Origin: an uncultured Candidatus Saccharibacteria bacterium
GTDB lineage: Bacteria > Patescibacteriota > WWE3 > UBA101185 > UBA10185
Assembly: GCA_964574405.1 (NCBI GenBank)
Contig: CAZNNN010000003.1
Coordinates: 11,035-54,680, forward strand
Length of the DNA stretch: 43,646 bases
Reading direction: 5' to 3'
Shown: positions 1-43,646 of the stretch, piece by piece
Layout: each line of letters begins with the position of its first letter
How positions within the stretch are numbered: position 1 is the stretch's first letter
The notes under the pieces: generated by a model
The model's database searches: none
Told to the model about the DNA's origin: nothing
The model's input: the letters and a program-made list of their open reading frames with translations, nothing else
Made by a program: the position numbers and the translations under genes

Positions 1-106
1 GAGGTTCTCGTCCCGCCTACGGCGTGACTGCGGTCCTCTAATTGGTAAATTATGAGGTTCTCGTCCCGCCTACGGCGTGACTGCGGTCCTCTAATTGGTA
101 AATTAT
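1..106 (+). repeat. Two perfect head-to-tail copies of a 53-bp unit (1-53, 54-106) ending at the obg start codon
   Basis: Direct reading: gaggttctcgtcccgcctacggcgtgactgcggtcctctaattggtaaattat occurs twice with no mismatch. The array may continue upstream of the window. Confidence 0.95.
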
Positions 107-1355
107 GATCGACATGGTAAAAATCACAATTAAAGCTGGCAACGGGGGAGATGGGGCAGTTTCTTTTCACCGCGAAAAATTTGTTACGCGGGGTGGACCT
201 GATGGTGGAGATGGTGGTAAAGGTGGCACAGTTTATTTTGTGGCCGATAACAACACTTCCACCTTGGACGATTTTAGATCCAAAAAAGTCTTTGGGGCGC
301 AAAATGGGGAAGCGGGTAAAAAGCTTAAAATGTACGGCAGAAACGGCGAGGATGCTTATATTAAAGTTCCCGTGGGTACGCTGGTTTTTGAATCCACCGC
401 CCCCACCATTAAAACTCTAGTTGCTGATCTTAATCAATTAGGTGAGTACTTTCTTATTGCCAAAGGTGGGCGCGGGGGAAAAGGCAATTACAAGTTTAAA
501 TCGTCCACCAATCAAACACCCACACAATATATTCCAGGTGAGGCGGGCGAGCAAAAAGAGGTGATTTTGGAGCTTAAGATGATTGCGGATGTGGGGCTTA
601 TTGGGCTTCCCAGTGCGGGTAAAAGTACGCTAATTAATACCCTAACCCATATAAACGCTAAGGTGGCGGAGTATCACTTTACAACTTTAACCCCAAATTT
701 AGGGGTTTGGCAAATCAACAAAGACAAAAAGGTGGTGGTGGCGGATATTCCGGGTTTAATTGAAGGTGCGTCTAACGGTAAGGGTCTGGGTGATGAGTTT
801 TTACGACACATAGAACGCACCAAAGTTTTAATTCACTTAGTCGACCCCTCTGTTGAGCTCTTGTCGAGTCCAACGAAAACACGCTTTGCGGAGTTTTCTT
901 ATGGACATCGACAGCGAGCTCTCTCAGAATCATCGCTAGATGTTGCCAAAGTGTATCAAAGTTACCAAGTCGTACTAAAAGAACTGCAACAATATAAGGT
1001 AGACTTGTCTGCCAAGATGGATCTGTGGGATATTACCAAAAAGCCCCAAGTGGTGGTAATTAACAAAGTGGATATTACGGAAGTTAAAAATAGTTTGGGC
1101 GAGATTATTGAGTATTTTAAAAATCAGGGCGTGGATGTTCTTCCTATATCTGCGGCAACGGGGGAGGGTTTGGACGACTTAAGGAAAAAGGTTTTGGAAT
1201 TGTTGTCGCACAGTATTGAAACGCAGGTTAAAATTGAACCTACGGTTAAAAAGTACACTATCTACAATTTGCCGGGGTCAAATAGGCGACCAGTTTTAAC
1301 TAAAGAAGTAAAAGGTTTAATTCAAGCTCCTAGTCGCAGGGTTAAGCGTTCGTGA
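105..1355 (+). CDS. obg: GTPase Obg/CgtA
   Basis: Glycine-rich Obg fold (GNGGDGAVSF, GGPDGGDGGKGG, GGRGGKGN). G1 GLPSAGKST, G3 DIPGLIEGA, G4 NKVD, G5 ISA. Confidence 0.95.
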   Translation: MIDMVKITIKAGNGGDGAVSFHREKFVTRGGPDGGDGGKGGTVYFVADNNTSTLDDFRSKKVFGAQNGEAGKKLKMYGRNGEDAYIKVPVGTLVFESTAPTIKTLVADLNQLGEYFLIAKGGRGGKGNYKFKSSTNQTPTQYIPGEAGEQKEVILELKMIADVGLIGLPSAGKSTLINTLTHINAKVAEYHFTTLTPNLGVWQINKDKKVVVADIPGLIEGASNGKGLGDEFLRHIERTKVLIHLVDPSVELLSSPTKTRFAEFSYGHRQRALSESSLDVAKVYQSYQVVLKELQQYKVDLSAKMDLWDITKKPQVVVINKVDITEVKNSLGEIIEYFKNQGVDVLPISAATGEGLDDLRKKVLELLSHSIETQVKIEPTVKKYTIYNLPGSNRRPVLTKEVKGLIQAPSRRVKRS

Positions 1356-1419
1356 TATAATCCTCGTGTTATCGTGGGTGTCCTCGTCATTGCGAGGAGC
1401 GTAGCAACGAAGCAATCTG

Positions 1420-1495
1420 GGGCCGTTAGCTCAGTTGGTAGAGCGCTTCCATGGCATGGAATAGGTCAGCGGTTCGAATCCGCTACGGTCCACCA
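1420..1495 (+). tRNA. tRNA-Ala (anticodon GGC), CCA encoded
   Basis: Hand-folded cloverleaf. Acceptor GGGCCGT/ACGGTCC carries the G3:U70 alanine identity pair. D arm GCTC/GAGC, anticodon loop ATGGCAT, T arm AGCGG-TTCGAAT-CCGCT, 76 nt. One C-U mismatch at 27:43. Confidence 0.88.
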
Positions 1496-1540
1496 ATTTA
1501 CAAACTTGACAACACGGTAATTGCCAGTTATCACAAAGGC

Positions 1541-2908
1541 ATGGTTTATGGTAATTATCAATTATCACTCCACAACCCCTGGTGGGAGGAGGGCTATAAT
1601 ATGGATGCAGACTCCAAGTTGATGGAGCTTTCGGGGTTAAAATATCGCTACATCCACCCTTTAATAAATGAATATCCAGTGGAAAAAGATGTGGTTTTTA
1701 CTTTGCGTGGTCCAAGAAGGGTAGGCAAAACTACGCTTATCAAGTTAATTATTAAAAAACTGGTCGACCAAAAAATTCCCAGAAAAAACCTTTTTTATCT
1801 CCCGTGCGATAGAATTGAGCATTTTAACGAGCTTTACAATGCAGTAAAGGATTATATAGACAGGCAAAGAGTTACCTCCAAAGGTAGAATATTCATCTTT
1901 TTAGATGAAGTGTCATATGTAAAAGAATGGCAAAGAGCCGTAAAGTCGTTATGGGATGACGATATTGTAAAAAACTGTACTTTGCTAACAACTGGGTCAA
2001 ACGCAGTGGATTTAAAAGTATCGTCCGAGAGATTACCCGGAAGAACCGGAAAATATTTTAACAGCGAAAAGCTATTTCTGCCGTTAGATTTCTTTGAATT
2101 TTATAAACTTTTAAATCCAGAATGGATAGGGAAGTTTGAGCTTAAAGATCTGCCAAAGTTTAAAAAATATTTGGAAGACTTTATGTTGGTGGGGGGTTTT
2201 CCGCAGGTGATAAATGAATACTATTCAAACGGCTTTATTGCGTTAGAAACTTACGAAACCTACACCAAGTGGGTTGATGATGACATCCATAAGAACGGTA
2301 AATCCGTGGAAAGTGCCTACCGACTTTTTAAGGAGTTGGATAAAACACTCACAAGTAGGGTAAGTTACACCAATTTAGCAAAGGATACTTTGTTTGCGTC
2401 GCAACAGAGTGCGCAGGACTATTTAGAGCTTTTTGATCTTATGTATCTATGTTTTAAGTGTAATTGCTTTCTTTTGGAGTCGCGAAAAATTGATCCCAAA
2501 AAGAACAAGAAATTCTATTTTGTAGACCCGTTTATCCATAATGCGCTTTTGGCTAAGCAGGACGGGTTTTTAGATGATGCTTTTAATTACTCACGGAAGC
2601 TGTTGGCAGGGGAGAATGTTGCCTCCACAAGGTTTGAGGAGGTGGTGGGAAGCTTGCTACAAAGGCGATTTACCCGGCTTGACTACGGGGTGCTGGCAGG
2701 AGATGCTTTGGAGGTTGACTTTGTGGGTTTTGACCACGGAAAGTACCAGCTTTTTGAATGTAAATACGGCAAAACGGGTTTGCACAATTATCTAAAATTC
2801 CAAAAACTTTTTGAATCATTTGGGGGTTTGGATATCCTAGTTCCTGGCGTAGCCAATGTGGAAGAACGCTCGTTCTTTACACTCGTAGGTAATAGTTTTA
2901 CGGCGTAA
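1541..2908 (+). CDS. AAA+ ATPase of the COG1373 type (AAA_14 plus DUF4143-like C-terminus)
   Basis: N-terminal NPWW motif, Walker A GPRRVGKTT, Walker B IFIFLDEV. Start moved from 1451 to ATG 1541 because 1451-1495 overlaps tRNA-Ala and TTGACA(1506)-17-TATCAC(1529)-6-ATG fits a promoter. Confidence 0.8.
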   Translation: MVYGNYQLSLHNPWWEEGYNMDADSKLMELSGLKYRYIHPLINEYPVEKDVVFTLRGPRRVGKTTLIKLIIKKLVDQKIPRKNLFYLPCDRIEHFNELYNAVKDYIDRQRVTSKGRIFIFLDEVSYVKEWQRAVKSLWDDDIVKNCTLLTTGSNAVDLKVSSERLPGRTGKYFNSEKLFLPLDFFEFYKLLNPEWIGKFELKDLPKFKKYLEDFMLVGGFPQVINEYYSNGFIALETYETYTKWVDDDIHKNGKSVESAYRLFKELDKTLTSRVSYTNLAKDTLFASQQSAQDYLELFDLMYLCFKCNCFLLESRKIDPKKNKKFYFVDPFIHNALLAKQDGFLDDAFNYSRKLLAGENVASTRFEEVVGSLLQRRFTRLDYGVLAGDALEVDFVGFDHGKYQLFECKYGKTGLHNYLKFQKLFESFGGLDILVPGVANVEERSFFTLVGNSFTA

Positions 2909-5114
2909 CAGGCGTTCCAGGCTTGGTTAACGGCTCTTGAACAACCGGAGCTTTTGGTGCGGTAGTTCCAGCCTTTTCAAGGGCTTCCACGCTTGGTTTA
3001 GCTTTTGCTTCCGCATCTGCCGTTTCAGCAATTAGTTTGTTAACCGCTTCTAGATCCAAAGCTACTTGTTTATAATCTGGACTATCTTTTTCCACCAAAC
3101 TTTGTGCCACTTCAAATTCAGCCTTTGCGTCGGTATAGGCTTTAAGTTTAAACAGGGAATAGGCTAGGTTATAGCGAGCATTAGCATAGTCGCTCTTAAG
3201 ATTAACCGCCTGCTTAAACAAATTACCAGCAGATAAGTAATCTTCCTTGGCAAAATAAATTCCGCCCAGCTCTACGCGTAAAACAGGGTTAGTTGGGTCA
3301 AGCTGAATGGCGGTGTTGTAAGCCTGAATAGCAAATTGATCTGCATCTTTGGCTGCTGGAATTAAGAATTTGTAAATTTGTGCTCTGGCTACCCAGTTTG
3401 CACTGTCAAGAGGATTTAGAGTTTCAGAAGCAAATTTAATGTTTCGTAACGCCTGTGCCAAAAGATTTTGAGCGGTGGTTTTTTCTTGGTCGCTCAAGTC
3501 CTGTTTGGAGCTTAAGGATTGTGCTAACGCCAAATTAGTGTCGGCATAAATCCTATGATACTCGCTCCTTTGCGCATTAATAGAAATGGCTTTTACTTGG
3601 TAGTCGTACGACTTGGAGACATCCTGCTTGGAGGCCGAGGTTATAGCTTTGCGCATGTAGTACTCTGGCGCGTACTGTAGGTAAGCTTGGTATATGCCAA
3701 ACCCTGCCAACGCCAAAATAGGAATAGATATGATATATTGTAACAATTCTTTTTTAGCTAAAATAGGACTTTCTATAATGCTGACGCCTTCGGAGTCGGT
3801 GCGTGATTCCAAAGAAAGTGTCCACAATTTAGCCCATGATTTGTTAGTATTTAACGCCGATTCTGCTGTTAAAAGTCCCATTAAAGTAAACATAAGAAAA
3901 GCCAGTTGAAAGCTGGTGTAGCCCAGCAGTAGGGCAGTAAGTGAGGCTATAAGCCCAGCAGAAAGCACCACAGAAAGTCCTTTATACGCGTCGTTAACCT
4001 TAATAGATTTAAATGCCAATCTAATAAGGGTAGAAATTAAGGCAAGATATGCCAAAAGTCCAAAAATACCCAGCGTAGAGATGATGTTAAAGACCTCATT
4101 GGCTGGTTTGTCAAAATTAACATTCCAAGTGGGGGTATAGTTTTGGCTAAGCGTTTTGTATCTAGGGTAATTTAGATGAAAAGTACCTACACCCGAACCA
4201 AAAATGGGGAAATCACGCAAAGTGGTGGACGACACAATCCACGATTCTTGTACGGAGGGCAGAACTTCTTTTGGGTAGGCTCTCTGCAGAACGAACCTTG
4301 TTTGTGGAACTATAAAAAACAACGCTATAAAGGTTACTAACGCTCCTACAGCAGGAAAGAGGTACATTTTACTTTTAGCCACGCTTTCACTGGGTGACTT
4401 TAACACCATAAGTCCTGCCAGCAGGGTAGCCCCTGCTGTAAAAGCTACACCGCCAAAAACCGCCAGAGCTACAAAGTCTAAAATAGAGATAGCTAAAGTT
4501 ACGCTTTTTTTAACGGGCGATTTCATGTTAATTGTTAACGAGGCGCTAACTATTAAACCCACCAGTAAGGATGTGGCAAGGCTAGTACTAGACCCGGCAA
4601 GAAGAAAACCCCTTTGATTAAACAGATGCAAAAAGGGGATGGTGAGCCCGTAGTAATTTACCAGGGAAAGTAAAGCTGGAACGGCTGTTCCTACTGAAAT
4701 GCCCCACAAAACTACTCTTATTTTTCTTGCCGAGTCTACATTGGTTGAGACCGCGTAATAGTAAAAGTAAAGGGCAACAAACCCAAATAGGCTAGGAAAC
4801 CAGCGTCCATAAGAGCCAAACAGGCTAGAAGTTTTATCTAGGGAGGTTACAGCGGAAAGGATAAAGCTTACTAACACAAGAAGTAACGCAAAATCCACTG
4901 GCGATTTAGTAAAGTAAACTTTCTTTTCGACTATCATTTTGGCGCACCAAAGTACTGCCATAGCTACTGTGGCTGCTACAAAAAAGTAAAGCTTGTTAAA
5001 TTCAAAGTACTCGTAGGTTATGGGTAAAAAGAATATTGGTGTTAAAAATGTTACCAACACAATTAGCCCAAATATTAAGTTGTTAAGTTTGTCCAGGACA
5101 GTATTTTTGTTCAT
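2898..5114 (-). CDS. Polytopic O-antigen ligase/polymerase-like (Wzy_C-type) membrane protein with C-terminal TPR repeats
   Basis: More than 10 hydrophobic helices in the N-terminal 480 aa. The C-terminal 250 aa carry TPR-like repeats (AIQAYNTAIQLDPTNP, NLFKQAVNLKSDYANARYNLAYSLFKLKAY). The 3' end overlaps the convergent ATPase gene by 11 nt. Confidence 0.7.
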   Translation of the reverse strand: MNKNTVLDKLNNLIFGLIVLVTFLTPIFFLPITYEYFEFNKLYFFVAATVAMAVLWCAKMIVEKKVYFTKSPVDFALLLVLVSFILSAVTSLDKTSSLFGSYGRWFPSLFGFVALYFYYYAVSTNVDSARKIRVVLWGISVGTAVPALLSLVNYYGLTIPFLHLFNQRGFLLAGSSTSLATSLLVGLIVSASLTINMKSPVKKSVTLAISILDFVALAVFGGVAFTAGATLLAGLMVLKSPSESVAKSKMYLFPAVGALVTFIALFFIVPQTRFVLQRAYPKEVLPSVQESWIVSSTTLRDFPIFGSGVGTFHLNYPRYKTLSQNYTPTWNVNFDKPANEVFNIISTLGIFGLLAYLALISTLIRLAFKSIKVNDAYKGLSVVLSAGLIASLTALLLGYTSFQLAFLMFTLMGLLTAESALNTNKSWAKLWTLSLESRTDSEGVSIIESPILAKKELLQYIISIPILALAGFGIYQAYLQYAPEYYMRKAITSASKQDVSKSYDYQVKAISINAQRSEYHRIYADTNLALAQSLSSKQDLSDQEKTTAQNLLAQALRNIKFASETLNPLDSANWVARAQIYKFLIPAAKDADQFAIQAYNTAIQLDPTNPVLRVELGGIYFAKEDYLSAGNLFKQAVNLKSDYANARYNLAYSLFKLKAYTDAKAEFEVAQSLVEKDSPDYKQVALDLEAVNKLIAETADAEAKAKPSVEALEKAGTTAPKAPVVQEPLTKPGTPVTP

Positions 5115-5206
5115 GGTCTAACAATTACATATCGCAAAGAGTTTGTCAAGGGGTATTTTCCCGTAACGGTAGCAAGGTATAAATGTTGTAACAACGGGAC
5201 TTTCTT

Positions 5207-5872
5207 CTAATTAGAGATCCACCAGCTAAATTCTGCATCGTAAGAAGTTGGGGCGTCCAGTTCTAGATAAAAGCCTTCAAAAGGAACCTTAGAGGAAATC
5301 CAATATCTTACCGCGGGGGAATAGTTTTGATTAAAGGTAATGTTTATTCTGGAATTAAGTTTTACGCTTTCACTTTTAATATACACTCTGCTTTGATCCT
5401 TTGGCACATAGGTGGTACCACTATCGGTAAGGTATTTTTTATCTAGCTCCAAAGTCCTTTTAATTAAATCTGATTTTGACTTGCCAATAGGTAAAAAGCC
5501 CAAACCAGCAAAAACCGTGAGGCAAAAAAGAACAAAGAGGGTTATTTTTAGTATTTTAGGAGAGGGAGTTAAGATTCTTGCTACCTTTATAGCATTAGCT
5601 CCGGTGTTGGCAGAAAGCCCCCGTATTTTTTTGGCCACTGCCTCGTTACTTAAGCCCAAACCTTTAAGTTTTTCAATTTCTAAAAGGGTATCCATGGCGG
5701 AAGCAGGATAATGGCCTGTTACCTCACTGCCGTTAACTTTTCTTTGCATGTGAGGCAAAAGCCCTAGTTTGGTGTAGTATCTTAACCGATTATAGGGATC
5801 GCCCTTGCCAAAGTCTACCCCTTTTTTTACCGCCAGTTCAATAAATTTTTCTATCGAGAGTAATTCTTCCAT
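5207..5872 (-). CDS. Membrane-anchored MerR-like HTH protein (N-terminal HTH, one TM helix, about 90-aa extracytoplasmic domain)
   Basis: The N-terminus NRLRYYTKLGLLP resembles the MerR recognition-helix region. The hydrophobic helix is ITLFVLFCLTVFAGLGFLPI. TATAAT lies on the minus strand at 5887-5892. Confidence 0.55.
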   Translation of the reverse strand: MEELLSIEKFIELAVKKGVDFGKGDPYNRLRYYTKLGLLPHMQRKVNGSEVTGHYPASAMDTLLEIEKLKGLGLSNEAVAKKIRGLSANTGANAIKVARILTPSPKILKITLFVLFCLTVFAGLGFLPIGKSKSDLIKRTLELDKKYLTDSGTTYVPKDQSRVYIKSESVKLNSRINITFNQNYSPAVRYWISSKVPFEGFYLELDAPTSYDAEFSWWISN

Positions 5873-5895
5873 AGTTTTATGCCCGCATTATACTA

Positions 5896-5925
5896 AATTC
5901 TAGTTAAACTAGAGAATACCATCTT
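5896..5925 (+). promoter_or_regulatory. 30-nt conserved element with dyad TCTAGT-N3-ACTAGA upstream of dprA (copy 1)
   Basis: aattctagttaaactagagaataccatctt matches 11595-11624 at 26/30 positions in the same orientation. Confidence 0.5.
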
Positions 5926-5939
5926 TACAAAGCTTTTTA

Positions 5940-6881
5940 ATGGGCTACATTTTCACCATGTTTAAGGATGCACAAGTTAGGTCAATAGATCGCTCATCGG
6001 TACAGTACCCAAAGCTGTTAACGGAAATACCTGACGCACCAAAGACGCTGTATTATTTGGGCGACTTTAAAGAGTCGCTTTTTAAAAACACTTTAGCAGT
6101 GGTAGGGAGTCGTGCGGTTACCTTATACGGCGAATGGGTGGTAAATAACCTTGTTAAAGAGGTAGCCCGCCAGGGTATAACAATAGTATCGGGCTTTATG
6201 TATGGGGTGGATGCGCTGGCTCACAAAGCGGCTTTAGAGGTGGCAGGTTCAACTATTGCGGTTATGGCTGGAGGCGTAGATCAGATTTTTCCTAATTATC
6301 AGGAGCAACTTTATTGGGACATTGTAGCCAAGGGTTTAGTGGTTTCTGAATTTTACAAAGAACCTGAATTGGGAAATTGGATGTTTGCTAAGCGCAACCG
6401 TATTGTAGCGGGGCTTTCTCACGCTACTTTAGTAGTGGAAGCGGCGGAAAAAAGTGGCTCGCTCATTACCGCTTGTTACACTAAGGAGTACGGCAGACAA
6501 CTCTTAACAGTACCCGCTAATTTAAATTCCAAAAATGCTGTTGGTACCACACAACTGTATAGAGGTGGGGCAAAGATGGTTACCTGTGCGGACGATATTC
6601 TAGCATTATTTTCGTATAATTACCGCGTTAATATTTCTGATGCGGTAAATAGGCGGTTATTATTAGGAGAAGCCGATGGGGATGCTCGGCAAGACGAAAA
6701 CCCGCAGTATCAGGTTAACAGTCCAGAAAATATTTTAAATCTGCTTAAGTTGGAATCGCTAAGTGCGGACGAAATCACTTTAAAGTTAGGTATTTTGTCG
6801 TCAGATGTCCTTAAATATCTTACTGGATTAAGTTTGCAGGGGCAGGTGGGGGAGAAAGGCGGGCGGTATTATGCTTGTTAA
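5940..6881 (+). CDS. dprA: DNA processing protein DprA (Smf)
   Basis: Rossmann-like DprA motifs: VVGSRAVTLYG, GFMYGVDALAHKAAL, IAVMAGGVD, RNRIVAGLS, VVEAAEKSGSLITA. Possible alternative start at 5958. Confidence 0.9.
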   Translation: MGYIFTMFKDAQVRSIDRSSVQYPKLLTEIPDAPKTLYYLGDFKESLFKNTLAVVGSRAVTLYGEWVVNNLVKEVARQGITIVSGFMYGVDALAHKAALEVAGSTIAVMAGGVDQIFPNYQEQLYWDIVAKGLVVSEFYKEPELGNWMFAKRNRIVAGLSHATLVVEAAEKSGSLITACYTKEYGRQLLTVPANLNSKNAVGTTQLYRGGAKMVTCADDILALFSYNYRVNISDAVNRRLLLGEADGDARQDENPQYQVNSPENILNLLKLESLSADEITLKLGILSSDVLKYLTGLSLQGQVGEKGGRYYAC

Positions 6882-8400
6882 GGTTAAGTCAGCCTATTTT
6901 TTTGGGATTGAGACCTTTGATGTTGATGTGGAGGTAAATATTTTAGATCGCAGTATGCCTGGCTTTGAGATTGTGGGCTTAGCGGGTAGGGAAGTAGTAG
7001 AGAGTAGAGAAAGGGTAAAAAACGCCATTATTAACGCTTTTAATGAATTTCCACACGGAAAAAAGATTGTAATAAATTTGGCGCCTGCCGATGTGCCAAA
7101 AGAAGGAGCTTACTACGATTTACCCATTGCGGCATCAATTATTAGCTATATGAAAGAGTTCACCTTTCCAGCGGACAGTGCTTTTTTTGGCGAAGTCTCC
7201 ATGGACGGAAATGTTAGAAAAACCAAGGGGGTATTTTTGTTTGTTACTTTTGCAAAAGAGAATGGTCTAAATAATGTATTCATTCCAAGTTCTTGTTACG
7301 AGGAAGTGAGGGGTATTAAGGATGTAAATATTTATCCAATTTCTAATTTGCGCGATTTACTAAATTATAATACTATTCGCCACGACGATTATATTTGTAG
7401 CGGAGAAAAATCTGTTTCCCGTAATCAAGATGGTCGTAATGAAGTGGACTTTAGCGATGTGATTGGGCAAGATATGGCAAAGCGAGCTTTAGAGATTTCC
7501 GCTTGTGGCGGACATAATATCTTAATGACCGGTAGTCCCGGTAGTGGAAAGTCCATGCTAGCCAAGGCACTCTGTTATATTTTACCTAACCTAGGATCAC
7601 AAGAAGTTACCGAAGTTGCCAAGATTTATTCTGCGTGTGGGGTTTTTGATCCCAATATTTTTACGCACAAGTTTAGACCTTATAGAAATCCACATCACAC
7701 CATAAGTTATTCCGGAATGGTGGGCGGGGGACTCATTCCTCGTCCAGGGGAGATAAGTCTTGCTCACAAGGGTGTGTTGTTTTTGGACGAGTTTTCTGAA
7801 TTCCCCTCTTCAATAATTGAGTGTTTGCGTCAACCCATGGAAGATGGCTCTATCACCATAGCTCGCAGTAGGGGAAGCGTTAAACTTCCGTGTGATTTTA
7901 CACTAGTGGCGTGTTCCAACCCCTGCCCGTGCGGTTTTGCTGGCGAGAGAAAAACGGCGTGTACCTGCAAACCTCCGGATATAGCCAGATATAAAAAGAA
8001 ACTTTCAGGTCCAATTTTAGATAGGATAGATCTTTTTGTGCGGGTTTGGAATCCAAGTTTAGATAAAATTATTGGCGCAGAGGCTTTTCTCAAGTCGCAA
8101 GAAAAGGTGTCCCCCAAGATAAAAGAGCGGGTAGAAGCTGTGCGACGCATTCAGGAACAAAGGTTTAAGGACGATGGGATAACTGTAAACGCCAGAATGC
8201 CCAATACTTTAGTAAAAAAATACTGTCAATTAAATTCGTTGTGCGGAGATTTGCTAGATAAATCAGTGCAAAAATATAACTTATCGCCTAGAAGTGTATA
8301 CAAAGTTATTAAGGTAGCCAGAACTATTGCGGATATGGAAGGCGTTCCTACAATAACCGTATCCCATCTAGCGGAGTCGATTCAATATAAAAATATATGA
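6871..8400 (+). CDS. comM: ComM/YifB family Mg-chelatase-like AAA+ ATPase (competence helicase family)
   Basis: N-terminal Lon-protease-like domain, Walker A GSPGSGKSMLAKAL, Walker B VLFLDEFSEF, Cys cluster CSNPCPCG, C-terminal Mg_chelatase_C-like region. Overlaps the dprA stop. Confidence 0.9.
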   Translation: MLVKVKSAYFFGIETFDVDVEVNILDRSMPGFEIVGLAGREVVESRERVKNAIINAFNEFPHGKKIVINLAPADVPKEGAYYDLPIAASIISYMKEFTFPADSAFFGEVSMDGNVRKTKGVFLFVTFAKENGLNNVFIPSSCYEEVRGIKDVNIYPISNLRDLLNYNTIRHDDYICSGEKSVSRNQDGRNEVDFSDVIGQDMAKRALEISACGGHNILMTGSPGSGKSMLAKALCYILPNLGSQEVTEVAKIYSACGVFDPNIFTHKFRPYRNPHHTISYSGMVGGGLIPRPGEISLAHKGVLFLDEFSEFPSSIIECLRQPMEDGSITIARSRGSVKLPCDFTLVACSNPCPCGFAGERKTACTCKPPDIARYKKKLSGPILDRIDLFVRVWNPSLDKIIGAEAFLKSQEKVSPKIKERVEAVRRIQEQRFKDDGITVNARMPNTLVKKYCQLNSLCGDLLDKSVQKYNLSPRSVYKVIKVARTIADMEGVPTITVSHLAESIQYKNI

Positions 8401-8505
8401 CATAAATTGTAACTAACACAAATAAATAGTAGCGGGGATACAAATATTACCCAAAACTGATTAATGGGTATTGACATTTTCCCCGTACGCGGTATTATGC
8501 TTGGT

Positions 8506-8808
8506 ATGATGAATTTTGTAAAAATTTCCAAAGCAATGTCCGACAAGAACAGGCTTAAAATCTTGGAGATGCTCTCCGAGAATGAGCAAAAAGTTGGAGT
8601 TGTGTCCGAAAAGCTTGGAGTAGAGGAAAATCTTGCCTCTCACCATCTTAGAGTCCTTTCTGGACTTGGCTTTTTAAAGAGCGATAAGAGGGGGAGGGAA
8701 GTGTACTACAAGCTAAATACCCCAAAGATAGTGTCTTTGTTGGTGGACCTCCAAAAGAACAGTGCCTTTAAGGCTATCTTGCACGAGGCTGTTGCTGAAG
8801 TGAAATAA
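8506..8808 (+). CDS. ArsR/SmtB-family winged-HTH regulator
   Basis: KAMSDKNRLKILEMLS...VGVVSEKLGVEENLASHHLRVLSGLGFLKSDKRGREVYYKL. The ORF track starts at 8464, but TTGACA(8471)-16-TATTAT(8493)-7-ATG(8506) lies inside that extension, so the likely start is 8506 (or 8497). Confidence 0.75.
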   Translation: MMNFVKISKAMSDKNRLKILEMLSENEQKVGVVSEKLGVEENLASHHLRVLSGLGFLKSDKRGREVYYKLNTPKIVSLLVDLQKNSAFKAILHEAVAEVK

Positions 8809-8853
8809 CTAGTCGGTTCAGATTTGTTTTGTAAACATCTCTGTTCGACGCCT

Positions 8854-8884
8854 AAACCCTCCGCCAAGTGTGGAGGGTTTTTGT
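8854..8884. terminator. Bidirectional intrinsic terminator between convergent arsR-like gene and leuS
   Basis: aaaccctcc-gccaagtgt-ggagggttt stem-loop followed by a T-run on the plus strand and an A-run/T-run in the reverse sense. Confidence 0.7.
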
Positions 8885-8891
8885 AATCTAT

Positions 8892-11381
8892 TTAATTAGT
8901 AGTAACGCTCACTATTTTGTTTTTTACCACTAAGAATTTTCCGATGGTCTTACTTTCAAAGTACTTCGTTAGTTTAACATCGTTGAGTATTTTTCCTCTG
9001 AGGCTATTTTCGTCATCGTTGACTGTTGTCTCAATTTGTCCGCGAACTTTACCGTTTATCATAACAGGCAAAAGCCTGGAGGTGTTTATATTTTGAGTTT
9101 TGTCAAACTCTGGCCACGCTTGCCAATGCACGCTGTTGTTCTTGTCCCAGGTAGCGAAACCGTTAATTTCTTGCCACAGCTCTTCTGCTACAAAGGGCAT
9201 AAAGGGGGCAATTACTTTTATAAAGCCTTTCCAGGTTTCAATATCAATTGTTTCTGCCTTTTTAAGGTCGTTTACAAAAATCATAATCTCACTTATGGCT
9301 GTATTCATTTTTAAGGCTTCGCACATTCCCGTGATATTTTTTACCATTTTGTTGTAGAACTTTTTAATTACTTCCGACTCGTTGTCTTGTTTAACTTTTT
9401 CTTTAAGCTCGTAAATGTTTTTAACTAGTCGCCACATGGCTTTTATAGTGTTTTCGTTCCAGGGGAAGGTGGCGTCATACGGACCTAAAAATGCTATGGC
9501 GAGCCTGGCTGCATCGGCACCGTAATTTTCTACCAGATCGGAGGGCATAACTACATTGCCGTATCTCTTGGACATTTTTTTACCGTCCGGACCAAGCAAA
9601 AGCCCGCCCGTCATCCGCCATTTATAAGGTTCTGGTGTGGGAACAAGACCTTTGTCGTACAAAAATCTATGCCAAAAGCGCGAATATAGCAGGTGGACTG
9701 TTGTGTGACCGCCGTCCCCAAAATACTTGTCCACCGGAAGCCAGTATTTTAACTTCTCATAATCGGCAAAGGCGTTATTGTTGTGCGGATCAATATATCT
9801 TAAAAAGTACCAGCTAGAACCTGCCCAGGTTGGCATGGTTTGAGTTTCTCTTTTAGCAGGTTTTCCTTGGCTGTCCACGGTATTTACCCAATCTGTGAGT
9901 TTAGATAGGGGAGGGGAGCCATCCGCCTGAGGCTGAAAATCTTTAGAAGAGGGAAGTTTAAGGGGGAGTTTTTTGTGAACTTCTTCCATGTTTTCTGTGG
10001 AAACAATAGCTTCTATATTGCCGTTTTCTTTATAAACTAGGGGAATAGGTTCGCCCCAGTAGCGTTGCCTGGAAAAAATCCAATCGCGCATCTTATAGGT
10101 GGTGGCTTTTTTACCTTTATTTTCTTTCTCTAATCGGTTTATTGCTATCGCGGAAAAGTTTTGGGATGCTGTTCCGTTATATTCCACAGAATTAACCATT
10201 GTACCAACGCCTGTGTGAATAGTACCCTCCGCTGTTTTTTCTGTTGGTTTAATTACTTCCACAACATCCAGGCCGTATTTTCTGGCAAAGGCAAAATCTC
10301 TCTCGTCGTGGGCAGGAACTCCCATAATAGATCCTGTTGCATAGTCCATTAAAATATAATCTGCTACAAAAATGGGAATCTTGCGCGTCACCTCGTCAAA
10401 AGGATGTTTGGCAAAAATCCCTTTAATCTGCATACCGGATTTTTCTTTTTCTGCCTGCCTTTCCATGTCGGAGCGGTCTTTTGCCTTGTCCACATACGCC
10501 AAAACTTCATCTTTGTTTGTCGACGCATCTGCTAGAGTTTTAACTGCAGGATGTTCTGGCGCAATAGCCAAAAAAGTTATTCCAAACAAGGTATCGGGTC
10601 GAGTTGTAAAAACTTTTAGTTGATTAATTTCTTTACCCGTTTCATCTGTTATTTTAAACTCCACTTCCGCCCCCTCACTTTTACCAATCCAATTTTTTTG
10701 CGCAGTCTTTATATAATCGGGAAAGTTTGTTTCTTCCAGTCCAGCTAAGAGTTTTTGGGCGTATCTAGGCATCTTTAGCACCCATTGTTTAAATATTTTT
10801 CTTTCTACACGGTTGCCATCTCTTTCTGCAATTTTCTCGCCGTTAGATCCGTTTATTACTTCCTCTTCTGCTAGAATTCCCAGCGTTTTGGACCACCAAA
10901 CAGAGGTTTCTTTAAACTCTGCCAAACCGGCTTCATACAATTTTAAAAAGATCCATTGCGTCCATTTATAAAAATCAGGTTCGCAGGTATTAATTTCTCG
11001 ATTCCAGTCAAAGCTGTATCCCATATCCTGGAGGGATTTTTTAAATCCTTTGGACAATTCGGCAATAACTTCCTGCGGTGTTTTGTTGGCTTTTATAGCG
11101 TAACCCTCTGTGGGTAGTCCAAAAGAGTCCCAGCCCATGGGATATAAAACATTGTAGCCCCGCATCTTTAGAAACTTTGAGTACATGTCTGGTACGGTAT
11201 AACGCATCATGTGTCCGGCGTGTAAGTAAGGACCGGAAGGGTAGGGGAGTTCAGCTAAAATGTATTTTTTAGGTTTGGGGGAAAAGTCCACCGCCTCGTA
11301 AATGTTGTCCGCATACCATTTTTCTTTCCAAATAGCTTCAATTTTTTTATGATCGTACTTAATATTTTTTTCCTGCGACAT
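8892..11381 (-). CDS. leuS: Leucyl-tRNA synthetase
   Basis: Class I motifs HAGH (YLHAGHMMRY) and KMSKR, CP1 editing domain. Length 829 aa. Confidence 0.97.
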   Translation of the reverse strand: MSQEKNIKYDHKKIEAIWKEKWYADNIYEAVDFSPKPKKYILAELPYPSGPYLHAGHMMRYTVPDMYSKFLKMRGYNVLYPMGWDSFGLPTEGYAIKANKTPQEVIAELSKGFKKSLQDMGYSFDWNREINTCEPDFYKWTQWIFLKLYEAGLAEFKETSVWWSKTLGILAEEEVINGSNGEKIAERDGNRVERKIFKQWVLKMPRYAQKLLAGLEETNFPDYIKTAQKNWIGKSEGAEVEFKITDETGKEINQLKVFTTRPDTLFGITFLAIAPEHPAVKTLADASTNKDEVLAYVDKAKDRSDMERQAEKEKSGMQIKGIFAKHPFDEVTRKIPIFVADYILMDYATGSIMGVPAHDERDFAFARKYGLDVVEVIKPTEKTAEGTIHTGVGTMVNSVEYNGTASQNFSAIAINRLEKENKGKKATTYKMRDWIFSRQRYWGEPIPLVYKENGNIEAIVSTENMEEVHKKLPLKLPSSKDFQPQADGSPPLSKLTDWVNTVDSQGKPAKRETQTMPTWAGSSWYFLRYIDPHNNNAFADYEKLKYWLPVDKYFGDGGHTTVHLLYSRFWHRFLYDKGLVPTPEPYKWRMTGGLLLGPDGKKMSKRYGNVVMPSDLVENYGADAARLAIAFLGPYDATFPWNENTIKAMWRLVKNIYELKEKVKQDNESEVIKKFYNKMVKNITGMCEALKMNTAISEIMIFVNDLKKAETIDIETWKGFIKVIAPFMPFVAEELWQEINGFATWDKNNSVHWQAWPEFDKTQNINTSRLLPVMINGKVRGQIETTVNDDENSLRGKILNDVKLTKYFESKTIGKFLVVKNKIVSVTTN

Positions 11382-11418
11382 GGGGGGATTTTAACTCTTT
11401 TTTTTGACATAGGCAACT

Positions 11419-11534
11419 GCGTTAATTATGCGGTGTATAGTTGCTAATTATTAACGCGTAATAAACGAACCGAGACTACTTATGCGTTAAATAGCAGGTT
11501 TATACGGTTATATGACCACGCATTATTAACGCAT
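11419..11534. repeat. Four copies of an ATTATTAACGC-like motif in alternating orientation in the leuS/comEA intergenic region
   Basis: gcgttaattatgcg (11419-11432, reverse), attattaacgcg (11447-11458), atgcgttaaat (11482-11492, reverse), cattattaacgcat (11521-11534). Confidence 0.55.
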
Positions 11535-11594
11535 TGTCGTGCTGTATTTAGGTTAAAGTGCGGGGAACATTCGTTGCATCCCGTAGTCGCCATG

Positions 11595-11624
11595 AATTCT
11601 AGTGATACTAGAATATACCATCTT
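11595..11624 (+). promoter_or_regulatory. 30-nt conserved element with dyad ATTCTAGT-N3-ACTAGAAT upstream of comEA (copy 2)
   Basis: aattctagtgatactagaatataccatctt is 26/30 identical to 5896-5925 and contains a TAGAAT -10-like hexamer. Confidence 0.5.
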
Positions 11625-11735
11625 GTAACTTTTTAAACCTGTGGTATTTTGCAAGTGCAAGACTCCACTGTAATTTTAGGAGACGAGCAAAAGAGGAAGC
11701 CGAGGACGCAGTCCGAGGCTTCTCATTTATGAAGC

Positions 11736-12491
11736 ATGTTTGAAGACCAGTCGTCAAAAATTTATGAAACTTTGGTAGACAAAGTAAACAACCTTTTTGT
11801 TAAAAAGCCTTTAGTTTCAACGGTTGCTATAAGTGTTGTAGTAAGTTTGGCGGTTTTGTTTATATCTATGGATTATAGAAAAGGGGAGGCTAAGGTGGAG
11901 ATTTCGCAAGATAATTTGGTTGCAACGGTTGCAGAGTTAGGTAGTATAGAAATAAAGGTAGACTTATCCGGGGCGGTAAAAAAGCCCGGGGTGTATACGG
12001 TGGATGCAAAAGCTCGCTTGATTGATTTACTAGTCTTGGGTGGGGGATTTGTAAGCGATGTAAGCTCTTTGTGGGTAAGTAAAAATCTTAATTTGTCGCA
12101 AAGTTTAGCGGACGGAGAAAAGATTTATATCCCGTTTGAGTGGGATATAGATGGGGTTGGTGAGGGTGAGGCGGACTTAAAACCCCTAAGTTTAGGAATT
12201 GTTAAGGACACTAAGCAGGAAGATCTGGTGGCAGGGGCGCTCAAGATTATGGGAGTGAGTAATGTGCCCGTGGAGTCTTCTAGTTCCGCTGTTTCTTCTA
12301 TTTCCACGCAAAATAAGATCAACGCTAATACTGCGCCAACATCAGATTTAGACCTATTGCCAGGCATCGGTCCAGCCTATGCGGGAAGAATTGTAGAGAA
12401 TCGCCCGTACGCGTCGTTTGAAGAGTTTAAAACAAAAAGTGGGTTATCAGCTAATCTAGCTGATAGTCTCAAAGATCTGTTGTCCTTTTAG
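11736..12491 (+). CDS. comEA: ComEA-family DNA receptor (TM anchor, SLBB-like domain, C-terminal helix-hairpin-helix)
   Basis: N-terminal TM (VAISVVVSLAVLFI), KKPGVYTV SLBB-like motif, HhH LLPGIGPAYAGRIVENRPYASFEEF. Confidence 0.8.
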   Translation: MFEDQSSKIYETLVDKVNNLFVKKPLVSTVAISVVVSLAVLFISMDYRKGEAKVEISQDNLVATVAELGSIEIKVDLSGAVKKPGVYTVDAKARLIDLLVLGGGFVSDVSSLWVSKNLNLSQSLADGEKIYIPFEWDIDGVGEGEADLKPLSLGIVKDTKQEDLVAGALKIMGVSNVPVESSSSAVSSISTQNKINANTAPTSDLDLLPGIGPAYAGRIVENRPYASFEEFKTKSGLSANLADSLKDLLSF

Positions 12492-12497
12492 AGTGTT

Positions 12498-13565
12498 ATG
12501 AAAACCAAGGTGTTTATTTTGGCCACTTTGCTGGCGTTTTGGCGAGTTGGGGAGTTTGTTGCTTGGCAGAGTAAAACATTTATTAACAAGTTTAGTAATG
12601 ACATGGAATACACTTACCAAGCGCCTGTGGATGAATGTGCATCTGGGCAGGGGATATATTGTGGGTTTAAAGTGGCGTCGGGTAGGTTTAGGGCAAAAGC
12701 ATCAGATAAAATACAGCAAGTTTTACCTAGTCCGCACAGCGAACTTGTGATGGGGATGGTTTTGGGAGAAAATCGGTTTAAACAAGTTCCCACATATAAC
12801 GACATCCTCAAGACCGTGGGGCTGGTGCATGTGGTGGTGGTTTCCGGTTACAATATTAGCTTGGTGTTTACTTTATTAATGCGCTTGTTAGGTTCGCAAT
12901 ACAAAGTTAAAAACTTAATTATCGGTTTGTTTTGCACTTTTATATATTCGGGAATTTCGGGATTTGGCGTGCCCGCAGTTAGAGCCTGGATCATGGGCTC
13001 CATCGCGGTAATCTTTAAATTTTATGGTCGACCTGTCCAAGGCATAAAGGTTCTTATAGTTTCTGCCATAGTCATACTATGTACAGCCCCCAGCCAGCTG
13101 TTTTCAGTGAGTTTTTTGTTAAGTTTCTTGGCAACCTTGGGCGTAATGGTTGTTCCTGAAGCCTTAAAGGGTATATGGGGTTTGTTGGGTATTAAGAGCA
13201 GGGCAGGACTTTTTGAGGATTTTAACACCAGTTTAAGCGCGCAGTTAATGGTAAATCCAGTTATTTCGTATTATTTTGGTACTATGAGCGTGGTGTCCTT
13301 GATAGTAAACCCGCTAGTTTTGTGGGTAGTGCCTTTGTGTACAGTTTTAGGTGGGGTTTTGGTGTTTACGGCTTTTGCAAGTCCCCTGTTAGCTAAAATA
13401 ATAGCTTTGGTGCTGTATCCCTTTTTGGACTTTTTTGTAATCTTTTCGGAATTTTTTTCTGGCTTTAAAACGGCGTCACTGCAGATTAGATTTAGTTTTT
13501 ACGGTATAGTGGCTTATTATATTTTGTTGCTCCTTGGGATAAAATTATTTAGGAGAAAGCCGTGA
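12498..13565 (+). CDS. comEC: ComEC/Rec2 membrane channel (Competence domain) without its own beta-lactamase domain
   Basis: Polytopic membrane protein with motifs typical of the ComEC competence domain (GLVHVVVVSGYNISL, GFGVPAVRAWIMG). Confidence 0.8.
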   Translation: MKTKVFILATLLAFWRVGEFVAWQSKTFINKFSNDMEYTYQAPVDECASGQGIYCGFKVASGRFRAKASDKIQQVLPSPHSELVMGMVLGENRFKQVPTYNDILKTVGLVHVVVVSGYNISLVFTLLMRLLGSQYKVKNLIIGLFCTFIYSGISGFGVPAVRAWIMGSIAVIFKFYGRPVQGIKVLIVSAIVILCTAPSQLFSVSFLLSFLATLGVMVVPEALKGIWGLLGIKSRAGLFEDFNTSLSAQLMVNPVISYYFGTMSVVSLIVNPLVLWVVPLCTVLGGVLVFTAFASPLLAKIIALVLYPFLDFFVIFSEFFSGFKTASLQIRFSFYGIVAYYILLLLGIKLFRRKP

Positions 13566-14314
13566 AGCTTTTTCCCTACGCTGTTTTTATAGTAGGCTAC
13601 TACCTAATACGGATGTTGGTTCTACTGCCTCAAGACAGCAAGTTTTACATATCTTTTTTGGATATCGGGCAGGGGGATAGTTTTGTCATAAATATTCCTA
13701 ATTATGGGAGGGTTCTGGTGGATACCGGACCCGATTATCAGTCAAATTATCTAACTGCTAGAAGTTCGGTTTTGCCAATTTGTAATATAAAAGCGGTATT
13801 TATTACACATTATGACAGCGATCACGCGGGTGGTTTGGGGAGAATTAGCAGATTTTGTCCCAGTATAACTATTTACGACGATTTAAAGTTAGGAGATACG
13901 CTGGGTTTTGGTAGTACAAAAATGTATGTTTTAAGTCCCCCAGATAGAAACCCACTCCGGGATATAAACGATAACTCCCTTGTAATGCTGGTAAAATATC
14001 ACGATTTTGAGGCGTTACTTACTGGGGATGCTGGTTTAAGCATGCTTGAATCGGTAGGTAATATTGTTAACATCTACAAAAATAAAGAGATAATTACAGG
14101 CGGTCTTGATGTCTATAAAGTGGCACATCACGGGTCCAAGTATAACAGTAGTAAAAACTTGATTGAGGCGTTAAATCCTGCGCATTGCATAATTTCTGTG
14201 GGTAAAAATAATTACGGGCATCCCAGTAAAGAAGTTGTTCAATATTTGGTTGATGCGGGGTGTAAGGTGCAAAGAACCGATCAGGACGGCACAATTACTT
14301 TCATTGGCAGATAG
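13562..14314 (+). CDS. Metallo-beta-lactamase fold protein, equivalent to the ComEC C-terminal domain, encoded as a separate ORF
   Basis: N-terminal TM, then LDIGQGDS, THYDSDHAGG, TGDAG, VAHHGS, GHPS motifs. The GTG start overlaps the stop of the previous ORF (GTGA). Confidence 0.8.
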   Translation: MKLFPYAVFIVGYYLIRMLVLLPQDSKFYISFLDIGQGDSFVINIPNYGRVLVDTGPDYQSNYLTARSSVLPICNIKAVFITHYDSDHAGGLGRISRFCPSITIYDDLKLGDTLGFGSTKMYVLSPPDRNPLRDINDNSLVMLVKYHDFEALLTGDAGLSMLESVGNIVNIYKNKEIITGGLDVYKVAHHGSKYNSSKNLIEALNPAHCIISVGKNNYGHPSKEVVQYLVDAGCKVQRTDQDGTITFIGR

Positions 14315-14339
14315 GATGTGGTGGTGATATACTAAATTT

Positions 14340-16271
14340 ATGATTATCGATGAAGTAATTTCCACCACCGTTAAACAGGCTTTCAAAGAGCTTTTTGGTC
14401 TTGATTTGTTACAAGTTGGCGTAGAACATCCGCAAAATCCGTTGTGGGGAGATTACTCCACTAATGTTGCCTTGATAACTGCAAAAAATCTTGGCAGAGC
14501 GCCCGTTGTTGTGGCTAAAGAGGTTTTACAACGACTTCAAGCGCTGGATTTACAGGAGTATTTTGAGAGTATTTCTGTAGCGAGCCCAGGTTTTATCAAC
14601 TTTACTTTATCCAAAAAATATCTGCTTGGGCAAGCGATACTGGTTCTTAAAGAGGCAGATAACTTTGGCGCTAGTAGCGTTGGGGGTGGAAAAAAGATTG
14701 CTCTGGAGCATTCCAATGTTAATCCAAACAAGGCTGCGCACATTGGTCATTTAAGAAATGCTGTAATTGGACAGTTTTTGGAGCGCGTGTACGAGTTTAT
14801 TGGTTACGATGTTAAGGTGCAATATTATTCAAACGACCTGGGGGTGCAGGTATCTACTTCCCTTTTAGGTATGGAGAAAGTTGGTGCAGACTTTGATACT
14901 GCAAAGTATAAGAAATTTGACCACTACGCTTGGGATGTTTACGCAAAAATTTCACAAATGTTAGACGCCGATCCTGCACTTAAAAAAGAATTGGAAGAGT
15001 TGCTTGTAAAGTTAAATAGCAGAGAACCAGAAATATCACGCCAGCAATCCGAATTATCCAAAAAGATCCTCAACGACAATTTATTAACCTTTTCGGATCT
15101 CGATATAGATTATGATCTGATAGTGTATGAATCAAGCATTAAGGATATGTTAATGTGGGAAAAAACATTTGAAGTATTAAAGAAAAACGAAAATGTCTAC
15201 TTGGCAGTAGAAGGGGTTTCAAAAGGATGTTGGTTGGTGAAGATGCCTAAGATGGGTACTGGGTCAGTTACAGGCGCTAGTGAACCCCTTAATATAGAAG
15301 AGGATAAAATAATCGTCCGTTCCAACGGAATACCCACCTATACAGGAAAAGACATTGCTTATCATATGTGGAAATACGGGCTTTTGCCTGTGGATTTTAA
15401 CTATACTAAGGTACTTACTAAATACCAAGTTAAGGATTTATATGAAACAGCAGTTCAAGGTGATTCTAAAACTTCTTTTAGTAACTCTGACATTGTAATG
15501 GATGTTATAGATGTAAGACAAACTTACGCTTTATCTGCCGTCAAAAATACCCTAGAATATTTGGGGTACAAAACACAGTCAGATAACTTTGTTCATATTA
15601 ATTACGGACATGTATATCTTTCTCACAACACGGCAATTAAATTGGGTTATAGAGGTGAAGAAGAAGACGATAAACAAATTGCCATGAGCGGTAGAAAGGG
15701 CGTAGGTGTCAAGATTGACGATTTCATAGAAATGGTTGAAGAGTCACTAAGAGGTAGCTTCGGAGATTTTCCCAATGTTAAGGATGTAAGGAACGCCGTT
15801 ATCAAATTTGACATCTTAAGGTATGATACTTTTCAAGATATAATCTTCGATGTCGATACTGCTTTAAATCTAAAAGGTTTCACTGGACCTTATATTCAGT
15901 ATACCCACGCTCGTGCTAACTCCGTACTAGAAAAAGCTGGTTATATAACAGCTGTTCCTGAAAATTTGGATTATTCGCTGGAAAAATACACTGGGTTAGA
16001 AATTAACCAGTCTGCGCTAGAGGTATTAAAAGTCATCTACAAATTTCCTGAGGTTGTTATGCAGTCGGCTAAACAATACGCCCCCAATTTAATGTGCGTT
16101 TATCTATACGAGTTGTGCCAAAAATTTAATTCTTTTTACAACGATTCCCCTATTTTAAACGCAGAAACTTTGGACATTAAGGATTTTAGACTTTTTCTTA
16201 CCGTGGCAAGTAAACAGGTTATTAAAAATGGATTATACCTGCTTGGCATAACTGCTGTTGACAGAATGTAG
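14340..16271 (+). CDS. argS: Arginyl-tRNA synthetase
   Basis: HIGH motif (NKAAHIGHLRN), C-terminal DALR-type anticodon-binding domain ending in M. Extended -10 TGaTATACT at 14325-14333. Confidence 0.95.
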   Translation: MIIDEVISTTVKQAFKELFGLDLLQVGVEHPQNPLWGDYSTNVALITAKNLGRAPVVVAKEVLQRLQALDLQEYFESISVASPGFINFTLSKKYLLGQAILVLKEADNFGASSVGGGKKIALEHSNVNPNKAAHIGHLRNAVIGQFLERVYEFIGYDVKVQYYSNDLGVQVSTSLLGMEKVGADFDTAKYKKFDHYAWDVYAKISQMLDADPALKKELEELLVKLNSREPEISRQQSELSKKILNDNLLTFSDLDIDYDLIVYESSIKDMLMWEKTFEVLKKNENVYLAVEGVSKGCWLVKMPKMGTGSVTGASEPLNIEEDKIIVRSNGIPTYTGKDIAYHMWKYGLLPVDFNYTKVLTKYQVKDLYETAVQGDSKTSFSNSDIVMDVIDVRQTYALSAVKNTLEYLGYKTQSDNFVHINYGHVYLSHNTAIKLGYRGEEEDDKQIAMSGRKGVGVKIDDFIEMVEESLRGSFGDFPNVKDVRNAVIKFDILRYDTFQDIIFDVDTALNLKGFTGPYIQYTHARANSVLEKAGYITAVPENLDYSLEKYTGLEINQSALEVLKVIYKFPEVVMQSAKQYAPNLMCVYLYELCQKFNSFYNDSPILNAETLDIKDFRLFLTVASKQVIKNGLYLLGITAVDRM

Positions 16272-16278
16272 AGGTTAT

Positions 16279-17289
16279 ATGAGTTGGTTTAAAACAACTA
16301 AGTCAAAAAAGAGTTTTAGTATGATTAGGACAATCTCTGCCGTTTTGGTTTTAGGGGTGCTGGTTTTACTAGTAGCAGAGTCGGCAAAATACTTATATGT
16401 TGCTCAAGTTCCAAAAAGCGTAAGTTCCAAAATTGACCCGTCCGTGGATAAGTTAGCGTCCGTTTTAGGTGAAGCAAAAACTTCTCTAGGATCTTTATAT
16501 ACCATTGGAAACATTTTCACCAAAGATACCGATGAGGGAATCACCTCTAGGAACAGCATTAGTAGCGAGGATGGTGGGGAAATAGTGCTAAAAATTGCCG
16601 TATTTTCCGATTCTCATAACGACTTAGAGAACCTAAAAAAAGCTTTGGAGAAAGTTAAGAGCTTGGAAATAGCCAAGCTAGTTTTTTTGGGCGACTACAC
16701 TGATTACGGAGACGAGATGAGTCTTAAAAAATCAAAGGAGGTTATGGATCAGGCTGGGGTTGACTATGTTTCTTTACCCGGCGACCACGATATTGCCGAA
16801 ACGCGCGACGAATCCAATTTTGTTAAAGTTTTTGGTAAGACTTACGGTGTATGGGGGCAAGATGGTTTTGAATTTATGTATTTTGACAACAGTAAAAACT
16901 TTACTGCTATAAATTCTAAAGCTATAATCTGGTTCAAAAATAATATATCTGGCGTGGATTTTCTGTTTCTTTCACAGCCCTTAGCGACATCGGATATGTC
17001 ACGAGTGATGGGAATTATTGACGGGATTAAAGACGAGGTAGTTTATGCCCAGAACAAAGAGCTTTTGGACTTGGTTCGCAGTAGCAAAGTTAGAGTGATA
17101 ATGGCGGGCGATTTACATAGTTCTTCACATTTTGTCGATCCGATTAAACCTGATTTGCAACATTACAGTGTTGGTGCTGTGCTAAAGTCGCAAAGTCTAG
17201 AAAAGCTAAATCTTCAGTCGCCCAGATTTGCCGTGTTAGAAATTTTTAGCGACGATTCTTACAGTGTAGACGATGTAACTCTTGATTAG
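16279..17289 (+). CDS. Membrane-anchored calcineurin-like metallophosphoesterase
   Basis: N-terminal TM (ISAVLVLGVLVLLV), then IAVFSDSHND, FLGDYTDYGD, LPGDHD, AGDLH. ATG 16279 is preferred over the TTG at 16258 (GAGG just upstream). Confidence 0.75.
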   Translation: MSWFKTTKSKKSFSMIRTISAVLVLGVLVLLVAESAKYLYVAQVPKSVSSKIDPSVDKLASVLGEAKTSLGSLYTIGNIFTKDTDEGITSRNSISSEDGGEIVLKIAVFSDSHNDLENLKKALEKVKSLEIAKLVFLGDYTDYGDEMSLKKSKEVMDQAGVDYVSLPGDHDIAETRDESNFVKVFGKTYGVWGQDGFEFMYFDNSKNFTAINSKAIIWFKNNISGVDFLFLSQPLATSDMSRVMGIIDGIKDEVVYAQNKELLDLVRSSKVRVIMAGDLHSSSHFVDPIKPDLQHYSVGAVLKSQSLEKLNLQSPRFAVLEIFSDDSYSVDDVTLD

Positions 17290-17317
17290 ATTCTACTTGA
17301 GTGTTAACATACTTCCC

Positions 17318-18391
17318 ATGGATTTTCCGTTATTTAATACAAAAGTTTTGGGTAAAGGTGAGATCTATGATCTAAACGATCCTGTGGGGAGACGCCAATA
17401 CTTTGAGGATAAACTGGGATCAAAGCTAGATAACATTAAAGAGTTCCTTGACAACAACACATTTGTGGGTTTCATGTTGGCAAAGAAAAGTGCCGGCAAG
17501 GGTACCTATTCTAAGATGTTTGCAGAGGTAGTTGGAGAAGATAGGGTGGCACATGTTTCGGTTGGTGACATAGTTAGACAGGTTCATAAGACTGTAGGAG
17601 AAAGCGAGTCTGAAAAAAACAAGCTAATTGACTACCTAAGATCCAGTTACAGAGGTTTTATTTCTGTTGAGGAGTGTGTGGATGCTTTGCTCGGGAGAAC
17701 TCAAGATAGGCTTATTCCCACGGAATTTATTTTAGCCTTAGTGAAAAGAGAGATCGATAAAATTGGTCGAAAAGCTATATTTATTGATGGATTTCCTAGA
17801 ACTTTGGATCAAATTTCCTACTCTTTGTATTTTAGGTCGTTAATTAATCTTCGCGACGACCCGGATTTCTTTGTTTTAATAGATATTCCAGAAACAATTA
17901 TTGACGAACGCATGAAATACAGGGTAGTTTGTCCCGTTTGTAACACCTCCCGCAATTTAAAACTGTTGCCTACAAAATTTGTTGACTACGATAAGGCGGA
18001 AAACAAATTTCATCTTTTGTGCGATAACAAAGTTTGTTCCGAGTACTCAAGAGCCCGTTTGGTGGCAAAAGAGGGGGACGATAAAGGCATAGGGTCAATT
18101 AAAAACAGATTAGAAATGGATGGAAAATTAATGGAGATGGCTACAAAATTACAAGGTATTCAAAAAATATTGGTACGAAACGCCGTACCCACAGAGTTTG
18201 TTGAGGACTATACCGAACCTTACGAAATTACGCCAGAATATGTTTACAGGTACGATGAAGCGAGTCAAAAAATAGTTACCGAGCAAAAGCCTTGGGTGGT
18301 TAAGGACGACGCTGGTAAAGATTGCAACAGCCTTTTAGCTCCTCCGGCGTTGCTTTCTATGATGTCGCAAATGCACTCCATCTTACTTTAA
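17318..18391 (+). CDS. adk: Atypical long adenylate kinase family protein with Cys4 LID
   Basis: P-loop variant AKKSAGKGT, HVSVGDIVR, IDGFPRT..Q, LID CPVC...CDNKVC, plus extra N- and C-terminal extensions. ATG 17318 is preferred over the TTG at 17282. Confidence 0.65.
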   Translation: MDFPLFNTKVLGKGEIYDLNDPVGRRQYFEDKLGSKLDNIKEFLDNNTFVGFMLAKKSAGKGTYSKMFAEVVGEDRVAHVSVGDIVRQVHKTVGESESEKNKLIDYLRSSYRGFISVEECVDALLGRTQDRLIPTEFILALVKREIDKIGRKAIFIDGFPRTLDQISYSLYFRSLINLRDDPDFFVLIDIPETIIDERMKYRVVCPVCNTSRNLKLLPTKFVDYDKAENKFHLLCDNKVCSEYSRARLVAKEGDDKGIGSIKNRLEMDGKLMEMATKLQGIQKILVRNAVPTEFVEDYTEPYEITPEYVYRYDEASQKIVTEQKPWVVKDDAGKDCNSLLAPPALLSMMSQMHSILL

Positions 18392-18657
18392 TACTTTTTT
18401 GTAATCTGTATATATCCTTGGTATCATCCTGTGTATGAAATTAACTACATTGGTTACAAAGACGCCAAAGGCTACCGTTGGCAGGTTGCTTATGGAGAAA
18501 GCTAGAGAGTGGGAAAAGATCTGCGGCTCGTATAAGGTAAGAAAGGTTAATTTATCTAATAATCATGGTAGGTATTTATACAGGTGAGCGATTTTAGTGC
18601 GGACAGGTTTTAAAGTACGGTTTAAAGTTTTACCTTGATGGTATAACGATAGAATAA

Positions 18658-18747
18658 GGAGGGGTCGCATAGTGGTCTAGTGCGGCGGTCCTGAAAACCG
18701 CTTTCGTTGCAAGGCGAACGAGGGTTCGAATCCCTCCCCCTCCGCCA
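18658..18747 (+). tRNA. tRNA-Ser (anticodon TGA), type II with long variable arm, CCA encoded
   Basis: Acceptor GGAGGGG/CCCCTCC, discriminator G, anticodon stem GCGGT/ACCGC with loop CCTGAAA, variable arm ttcg-ttgcaagg-cgaa, T arm GAGGG-TTCGAAT-CCCTC. 90 nt. Confidence 0.85.
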
Positions 18748-18830
18748 CCTCTGTGTTCTAAAACGAGCGAAGTGTGTCCGGAGAAAGTAACCTGCGAAGC
18801 AGTTCTTTCGGAGGATATGCGAGCGAGTAG

Positions 18831-18905
18831 TGGTGCTCCCGGCGGGAATTGAACCCGCACCTTTGGCTTCGGAAGCCAAAATTCTATCCGTTGAACTACG
18901 GGAGC
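18831..18905 (-). tRNA. tRNA-Arg (anticodon CCG), CCA encoded
   Basis: The reverse complement folds as GCTCCCG acceptor, anticodon stem TTGGC/GCCAA with loop TTCCGAA, T arm GCGGG-TTCAATT-CCCGC. 75 nt. Confidence 0.9.
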
Positions 18906-18973
18906 TAGGTTTGCGTTATTGCGCGCGTAGCAAGGTAATCTTATTCTGACAATTTTAGCACGGAGGTGTATTA

Positions 18974-20857
18974 TTGATTGTTATGATGTTTGGATTTGGC
19001 AAGAAAAAAATTAATACTTTGGCAAGCGACAAGAAAGAATCGGATTACAAAAAGGTAGGTAATCGAGAATTTTGGGATGTTTCGATATGGGTATTCGGTT
19101 TTATTTATAGAATGGAGCCACTAAGAACTCTGGTGTTTTTATCGACTTCTGTTTTGTCAAATTTTAGCGATATTGTCTATACATTTATTTTTGCAAAAAT
19201 TATTGATGTACTAGTTAAAGCCAGCACTAATGGGGTTTCAAACTTATCTGATATCTACCCCTATATCGCATTGATAGTAGTCTACGGCATCGCCAATAGA
19301 ATAATAAGTTACATAGGTGTTATATCAGATTACGGTCTAAGAATGCTCACAGAACCAAAAATAACTAGAGCTCTTTATACAAGGCTTAATTATTTAGGGA
19401 TACAAACTTTAGAGAAACCACAAGTTAACGACAGAATCTACAGAGCTTCCGAAAGCACAGATTATCTGTGTAGTTATATGCAGGGATTGGTAGAAATACT
19501 TTCCTCCTTTATACAGATCGTTGTTACTTTTGTTATAGTCGTTAAATTCTTCCCTATTTTTGTTCCTATTGTGCTTTTAGTATCGATTCCATTTTATTAC
19601 ACAGACAAGGTACATAGAGGAGCATCGTATAAGTTTATTTACGATCACGCAGAAAATTCTAGGTCAGCAATGCTTTCTTCCAACGATCTTGGACTTCCGG
19701 CAAAATTAAATGAAGTTACGGTTATTCAAGCCTTTAATTTTCTAGACCGAAAATTTTTCAATTTCAAGATTTGGTATGAAAAGAAGCTTGTTTCTATTAA
19801 TACAAAGAGGAGGTTTTTTAACAATTTTTTTGCCTTTCTTGGTGACTTGGCAGTTTACGCCGGTTTTGTAGTAGTTTTTTCCCAACTCGTTAAAAAAGTG
19901 ATATCTGTTGGCGATGTTACCTTTAGGGTGAATTTACTTTCCAGATTCCAATCTTCTTTTACCCATATGATTACAATGATCAACAATAAAATGGAGCAGG
20001 CGTTGAGAATGAGAGATATTTACCTACTTTATCAAGAGACTCCAGCATTTAAAGACGGGTCGATAGAACATCCTAAACTTTCCAAAGGCCCGGAAATTGA
20101 TATTAAAAATATGTCATTTAAATATCCAAACACTGAAAAACCGATTTTTAACAATCTGGGGCTTAACATCAAAAGTGGTGAAAAGGTTGCCATTGTAGGA
20201 CATAATGGGGCAGGGAAAACTACTTTAGTTAAATTGCTGTGTAGAATATATCAGCCAACGCAGGGTGAGATTTATGTAAATAATCAGGTGTTAAAAGATA
20301 TAAAAATTGATACTTGGTATCAAAACATGGGGGTGTTGTTTCAGGAATTTAACCAATATCCGCAACTTACAGTGAGGGAAAATATTGCCATCGGTAATCC
20401 CAACGAACCTGTTGATGAAGTTGCCCTACATCTAGCCGCACAAAGCGCGGACGCTACTCAATTTATTGAAGAATTTCCTAATAAATTTGATCAAATTTTA
20501 AGCGAGAAGTTTAAGGGCGGTGTTCGCCCATCTACTGGTCAGTGGCAAAAGTTAGCCATTGCGCGCTTCTTTTACAGAAATGCGCCTTTGGTGATATTTG
20601 ACGAGCCTACCGCGTCCATTGATGCCGTGTCGGAATACAATATTTTTAATAAAATTTACGACTTTTTTAAGGAAAAAACCGTGATAATAATTTCCCACCG
20701 GTTTTCTACCGTCCGCAACGCTGATAGGATAATCGTGCTGGATCACGGAGAAATTGTGGAGCAGGGTACGCATAGCTTTTTAATGAGTAACAACGGTTAC
20801 TATGCCAAAGCCTTTAACTTACAAGCTAAAGGATACAGTGGTAGTGGCGGGGAATAG
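18974..20857 (+). CDS. ABC exporter, fused permease/ATPase (MsbA/MdlB-like)
   Basis: Six-helix TMD, Walker A GHNGAGKTT, signature-like STGQWQK, Walker B LVIFDEPT, H-loop ISHR. The TTG start sits 5 nt after GGAGGTG; ATG 18983 is an alternative. Confidence 0.9.
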   Translation: MIVMMFGFGKKKINTLASDKKESDYKKVGNREFWDVSIWVFGFIYRMEPLRTLVFLSTSVLSNFSDIVYTFIFAKIIDVLVKASTNGVSNLSDIYPYIALIVVYGIANRIISYIGVISDYGLRMLTEPKITRALYTRLNYLGIQTLEKPQVNDRIYRASESTDYLCSYMQGLVEILSSFIQIVVTFVIVVKFFPIFVPIVLLVSIPFYYTDKVHRGASYKFIYDHAENSRSAMLSSNDLGLPAKLNEVTVIQAFNFLDRKFFNFKIWYEKKLVSINTKRRFFNNFFAFLGDLAVYAGFVVVFSQLVKKVISVGDVTFRVNLLSRFQSSFTHMITMINNKMEQALRMRDIYLLYQETPAFKDGSIEHPKLSKGPEIDIKNMSFKYPNTEKPIFNNLGLNIKSGEKVAIVGHNGAGKTTLVKLLCRIYQPTQGEIYVNNQVLKDIKIDTWYQNMGVLFQEFNQYPQLTVRENIAIGNPNEPVDEVALHLAAQSADATQFIEEFPNKFDQILSEKFKGGVRPSTGQWQKLAIARFFYRNAPLVIFDEPTASIDAVSEYNIFNKIYDFFKEKTVIIISHRFSTVRNADRIIVLDHGEIVEQGTHSFLMSNNGYYAKAFNLQAKGYSGSGGE

Positions 20858-21057
20858 CAGTTTACATGTTATACTTTTGGGCATGGGTAAAGTATCAATT
20901 AGCAAGAGTAAAGTTCAGGCGGATAAGATAATGGAGGAGTTTTGGTCTGGGATAAGATCTCTGGGTATTAATAAGAAGCTCAAAAGCTCGGAATTAAGAG
21001 TTATCAACGCGTATTTATAATTACCCCTGTGCTAAAATAAGCATACTTGTTTCATAA

Positions 21058-21132
21058 GCCCTCGTAGTTCAACGGATAGAATAGGCCCGTCCTAAGGGTT
21101 AGATGGGGGTTCAATTCCCTCCGGGGGCACCA
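21058..21132 (+). tRNA. tRNA-Arg (anticodon CCT), CCA encoded
   Basis: Acceptor GCCCTCG/CGGGGGC, anticodon loop GTCCTAA, T arm GGGGG-TTCAATT-CCCTC. 75 nt. Confidence 0.9.
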
Positions 21133-21213
21133 AGGTTGAGTTATGAAGTGAGCGACAATGCCCACAAGAAAAAATCCGCGTAGCGTTTTTTTCGGTGGGC
21201 ATGGAGCAAACAA

Positions 21214-21290
21214 CGGGGTGTGGCGCAATTGGCTAGCGCGCTGCTTTCGGGTAGCAGAGGTTCGCGGTTCAAGTCCGCGCACCCCGACCA
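21214..21290 (+). tRNA. tRNA-Pro (anticodon CGG), CCA encoded
   Basis: Acceptor CGGGGTG/CACCCCG (C1:G72), anticodon stem CTGCT/AGCAG with loop TTCGGGT (G37), T arm CGCGG-TTCAAGT-CCGCG. 77 nt. Confidence 0.9.
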
Positions 21291-21292
21291 AG

Positions 21293-21886
21293 TTAAGCTT
21301 CAAGTTCAAAAGGTTTTTTGTGTTTTTCTAACATCTGCCTTATAAAGTCCAAATGATCTTCCGCCTTCATGGTTTTGGCAAAAAATTCTTTTACCACATC
21401 CTCAATTACCGCTAGAGATTTTGTGTCAATTTCTTTCAGTCGACTTTTTTTATACGACTCCAGTTCTGCTGCCACTTTTAAATACTCACCAGCGATTTTG
21501 TCTCGCAATTCTTGTTCCGTTTGCAAGGCATCCTTGTGCAGTTCCACTTTAAAATCTTCCGCCCCTTTTAGTACATCGTCTTTAAATTCCGTGGTGGCGC
21601 TTTTTAGCTGTTCTTGCACAAAGTCCTTTGACTCGTCAACCGCTAAATCCGTTTCCTTAATCATTCTTTTAGCGCGTTCGTTGGATTCTTTAATAATATT
21701 TAGCGACTTATTTTTTGCCTCCTCTAAAATTACTAGCGCCTTTTTATAGGCTTGATCGCGGGAGTCTTCTTCAGCACGCTTTTTTTTGTCGTACATGGAT
21801 GCCAAAGCTATAAGCAAAAAGCCAAAGAAAGCAAAAATCATCAGTAAAATTAAGAGTAGGGCAATGATGGGCAGGTTAGAGTTCAT
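21293..21886 (-). CDS. Single-pass membrane protein with long charged coiled coil; ATP synthase subunit b-like architecture
   Basis: N-terminal TM (PIIALLLILLMIFAFFGFLLIAL) followed by about 160 aa of K/E-rich helix. It lies immediately downstream of the c-like gene, the same order as atpE-atpF. The call rests on architecture, not proven homology. Confidence 0.45.
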   Translation of the reverse strand: MNSNLPIIALLLILLMIFAFFGFLLIALASMYDKKKRAEEDSRDQAYKKALVILEEAKNKSLNIIKESNERAKRMIKETDLAVDESKDFVQEQLKSATTEFKDDVLKGAEDFKVELHKDALQTEQELRDKIAGEYLKVAAELESYKKSRLKEIDTKSLAVIEDVVKEFFAKTMKAEDHLDFIRQMLEKHKKPFELEA

Positions 21887-21904
21887 GATATTAATTTAGC
21901 ATGC

Positions 21905-23354
<1,450 letters not shown>

Positions 23355-23362
<8 letters not shown>

Positions 23363-24542
23363 TTCCAATGGTGTAGAGATCAGTTTGTTCGGAGGATTTA
23401 AAAGAGGTTAATACCACTAGTTTATCACCTCCAGGGGATACAAAGATGTTTTTAGAATACAGAGTGTTATTGTAGATTTCTGTTTTATTAGTGCCGTCAA
23501 TCCTAATTAAGTAGATAGTACCGCGTTTGTCCATAGCCGGATTACCCTCTGTAAGAATCAAATGAAAGCTATCCGAATACCAGCTTATTTGTGGTTGCGG
23601 ATCTACGGTGTTGGTAGTAAAAACCACTGTGTTCGTAAGCTCGCCTACAGGCAAGGGTTTTTCCGAGTTGTAAACACGATATTCTGTTTTAGCCCCATTT
23701 AGTTTTTTGTAAAGAAACTTTTTTTCATCCGGTGCCCAGAGGGATTCTTTAGATACCGCTTGCTCTTTAAGTTCCTGCGGAATATCGATTTTTTCAATAA
23801 AAGCTTTTCTTTTTGCCAAAGTGTCAGTGTCCCAGCCCGTTCTTATAGCTGTAACCTGTGTTTCCAGTGTAAGGTTTTGGATAGTTTTGTCTATCAAGTT
23901 GAAAAGTTGGTATTTTCCATTATCCAATTGAATAAGTAAAGTTTTTTCATCAGGCGACCACTCAAGAGATTTACTTTGTGAATATTTAAGTAACGATGTA
24001 TCTTTTAGTACAACGCTGGGGGTTGATTTAAAAAGGCTAAGAGTACCTTCGGACAAAGAAACTACCCAAATTCCTGGGTTTTCCGAGTCGCTAGAAAGAA
24101 AAGCAAGTTTAGTTAGAGTGGGGGAGATAGTGGGATTTTTAGCTCCCGTATTGGTTAAAGGTTCTAATCTAGGGGTTTGGGAAACTAAAACGGCCGTAAT
24201 GTCGGTGGCAAGTTCGGGAAAAACTTCCAGTTCTTTGATCCAGGTGGCGTAGCCATTTTTTACTACCTTTAATAAATGCTTTCCGGGTTCTACGCCAGGT
24301 ATGGTATTATTAGTGGCTGTAGCTAAAACTCCGTTCATGTAAACATTAGCGCCTTGCGGAATTGATTTTACGCTTACCATGCCCGTAGATCTTAATTGAA
24401 CCTTGCCAGTATCCTGATCTCTTTTTAGTCTGTAACCTCCAGCATACAAAAAGATGGTTGTGGTAAGAGCTAGTAGGCACACTGCCGTAACTGCCATTTG
24501 AAAAACCTCTTTACTAGGTTTTGGTATCTTTAGGTTTAGCAT
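23355..24542 (-). CDS. Membrane-anchored PEGA-domain protein with TolB-like beta-propeller repeats
   Basis: TM near the N-terminus, PEGA motif (PQGANVYMNGVLATATNNTIPGVEPGKHLLKVVKNGYATW), repeated WSPDEK/WAPDEK blades. TATAAT (24550-24555, minus strand) lies 7 nt before the ATG. Confidence 0.7.
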
Positions 24543-24615
24543 TTATAGAATTATACACCGAAATCGACCGCGGATACACTGTGCGGTACCAGCAGCACTT
24601 GCGGGTGCTTTGCTG

Positions 24616-24645
24616 TATCGTATACGCACAGGAGCGTATACGATA
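24616..24645. promoter_or_regulatory. Perfect 12-bp inverted repeat TATCGTATACGC-N6-GCGTATACGATA overlapping the -10 box of the glycosyltransferase gene
   Basis: Direct reading. The 3' arm overlaps TATAAT at 24644-24649, which sits 6 nt before ATG 24656. A second hairpin at 24590-24615 abuts it. Confidence 0.6.
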
Positions 24646-24655
24646 TAATTAATAT

Positions 24656-25744
24656 ATGCTTATTGGAGTTGATTGCTCGCATCTTGTGGAGGAGGGTCGT
24701 ACAGGAACAGAAAATTATTTGTACAACCTCCTTAAAAACCTTGCTGTAGTAGATATGGAAAACGAGTACCTTATGTATTTTAGAACTGTCCCCTCAAAAA
24801 TGTTTTGGGACGACATTTGTAGACGGAACATTCTGTGGAGGTATACGGTTATTGACTCTAAGGTTTCCTGGATGCAGGTTGGTTTGGCTAGGGCTACTTT
24901 TACAGACAGGTTGGACAGGCTCCTGTGTACTTGGCATACTTTGCCTGTTATTCATAGTCCTCGGACAAAGATTATTTCTGTTATTCATGATTTTTCATGC
25001 AGTATATTAAGAAGTTATCCTCTTTACGCCAGTTTACTACTTTCTTACAGGTTGATTGGGGTTTCTGATTATACTTATGGGGGAATAGTGGCGCGTGTTC
25101 CGTGGAGAAAAAGAAGTGTATATAGACAGTATGAAGGAGTGGACTTGCTGAAGTACAGAAAATCGGATTCAAGCAGTATAGATGCCACTAGAAAAAAATA
25201 TATGTTAGATAAACCGTTTTTTCTTTCGGTGGGTACTTTAAACCCAAGAAAAAATTTAGAGAAAATGATTTCCGCGTTCTCTCTGTTTTCCGAGGAGCAC
25301 GAGGATGCACGAGTTGATTATGTAATTGTAGGAAAGTGTGCTAAAGGGTACAGGGCTATTTACGATTTTGCTGAGAAAACACGCTTTAGTAATAGAGTTA
25401 GGTTTCTTGGTTGTTTGGATGATAGAGAAGTGGTTGACTTATATTCATCTGCTTTGGCGCTACTATTTGTATCAAAAGATGAGGGTTTTGGTTTGCCTAT
25501 ACTGGAGGCCATGGCATGCGGATGTACTGTAATAACATCTAATATAGCGTCAATGGGCGAGGTAAGCGGTGATGTTGCTATCACAGCAATTTTTGACGAT
25601 GTTGAGTCAATAACAAATGCTTTAAGGTGTACTGTTGACCCAGACTCTCAAAATCTACTGACGAGAAAAAAATTTGCGGGTTTAGAGAGAGTAAAAATGT
25701 TCAGTTGGAAACAATGTGCGGAATTCTTGAAGAATATTTACTAA
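24656..25744 (+). CDS. GT4-family (GT-B) glycosyltransferase
   Basis: The N-terminus MLIGVDCSHL is typical. E-x7-E region EGFGLPILEAMACGCTVITSN. Confidence 0.85.
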   Translation: MLIGVDCSHLVEEGRTGTENYLYNLLKNLAVVDMENEYLMYFRTVPSKMFWDDICRRNILWRYTVIDSKVSWMQVGLARATFTDRLDRLLCTWHTLPVIHSPRTKIISVIHDFSCSILRSYPLYASLLLSYRLIGVSDYTYGGIVARVPWRKRSVYRQYEGVDLLKYRKSDSSSIDATRKKYMLDKPFFLSVGTLNPRKNLEKMISAFSLFSEEHEDARVDYVIVGKCAKGYRAIYDFAEKTRFSNRVRFLGCLDDREVVDLYSSALALLFVSKDEGFGLPILEAMACGCTVITSNIASMGEVSGDVAITAIFDDVESITNALRCTVDPDSQNLLTRKKFAGLERVKMFSWKQCAEFLKNIY

Positions 25745-25771
25745 AACTTCCCACTTTCATACTCTGTCATA

Positions 25772-25799
25772 TTGACATGATATTTTTATCATGTAAACT
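25772..25799 (+). promoter_or_regulatory. Promoter TTGACA-16-TAAACT with embedded 8-bp inverted repeat ACATGATA-N4-TATCATGT
   Basis: TTGACA 25772-25777, dyad 25775-25794, TAAACT 25794-25799, ATG at 25810. Confidence 0.55.
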
Positions 25800-25809
25800 G
25801 TATTAAGTT

Positions 25810-26682
25810 ATGCAAGACTTAACTTTTAATGAAAAACTATACACCTCCACGGAAGTCGCTCAGATCCTTGGAGTTAGTTTAAGAAGTATTTACAGGTATT
25901 TAGACGAAAACAAAATACAAGCCGCAGTAAAAACTGCCACGGGAAGACACAGATTTACTAAAGAAAACATTAATGATTTTCTACACCCTTCAGTTCAAAG
26001 AACAAGCCAACCAAATCAAGAAAGCCGAAGTGTAAAAGTTAAAGACTTTGTAGAAGAATCTCGAGAGGAGGTTTATAACCCACCATATCCTGAAAAAAAT
26101 ATACAAGATGTGCAAAAAGATATTAAAGTTGATGAAACTGTAAAAGATGAACCGATTGATTGGTTAGCTAGGTTTAGACAGGCGGCAGAAAAGTACAAAA
26201 CTGAGGAGCCAAAAGTTCAGGAGGTACCTGTTGTAGATGTTCAGCCTGCCATGCAAGTTTGGGAAGAGCCTAAAGTAACCGCTAAGATCGAAGAAGATAT
26301 AGAGGAATCAGAATTTAATTACTATAGAAGCGGTGTGGGTGGATTAAAGGAGATTGCACAATCTCTCGATAAGTCTGCCAAGAATGCCTCCCTTGATTAT
26401 GCTTTTACCATGCAGGCAGGGCTTTCGTTGCACAAACCAATTAAGCCCTTCTCACTAATCCATGCCTATATTAAGGTGAGCGACAAGTCATACTTTGAAA
26501 AAGTTTTGCAACTTACACCGTCCACCAAAGATAATGCTCAATTATGTTTAATAGCGTCAAACGAGGTTAAATTATATAAAGATAGAAATGAAATGCACGG
26601 ACTTCAGGTGGTTTCTGATCAGCAGTTAAAGCTGGATCTTTTAAACGAAGGCGAGACCGAGCTTGCCAATGAGCTTGAATAA
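25810..26682 (+). CDS. Excisionase/MerR-superfamily HTH protein with acidic linker and uncharacterised C-terminal domain
   Basis: N-terminus YTSTEVAQILGVSLRSIYRYLDENKIQA..TATGRHRFTKENINDFL (HTH_17-like). The rest has no motif I recognise. Confidence 0.6.
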   Translation: MQDLTFNEKLYTSTEVAQILGVSLRSIYRYLDENKIQAAVKTATGRHRFTKENINDFLHPSVQRTSQPNQESRSVKVKDFVEESREEVYNPPYPEKNIQDVQKDIKVDETVKDEPIDWLARFRQAAEKYKTEEPKVQEVPVVDVQPAMQVWEEPKVTAKIEEDIEESEFNYYRSGVGGLKEIAQSLDKSAKNASLDYAFTMQAGLSLHKPIKPFSLIHAYIKVSDKSYFEKVLQLTPSTKDNAQLCLIASNEVKLYKDRNEMHGLQVVSDQQLKLDLLNEGETELANELE

Positions 26683-26698
26683 AGTGTACAATTAGCTG

Positions 26699-28183
26699 GT
26701 GAAAGCTAGTAACGGTAAGTTAAAAATATTGTTAGTGGCCGTGGAGTCATCGCCTTACGCAAGGGTGGGCGGTGTAGCATCTGTGGTTAGGTCTTTAGCC
26801 ACTTCTCTAAACAGTCTTGGGCATGACGCTAGAATACTTATCCCCAAATTTGGTTTCATCGACGAGAACTTATATAAAACGCAACTCGTTTTAGAGGGTC
26901 TAAAAGTGCCTACCAACGACCCCGCCAACCCCCATTTAGTTTGTAATGTTAAACAACATGAAAAGGACGGTATCATCACTTACTTCCTGGAGAACATGGA
27001 GTATTTTGAATTGCGAGCCAATGTTTACGGCTATACCGACGATCCTATTAGATGGGCTTTATTAAATAGGGGTGCGCTTGAGTTTGTTTTAAAAGGCGAC
27101 TTTCTACCAGATGTTATTCATTGTAACGATTGGCAGGGGGGCTTATTGCCAAACTACTTGCGTACGGAGTATAGAAATAATCCTCAACTTTCCAAAATCG
27201 CTACTGTTTATACAATTCATAATTTAAAATTTCAGGGCATGTTTGACCATAAAAATGTTTCGGAAATGGATTTTGACGATGGATGGTCTCCCGTTGCATC
27301 TTTCTTTGACCCCAGATTGTTAAAGCAAAACTTTATGAGAAGGGGAATCATCCACGCCGATATAGTAAGTACTGTGTCAAAAAGTTATGCTAAAGAGATA
27401 ACTACTCCGGAATATGGTGAGGGTTTGGATAAACTAATTACCGAGCTCAGGGAAAAAGTATTTGGAGTAGTAAATGGCATAGATTATCAGGAGATGGATT
27501 CATCAAAAGATACTTTGCTGGAAAAAAATTATGATATAAATTCCACACACCTAAGGGCATTTAATAAAGAGTCTCTGCAAAAGGAGTTTGACCTGGAGGT
27601 AAGCCGAGACATCCCAGTTTTTGGTTTTGTGGGGCGTTTGGATTCTCAAAAAGGCGTAGATCTTTTAGTATCGGTTTTAGAAAAAGTCCTCAAAAGATAC
27701 AATTTACAATTTGTTCAGGTGGGGGGTGGAGATGGTTGGTTAGTGGAGCTTTTGCAAAACCTTAAAAAATCGTTCCCCGATAAAGTTGGCGTTTACCCGT
27801 ACCCAAATTTTACTCTTCCACGACTTATTTTTGGGGGAAGCGATGTAGTTTTATATCCTTCCAGATTTGAGCCGTGTGGGGTGGTTCAACTAGAAGCTAT
27901 GCGTTACGGAGCTATTCCCTTAGTTAGGAGTGTTGGGGGATTAAAGGATACTGTTATGGAGTTTGACGCCATAACTCAAAAGGGAACTGGTTTTGTTTTT
28001 GATGACTTTGACGAATTTGCCCTGTATGGGGAAATTATTAGGGTCTTAGAGGTTTTTAAGAACAAACAGCTATGGAAAAAACTTCAGTTTAATGCTATGC
28101 GAGCCGATTTTAGCTGGGGATATAGTGCCAAAGAGTATGAAAAACTCTACATGCGCGCCCTAGAGGTTAGAGGTAAACATTAG
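26699..28183 (+). CDS. glgA: Glycogen/starch synthase (GT5), copy 1
   Basis: The N-terminus ILLVAVESSPYARVGGVASVV is a K-x-GGL variant with R. Also HCNDWQGG, TIHNLKFQG, C-terminal SRFEPCGVVQLEAMRYGAIP. GTG start. Confidence 0.85.
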   Translation: MKASNGKLKILLVAVESSPYARVGGVASVVRSLATSLNSLGHDARILIPKFGFIDENLYKTQLVLEGLKVPTNDPANPHLVCNVKQHEKDGIITYFLENMEYFELRANVYGYTDDPIRWALLNRGALEFVLKGDFLPDVIHCNDWQGGLLPNYLRTEYRNNPQLSKIATVYTIHNLKFQGMFDHKNVSEMDFDDGWSPVASFFDPRLLKQNFMRRGIIHADIVSTVSKSYAKEITTPEYGEGLDKLITELREKVFGVVNGIDYQEMDSSKDTLLEKNYDINSTHLRAFNKESLQKEFDLEVSRDIPVFGFVGRLDSQKGVDLLVSVLEKVLKRYNLQFVQVGGGDGWLVELLQNLKKSFPDKVGVYPYPNFTLPRLIFGGSDVVLYPSRFEPCGVVQLEAMRYGAIPLVRSVGGLKDTVMEFDAITQKGTGFVFDDFDEFALYGEIIRVLEVFKNKQLWKKLQFNAMRADFSWGYSAKEYEKLYMRALEVRGKH

Positions 28184-28206
28184 CGTTTTTCTTATTATAA
28201 CATCCT

Positions 28207-28235
28207 TTGACAAGATAGTCGGGTTGTAGTATAAT
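28207..28235 (+). promoter_or_regulatory. Consensus sigma70-type promoter TTGACA-17-TATAAT
   Basis: TTGACA 28207-28212, 17-nt spacer, TATAAT 28230-28235. The predicted TSS of about 28242 coincides with the base of the hairpin. Confidence 0.65.
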
Positions 28236-28242
28236 AGACCTG

Positions 28243-28331
28243 TTGCACACTCTAATCTGGAGCGGCCGCATTCTCATTCTGTGGGCAGGAGAGTGAGGAG
28301 AAACCGCTTCGGATTAGGTTGTGCAATTTTT
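28243..28331 (+). ncRNA. Candidate about 90-nt hairpin RNA (stand-alone sRNA or leader attenuator): 84-nt extended stem-loop plus U5
   Basis: Pairings read by hand: 28243-28249/28320-28326. 28252-28265/28304-28317 (14 bp, 2 G-U). 28271-28280/28290-28299 (10 bp, 2 G-U). 9-nt loop gtgggcagg, then TTTTT at 28327-28331. The G-U pairs work only on the plus strand. Confidence 0.45.
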
Positions 28332-28352
28332 ATATTCGTATACAATAGTCTT

Positions 28353-29591
28353 GTGAACCTTTGCTTATTGCTTCATTTTTATCAACCGTCCAACCAGTTT
28401 GGAGATGTTCTAAAAAAGGTTACGCAGGAGTGTTACATTCCTCTTATAAAGTCCATAAAAAATAACAAAAAAATAAAAATTACAGCAGACTTTCCATTAA
28501 GTCTTTTAGAACAACTGGACTGTTACGGCTTTGATTTTCTAATTAGAGATATTAAGGATCTAGTGGAAGCCGGTAGAATTGAACTTGCGGGAAGTGCTGC
28601 CTACCATCCCCTGCTTACAAAAATACCCCAGGATTTTGTAGATAAACAGATTATTTTAAACGAAAGTTCTTTAGCTTATTATTTTGGTGTTAACAAGGAT
28701 TTTGAGGGCGAAGAATGCTTTATGATTAAGGGTCTACGAGGCTTTTTTCCACCCGAAATGGCGATAAACAACCAAGTTTTAGAGACTTTGGGGGGTTTAG
28801 GTTACGATTGGATCTCGGTTGACGAATTCTGCTTGCCTAAAGAATCTCGCGATATTTTAGAGAATGGATTTATATATAGCCTTGGCAGTAAAACTCCTAA
28901 ACTGATAGTGAGAAGCCGAAGGCTCACTAACCTCATTTCTTTTAAACGAGATTTAGATAGGTCAGCCATTGTTACAGAAATTCTTAAAGGTTCGGCTGAT
29001 AAAATGGTTGCTTTAGATGCGGAAACTTTTGGTCATCATTACAAAGACGGGATTTATCTTTTTGAGTCCATAATTTCAGATATTTTTGAGAAAGGGGCTG
29101 AAGTTTCTACCATTACGGAAGCTATTCAAGGAGTTGAAGCCGTTAGTATTACACATTTAAACGAGACTACATGGAGTTCTACCGAGGCAGAGGTTTATCC
29201 TCTGTGGGAAAACAAAGCAAGTAAAGTTAACACTGCGTTGTGGTTTTTACAAAATGAAGTGCATACCGAGTTTGCCAGTAAATATCCGCTAGAAGCTCCG
29301 GAGTCTGCTAGTTCTCAAAACGGGGGAGTGCCGGTTTGGAAGCGTAGATACAGCGCAACTCCTCCCTTGTTAGACAATAGAACGCGTGTTGAGCTTGATA
29401 TGCTAAAGTTGCAACAAAGTGATCAATTTTGGTGGTCAACAGACGCAGATATGATGGGCAAGAAAAACTTTAGCAGGTATATGATTGACTCGGTTTTAGA
29501 TTACTATGTAGAGGCGGTAACGGCGCTAGGGTCTAACAAAGTACTGTTTGACAAAATTGACGAGATTAGAAATTTAATTAAGGACCAGTGA
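28353..29591 (+). CDS. Glycoside hydrolase family 57 protein (branching-enzyme-like), copy 1
   Basis: N-terminus LLLHFYQPSNQ, nucleophile region ALDAETFGHH. Start set at GTG 28353 because the track's 28281 extension lies inside the hairpin. TACAAT at 28341-28346 sits 6 nt upstream. Confidence 0.78.
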   Translation: MNLCLLLHFYQPSNQFGDVLKKVTQECYIPLIKSIKNNKKIKITADFPLSLLEQLDCYGFDFLIRDIKDLVEAGRIELAGSAAYHPLLTKIPQDFVDKQIILNESSLAYYFGVNKDFEGEECFMIKGLRGFFPPEMAINNQVLETLGGLGYDWISVDEFCLPKESRDILENGFIYSLGSKTPKLIVRSRRLTNLISFKRDLDRSAIVTEILKGSADKMVALDAETFGHHYKDGIYLFESIISDIFEKGAEVSTITEAIQGVEAVSITHLNETTWSSTEAEVYPLWENKASKVNTALWFLQNEVHTEFASKYPLEAPESASSQNGGVPVWKRRYSATPPLLDNRTRVELDMLKLQQSDQFWWSTDADMMGKKNFSRYMIDSVLDYYVEAVTALGSNKVLFDKIDEIRNLIKDQ

Positions 29592-29594
29592 GTT

Positions 29595-31067
29595 ATGAAA
29601 TGGGCAAATTTTTTACATTTTTATCAACCATACAATCAGCAGAAAGATATTTTAGAGGCGGTGGTAAATCAGTGCTATCTACCTCTTCTAAAAGGACTAC
29701 TAGCAAACAAGAATGCACGCTTAACCGTAAATGTATCCGGAGGTTTGTTGGAGGCATTGGATTGTAATGGCTTTGTTGATGTGGTTGCACTTTTTAAGGA
29801 TATTTACCAAAGTGGCAAAGTGGAATTTACCTCCACTGCCTGTTACCACGCCTTTTTGCCGTTACTGCCAAAGGATGAAATTATACAGCAAATAGAGTTA
29901 AACAATGTTGTGTTAAAAAAATATCTTGGTGAAGATTTTTCCCCCATAGGCTTTTTCCCTCCTGAGATGGGCTACAGTTGTGGGCTGGAGAAAATCTTAG
30001 AAGATTTGGGTTTTAGCTACATGTTACTGGATGAAATTGCCAATTCTTCTACAGACGCCGGGGTTGATAGTAGTCCGTTGTGTGCGGTAAAGGGCTCTAG
30101 TCTTAAAGTAGTTTTTAGGCAAAGAACGCCCAGCAACCTTATTATGAGCGGAATAGAAAGAGACAGCACCTCTTTATGGCAGACCTTGTTAAAGTATAAC
30201 GATAGTAGTTATTTAGTTACCGCCATGGATGCGGAGACTTTTGGACATCACAGACCCGGTTTGGAAAAAGCATTTTTAGACATATTCAACAACCAGCAAA
30301 TTCAATTTGTGCGACTTACAGATATTCTCGATAAAAGCAGGAGTGTTGCGGAATTAACTGAGATAGAATTACAACCCTCCACCTGGGCCAGCAGTCGAGA
30401 GGATATTTTAAAAGGTATCCAATTTATTTCATGGAACGATCCGGAAAATATTCTACACAAATGGCAATGGGAACTTGTAAATTTAATGCTTCAGCTTTTA
30501 AACAATAAACTGCGGGCAGACGCCAACAAGGCACTGGCTTCGGATCAATTCTTTTGGGCTAGCGCCAAGCCGTGGTGGAGTGTGGAGATGATAGAATCAG
30601 GGATTCACGCGGTCTTAGAGGTGATAGAAAACATACCTCGAGTAAAAAAGGAAGAAATAGATAAAGCCCAAGATCTTTACCGAAAGATTATTTCTACCGC
30701 CTTTGAGTGGCAGAGAACCGGGAAGATTCGTGAGATGAACAGGGAAAGAAGCACCTTTCTGCGTATACCGTTTAAAGTGCGTACTTTAGAGCAAGGTGGT
30801 ACGGAAGAGGCTGTTTATCAAGCTTTTATCGATATGATGCGGATACAAGAAAAGCAGGCGCGGGAAAAAGGGGAGTATGAAAAAGCTATTTTGTGGCGTG
30901 ATGCCGTTTATAAGATTGAGACTAAGTGTGACATTTATGACGCTATTAATGCTGTCGACCTATTAAGAATAGAAATTTCTAACGAACAAGTGGAAAAGAC
31001 CTTGAATGAGTACACTGCTAGATATAGGCAAATTAGAGGTGGTCAACCTGAACAAAGGAGTAATTAA
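29595..31067 (+). CDS. Glycoside hydrolase family 57 protein (branching-enzyme-like), copy 2, with helical C-terminal extension
   Basis: N-terminus NFLHFYQPYNQ, AMDAETFGHH. Paralogous to the preceding gene. Confidence 0.8.
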   Translation: MKWANFLHFYQPYNQQKDILEAVVNQCYLPLLKGLLANKNARLTVNVSGGLLEALDCNGFVDVVALFKDIYQSGKVEFTSTACYHAFLPLLPKDEIIQQIELNNVVLKKYLGEDFSPIGFFPPEMGYSCGLEKILEDLGFSYMLLDEIANSSTDAGVDSSPLCAVKGSSLKVVFRQRTPSNLIMSGIERDSTSLWQTLLKYNDSSYLVTAMDAETFGHHRPGLEKAFLDIFNNQQIQFVRLTDILDKSRSVAELTEIELQPSTWASSREDILKGIQFISWNDPENILHKWQWELVNLMLQLLNNKLRADANKALASDQFFWASAKPWWSVEMIESGIHAVLEVIENIPRVKKEEIDKAQDLYRKIISTAFEWQRTGKIREMNRERSTFLRIPFKVRTLEQGGTEEAVYQAFIDMMRIQEKQAREKGEYEKAILWRDAVYKIETKCDIYDAINAVDLLRIEISNEQVEKTLNEYTARYRQIRGGQPEQRSN

Positions 31068-32488
31068 TGCTTAAAGTCCTAATTTGTGCATCAGAAGTAG
31101 CGCCTATTATTAAACTTGGTGGCTTGGGAGATGTTGTAGGATCGTTGCCTAAAGCTTTAGAAAAACTTGGCGTGGATGCGGATGTGGTAGTGCCTTTTGT
31201 TCCTGCCGCTAAAATTATCGGTTTAAAAGTTTATAAAAGTATGGATATGCAGGTGTTGTATGGTGGAGAAGTTCACACGATTGGTGTATACGCCACAAAA
31301 CTCCCCGGCTCTTTTGTGGATGTTTACATGTTAAAAAACGATGCAATTTTTAGTGAAGCAGGAAAAAGCGCTTTTGCTGACTCTATAGCGGAAACAAAGA
31401 TCTATTCGTTTTTTAGCAGATGTGTGGTGGAATTGATAAAGACCAAATTTAATACTTATGATGTGATCCACTGCAATGATTGGCATACTGGTCTTATAAC
31501 CCACATACTTCAAGACGAGCTTGGTGTAGAAAGACCCGCTACTATTATGACTATTCATAATCTTTCTTATCAGGGGGTAGGAGATACGCATGTACTTGAA
31601 GAAGTTGATTTAGATATTTCCAGCCACAAAACCGTTAAATGGGACATTTCTGACGGCGATGTTAATTTTTTGATGCAGGGCATTGCTTCTGCCGACTTTA
31701 TAAATACTGTTTCGCCTTCTTACGCTAAAGAATTACTAGCTCAAGAAGACAGCAGTAAGATTAGTGAAGTGCTAACCAGCAGGCACGACAGATTTATAGG
31801 GATACTTAATGGGCTTGATTACAGCTCTTACCCCAGAAAGTTTAACGGGGAAAACTATCAGGATACAAAGGCAAGTGCCAAAAAGCAGTTGGCACAGGAA
31901 TTGAGAATGGGTTTAGAGGACGCTCCAGTGTTTTCTGCTATCACCAGACTTGATCCAAATCAAAAAGGTTTAGATATTCTGCTTACAGTTTTGCCAGGTA
32001 TTGTAGAAAAAGGGGGGAAGTTTGTTTTACTTGGGTCTGGTAATAAAGAATGGGAAGAAAAATTTAAGGAGCTAGCTAAGAAACTTGGGGCAGGTAATGT
32101 GTCCATTAATACAACTTTTGATACCGAGTTAGCTGTAAGGATTTATGAGGCCAGCGACTTCTTTTTGATTCCCTCCAAGTTTGAACCCTGTGGTTTAACG
32201 CAAATGATCTCCATGTGGTATGGTGCTATTCCCGTGGTTCACGGGGTGGGTGGTTTGCGCGACACAGTAAAAGAAGGTAAAACAGGGTTTTTGTTTGGCG
32301 ATTATTCTGCCAACTCATTTAATAAGTCGCTTGATAAATGTTTTAAGATCTATCAAAGTCCCGTACATTCTGATATGATCAAAGAGTGCTTGAGGGCAGA
32401 TTTTAGTTTTGACAAAAGTGCCAAGTCGTACAAAGAGTTATATGAAAAAGCTGTCCAAATTAGGCAAGACGCTTTTACGGAGGAGTAG
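31067..32488 (+). CDS. glgA: Glycogen/starch synthase (GT5), copy 2
   Basis: IKLGGLGDVVGSLPKAL (KxGGL), HCNDWHTG, TIHNLSYQG, SKFEPCGLTQMISMWYGAIP. Confidence 0.9.
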   Translation: MLKVLICASEVAPIIKLGGLGDVVGSLPKALEKLGVDADVVVPFVPAAKIIGLKVYKSMDMQVLYGGEVHTIGVYATKLPGSFVDVYMLKNDAIFSEAGKSAFADSIAETKIYSFFSRCVVELIKTKFNTYDVIHCNDWHTGLITHILQDELGVERPATIMTIHNLSYQGVGDTHVLEEVDLDISSHKTVKWDISDGDVNFLMQGIASADFINTVSPSYAKELLAQEDSSKISEVLTSRHDRFIGILNGLDYSSYPRKFNGENYQDTKASAKKQLAQELRMGLEDAPVFSAITRLDPNQKGLDILLTVLPGIVEKGGKFVLLGSGNKEWEEKFKELAKKLGAGNVSINTTFDTELAVRIYEASDFFLIPSKFEPCGLTQMISMWYGAIPVVHGVGGLRDTVKEGKTGFLFGDYSANSFNKSLDKCFKIYQSPVHSDMIKECLRADFSFDKSAKSYKELYEKAVQIRQDAFTEE

Positions 32489-32490
32489 AT

Positions 32491-33378
32491 ATGGGGATAT
32501 TTATCTTTGATCCGTTAACCGGAGAACCAACAATAAGTGCTACTAATCGTGCCAAACGCCACAATCAGGCAACGGGTGTGGAAAATCCGCCGTGCTATTT
32601 TTGCAAAGGCAACGAGGCTTTAACTACCCAAACCCTGTATCAAGATGCTGACGACTGGAATGTGCGCGTTTTTCAAAATAAATACCCTTTAATGCCGGAT
32701 CACGAGGTAATAGTACATTCTCCTCAACACGATAAAGACATGGAAGATTTTAGTCATAGGCAGAATGTTAAGATTGTACGGGCATATTTAAACAGAGTTT
32801 CATGTTTTGGCATGCAAGACAAAGAGGTGATTATCTTTAATAACAAAGGTGGGAAGGCAGGGGCATCTATAGTACATCCCCATTCTCAAATAGTGGCCGC
32901 CAAAGGTTTTCCGGGTATTTTAGAAAAGGAAAAAGAATCAGCTTTGCACTATTTTAATGAGAAAGGTTCGTGCTATTGGTGTGACGAGTGGCGTGAGGCA
33001 GTAGCTACAAAAAGTCGAGTAGTTTACGAGTCGTCACACTTTGTACTGTTTTGTCCTAAAGCGAGTAGATGGAGTTACGAAGTTGTTTTGGTGCCAAAAA
33101 ACCATAAACCCAATTTTGGTTTCATTGACGATATGGAAATCAACGATCTAGCTAAAGTTTTACCTGGCGCACTTCTTACCTATAAGAATTGTTTTAAAAA
33201 TCCAGATAGAAATTTTTGGATTCATACTGTCCGCTACGAGCCGTACCATTGGCATATAGGTTTTATTCCTCATATTAGAGTTTTTGGGGCTTTGGAGTTA
33301 GGGGCGGGTATTTGGGTGAGCGACAAAGCAACTCCAGAAGATGCCGGCGTGGAACTTGCTAAATTTTACCCGGCTTGA
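32491..33378 (+). CDS. GalT-type (HIT superfamily) hexose-1-phosphate nucleotidyltransferase / NDP-sugar phosphorylase
   Basis: N-terminal Zn motif CYFCKGNE and active-site HPHSQI (H-x-H-x-Q) as in class I GalT. SD GGAGGAG upstream. Confidence 0.8.
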   Translation: MGIFIFDPLTGEPTISATNRAKRHNQATGVENPPCYFCKGNEALTTQTLYQDADDWNVRVFQNKYPLMPDHEVIVHSPQHDKDMEDFSHRQNVKIVRAYLNRVSCFGMQDKEVIIFNNKGGKAGASIVHPHSQIVAAKGFPGILEKEKESALHYFNEKGSCYWCDEWREAVATKSRVVYESSHFVLFCPKASRWSYEVVLVPKNHKPNFGFIDDMEINDLAKVLPGALLTYKNCFKNPDRNFWIHTVRYEPYHWHIGFIPHIRVFGALELGAGIWVSDKATPEDAGVELAKFYPA

Positions 33379-33465
33379 CAAGATTTTGTATATCTGCAAG
33401 AATGTACAGGTTGCCAAAGACAGTAAGTTCCGCCTTGGCGGATTAAATTTCTTACCGAGGTAGAT
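33375..33465 (+). promoter_or_regulatory. rplJ promoter (TTGACA-17-TGcAAGAAT) and structured L10-leader-like 5' UTR
   Basis: TTGACA 33375-33380 overlaps the galT-like stop. Extended -10 at 33395-33403. Leader hairpin gtaag..ccgcc-tt-ggcgg..cttac (33423-33455), then GAGG and ATG 33466. Confidence 0.45.
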
Positions 33466-33957
33466 ATGCCAAATACACAAAACATTAAAAAAGTTAAAGA
33501 TATTTCCCAAAAAGTGGAAAAAGCCACCTCTATTACCTTTTTTGAGTATAAAAATCTGGGCTCAAATGCCGTTAATGATTTACGCAGAAAAGTTGAGCAG
33601 GTTTCCGCAGAGATATTAGTTGCAAAAAACACGCTGGTTAAAATTGCCTTGGGTACTAAAAAAGCCGAGGATGCCGATCTAAAAGGTCAAACAGGGGTGG
33701 TATTTTCCTTTGGGGATAGTGTTGTCCCTCTTAAAGCTCTTGCTGACTTTGCCAAAAAGTTTGAGGCGGTAAAAATTAAAGGGGCGTTTATTGACGGTAT
33801 CTATTACAATAGTCAAAAAGTTGCTCAAATAAGCCAATTACCATCTAAATTAGAATTGATTGCAAAAATGTTAGCTGGATTTAAAAACCCTCTTGCCGGT
33901 TTTGCTGTTGTGTTGAGAGGGATCAGTGATGCTAAAGCTAAGGAGGTGGATAAATAA
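33466..33957 (+). CDS. rplJ: 50S ribosomal protein L10
   Basis: Typical L10 length and N-terminal region. Directly followed by rplL with an overlapping stop/start. Confidence 0.9.
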
Positions 33958-34355
33958 TGGAATCAGAAGCAAAAGATTTGTTTGCAAATGCACAAAAAGT
34001 GATGGACATGGTTGAAAAAATGACAGTATTGGAACTTAACGATTTGGTTAAAGCCTTGGAGGAAAAGTTTGGCGTTTCTGCTAGTGCGCCGGCGGCGATA
34101 ACAGGTGGCACAACCGCAGTAGCGACTCCAACCGAGGAAAAAACAGAATTTGATGTTGTTCTTGTGGAAGCGGGGGTAAACAAAATTGCTGTTATTAAGG
34201 CGGTTAGGGAGTTAAATCAGGCTTTAGGTTTGGTGGAAGCTAAAACTTTGGTGGAAAGTACGCCTAAAGTGTTGCTAGAGGGGGCTAAAAAGGAGGCTGC
34301 GGAGGAGGCTAAGAAAAAGCTTGAAACAGCGGGAGCTAAGGTGGAGCTTAAGTAA
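33957..34355 (+). CDS. rplL: 50S ribosomal protein L7/L12
   Basis: Ala-rich hinge and the conserved C-terminal domain [10 protein letters not shown]...[33 protein letters not shown]. Confidence 0.95.
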
Positions 34356-34582
34356 ATTAGTTGGTTAGTAAACCTACATCCCGGGATGCCGACCACCGAC
34401 CCAGACTCCCGCTAAGGAAATCGGGATCTCTGGCTGTCCGTCCTAAGGCGGACAACACTTGTTGATCCCCTGAAATATCATGTCGAGAGAATACTTCAGG
34501 ACCGGCTTAAACGAGCACCCCAGGAAATTTTTAAAGCTTCTATATTTAACCCCCTTTTTATTAACAAGTCAATGGTGTAACT

Positions 34583-35233
34583 TTAGAGTCGTAAAAAGGT
34601 TACAAACAAATTAACCACGGGGTAAATAATGACCGAAGTTGTGCCAGTAACCATTAAAAGTATTAAAATGTAAAGTCCGTAGGGGGCAAGTTGCACCCAT
34701 TGTACTGCTAGTTTTGATGGTAAGATGCCGTTTACAATTTTAAAGCCATCCAAAGGTTCTACCGGAATTAGGTTAAAAATGCCTAAAACCAAGTTGTAGA
34801 GAATTATTGGATATATAAATGTACTCGTTATGGAAACAATCGACGCTAGGGTGGTGGAAGTGTTTGAAGTAATAATTAGTCCAATTACTTTAAGGAGAAT
34901 TGTTAGAGCAGTGGCCACAGCAAAATTGCTAGCTGGTCCCGCTAGAGAAATTAACGCGGTGTCCCGGGTGGGATTTTTTAAGTTGTAGTAATCAATGGGA
35001 ACCGCTTTGCCCCAGCCAAAACCCACCAGCACAAGTGTTAAAGTGCCTAATGGGTCAAGATGTGCTAGAGGGTTTAAAGTTAGTCGTCCTAGGTTTTTAG
35101 CTGTAGCGTCGCCCAGTTTATTGGCTACATAGGCGTGAGAAAACTCATGAATGGCGATGGAAAACATAAGAGCTAGTGCCATAACCACAAAAAGCAGGGG
35201 ATTTTGGAAAAGAATGCTTGCGAGTCCGTGCAT
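34583..35233 (-). CDS. Site-2 protease family (M50) membrane metalloprotease
   Basis: HEFSHAYVA (HExxH) in TM1 and [10 protein letters not shown] in a later helix. Confidence 0.8.
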
Positions 35234-35261
35234 TTACACATTGTACACTAGATGGTAAAAT
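35233..35261 (+). promoter_or_regulatory. secE promoter TTTACA-17-TAAAAT placed 7 nt before the ATG
   Basis: TTTACA 35233-35238, TAAAAT 35256-35261, ATG 35269. The divergent M50 gene has TACAAT (35240-35245, minus strand) 6 nt before its ATG. Confidence 0.55.
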
Positions 35262-35268
35262 TAAAGAC

Positions 35269-35454
35269 ATGAAATTGCCACTAAATTACTTAACAGAGGT
35301 TCGCGAGGAGTTTAAAAATGTGAGTTGGCCTACAAAAGACGAAACCTCCCGCTTGACTCTTTTTGTAGTAGGTGGTAGTTTGCTGGTTGGACTTTTTGTG
35401 GGTGGGGTGGATGCTGGGCTTGTTAAAGTGCTGGGAATGGTTATTTTAGGCTAA
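35269..35454 (+). CDS. secE: Preprotein translocase subunit SecE
   Basis: 61 aa with EVREEFKNVSWPTKDE and a single C-terminal TM, immediately upstream of nusG. The track's 35218 start overlaps the divergent gene and the promoter. Confidence 0.8.
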   Translation: MKLPLNYLTEVREEFKNVSWPTKDETSRLTLFVVGGSLLVGLFVGGVDAGLVKVLGMVILG

Positions 35455-35460
35455 ATTTTT

Positions 35461-36063
35461 ATGGTCGACGAGATAAAAATACAAGAAAATACGGATCGGG
35501 AGGATATAAATATTGTTACTATTTCAGATCTGCCTTCCGACGGAGCAAAGTGGTATGTGGTTCATACTTACTCGGGTCATGAAAACAAGGTAGCGACAAC
35601 GCTTAAACAACGGGTTGCTTCCTTGGGATTTATGGATCGGGTTTTTAAGGTTTTGATTCCCACCCAAAAGAAAATTGTGGTGAGTGAGGGTAAAAAGCGA
35701 GAGGTGGACGAGCATATTTTACCTGGTTATGTAGTCATTTTAATGAAATTATCTGACGAGGTATGGCATTTAGTTAGGTCTACTAGGGGGGTTACGGGTT
35801 TTGTTGGTGTTGGCACCTCTCCCACGCCGTTACCCGAGTCGGAAATTAGAATTTTAATGAAGTTTATGAGAATGGAAGCGCCTAAATTTGAGGCTAGATA
35901 TTCAGTGGGTGACGGTGTTAAGATCATTGACGGACCATGGAAGGATTTTATGGGTAAGGTAGATGAAGTTAATGAAGAACAGGGGAGAGTTAAGGTTTTG
36001 GTTTCTGTTTTTGAGCGGGAAACTCCCATGGAGTTGGAATTTGGTCAGGTAGTCGCCTTATAG
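35461..36063 (+). CDS. nusG: Transcription termination/antitermination factor NusG
   Basis: NGN domain (WYVVHTYSGHENKV) and KOW motif (GDGVKIIDGPWKDFMGKVDEV). Confidence 0.95.
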   Translation: MVDEIKIQENTDREDINIVTISDLPSDGAKWYVVHTYSGHENKVATTLKQRVASLGFMDRVFKVLIPTQKKIVVSEGKKREVDEHILPGYVVILMKLSDEVWHLVRSTRGVTGFVGVGTSPTPLPESEIRILMKFMRMEAPKFEARYSVGDGVKIIDGPWKDFMGKVDEVNEEQGRVKVLVSVFERETPMELEFGQVVAL

Positions 36064-36079
36064 ATGCAGAAGGTAGAAT

Positions 36080-36508
36080 ATGGCAAAAGAAAAAAAGATT
36101 AAAGCATATGTAAAACTAAATATTCAGGCAGGAAAAGCCAATCCCGCACCTCCGGTTGGACCTTCGTTAGGTCAGCACGGTGTGCCTTTAATGGATTTTT
36201 GCAAAGAGTTTAACGCCAGAACCAAGGACATGGGGGATAATGTTATACCCGTGGTGTTAACAGTGTTTGAAGATAGATCATTTACTTTTATTACTAAAAC
36301 CCCTGTAACCTCTAATTTAATCCTTAAAGCAATTGGGGTTCAAAAAGGTTCTGGCGTGCCAAATAAGACCAAAGTGGGAACTATTACTAAAAAACAGGTG
36401 GAAGACATTGCCAAAACTAAAATGCCCGATCTTAATGCCAAAACTTTAGATGAGGCGGTAAAAATTGTGGAAGGTACTTGTAGATCTATGGGGGTAACTG
36501 TATTATGA
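36080..36508 (+). CDS. rplK: 50S ribosomal protein L11
   Basis: [19 protein letters not shown] and FTFITKTPV motifs. Confidence 0.97.
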
Positions 36509-37112
36509 ATATCAACGACGCTTTAGAATTTGTTAAGAAGAATTGCAAGGCTAAATTTGATTCTACTATTGAGGTGCACATTAACTGTAATCTAAACAAA
36601 GACAAGCAAGAGGCGGTTAGATTTAGTTTAACTCTTCCCCACGGAACAGGAAAAAGCAAGAAAATAGCTGTTATAGCATCCAAAAAGATTGTTGGCGCTG
36701 ATTTAGAGCTTAGTGACGAAGATGTTGGAAAATTGGAGAAAGCACAACTTAAGCCAAAAAATGACTTTGATATTTTAGTGGTAGAGCCTCGATATATGTC
36801 AAAACTTGCTAAAGTAGCAAAGATTTTGGGACCAGCTGGTGTAATGCCTAATCCTAAAAATGGAACTGTTACGGAAGATGTGCAAAAAGCCGTGGATCTG
36901 TTTAAAAAGGGGAGAACGGAAATTAGAACGGAACCTAATGGCACGGTTATTCACACTATAATAGGGAAGCGAAGCTTCACTACTTTATCTTTGGCAGAAA
37001 ACTATCAGGAACTTATGAGCGCATTGGCTCTAAATAAACCACAAAAGGCGGAGGCTGGATGGATAAAGGATGTTTTTATCTCGGCTACTATGAGTCCGTC
37101 GGCTAAAGTGTC

Positions 37113-37116
<4 letters not shown>
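36505..37116 (+). CDS. rplA: 50S ribosomal protein L1
   Basis: [43 protein letters not shown]. Rather short at 203 aa. Confidence 0.92.
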
Positions 37117-39555
<2,439 letters not shown>

Positions 39556-39558
39556 AAG

Positions 39559-41049
39559 TTAGATAAACTCCGTATGTCTTGCGCTTACTACGCCTAGTAG
39601 TCCGTTAAAATCGGTGGACGACTCTATTATGGTATCTACACGCTTTTTGTAATCAGCGTTGGTGTTATAACTCCCCACGATTTTGCTAATTTGTTTGCCA
39701 ATGCCCTGCGGATCCTGTTCCTTAAAGACCTGACTCCAGATTAAGGTAAAGATAAATATCTGGAGATTGGTGTTTAAAACTTCTCCAGAGGCTTGATTAA
39801 AGAAACCATTGATAATTTTTTCACCCATAAGCAGAGTAGATTTAATACCCTCACTTATTTCTGCGCCAAAGTGCACAAAGTTTTGGGTTTTTTCCAGTAA
39901 GGATAGAAAATTTGATAGCTCTCTGCCTACCGACCACTTTAATTTTGTTTGTGTTTGTCTGCCTACTCGGGTAACGGATAGAAAGTAATTAACTGCAGGT
40001 CTTCTACCTTGCAGAAATAGGTCTTTATCAAAGAAAATGTGTCCGTCAGTAATTGACATCAAATTAGTTTGAATGTAACCCGTAATATCGCCCTCCACAG
40101 TTTCTGCTATGGGTAAACAGGTAAGGGCATGGATGCCTTTGTTAGTCTTAAAGTAGCCAGACCTTTCCAATAACCGCGAATGAGCGTAAAAGATGTCTGC
40201 CGGATAGGAAGCACGACCTGGGAAGCGTTTAGCTATGAGGGACATTTCTCGGTAATATTTGGCGTGATCTGTCATATCGTCCAGAATAAGCAAAACATCG
40301 TTGCCCGTTTCCATAAAGTACTCGGATATAGTCATGGCGGAATAGGGAGTTAGATAGACAATAGCGGAGGGATCGGAGGAATAAGAAGCCACAATAACAC
40401 ATTTATCCTTAATTTTGTTAGTGGCAATAAACTTTTCTATTTTTTTAATGTCCAAAGCGTTTTTACCTATCCCGGCGTAAACGCAAAGTGTTCCTTGTTT
40501 GGCTTGATTTAACATAGTTTGTAGGATAAAGTCGGTTTTTCCAGTTTTTCTATCGCCTATCACTAACTCCCGTTGCCCCTTACCCAGGGGAACTAACATG
40601 TCAACCACTGACACGCCGGTTTCAAGGTACTGATTGATTTTAACCCTTTTTTCGATGCCTGCCGGTTTTGGATCAATTGGTAAGTACCTTTCTGGTACAA
40701 ACTCCTCAAGCTCCTTATACATGTTCTGGCCTAGCGGATCTACGGTGTGTCCAAGAAGATAGATTCCTACACCAACTTCTAGTTGGCAGTTGGTTTTGCA
40801 AACCCTTTCACCAATGCTGGGTGGGTTGTGTGACAGCAAAACAATATCCACAGTATTTTCATCCATAGACATAGTTTGTCCGATAACGCCACTTTCAAAT
40901 AAAATAACTTCTCTAGGTTTAACCGTAGGGAGTCCGCGCACCTTGGTGATAGGATAATTTAGGCTTTCCACATAGCCAACTTCATTAGTTTGATCCAAAA
41001 ATCGGGTAAAATCTTCTTGCGTGTAGTTTTTATAGCCGTACTTAAGCAT
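39559..41049 (-). CDS. atpA: F1 ATP synthase alpha subunit
   Basis: GDRKTGKT P-loop, LLILDDMTDHAKYYREMSL, PGRASYPADIFYAHSRLLER. Confidence 0.93.
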   Translation of the reverse strand: MLKYGYKNYTQEDFTRFLDQTNEVGYVESLNYPITKVRGLPTVKPREVILFESGVIGQTMSMDENTVDIVLLSHNPPSIGERVCKTNCQLEVGVGIYLLGHTVDPLGQNMYKELEEFVPERYLPIDPKPAGIEKRVKINQYLETGVSVVDMLVPLGKGQRELVIGDRKTGKTDFILQTMLNQAKQGTLCVYAGIGKNALDIKKIEKFIATNKIKDKCVIVASYSSDPSAIVYLTPYSAMTISEYFMETGNDVLLILDDMTDHAKYYREMSLIAKRFPGRASYPADIFYAHSRLLERSGYFKTNKGIHALTCLPIAETVEGDITGYIQTNLMSITDGHIFFDKDLFLQGRRPAVNYFLSVTRVGRQTQTKLKWSVGRELSNFLSLLEKTQNFVHFGAEISEGIKSTLLMGEKIINGFFNQASGEVLNTNLQIFIFTLIWSQVFKEQDPQGIGKQISKIVGSYNTNADYKKRVDTIIESSTDFNGLLGVVSARHTEFI

Positions 41050-41497
41050 AAATCTTTTCCTTAATAATTTTATCTAGTGACAAGTTTAGAAAGTGCCCTG
41101 CGTGCGATATTAATAGCCCGCCCACGATTTCCGTGGAAGGACTACATTTTGTTAGTAACCCCGTTCCAATGTTCTCCGTAGTCCACATCTCTAGTTGGCG
41201 GTTTATTGTATCGGCAATTACTGCACCTGGAACAGCAAAAGCTATTTCTTCCAGCGACTTTAAAGAAACCAGCAATGCTTCCAAACCTTTTTGTTCAAGC
41301 TTTTTACTCGTTTCTGGAAAGCATTCCAGCAGTATTTTAGACAAGAATGGGTAATTATTTTGTATATCTTGAGTAGACGGGGAACTGATTTTAGAGAGAT
41401 CGGTTAGTAAACTGTGTACCTGGTTCATTAGGAGTACCTTATTATCCGTTGTTTTAACAAGTTCCGCCAGTTTGTGGGCAACATTTTCCGTGGGCAT
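41042..41497 (-). CDS. atpH: F1 ATP synthase delta (OSCP) subunit, short (151 aa)
   Basis: Position upstream of atpA with overlap. OSCP-like C-terminus EIVGGLLISHAGHFLNLSLDKII. TATAGT (41504-41509, minus strand) sits 6 nt before the ATG. Confidence 0.7.
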   Translation of the reverse strand: MPTENVAHKLAELVKTTDNKVLLMNQVHSLLTDLSKISSPSTQDIQNNYPFLSKILLECFPETSKKLEQKGLEALLVSLKSLEEIAFAVPGAVIADTINRQLEMWTTENIGTGLLTKCSPSTEIVGGLLISHAGHFLNLSLDKIIKEKIYA

Positions 41498-41539
41498 ATA
41501 TTGACTATATAACGCCTAAAAAATAAATACAAGTACCTC

Positions 41540-41568
41540 TTGACATACATCCCTAATTTGTTTACTAT
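41540..41568 (+). promoter_or_regulatory. Candidate promoter TTGACA-17-TACTAT for the large surface-protein gene
   Basis: TTGACA 41540-41545, TACTAT 41563-41568, ATG at 41629. Confidence 0.45.
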
Positions 41569-41628
41569 AAATAAAGTTTGTCAAAAGCTTTTACTGCAAA
41601 CATTGAAAGCCTTTGATTAACCTGCCTT

Positions 41629-43646
41629 ATGAGTACAAATACTGCCCAAAAATTTGCCTTTCAGAACAACTCTAAACTTGGCGCATCTGAGGCTTCTTTA
41701 TACCTAAAAATCACTCCCTCTACCTTAAGACGACTCGAGAATGATGGAAAAATTGTTTCAGAACGACTCTCTAACGGGTACAGACAATATTCTTTTGGCG
41801 ACATTGTCTCGTTAAAAAAGATCTTAGAGGAGCGTGCCAAATCATTTCGACACACGAAGAGACTTGTGGTTGAGGAGACTAAATTCGTGGACAAGAAAGC
41901 AAAGTATCCGCAGTTTAGTAATTTAGCAATATCTCAAGGTTTCTCTGTTTTACAAATCAAATCATTAAAAAGGTTGTCGTACGCTGGTTTAGTAGCTTGT
42001 CTTATTTTATTACTGGGTGTAGGCTTTAGGTTTTTTACCCTCAACGAAAACCGTACCCCCGCCAACGGTGGAATTGGTTCTTTTGTTGCTGGTTTATTCC
42101 GTCATAATGATTCTCGACAAGCTGGACTAGTAGCCGGTGCCGAGCTAGCAAGTGTTTTGGGTGAGCAATCCAGGTCAAAAAATTACGAATTTCATGTAAA
42201 TATCCCTTCCGTTTTTAACGAGCCTTCAAATTTTAAAAAAGGCTTAACTACCACCACCGCCACAGTGGGGCAGGTGGTTGGTTTATCAGTAATTGACGGT
42301 ATTACCGAAACCACCCTTGAAAAATACTTGGATGTTACCGGGGATGTTGTTTCTCCTGCAATTGGTGGTTTAAACAGTCTAGTTGTAAATAAGATAAAGG
42401 GTATATCCTTTGGCGAGATCGAGCCGGAGTCAGGCTCGGTGCTTATGGGAGATGGCGATGCTTGGCAGAGTTTGTCAACAGAAGAAATTACAGCTCTTGG
42501 CGTAATATCCACCGGAACTTGGGAAGCCGACCCCATTGAGCCAGGATTTTTAACGGGGGTTTGGCTTACCAACGGTGTTACATATACATTTCCTACCGCC
42601 CAAGCTACAGCAGTACGCCAGACACTTGTAAATGACGGGAGTGGAACTTTGGCGTGGACAGATTTGGGTGAAGTTAATGTGGCGGATGATGCGTTAGATT
42701 TTGTTGACTTTATGGATGCCATGACCCTTGATGCCTCCACGGATATTGCCACCGCCGGCTACAACCTTACTATCTCCGGTTCTGGTAGGTTTGGCATAAA
42801 TGGTCTCTTATATTCATGGCCTGCTTCTCATACAACATCTGGGGTTTTGCAAAACAACGGGAGTGGGACTTTGTCGTGGGTAGCCATAGGGGCCGATTCT
42901 CTGCTGGATAACAGTATTGATTGGATCAAGCTAAAAAACAGTATGACTTTGGATGCCACCACTACAATCGATATGGCTACAAATTCAGCAGATTTTGGTT
43001 TTGGGGATGGGGTTTTATATATAAAAAATACTGGCAATGTCGGTATCGGGACGACCAACCCAAGTACAGCTCTGGATGTTGTGGGAGATATTACAAGCAC
43101 GGGAGATTTATCAGTTAATGGCGGTGATTTAAACACTTCGGCAAGTACCTTTAATGCGGTGGCAACCGCTGATACCGTAAATCTGGCAGGGGGTACTGCG
43201 TCAACAGGCTGTACTATAGACGGCACTGCGGGAAATCTTACATGTACAGGTAATATTGGCGGGGGAGCTAGCGGTTCGGTAGGTTTTTGGAAAAGAGCGG
43301 GAACTTTAGTAACCACAGCGTATTCGGGCGACACTGTGTCAATAGATAATTATTTGGGTATAGGCACCACAAATCCTACCAAGGCCTTGAGTGTAGTTGG
43401 CGATGTAGGTATAACGGGTACAGTAACGGGTGGTTTGGCAGTTACAGGCGGGTTAACCGTAGATACCGTAAACGGCAATACCATTACTGCCTCAAGTGGT
43501 ATTCTAACAGTGGGTGCGGGAAAAACCTTAACGGCAAATGATAACGCTACTTTTAACACTGCCTCCATGCAATTTGGCAACACCAAATCACTAACACTTA
43601 ATGATAGTTTAATAGTTGGCACTAACTCTCTTACCTTTGCTGGAAC
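41629..43646 (+). CDS. Large open-ended CDS (at least 672 codons, runs off the window): MerR-type HTH, one TM helix, Gly/Thr/Asn-rich fibre-like repeat ectodomain
   Basis: Hand translation in frame 1 from ATG 41629 meets no stop up to 43646. N-terminus LGASEASLYLKITPSTLRRLENDGKIVSERLSNGYRQYSFGDIVSLKKI. TM LSYAGLVACLILLLGVGFRFF. Repeats include GNVGIGTTNPSTALDVVGDITSTG and NYLGIGTTNPTKALSVVGDVGITG. Absent from the ORF track because it has no stop; the minus-strand ORFs listed here are its antisense shadows. Confidence 0.8.
   Translation, partial: MSTNTAQKFAFQNNSKLGASEASLYLKITPSTLRRLENDGKIVSERLSNGYRQYSFGDIVSLKKILEERAKSFRHTKRLVVEETKFVDKKAKYPQFSNLAISQGFSVLQIKSLKRLSYAGLVACLILLLGVGFRFFTLNENRTPANGGIGSFVAGLFRHNDSRQAGLVAGAELASVLGEQSRSKNYEFHVNIPSVFNEPSNFKKGLTTTTATVGQVVGLSVIDGITETTLEKYLDVTGDVVSPAIGGLNSLVVNKIKGISFGEIEPESGSVLMGDGDAWQSLSTEEITALGVISTGTWEADPIEPGFLTGVWLTNGVTYTFPTAQATAVRQTLVNDGSGTLAWTDLGEVNVADDALDFVDFMDAMTLDASTDIATAGYNLTISGSGRFGINGLLYSWPASHTTSGVLQNNGSGTLSWVAIGADSLLDNSIDWIKLKNSMTLDATTTIDMATNSADFGFGDGVLYIKNTGNVGIGTTNPSTALDVVGDITSTGDLSVNGGDLNTSASTFNAVATADTVNLAGGTASTGCTIDGTAGNLTCTGNIGGGASGSVGFWKRAGTLVTTAYSGDTVSIDNYLGIGTTNPTKALSVVGDVGITGTVTGGLAVTGGLTVDTVNGNTITASSGILTVGAGKTLTANDNATFNTASMQFGNTKSLTLNDSLIVGTNSLTFAG

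Follow-up and report, generated by a model that had tools for sequence, protein, structure and literature searches.

In many genomes of candidate division WWE3 the competence genes are preceded by a conserved DNA element that we interpret, with a probability of about 60%, as the cis-regulatory module of a competence regulon, made up of an upstream operator and a promoter and most likely serving as an activator site. In the mechanism we propose, a dimeric transcription factor would bind the dyad TCTAGT-N3-ACTAGA and the bound regulator would contact RNA polymerase from just upstream of the -35 box, with dprA-comM, comEA-comEC, comF and radC being switched on together. The motif stands at a fixed distance from the promoter, is conserved in relatives and is restricted in the main to com promoters (five of the seven WWE3/Patescibacteria matches in an exact-pattern scan). 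From these features of the sequence we infer that a protein binds the dyad, that its effect is activating and which protein it may be.

An element repeated at competence operons

The DNA analysed here (the window) is a stretch of 43,646 bp with about 39 genes. Both copies of the element precede its only two competence operons, and the remaining ~30 genes (translation, glycogen metabolism, sortase, NusG and so on) include no competence gene. Pfam and NCBIfam give the gene order as a MerR_1 helix-turn-helix protein gene (minus strand), dprA, comM, an ArsR-like gene, leuS (minus strand), comEA, and comEC in two ORFs, and so uphold the gene calls made around the element in the preliminary description of this DNA. 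Copy 1 (aattctagttaaactagagaataccatctt, 5896-5925, plus strand) stands ahead of the operon of dprA (5958-6881, with its start corrected as described below) and comM (6871-8400), which spans 5958-8400 on the plus strand. Copy 2 (aattctagtgatactagaatataccatctt, 11595-11624, plus strand) belongs to the operon of comEA (11736-12491) and a split comEC (11736-14314 in total, plus strand), in which Pfam places the Competence domain in one ORF (12498-13565) and the metallo-beta-lactamase domain in the next (13562-14314), both on the plus strand.

Extraction of the two 30-nt sequences confirmed their positions and their 26/30 identity, and an independent repeat search recovered them as a 30-nt direct repeat with 87% identity. 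Both copies point toward their downstream gene, and the like orientation noted at the outset therefore holds. The dyad of copy 1, TCTAGT-TAA-ACTAGA (5899-5913), is a putative regulator-binding site centred at 5906, or -52 from the ATG at 5958. That of copy 2, TCTAGT-GAT-ACTAGA (11598-11612), forms with its flanks a perfect 8-3-8 palindrome, ATTCTAGT-GAT-ACTAGAAT. An asymmetric, promoter-proximal extension of copy 1, ATACC (5916-5920, plus strand), is kept in several WWE3 lineages, though not in all.

The composite pattern TCTAGT-N3-ACTAGA-N2-ATACCATCTT has exactly two matches in the 43,646 bp with three mismatches allowed, and none in 100 dinucleotide-preserving shuffles. Neither the bare 12-base dyad at two mismatches nor the ATACCATCTT tail alone reaches significance in the window; the non-random part of the element is the dyad and tail combined. 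Against a weight matrix of 25 columns derived from 22 related sites, the two copies reach 32-33 bits, and the next-best match in the window, leaving aside the reverse strands of both copies, is intragenic and scores 18.7 bits. The pattern scan and the matrix scan thus agree with the earlier observation that the window holds no further full copy. Avoidance of CTAG was considered as a reason for the rarity of the motif and rejected, because the window has 126 copies of the tetranucleotide where 136 would be expected, which is no depletion. Rfam models matched only tRNAs, tmRNA and glmS in the window and the comF loci, and none of these overlaps the element or the comF leader.

We scanned one genome per species, 185,579 species in all, for the exact pattern TCTAGT-N3-ACTAGA-N2-ATACC (18 specified bases). 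The scan returned 17 matches, about the random expectation, of which ten are scattered over unrelated phyla with no common context. The other seven fall in WWE3/Patescibacteria metagenome-assembled genomes (MAGs), which by a rough estimate contribute well under 0.1% of the scanned bases. Each of these matches is intergenic with a start codon 18-116 nt ahead, and five adjoin Pfam-checked competence genes: comEA in UBA1401, directly after comM and the ArsR-like gene; comEA in GW3_51; the divergent spacer between dprA and the MerR-like gene in NC_groundwater_383; and both comF and radC in Bin_101. The two further matches, both in UBA1401, are at a gene for a secreted protein of unknown function and at a Y1_Tnp-like gene ahead of gyrB, neither with a known competence role. 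Exact copies number one to three per WWE3 species genome. This distribution favours the competence regulon that had been proposed from the two window copies. The same pattern run against metagenome contigs gave 27 loci, almost all random and in unrelated GC contexts, and yielded no new sites. The only useful locus among them, L045, proved to be the same MAG as L012 and added downstream flank.

In all, 22 sites from 13 genomes and four gene families were tabulated. The element lies upstream of dprA in seven genomes, of comEA in five, and of comF and radC in four of four genomes examined for each (three beyond Bin_101 in both cases); comF alone among these operons has a conserved leader, of ~100-130 nt. 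Several genomes carry more than one site: UBA1401 at dprA, comEA and two other positions, Bin_101 at comF and radC, and the 819-kb Ga0376277 contig at dprA, comEA and comF, the comF site there sharing its contig with a close relative of the window. The ~20-kb loci of relatives hold two copies each. Aligned comEA regions have a scrambled upstream flank ahead of a conserved block that runs from the dyad to the -10 box and includes the -35 box, and the aligned dprA regions have an equivalent footprint. The element has therefore been retained ahead of dprA, comEA, comF and radC orthologues though the flanking intergenic DNA has diverged.

The ways in which the sites drift are informative. The best dyad copies extend to ATATTCTAGT-N3-ACTAGAATAT, and perfect palindromes of up to 10-3-10 occur in L019 and L022. 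A symmetric variant, TCTATT-N3-AATAGA, is found at dprA in L059 and at comF in L063, and the two sites of RIFCSPHIGHO2_01_FULL_43_9 (L057) share two substitutions, TCTAC-N5-CTGGA, along with loss of ATACC. L055 has drifted to TCTAAC/ACTAGA and TCTAGG/GCTAGA, and the L059, L061, L063 and L065 lineages keep the dyad and its spacing but not TAGAAT/ATACC. Symmetric changes, and changes common to the sites of one genome, are as expected of a protein-binding site that coevolves with its regulator.

These data also bear on whether the similarity might be non-functional, arising by chance or from a small mobile repeat or MITE, a DNA-uptake sequence or the leftover of a promoter duplication. Such an origin might be suspected from the presence of just two copies in the window and from the commonness of short palindromes in AT-rich intergenic DNA. 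Against it stand the absence of the full pattern from the 100 shuffles, the lack of repeats elsewhere in the 43.6 kb or in the ~20-kb flanks of relatives, the lack of terminal repeats or target duplications on the element, and its recurrence at four gene families in 13 genomes within unrelated spacer sequences. DNA-uptake sequences occur in hundreds to thousands of copies per genome, whereas this element has one copy per com operon. We regard a non-functional origin as effectively refuted. Behaviour as a generic repeat or MITE, or absence from relatives, would have spoken against the original proposal, and neither was seen.

Promoter geometry and mode of action

The dprA start is almost certainly the ATG at 5958 rather than the codon at 5940, and the divergent spacer between dprA and the MerR-like gene is accordingly 85 bp and not 67 bp as first given. 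With the start called at 5940 the -10 box falls inside the mis-called 5' end of dprA. The dprA promoter as we read it has a -35 box TTTACA (5924-5929, plus strand) 10 nt past the dyad and, after a 16-nt spacer, a -10 box TACATT (5946-5951, plus strand) 6 nt before the ATG, which implies a leaderless mRNA. The 'ATCTT' tail of the element is the beginning of the -35 region. At comEA the -35 box TTGTAA (11623-11628, plus strand) again lies 10 nt past the dyad and is followed, with a 16-nt spacer, by the -10 box TATTTT (11645-11650, plus strand).

Between this -10 box and the comEA start lies an 85-nt leader insertion (11651-11735, plus strand) with a stable hairpin, GAAGCCGAGGAC-GCA-GTCCGAGGCTTC, that is present in the lineage of the window only. 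In relatives without the insertion comEA is predicted to be leaderless and starts with GTG or ATG; in two of them (L045 and L055) the start is a GTG 38 nt after ATACC. The insertion is the reason why copy 2 ends 111 nt before the comEA ATG. The distance of ~112 nt reported earlier therefore stands within a nucleotide as a measurement, but it is lineage-specific, and the canonical value is the 38 nt seen in relatives. We considered that the 85-nt insertion might be a repeat or MITE and rejected this, as it has no second copy in the window or in any fetched locus.

The 22 sites have a common layout: a 15-bp dyad, a 10-nt gap, the -35 hexamer (TTGAAA, TTTACA, TTGTAA or TTTCAA), a 16-17-nt spacer, a -10 box of the form TAnnnT, and 6-7 nt to the start, which places the dyad centre at about -52/-53 relative to the first base of the start codon. 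The gap reads ATATACCnnC in the clade of the window, in UBA1401, in Bin_101 and at radC sites, and is T-rich in other lineages. It measures 10 nt in 16 sites of the 22-site table and 9 nt, with a compensating 18-nt spacer, in three. The comEA sites of GW3_51 and UBA1401 were misplaced by the automatic parse and both fit the 10-nt gap when read by hand; both RIFCS_43_9 sites parse at 9 nt, the comEA one aligning with a deletion and being ambiguous. All but one or two of the 22 sites share this geometry. In the information profile both half-sites, the ATATACC tail and the TT of the -35 box stand out, with the values for the dyad columns inflated by the selection of sites on the dyad, and the apparent conservation of ATACC inflated by the nine of 22 sites that were found with an ATACC-containing pattern.

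Leaderless transcription of operon-first genes appears, from the sequence of the window, to be general in this organism. Operon-first genes there carry TAnnnT exactly 6-7 nt before the start codon, among them leuS, argS, sortase neighbours, glycosyltransferase genes, an M50 peptidase gene and the ArsR-like gene, against a background of 4.4% for TAnnnT at this distance from any start-like triplet. Internal genes have GGAGG-type Shine-Dalgarno sequences. Leaderless sigma-70-type promoters of this kind are found at dprA, at radC, at comEA in relatives and at housekeeping operon-first genes, and since the -10 box lies 6-7 nt from the start codon the mRNAs are predicted to be leaderless. The putative transcription starts follow from the promoter-like hexamers together with this leaderless pattern. 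A generic promoter scan of the window found 15 sites where 15.3 were expected and, although it also picked up the dprA promoter (TTTACA-16-TACATT), it is uninformative as a whole; our promoter calls rest on the comparative geometry. Routine leaderless operon-first genes in the lineage matter for the annotation of gene starts.

The preliminary description had suggested a common operator/promoter module. This is supported, with the refinement that the dyad lies upstream of the promoter, 10 nt before the -35 box, and does not overlap it. The rigid, helix-phase-fixed distance from dyad to -35 box at non-homologous promoters favours activation. A counterpoint is that the core promoters fit the consensus fairly well, at 8-10 of 12 positions, and so are not obviously weak and need not depend on an activator.

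In the main rival reading the same regulon operator would be bound by a repressor, for example the ArsR-like or an XRE-like protein, until a signal releases it, and such a protein could block alpha-CTD/UP-element contacts or oligomerize over the -35 box. ArsR/SmtB and XRE proteins are typically repressors that act on palindromes. An ArsR-like gene with a near-consensus, constitutive-looking promoter sits within the com cluster, and the com core promoters are reasonably good by themselves. The MerR-like and XRE-like genes, which are read in the opposite direction from the divergent spacers, have the dyad on their own promoters, at the -35/spacer or -10 region, where a bound protein would be placed to repress them. 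For the com genes themselves, however, a gap of 10 nt separates the dyad from the -35 box, and the dyad is clear of both hexamers and of the start, an unusual position for simple steric repression. That non-homologous promoters keep so rigid a spacing points to a stereospecific contact with RNA polymerase. A second operator that could support looping was not seen, apart from a coincidence in the coding sequence inside comF, and L059/L060 and L020 have the dyad but no ArsR-like gene in the cluster. Repression is on this evidence a rather unlikely mode of action, and one that would leave the regulon itself intact.

A different account dispenses with the operator. The cin-box or combox is a -10 element read by the sigma factor ComX at streptococcal late competence genes, and like the WWE3 element it marks dprA, comEA/EC, comF and radC. 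The right arm and tail of the element, CTAGAATATACC, might therefore be the -10 element of a ComX-like sigma factor, with transcription starting ~37 nt before the start codons and the palindrome incidental. TAGAAT is a good -10 hexamer, TAGAATA is one base from the streptococcal cin-box TACGAATA, radC sites have kept the right arm and ATATACC better than the left arm, and no conserved -35 box precedes TAGAAT. This account does not explain why strong conservation extends to the left half-site, which mirrors changes in the right one (TCTATT/AATAGA), nor why TAGAATA stands at about -45, as half of a palindrome, with a full sigma-70-type -35/-10 pair following at every site at the leaderless distance of housekeeping genes. 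A 37-nt leader lacking a Shine-Dalgarno sequence would be atypical in this organism, and the L059, L061, L063 and L065 lineages lose TAGAAT/ATACC but not the dyad with its spacing. We consider a ComX-like promoter very improbable, and an activator-bound operator the better reading of the conserved geometry.

Candidate regulators

Three genes near the element encode possible readers of the dyad. The leading candidate, which we put forward tentatively, is a membrane-anchored MerR-type protein encoded divergently from dprA (5207-5872, minus strand). Its AlphaFold2 model (pLDDT 83.7) comprises a winged helix-turn-helix domain (residues ~1-88), a transmembrane helix (105-124) and an extracytoplasmic beta-sandwich (148-220). 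Pfam MerR_1 gives a match above the cut-off (E = 1.6e-5), and searches against PDB sequences gave only insignificant MerR matches (E ~0.5). A NRLRYYTK motif (RxYY) is invariant in 36 homologues. Among 303 full-length homologues, every named one is from WWE3 or Patescibacteria, and the family appears to be restricted to WWE3, as does the motif.

The genomic context of this gene is itself conserved. Homologues with 75%, 61% and 46% identity are encoded divergently from dprA-comM and followed by a TPR gene, and each of the spacers concerned holds a dyad of the same type; over the lineages seen, the gene is divergent from dprA in eight of nine. In the window the dyad and the -10 box of this gene, TATAAT (5887-5892, minus strand), are 6 nt apart. 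A dyad over the gene's own promoter region is the layout of an autoregulated activator. Two observations weaken the case for this protein. L070 has the gene away from dprA, though still followed by the TPR gene, and a second conserved dyad, TCCCGT-N-ACGGGA (5159-5171 in the window), stands before the -35 box of the TPR gene in all lineages and so flanks the other side of the MerR-like gene. This second dyad could be the true target of the protein.

The structural model suggests how such a protein might work. Foldseek returned weak matches of the N-terminal domain to BmrR, CueR, HiNmlR, MtaN and GlnR, including the GlnR-DNA complex 4r4e, and a weak resemblance of the C-terminal domain to tailspike receptor-binding and lectin-like modules, the best match of the protein having an E-value of 1.1e-3. 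The coiled-coil dimerization helix and cytoplasmic effector domain of MerR proteins are absent from the model. Nor do the promoters have the classical MerR arrangement of a dyad within a 19-20-bp spacer: the spacers are 16-17 (18) nt and the dyad lies upstream of the -35 box. Given the missing coiled coil and the missing long spacer, the MerR-like protein, if it is the regulator, would act in the manner of TnrA and GlnR, which are winged helix-turn-helix proteins of the MerR branch that lack a coiled coil and activate from palindromes upstream of normally spaced promoters (PMC6191146). The likeness would extend to a winged helix-turn-helix domain with no long dimerization helix and to recruitment of RNA polymerase in place of twisting of the spacer (PMC6191146). 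The TnrA/GlnR motif (TGTNAN7TNACA) is different, and in place of their glutamine-synthetase-sensing tail the WWE3 protein has its transmembrane helix and extracytoplasmic beta-sandwich.

That domain arrangement is shared with another group of competence regulators. TfoS and ChiS, which are ToxR/CadC-like, are membrane-bound one-component regulators that induce competence in Vibrio, and like the MerR-like candidate they combine a cytoplasmic DNA-binding domain, one transmembrane helix and an extracytoplasmic sensor domain. The candidate differs in having a MerR-type rather than an OmpR/AraC-type fold and shows no homology to them, and its role in competence is suggested by its gene neighbourhood. 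The fullest version of this model, in which the MerR-type protein would sense an extracellular cue, bind the dyad, repress its own promoter and activate dprA-comM, comEA-comEC, comF and radC, is speculative and on balance improbable as a whole. The cue in such a circuit might be, for example, a glycan on the surface of a host or partner cell.

The second candidate is an ArsR/SmtB-type winged helix-turn-helix protein (8506-8808, plus strand; the ORF opens at 8464 and the likely start is 8506). Its gene has a near-consensus promoter of its own, TTGACA-16-TATTAT (8471-8498), and lies between comM and comEA in five of the seven loci searched by BLAST and also in the P0096 lineage. We consider it an unlikely reader of the dyad. 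The third, an XRE-like gene (5071-5400 in L027), is divergent from radC in four of four genomes examined, and the case for its product is more doubtful. A protein other than these three is a possibility to be taken seriously. Co-variation of recognition helix and half-site cannot decide between the MerR-like and ArsR-like proteins, since neither helix varies among the genomes compared, including those with a changed dyad.

Relation to known competence systems and implications

The element is distinct from the known competence boxes, as had been noted from the first inspection: CRP-S, cin-box and ComK-box patterns are all absent upstream of dprA and comEA. The CRP-S core TGCGA-N6-TCGCA has no match within two mismatches, and the cin-box TACGAATA none within one mismatch, in these upstream regions, and the ComK box AAAA-N5-TTTT has one weak match in the whole window, at 2538, with no relation to com genes. 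The closest functional parallel is the CRP-S regulon, controlled by Sxy/TfoX with CRP in Haemophilus influenzae, Vibrio and E. coli, which covers dprA, comM, comEA/comE1, comEC/rec2, comF and radC. Here too a palindrome, of ~22 bp, stands upstream of nearly the same set of genes, and its proposed reader is likewise a dimeric activator. The WWE3 element differs in its unrelated sequence, its 6-3-6 core, its occurrence in another phylum, its predicted leaderless promoters and its putative regulator. In Bacillus subtilis the ComK box consists of two AAAA-N5-TTTT AT-boxes that are bound by a tetramer next to the -35 box with fixed helical phasing. Like the WWE3 element as we read it, it is an upstream activator site set at a fixed helical phase directly beside the -35 box at competence genes. 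The window has no evident ComK homologue.

Natural transformation in Patescibacteria was first shown experimentally in 2023, in Saccharibacteria, in a study that left open how widely competence is active in the group and did not discuss its regulation (PMC10633639). Our full-text literature searches found no paper on the regulation of competence in WWE3 or in Patescibacteria generally. The data presented here support a competence regulon, a familiar kind of system, whose operator motif and promoter architecture are new, in a phylum for which no such regulon was known.

A shared operator argues that DNA uptake, at least in WWE3, is co-ordinately controlled rather than a constitutive housekeeping activity. 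Three handles result: a probe of 23 bp, a promoter architecture that is now defined, and a set of three candidate regulators that includes one with an extracytoplasmic domain positioned as an extracellular sensor. They let one ask what induces competence in organisms that cannot yet be grown. The promoter and operator parts could also find use in later genetic work on these bacteria, as elements for inducible expression. If the MerR-type protein does prove to sense an external cue and act through the dyad, WWE3 would have a one-protein circuit leading from signal to competence, and this would be the first regulatory circuit described for natural transformation in Patescibacteria.

Gene starts and the comEA leader

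The start of dprA called at 5940 (region 5940-5960) is probably an over-extension of the open reading frame. The ATG at 5958 is taken as the start because it is preceded by the conserved -10 box TACATT (5946-5951) plus 6 nt. Leaderless starts of this kind are seen in many operon-first genes of the window. For the ArsR-like gene, which lies between comM and comEA, the annotated 5' end (region 8471-8511) takes in a near-consensus promoter, TTGACA-16-TATTAT, so that the ATG at 8506 is its likely start. The ArsR-like and comM starts have a 15-nt string in common, GCGGTATTATGCTTG (8489-8503 and 6863-6877, respectively).

An 85-nt insertion (11651-11735) between the comEA -10 box and start codon has converted comEA from a leaderless to a leadered gene. 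This insertion is specific to the window lineage, has no further copy in any fetched sequence, and contains a hairpin, GAAGCCGAGGAC-GCA-GTCCGAGGCTTC, together with AGGAG. In the leuS-comEA intergenic region, four TTAACGCRT repeats of alternating orientation are clustered at 11417-11534, among them the only three exact matches that the window has. Similar repeats occur in the leuS-comEA spacer of three other genomes (L045, L055 and L057). Two of these relatives (L055 and L057) also share the split comEC of the window (12498-14314), in which one open reading frame encodes the Competence (channel) domain and another the metallo-beta-lactamase domain.

comF leaders and further dyad-like sites

The comF genes of four genomes (L023, L061, L063 and L065) have 5' leaders of about 100-130 nt. 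All four leaders carry two ACTATRGG repeats just 3' of the -10 box and GTGGATAAC directly 5' of the comF ATG. An Rfam search of the leaders returned no match, and the shared sequences may either form an RNA element of the leader or bind a protein. Within the comF coding sequence, about 550-600 nt downstream of the genuine upstream dyad, lies the dyad-like string TCTATTTTAACTAGA (L063 6409, L065 6460 and L061 6250). It codes for the conserved peptide S-I-L-T-R and is probably a coincidence of codon usage.

Chance probably also accounts for the third-best match in the window to the weight matrix built from related dyad sites, TTTTCTATCCTTACTGGAAAAAACC (18.7 bits; 39886-39910, reverse strand), which is inside the open reading frame at 39559-41049. 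A one-mismatch dyad, TCTAGTTTAGCTAGAATAT, at the end of rplQ and 26 nt before rplM (L069 4743-4757) is followed by no promoter. UBA1401 has two perfect-palindrome sites, each upstream of a gene without a known competence role: one encodes a protein that has a signal peptide but no Pfam match (L019 2-418), the other a Y1_Tnp (IS200-like) domain protein followed by gyrB (L022 1908-2492). Both genes may be extra regulon members.

Candidate regulators and a second dyad

The competence dyad, TCTAGT-N3-ACTAGA, overlaps the predicted -10 box and start region of an XRE-family HTH gene (93-109 aa; L027 5071-5400, and about 5650-5940 in L067-L069). This gene and radC are divergently transcribed in all four genomes examined.

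In the MerR-like protein, the C-terminal extracytoplasmic domain (residues 118-221; 5207-5560) is 29% identical to the C terminus of a 955-aa open reading frame (L059 24-2891; called gene of 962 aa). An AF2 model predicts a beta-sandwich for this domain, which in Foldseek weakly resembles tailspike receptor-binding and lectin modules.

In every case the MerR-like gene is followed by a TPR gene, whose -35 box (TTGACA) is preceded, at a distance of 8-10 nt, by TCCCGT-N-ACGGGA, a dyad distinct from the competence dyad. It is found at 5159-5171, with one mismatch, and at L045 2112, L016 4947, L055 10701 and L070 10734; it is conserved in all six other lineages checked, in degenerate form in L055, L057 and L020. 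This second dyad could be a small terminator hairpin. Alternatively, it could be another operator, and possibly the true target of the MerR-like protein.

Follow-up and report, generated by a model that had tools for sequence, protein, structure and literature searches.

The bacterial small SRP RNA (4.5S, ffs, RF00169), of about 90–110 nt, is a single extended hairpin which is transcribed from a strong promoter, starts at the base of its own stem and combines variable, covarying helices with a conserved apex. 6S RNA forms a rod of about 150–200 nt with a large central bubble mimicking an open promoter. Enterobacterial sRNAs of the DapZ/MicL/SdhX type depend on Hfq, carry a single-stranded seed 5' of the terminator and are transcribed from promoters placed at the end of an upstream gene. 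In the HMP-PP (thiS) riboswitch, the lambda nut boxB/N system and the RAT sites of BglG/LicT, conserved nucleotides lie in or next to a terminator hairpin, and in the CsrB/RsmZ-CsrA systems non-coding RNAs bearing arrays of GGA loops are tied to glycogen genes. To our knowledge, very few non-coding RNAs have been described from the Candidate Phyla Radiation (CPR, Patescibacteria), although these bacteria account for a large part of bacterial diversity; they have so far resisted cultivation on their own, and their minimal cells use leaderless mRNAs and are devoid of the usual RNA chaperones.

The analyzed stretch of 43,646 nt (further referred to as the window) occupies positions 11035–54680 of contig C3 of a 732-kb, 98% complete genome (G000). 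Between its genes glgA1, encoding a starch/glycogen synthase (26699–28183, plus strand; Pfam Glyco_transf_5, 2.6e-66), and GH57a (28353–29591, plus strand; Pfam Glyco_hydro_57), which has a GTG start codon and leads the series GH57a-GH57b-glgA2-galT-like, there is a structured RNA, conserved and strand-specific, that has a strong promoter of its own (P1) and an essentially invariant loop. The order HTH, glgA1, [P1-RNA], GH57a, GH57b, glgA2, galT-like is kept in 30 of the 31 genome loci and in all 34 metagenome loci, the neighbours at the latter being called among the loci that extend far enough to show the gene. In all 65 sufficiently long genome and metagenome loci, the RNA is co-oriented with GH57a (or a GH57a-like gene) and located directly 5' of it. 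In the class's other families, glgA1 abuts or overlaps GH57a and no hairpin is present; as the two genes are joined directly there, the P1-hairpin module is a family-level insertion or innovation at this junction. The glucan cluster is headed by an excisionase/MerR-type HTH gene in the family of the window (f1) and in family f2, while in four more distant families of the class such a gene is not located 5' of glgA1 (L150–L152 and L157 versus L153–L156). This HTH protein was considered as a co-evolving partner of the RNA and rejected, since its gene is also found in f2 and in the f1 genome G030, both lacking the RNA. As a separate observation on the same genome, its 16S rRNA gene (contig C28, minus strand, approximately 2787–6221) spans about 3.4 kb from the 515 region to the 3' end, versus about 1 kb usually, which implies that it carries large insertions, as known for rRNA genes of CPR bacteria.

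P1 (28207–28235, plus strand) consists of TTGACA (28207–28212), a 17-bp spacer and TATAAT (28230–28235), i.e., a 12/12 match to the consensus of a sigma-70-type promoter. A preceding sequence-only reading had named this site, with the right coordinates, as the best promoter match of the window, and it turned out to be the sole 12/12 site among 54 promoter-like sites in the 18 kb between 20000 and 38000. The hairpin starts at G28242, the seventh nucleotide after its -10 box. Fold, covariance model and covariation together support an RNA with a predicted length of about 90 nt (28242–28331, plus strand), composed of an extended hairpin (28242–28327) and a U-run (28327–28331). The hairpin comprises helices of 8, 15 and 10 bp, plus one U-G pair within the loop (34 bp in total), interrupted only at a 1-nt mismatch and at an internal loop that is small and asymmetric. 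Its basal part pairs the 5' arm 28242–28265 with 28304–28327, and the apical stem-loop (28271–28299) is made of the 10-bp helix and a 9-nt loop, GUGGGCAGG (28281–28289). The three-helix architecture, the 9-nt loop and the TTTTT following the stem had all been recognized in the sequence-only reading and were confirmed here; its limits of 28243–28326 and helix lengths of 7, 14 and 10 bp had to be corrected, as each basal helix is one pair longer, and its four G-U pairs became five to seven on recounting, depending on how terminal and in-loop pairs are treated.

The minimum free energy of the structure is -47.7 to -48.2 kcal/mol, versus -28.3 ± 3.3 kcal/mol for 200 dinucleotide shuffles, none of which was as good (z = -5.95), and the G+C content of the hairpin is 52%, as compared with 41% for the window. 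When folded with flanking sequences, 17 homologues gave a single hairpin only, in both MFE and centroid predictions. No competing or antiterminator fold appeared in foldings that included upstream sequence, and no unpaired stretch of the transcript is left to compete. Among the homologues, RNA length ranges from 86 to 115 nt, and several of them (L026, L029, and L040 of genus g10, and L031) carry an extra hairpin of 20–25 nt on the 5' side of the internal loop that separates the apical helix from the basal part. This site is the expansion point (variable region) of this RNA. The hairpin is present in a single copy in its genome, which rules out a repeat or mobile element.

BLASTN searches found the element in three congeners and a core of about 22 nt in many further genera, and scanning one genome of each GTDB species for the exact pattern identified 31 true loci and one chance match, located in a coding region of Francisellaceae. 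Aligned with one another, 28 sequences share a consensus hairpin that comprises 34 pairs, and a covariance model (R1) was built on the same alignment. In this alignment, 94.3% of paired cells are complementary, versus 75% after shuffling and 42–54% when the partners were slid. Double changes were recorded in 28 of 34 pairs, including all 24 pairs of the basal part, and the covariation score was 0.659 versus 0.282, with none of 500 shuffles reaching as high a value. Moreover, paired columns contain 107 G-U/U-G combinations against 13 A-C/C-A ones, and R1 scores the homologues at 55–85 bits on the forward and 29–48 bits on the reverse strand (78.6 versus 31.2 bits for the RNA of the window). The G-U excess and the strand asymmetry of the model scores place the constraint on plus-strand RNA and not on DNA, and for the same reasons a DNA-level palindrome or operator was discarded. 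Conservation and covariation had been named in advance as the test of whether a functional structured RNA is present, and the homologues amply show both.

Of the 86 genomes of family f1 (candidate division WWE3), 72 contain a single R1 match each, as opposed to none of 48 genomes from the class's other families. One of the apparent absences in f1 (G122) is an artefact, as the homologous stretch (L111, G122:C44:5340–5900) is masked with N and flanked by P1 and the GH57a start. Ten f1 genomes have neither the RNA nor the GH57/glucan cluster, which makes the RNA dispensable; since the RNA and GH57 are physically linked, their joint absence is weak evidence of a functional tie.

Across homologues, the promoter and the loop (NNGGGCAGG) hardly vary. 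Matches found by the model are free of the bias of the exact pattern and show which loop positions can vary: the apical loop reads (G/U)(U/A)GGGCAGG, with a core, GGGCAGG, that is constant in every homologue seen and with variation confined to its first two positions (G or U, followed by U, or A in G027). The pairs closing the loop covary (U-A to C-G; C-G to U-A; U-A to G-C, A-U or G-U). That the loop stays constant while its stem covaries suggests a partner which recognizes a specific sequence. Regarding its possible nature, no conserved complementary site resembling CCTGCCCA was found within about 8 kb in the 31 loci, and a local antisense target was therefore rejected; searches of 16S and 23S rRNA for a loop complement gave nothing convincing. 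A 9-nt complement, CCCTGCCCACCC, is present in the dnaA 5' leader (G000 C7:5690–5720), 12 nt before the dnaA start, where DnaA boxes are followed by a conserved C-rich motif, YTGCCCY (L115–L138). In 30 relatives, the complementarity is mostly limited to a common core of 5–6 nt, and the motif also occurs in G010 and G030, which lack the RNA. These two observations reduce the dnaA leader to a weak lead.

In the case of P1, 48 distinct homologues were compared. Exact TTGACA with a 17-bp spacer occurs in 44 of them; 15 score 12/12, 22 score 11/12, and 43 score at least 10/12, with the stem usually beginning 5–13 nt after the -10 box. Many genera (e.g., L146–L149) carry CCTATA within the spacer, whereas the genus of the window has a different spacer. 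In six of six family genomes tested, TTGACANNCCTATA was found exactly once per genome and only at the promoter of the RNA, which suggests a dedicated operator within the P1 spacer. Downstream of the hairpin, the window has what defines an intrinsic (Rho-independent) terminator, i.e., a G+C-rich stem (ending at 28327) followed by UUUUU. Among the 48 homologues, 34 (71%), for which a 3' end is thereby predicted, have at least five U in the 9 nt after the stem and 14 (about 29%; e.g., L051, L031, and L171) lack a U-run; where no usable U-run is present, P1 transcripts should continue into GH57a.

GH57a has a promoter of its own (P2). The sequence-only reading placed a second possible promoter (TTGTGC at 28319–28324 and TACAAT at 28341–28346) 6 nt before GTG 28353, which is as stated, and TACAAT (plus strand), the -10 box of a leaderless promoter, proved to be conserved. 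In 41 of 42 loci, a -10 hexamer matching in at least five of six positions precedes the GH57a start by 6–9 nt (6–7 nt in 38 of 42); it is a perfect TATAAT in 24 loci. The start codon is GTG in 32 of the 42 loci, and no Shine-Dalgarno sequence precedes GH57a. P2 is retained in G030, the f1 member devoid of the RNA. The suspicion that the open reading frame extension 28281–28352 is non-coding was borne out, as the 42 homologous loci start GH57a about six codons before the LHxYQP motif, i.e., at the position of GTG 28353; a coding extension from GTG 28281 is unconserved and runs into in-frame stops in homologues. Furthermore, two genera, G088 (locus L113, G088:C3:14300–16100) and G027 (locus L112, G027:C14:780600–782100), have lost glgA1, GH57b, glgA2 and galT, and their GH57a-like ORFs (401 and 273 aa, respectively) are strongly diverged and devoid of the DAETFGHH motif, while the RNA (84 and 74 bits, respectively), P1 and P2 are intact. 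At its N-terminus, the ORF located upstream carries a separate LHxYxxP-like motif.

With respect to the identity of the RNA, Rfam 15 detected only tRNAs in the window at the gathering threshold. In E-value mode, the region and ten homologues gave only unrelated sub-threshold matches to miRNA, snoRNA and lncRNA families, the miRNA-precursor family differing from homologue to homologue. In the sequence-only reading, the hairpin could be matched to neither SRP RNA nor 6S RNA nor any known riboswitch class, which agrees with the Rfam results, in which no family matches. RF00013 (6S RNA) did not match the region, and the 86–115-nt RNAs have no large central bubble. A regular-expression search of the genome revealed no ORF with a CsrA signature, and a role as a CsrA sponge was rejected, as the genome is without CsrA, the RNA has a single loop, and the GGA within it is not invariant (GGG in L096). 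The literature searched on WWE3 or Patescibacteria in connection with SRP or non-coding RNA contained nothing relevant.

The search for SRP components requires a separate comment. Neither RF00169 nor RF01854 detected an SRP RNA anywhere in the genome, and RF00169 gave none in 61 relatives. The Ffh M domain (PF02978) is absent from the genome, and the SRP54-type GTPase domain of Ffh/FtsY (PF00448) gives weak P-loop matches only; a regular-expression search for Ffh/FtsY was negative, and TBLASTN with an Ffh G-domain sequence as the probe gave a best E-value of 0.49. No real SRP54-domain match was obtained in 61 genomes of the class (weak P-loop matches only) or in any of the 101 genomes of a phylum sample. 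As far as sequence searches can tell, an SRP system is undetectable in this 98% complete genome. CPR genomes are known to carry ffh and ftsY, which conflicts with the apparent phylum-wide absence; the absence, if real even for WWE3 alone, would be remarkable.

Several explanations of the element were weighed. The favoured one, to which we assign a slightly better than even chance, is an RNA of about 90 nt with its own promoter, whose stem doubles as a terminator and whose loop binds a partner. A discrete product of this size is inferred because the transcript consists of one hairpin, most homologues have a U-run, and GH57a has its own leaderless promoter. The main competing explanation, a rather unlikely one in our assessment, is a cis-acting leader or attenuator, in which the operon would be driven by P1 as its strong promoter, with the hairpin serving as a conditional terminator or 5' stabilizer; a factor recognizing the loop would then set termination against read-through, like N at boxB, with P2 providing a basal level only. 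The element always lies directly 5' of GH57a in the same orientation in the 65 loci, and this constant place could be explained by cis-regulation, or simply by the conserved order of the whole cluster. Further points in line with a leader are the 14 of 48 homologues without a U-run, where read-through seems unavoidable, the unique conserved spacer motif, which suggests that P1 is regulated, and the start of the hairpin at or near +1, as in 5' stabilizers. The available RNA-run data, low-depth contigs of relatives only and with scattered ends, include several that span the promoter and the hairpin-GH57a junction; three of them, from relatives, cross the junction and one starts not more than 2 nt from the predicted P1 start, but since such contigs include the promoter, they could represent DNA carry-over as well as read-through. 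A leader is, on the other hand, difficult to reconcile with a transcript that is one hairpin, for which no alternative (antiterminator) fold is possible, and with the near-perfect leaderless promoter of GH57a in 41 of 42 loci. As GH57a lacks a Shine-Dalgarno sequence and has this promoter, a read-through transcript, with an internal GTG and no ribosome-binding site, is poorly suited to its translation. The distance from the 3' end of the RNA to the GH57a start codon varies from 6 to 167 nt across loci, which argues against a fixed leader geometry, and G030 has GH57a and P2 without the element. Both a stand-alone sRNA and an attenuating leader had been proposed in the sequence-only reading, and the evidence leans to the former, given the conserved leaderless promoter of GH57a and the lack of room for an antiterminator.

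The same junction could also be read as mainly a strong terminator, insulating GH57a from glgA1 read-through once GH57a had turned leaderless, with a functionless RNA product. The direct contact of glgA1 with GH57a in the hairpin-less families, the position of the f1 hairpin exactly between glgA1 and the leaderless P2, and a stem of -48 kcal/mol with a U-run, which would make a strong terminator, are consistent with insulation; it seems improbable, though, as it leaves unexplained a consensus promoter right before the hairpin in more than 90% of homologues and an invariant loop of 7–8 nt with covarying closing pairs, and G030 manages without the hairpin. A further explanation, to which we give about as little credence, is that the RNA is paired exclusively with the GH57a-like protein (in a ribonucleoprotein, or as an RNA strictly required for the product of that gene), selection then acting on this pair and not on the glucan pathway. 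It would explain G088 and G027, where the cluster and the catalytic DAETFGHH motif are lost but the RNA persists, together with its consensus promoter and a leaderless ORF resembling GH57a; we know of no precedent for a protein of glycoside-hydrolase fold working with a structured RNA. A trans-acting antisense RNA, with the loop kissing C-rich targets such as the dnaA 5' leader, is very improbable. Among the genomic 9-nt complements of the loop (CCTGCCCAC), one was noted that is intergenic, in the 5' leader of dnaA at a distance of 12 nt from its start, and YTGCCCY stands at the corresponding place in relatives; nevertheless, the shared core is of 5–6 nt in most relatives and the motif is kept in the RNA-less G010 and G030, one chance intergenic 9-mer match has a probability of about 0.25, and most of the other genomic complements are antisense to ORFs. 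Finally, a divergent 4.5S RNA missed by Rfam would account for the single extended hairpin (about 90 nt), its conserved apex and the strong promoter, in a genome where RF00169 and RF01854 found no other SRP RNA. This possibility is effectively refuted: RF00169 leaves the hairpin unmatched when 400 nt (28100–28500) are searched with E-values of up to 10, there is neither a GNRA tetraloop nor the symmetric-loop AGCA motif, the genome lacks an Ffh M domain and an SRP54-type GTPase, and the RNA is confined to one family and absent from ten or more of its members.

Returning to the favoured explanation of a separately transcribed small RNA, transcripts initiated at P1 would fold wholly into the hairpin, and the basal helix with the U-run would end both these transcripts and those coming in from glgA1. 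The resulting RNA of about 90 nt would be abundant and resistant to nucleases, and GH57a would be expressed apart from it, as a leaderless mRNA from P2. The invariant loop may be the working part, i.e., a sequence-specific docking site, carried by the long stem as by a rigid handle; a protein appears a likelier partner of the loop than a complementary RNA. As the RNA is never separated from a GH57a or GH57a-like gene, even where the rest of the cluster is missing, the partner or target is expected to bear on how that gene is expressed or functions. With a weak U-run, part of the P1 transcripts must extend into GH57a, and the element may also act in cis.

Such an RNA offers a case of carbon-storage regulation in minimal cells that is tractable in vitro. 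A protein partner of the loop would establish a new RNA-protein recognition pair; should the element be a conditional terminator, it would be a rare instance of regulated attenuation feeding a leaderless operon. About 50 distinct sequences, covariation of all basal pairs, the invariant loop, the consensus promoter and the fixed genomic context make the RNA ready for an entry in an RNA-family database.

Compared with the systems described above, the element shares with 4.5S RNA the single extended hairpin starting at the stem base downstream of a strong promoter, the variable covarying stems with a conserved apex and the presence once per genome. It differs in having no GNRA tetraloop, no symmetric or asymmetric loop motifs and no match to the covariance model, in residing in a host without detectable Ffh/FtsY, and in being dispensable and restricted to one family. 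With the DapZ/MicL/SdhX type it has in common a promoter at the end of the upstream gene, the link to a metabolic operon and a terminator hairpin that would end both the mRNA and the sRNA; here, however, there is only the hairpin, the conserved part is the loop, and we know of no Hfq-type chaperone in the host lineage. Similarly to the HMP-PP (thiS) riboswitch, boxB/N and RAT, conserved nucleotides are found in or next to a terminator hairpin that lies directly 5' of a sugar or metabolic operon, and the loop is a plausible recognition element. In contrast to them, there is no alternative pairing, no second helix and no Rfam match, and the downstream gene has its own leaderless promoter; as far as we know, a CAT/PRD antiterminator would not be expected in a genome of this kind. 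The tie to glycogen/glucan genes and the GGA-containing hairpin loop recall CsrB/RsmZ, from which the element differs by its one hairpin in place of an array of GGA loops, by the GGG substituting for GGA in L096 and by a host without a CsrA-like ORF. The element is a genuine new, previously uncatalogued RNA family of a familiar general kind, i.e., a small, promoter-driven hairpin RNA embedded in an operon.

Follow-up and report, generated by a model that had tools for sequence, protein, structure and literature searches.

The locus and the open reading frame

The window analysed here is a 43,646-nt stretch of DNA from an ultra-small bacterium of the Patescibacteria, related to WWE3, and its right-hand edge cuts through a genuine gene of very large size. 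From an ATG at position 41629, frame 1 of the forward strand is open for 672 stop-free codons and reaches the window edge at 43646, which on translation agrees with the preliminary description of this DNA. At a GC content of about 40%, where stops make up ~6.3% of random triplets, the calculated chance of 672 open codons is ~1e-19. The frame is missing from the list of open reading frames (ORFs) because that list drops ORFs running off the end, and the entries found here are all antisense (41661-41894, 42192-42752, 42828-43334 and 43350-43622), as had been pointed out. Homologues of the sense frame were found at E=1e-137, and the four antisense ORFs are, judging by this comparison, shadows of it. 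The features of the locus, and one related gene elsewhere in the window, are as follows.

5207-5872, minus strand: shaft-less paralogue of 221 aa with a MerR helix-turn-helix (HTH), one transmembrane (TM) helix and a C-terminal beta-sandwich (Pfam, C-terminal profile, model)
37113-37352, minus strand: F-type ATPase epsilon (synteny with contig PEYU01000022.1 (L008), identical, and with locus L001)
37349-38752, minus strand: F-type ATPase beta (synteny with L008 and L001)
38740-39555, minus strand: F-type ATPase gamma (synteny with L008 and L001)
39559-41049, minus strand: F-type ATPase alpha (Pfam ATP-synt_ab)
41042-41497, minus strand: F-type ATPase delta-like (synteny with L008 and L001)
41540-41568, plus strand: predicted sigma-70-type promoter of the fibre gene, TTGACA, 17-nt spacer, TACTAT (consensus scan, 10 of 12 positions)
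41576-41621, plus strand: predicted 5' leader hairpin of ~17 pairs, ending ~8 nt before the start codon (RNA fold)
41629-43646, plus strand: giant HTH-TM-fibre gene, 5' part of 672 codons, cut by the window edge (translation and homologues)
41671-41826, plus strand: MerR-type winged HTH, residues 15-66, predicted cytoplasmic (Pfam, AlphaFold2, Foldseek, conservation)
41827-41973, plus strand: Lys/Arg-rich, poorly conserved linker, residues 67-115, predicted cytoplasmic (family alignment, model)
41974-42042, plus strand: predicted single TM helix, residues 116-138, a signal anchor with the N-terminus inside (hydropathy, model, charge bias)
42154-42528, plus strand: conserved membrane-proximal module, residues ~176-300, VLG..YEFHVNIP...TETTLE..LDVTGDV... 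(family conservation)
42529-43644, plus strand: start of the repeat shaft, residues 301-672 (motif positions)

Contig PEYU01000022.1 is 100% identical to positions 38253-43646 of the window, and the two independent assemblies thus agree base for base over 5,394 nt. In this contig the ORF goes on to at least 1,967 codons and is still open at the contig end, which justifies the earlier label of a giant protein. The nearest complete relative, P0012, measures 3,434 aa and has the same neighbours. Moreover, the protein P0011 is colinear with the 3,642-aa relative P0015, residues 1792-1950 of the former aligning to 1557-1715 of the latter, and because of this colinearity the product of the window's gene is probably longer than 3,500 aa. 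Neither here nor in more than 30 divergent relatives is the HTH cut off from the repeats by a stop or frameshift, an outcome that the preliminary description had named as one that would overturn its claim. That description had also suggested a search for a diversity-generating retroelement nearby, but there was no reverse transcriptase among the 30 annotated ORFs and no template/variable repeat pair in the window involving 41629-43646. Tandem DNA repeats were not found in L008.

With high confidence, the anatomy of the product can be described as that of a giant type-II membrane protein, in which a cytoplasmic MerR-type HTH is connected through one TM helix to a surface fibre.

A minimal MerR-type HTH on a membrane anchor

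Residues 20-66 passed the Pfam cut-offs for both MerR (PF00376; 28.9 bits, cut-off 28.2) and MerR_1 (PF13411; 23.4 bits, cut-off 21.6). Taken alone, these scores of the window protein would be marginal; the HTHs of its relatives reached 30.6-47.7 bits. A single-sequence search of the 672 aa against solved structures gave a chance match only, and a family profile searched against the PDB matched BrlR, BldC, CueR and RacA at E=7e-7 to 7e-4 (RacA at E=7e-4). AlphaFold2 modelled residues ~15-75 at a pLDDT of ~95 as a strand (16-18), two helices (19-26 and 30-38), a beta-hairpin wing (44-46 and 52-55) and a further helix (56-84). The top Foldseek matches of this model were all MerR-like HTHs, the best being BldC (6AMA and 6AMK; rmsd 1.2-1.3 Å, TM-score 0.78-0.83 on the target, identity 26-27%) and RacA (5I44; rmsd ~2 Å), and Pukovnik Xis (4J2N) was superimposed with an rmsd of 1.1 Å. 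The N-terminal MerR-type HTH that had been read from the sequence was thus recovered by Pfam thresholds, by the profile search against the PDB, and by AlphaFold2 with Foldseek.

The coiled-coil dimerisation helix and effector domain of classical MerR proteins were absent according to AlphaFold2, Pfam and NCBIfam: the wing is followed by the single helix 56-84, a low-confidence linker and the TM helix. Having no dimeriser and a structure close to theirs, the domain falls among the BldC/RacA/Xis-like minimal binders; as modelled, it is a minimal MerR-type winged HTH of this kind. It is also the most conserved part of the protein, with a median identity of 46% across the family, and the arginines R34, R35, R46 and R52 of the recognition helix and wing are conserved in at least 90% of 31 family members. 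From this conservation and the model, the HTH looks functional.

The linker (residues 67-115) has a median identity of 11% across the family, against the 46% of the HTH; its modelled part comprises the end of helix 56-84 and then the low-confidence stretch. Residues about 116-138 form the only hydrophobic stretch (Kyte-Doolittle hydropathy 2.2), and the region was modelled as a helix spanning 107-136 at a pLDDT of 87-90, in agreement with the single TM helix proposed before. An excess of Lys and Arg on the N-terminal side of this helix was found in 22 of 31 relatives, and a deficit in three; the charge bias favours a topology in which the N-terminus is cytoplasmic. The protein shows the architecture of the transmembrane transcription regulators (TTRs), which combine a cytoplasmic DNA-binding domain with one or more TM regions in a single chain; the cytoplasmic position of the HTH is here a prediction.

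The ectodomain and its fibre character

Beyond the membrane, the module at residues ~176-300 ranks second in conservation after the HTH (median identity 35%), and V176, L177, N191, T208, E231, L234, G238 and D239 are at least 90% conserved. An AlphaFold2 monomer model of residues 140-345, which include this module, was of low confidence. The shaft that follows is built from recurring units of the types GIGTTNP..ALxVVGD, (Y)TFP..Q.LxNDGSGTLxW and LDFxxFxDAMTLDAST, exemplified by VGIGTTNP at residue 471, LGIGTTNP at 576, NDGSGTLAW at 335 and NNGSGTLSW at 409. Both the composition (14% Thr, 14% Gly and 7% Asn) and the motifs quoted in the preliminary description, which had called the ectodomain rich in Gly, Thr and Asn, were found. 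The internal repeats are documented here by these motif positions, as a self-BLAST of the 1,967-aa protein gave no rows. The same shaft units are present in the fibre protein P0004, which lacks an HTH and ends in a Peptidase_S74 domain.

The designation of the ectodomain as tail-fibre-like stood in part. Peptidase_S74 domains were detected in the relatives P0019, P0036 and P0062, and a matching motif could be read in the colinear P0015; furthermore, the C-terminal domain shared by family members was modelled onto the C-termini of tailspikes. On the other hand, the ectodomain of the window protein had no match in Pfam, NCBIfam or PHROGs, and the 1,967 aa matched 0 PHROGs families and gave no match by tblastn against 50,697 phage genomes. 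Peptidase_S74 (PF13884) was not found by Pfam in the first 672 residues, and MerR alone appeared among the precomputed Pfam hits of the 1,967-aa fragment, the C-terminus of the gene lying beyond both contigs. The protein probably forms a long fibre that projects from the cell, built like a phage tail fibre and presumably trimeric, and a role of this fibre in contact with other cells is likely.

A family with a shaft-less member

The family profile search gave 747 matches at E<=1e-3, of which 126 lay at E<=1e-10. Members that are complete measure 1,330-7,185 aa and follow one layout, in which 1 to 8 HTH copies precede one TM helix, the conserved membrane-proximal module and tail-fibre-like repeats; several also carry an S74 chaperone domain and a C-terminal beta-sandwich. 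Tandem HTHs ahead of the TM helix number eight in P0023, three in P0109, and two in P0027 and P0089. The fusion of HTH and fibre recurs across many samples in over 30 divergent proteins, and the complete genome CP006914.1 is one of its sources. Whether orthologues keep the HTH-TM fusion had been posed as a check, and by this comparison the HTH-TM-fibre fusion is a family trait.

The 221-aa protein encoded at 5207-5872 had earlier been noted for the same HTH-TM logic, and the likeness proved stronger than claimed. It contains a MerR_1 domain (25.4 bits) and a TM helix at ~105-130, and its residues 151-219 match a C-terminal profile of ten giants (20.5 bits, E=1e-8). Because it has the same C-terminal domain as the full-length giants, it is regarded as a shaft-less paralogue. 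In its model (pLDDT 84.5), this domain is a beta-sandwich that matches the cyanophage Pam1 tailspike (7EEA) with an rmsd of 2.2 Å, as well as 9K4A and 6CT8. The beta-sandwich is thus described from the profile of ten giants and the model of the small paralogue, the window gene's own C-terminus lying beyond the contigs. The 303 homologues of the 221-aa protein are of uniform length.

The divergent atp operon, promoter and leader

Of 11 loci that were informative, 10 have the giant gene and the F-type ATPase operon in divergent orientation, namely the window, L001, L009, four WWE3 species, L010, L011 (Nomurabacteria) and the P0019 contig; the paralogue P0061 does not adjoin atp. In the window, fibre gene and atp operon have the 131-bp region 41498-41628 in common. 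All annotated neighbours in the window are housekeeping genes, and atp and ribosomal protein genes lie beside the giant genes of relatives.

Both hexamers of the predicted promoter, together with the 17-nt spacer, are kept in L001, L009 and the WWE3 loci. A classical MerR promoter, with a spacer of 19-20 nt, was considered and rejected, since it is the 17-nt reading that every lineage keeps; this result applies to the fibre gene's own promoter, that of the atp side having been read by eye only. The leader hairpin has a predicted energy of -14 kcal/mol (z=-2.4), and the fold also appears in L001 and L009, where the sequence changes were read as compatible with the structure, while in WWE3 and L011 this leader position is occupied by hairpins that differ in sequence. 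The palindromes of the leader had been candidates for an operator and were dropped, because they pair with each other as an RNA hairpin and their sequences differ between lineages despite a conserved recognition helix; the inverted repeats are better read as RNA structure. The k-mers common to nine intergenic regions were the promoter hexamers and A/T-rich words only, with no conserved operator among them. One inverted repeat was seen in the DNA, TTGACA...TGTCAA around the promoter, and it is weakly conserved.

Possible roles of the DNA-binding tail

The preliminary description had supposed a direct coupling of surface contact to transcription or, alternatively, an HTH recruited for another role. 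The conserved pairing with atp speaks for such a hypothetical coupling, the observations against a regulator given below speak against it, and the alternative role may also apply. The reading that we favour, at a probability of roughly 35-40%, is that of a host-contact fibre whose tail would bind DNA and, tethered to the membrane, regulate genes locally; that the tail binds DNA, where it binds and whether surface contact matters are parts of this reading that we infer. It is proposed because the fibre gene and the atp operon keep their divergent arrangement. Where such an arrangement is conserved and one of the two genes encodes a DNA-binding domain, the pair reportedly (Korbel et al. 2004) usually consists of a regulator and its target. 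If the HTH binds DNA, each fibre base would be joined to the chromosome, and the likeliest target would be the 131-bp region common to the fibre gene and the atp operon. Co-translational export of the giant chain might keep the encoding locus at the membrane, where the HTH could act on it, and the protein would then be a TTR with an unusual ectodomain.

Transcription regulators that combine an HTH with a TM segment are a known and widespread class (PMC10269533). In a census of TTRs, single-pass forms were the commonest, and CadC is an example of a regulator that controls neighbouring genes (PMC10269533). ToxR, TcpP and CadC (PMC10269533) resemble the present protein in having a cytoplasmic DNA-binding domain, a single membrane pass and an outside domain. 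However, theirs is an OmpR-type DNA-binding domain with a compact sensor, whereas here a minimal MerR-type HTH of variable copy number is joined to a repeat fibre of 1,300-7,000 aa. BldC of Streptomyces (6AMA, 6AMK; PMC5859096) likewise has a MerR-like HTH without a coiled-coil dimeriser or effector domain, and its head-to-tail multimers on direct repeats would suit a trimer or tandem HTHs. It differs in being a free cytoplasmic protein of 68 residues, while the HTH is here the tail of a membrane protein, with no direct-repeat site identified.

Several observations speak against a regulator. No binding site was found and the predicted promoter has an ordinary 17-nt spacer, and the HTH, as modelled, comes without the two parts on which the switch of MerR proteins depends, the coiled-coil dimeriser and the effector domain. 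A sensor of 2,000-7,000 residues would be very costly, and there is no evident route by which a distal contact could act through a single helix. An HTH copy number of 1, 2, 3 or 8 is easier to reconcile with avidity or an architectural role than with a specific switch, and RacA and Xis, whose DNA binding is non-transcriptional, are among the closest folds (PMC5859096). Finally, gene order is generally conserved in these small genomes, so that the atp synteny alone may reflect descent, and the paralogue P0061 lies away from atp.

An explanation that we consider nearly as likely as the local regulator, though still doubtful in itself, is that the HTH is a RacA-like architectural tether that binds DNA with little or no sequence preference and does not regulate genes. 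It would anchor either the fibre base to the nucleoid, as an inner hold for a long filament under load, or the chromosome to the envelope of a very small cell. Both Foldseek and the sequence profile group the HTH with RacA (5I44), BldC and Xis, and RacA and Xis are architectural DNA binders with MerR-like HTHs (PMC5859096). The tandem arrays of P0023, P0109, P0027 and P0089 suggest avidity, and the lack of an effector or dimerisation module and of a conserved operator in the intergenic regions compared points the same way. In addition, the HTH-TM base is kept on the shaft-less paralogue, like the constant N-terminal attachment domain of phage fibres. RacA, the chromosome-anchoring protein of Bacillus subtilis (5I41, 5I44), also has an N-terminal MerR-like HTH and links DNA to the envelope, but its contact with the membrane is indirect, by way of a coiled coil and DivIVA, and nothing of it lies outside the cell, while the present protein has a covalent TM helix and a giant ectodomain. 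A tether would nevertheless leave the conserved divergent pairing with atp unexplained. Any folded cytoplasmic domain would block pull-out of the chain, yet the DNA-contact arginines are specifically conserved; this fits DNA binding and does not distinguish the tether from the local regulator.

The local regulator can be extended to a more ambitious and improbable version, a host-contact organelle linked both mechanically and genetically to the chromosome. The nascent HTH would bind its own locus in cis during export, and attachment of, or tension on, the mature trimer would shift HTH occupancy at the shared promoter region and so set ATP synthase expression.

It is also unlikely that the HTH binds protein in the manner of RodZ, docking the fibre not to DNA but to a component of the cytoskeleton or of the division, secretion or pilus machinery and thereby setting its position on the cell. 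RodZ has a cytoplasmic HTH that binds MreB, a single TM helix and a small periplasmic domain, a layout like the present one in its cytoplasmic HTH, one TM helix and extracytoplasmic domain; its HTH, however, is of the Xre and not the MerR type. The failure to find an operator in the intergenic regions compared would suit such a role, as would a DivIVA-like membrane protein encoded in the window at 21293-21886 (a weak Pfam match). No candidate partner gene is conserved beside the giant gene, though, its neighbours being atp and ribosomal protein genes, and the residues conserved in the family are those that contact DNA in MerR, BldC and RacA (PMC5859096).

An origin in misjoined separate genes, a prophage tail-fibre gene or the target of a diversity-generating retroelement is largely refuted and highly improbable: repeats do break assemblies, the contigs of relatives end in the gene, and the NCBI name of one relative is 'tail fiber domain-containing protein', but the two independent assemblies are identical over their 5,394 nt, the fusion is found in the more than 30 divergent proteins (CP006914.1 included), the annotated neighbours are all housekeeping genes, PHROGs and the phage tblastn search gave no match, and neither a reverse transcriptase among the annotated ORFs nor a template/variable repeat pair was present.

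Relation to phage fibres and to other giant proteins of Patescibacteria

Phage fibres and tailspikes with a C-terminal Peptidase_S74 chaperone and a distal beta-sandwich, such as the Pam1 tailspike, are akin to the present family through the S74 domains of relatives and the terminal domain superimposed at 2.2 Å, and the repeat units are common to cellular proteins named 'tail fiber domain-containing'. They differ in that no sequence similarity is detectable, that the virion-attachment N-terminus is replaced here by an HTH and a TM helix, and that the gene is chromosomal and lies among housekeeping genes.

Much of bacterial diversity belongs to the Patescibacteria (CPR), most of which live on other cells. 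To our knowledge, little has been established about host recognition by these bacteria or about the effect of attachment on their own physiology. The giant proteins of the ultra-small CPR episymbiont Vampirococcus lugosii (1,392-4,163 aa) are predicted to be membrane-localised and have been proposed to form a fibrous host-recognition surface (PMC8080830). Like the present family, they are very large, membrane-anchored surface proteins, but their domains are of the WD40, PKD, integrin and fibronectin types, and the paper contains neither 'MerR' nor 'helix-turn-helix' (PMC8080830). A published description of the HTH-TM-fibre fusion was not found in the literature, where 'MerR' alongside Patescibacteria led to the place name Merrow Island.

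The family offers concrete candidates for contact fibres. With a putative DNA-binding tail built in and the ATP synthase operon as their constant genomic neighbour, these candidates open a possible link between attachment and gene expression or chromosome organisation to simple experiments. If the version with in-cis binding and tension sensing were true, host attachment would set ATP synthase expression and hence the energy state of the symbiont.

The family also illustrates three problems of annotation. Proteins of 3,000-7,000 aa are automatically named 'MerR family transcriptional regulator' or 'tail fiber domain-containing protein'. Giant genes of this family escape ORF lists in which frames cut by an edge are omitted, and most database copies are fragments because the repeats break assemblies. 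The contigs of several relatives were accordingly seen to stop within the fibre gene.

A giant membrane-rooted fibre protein

Translation from the ATG at 41629 proceeds through 672 codons to the window edge without a stop, as the preliminary description had it; the chance of such an open frame in random sequence is ~1e-19 (calculated at ~40% GC).

41629–43646, + strand: 5' part of the fibre gene (672 codons, zero stops)
41576–41621, + strand: hairpin in the conserved fibre mRNA leader (~17 pairs, z = −2.4 by RNA folding)

The ORF list indeed gives only the four antisense ORFs named earlier and omits the fibre frame, because ORFs running off the end are dropped. Since homologues of the sense frame (41629–43646) reach E = 1e-137, the antisense ORFs are shadows. 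The contig PEYU01000022.1 (L008), identical to the window across 5,394 nt, extends the frame to 1,967 codons without reaching a stop before it ends, which upholds the claim of a giant protein. The L008 product (P0011) is colinear with a 3,642-aa relative, P0015 (residues 119–486 versus 4–361, and 1792–1950 versus 1557–1715), suggesting that the full protein probably exceeds 3,500 aa.

A search with a profile built from the first 340 residues retrieved, among 1.84 billion representatives, 747 proteins at E ≤ 1e-3, of which 126 reached E ≤ 1e-10. Complete family members span 1,330 to 7,185 aa, and WWE3 RAAC2, a complete genome, encodes a homologue whose frame stays open for 3,725 codons or more. 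Shaft length is highly variable, as the complete protein of the closest relative (P0001) has only 565 aa. The HTH–fibre fusion is real: the HTH–TM arrangement, whose retention in orthologues had been proposed as a check, is common across the family, in the order HTH, variable basic linker, one TM helix, a conserved module (..F.VNVP...TETTLE..LD..GDV) and GIGTT.P-type repeats. The ectodomain is rich in Thr and Gly (14% each) and contains the recurring units quoted before. Usually one HTH precedes the TM helix; P0027 and P0089 carry two, P0109 carries three and P0023 carries eight. Further parts seen in several members are a Peptidase_S74 chaperone domain, segments of YadA-head-like, FG-GAP or Laminin_G type, a coiled coil and, at the C-terminus, a module whose last residues are F(D/N)WWI. 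NCBI names for members include 'MerR family DNA-binding transcriptional regulator' and 'tail fiber domain-containing protein [Candidatus Nomurabacteria]'.

In P0023 the eight MerR HTHs are followed by hydrophobic segments and in P0109 the three by a TM helix and fibre, while P0066 has ~14 and no TM helix. In the 600-aa P0007, the fibre repeat gives way abruptly after 'GALHVVGQ' to 'CVAEGTKIRRKRKG...EILSLNDKSGEWEWHKV', which looks like the putative start of a Hint/intein-type domain. Giant HTH–fibre genes are often followed or accompanied by more very large genes (>1,478 to 2,437 aa), several with Laminin_G_3, Toxin_R_bind_N or Peptidase_S74 matches and no HTH; such clusters may be surface-protein islands.

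Loci with such accompanying genes: L009 (17910–22343), the contig of the 7,185-aa P0019, L011 (Nomurabacteria; 17775–19574) and L013 (1–3944)

The HTH and its topology

The N-terminal MerR-type HTH was borne out by sequence profiles and structure prediction. Residues 20–66 match Pfam MerR and MerR_1 with scores barely above the cut-offs (30.6–47.7 bits in relatives), and a profile of 31 family members found solved structures of BrlR (7e-7), BldC (1e-6), CueR (7e-5) and RacA (7e-4). AlphaFold2 modelled residues ~15–75 (pLDDT ~95) as a strand, helix-turn-helix, beta-hairpin wing and helix, for which Foldseek ranked BldC first (rmsd 1.2–1.3 Å), followed by RacA, GlnR/TnrA and Xis.

The HTH is also the best-conserved region, with a median identity across the family of 46%, compared to 35% for the membrane-proximal module, 22% for the TM helix and 11% for the linker. 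Conservation is 90% or higher at R34, R35, R46 and R52, and the equivalent positions of MerR-like proteins, in the recognition helix and the wing, make contact with DNA. The RacA arginine equivalent to BldC Arg30 makes base contacts (PMC5859096). Nothing in this fast-evolving protein is better conserved than these DNA-contact residues, and on that ground we infer that the HTH binds DNA.

The single TM helix placed at about 115–136 coincides with the sole hydrophobic stretch (residues 116–138), helical in the AlphaFold2 model. The fibre protein has no signal peptide, which predicts a cytoplasmic HTH with the remainder outside the cell; Lys and Arg around the helix are in excess on the N-side in 22 of the 31 members and in deficit in 3. 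The overall anatomy, a tail-fibre-like filament rooted in the membrane and bearing a MerR-like HTH in the cytoplasm, is well supported. The fibre protein would presumably trimerise and engage a target, and might sense contact.

Pairing with the ATP synthase genes

The fibre gene is divergent from F-type ATPase genes, the start codons lying 131 bp apart, and this pairing recurs at 10 of 11 informative loci (the window, L001, L009, four WWE3 species, L010, L011 and the P0019 contig). The exception, the paralogue P0061, is divergent from a glycogen cluster and is followed by another MerR giant. The window-lineage ATPase cluster (37113–41497, − strand) comprises epsilon, beta, gamma, alpha and a 151-aa delta-like gene alone; the Fo genes (a, b and c) are missing next to it in the window, L001 and L009, and may be elsewhere or lost. 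Upstream of delta, two or three extra genes are present in WWE3, L010, L011 and the P0019 contig.

Position 41540, where the preliminary description began the feature, corresponds to TTGACA, the −35 hexamer of a canonical promoter (17-nt spacer, then TACTAT). The hexamers and the spacer length are conserved; within the window lineage the spacer sequence is not. The atp and fibre promoters stand back to back, with ~8 bp between −35 boxes as read by eye. On the minus strand (41498–41515), a TATAGT 6 nt before the ATG of the delta-like gene is conserved in the window, L001 and L009, suggesting a leaderless atp mRNA. The fibre leader lacks a Shine-Dalgarno sequence, and instead CCTGCC(TT)ATG is conserved in the window lineage and WWE3. 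The leader hairpin is kept in L001 and L009, where the changes are read as structure-compatible. Hairpins also occur at this position in WWE3 and L011, with unrelated sequences. Conservation of the recognition helix is not matched in the hairpin arms, so the leader repeats are read as RNA structure, one possibility being that the hairpin stabilises a very long mRNA from its 5' end.

Where a conserved divergent gene pair contains a DNA-binding protein, the two are typically a regulator and its target, and membrane-tethered regulators are an established class (PMC10269533). For both reasons we tentatively favour (probability roughly 0.35–0.4) a membrane-tethered HTH that would act as local regulator of the control region common to the atp and fibre genes. 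Nearly as likely is a RacA-like architectural tether, which fits the fold neighbours of the HTH, the HTH arrays in relatives and the lack of switch modules in the fibre protein, as well as the failure of inverted-repeat and shared-word comparisons to yield a candidate operator common to the intergenic regions. A RodZ-like role, in which the HTH would bind protein, is unlikely. An artefact or phage origin is very improbable; the window is housekeeping DNA (Obg, LeuRS, ArgRS, competence, sortase, glycogen and ribosomal protein genes, secE-nusG-rplK-rplA and five tRNA genes), with no phage-like genes found in its annotation.

A shaft-less paralogue

The same HTH–TM logic had been noted at 5207–5872, and this small protein does combine a MerR_1 HTH with a single TM helix.

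5207–5872, − strand: small HTH–TM gene
2898–5114, − strand: TPR gene (compare L013–L016)

Its last 70 residues match a C-terminal profile from ten giants (20.5 bits, E = 1e-8). The model of the protein has a mean pLDDT of 84.5, exceeding 93 in the beta-sandwich, which Foldseek matched to the cyanophage Pam1 tailspike's C-terminal domain (rmsd 2.2 Å, probability 1.00), a Klebsiella phage depolymerase, K1 capsule lyase and R2 pyocin fibre. With both the HTH–TM part and the giants' C-terminal domain present, the small protein is a paralogue of the giants that keeps their two ends but lacks the shaft. Its 303 homologues are uniform in length, and some share contigs with giants. A TPR protein of ~740–770 aa is encoded on the same strand directly downstream at every locus examined, and the two genes are likely a conserved unit; the pair is divergent from dprA-comM in the window and WWE3.

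The ingredients are each known, namely HTH-plus-TM regulators, minimal MerR-like DNA binders, S74-type fibres and giant CPR surface proteins (the last described in PMC8080830). Searches of the non-subscription literature turned up no account of the HTH–TM–fibre combination, the conserved ATP synthase operon pairing or the shaft-less paralogue.

Other features of the window

A third MerR/HTH_17 protein (25810–26682, + strand; 290 aa, no TM helix) heads a glycogen cluster (GT5, GH57 ×2, GT5, GalT), likewise at L010 21409–22344, and at L012 a giant MerR-fibre paralogue is divergent from that same cluster. Competence/DNA-uptake genes (dprA, comM, comEA, comEC) occupy 5940–8400 and 11736–14314 (+ strand), the metallo-beta-lactamase part of comEC being a separate overlapping ORF (13562–14314). 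A perfect 53-nt tandem duplication at 1–106, ending 1 nt inside the Obg ORF (105–1355), could reflect either a real repeat or an artefact of the assembly end. Finally, tRNA-Ala (1420–1495) overlaps the listed start of an AAA_14/DUF4143 ATPase ORF (1451–2908), whose true start is probably further downstream.
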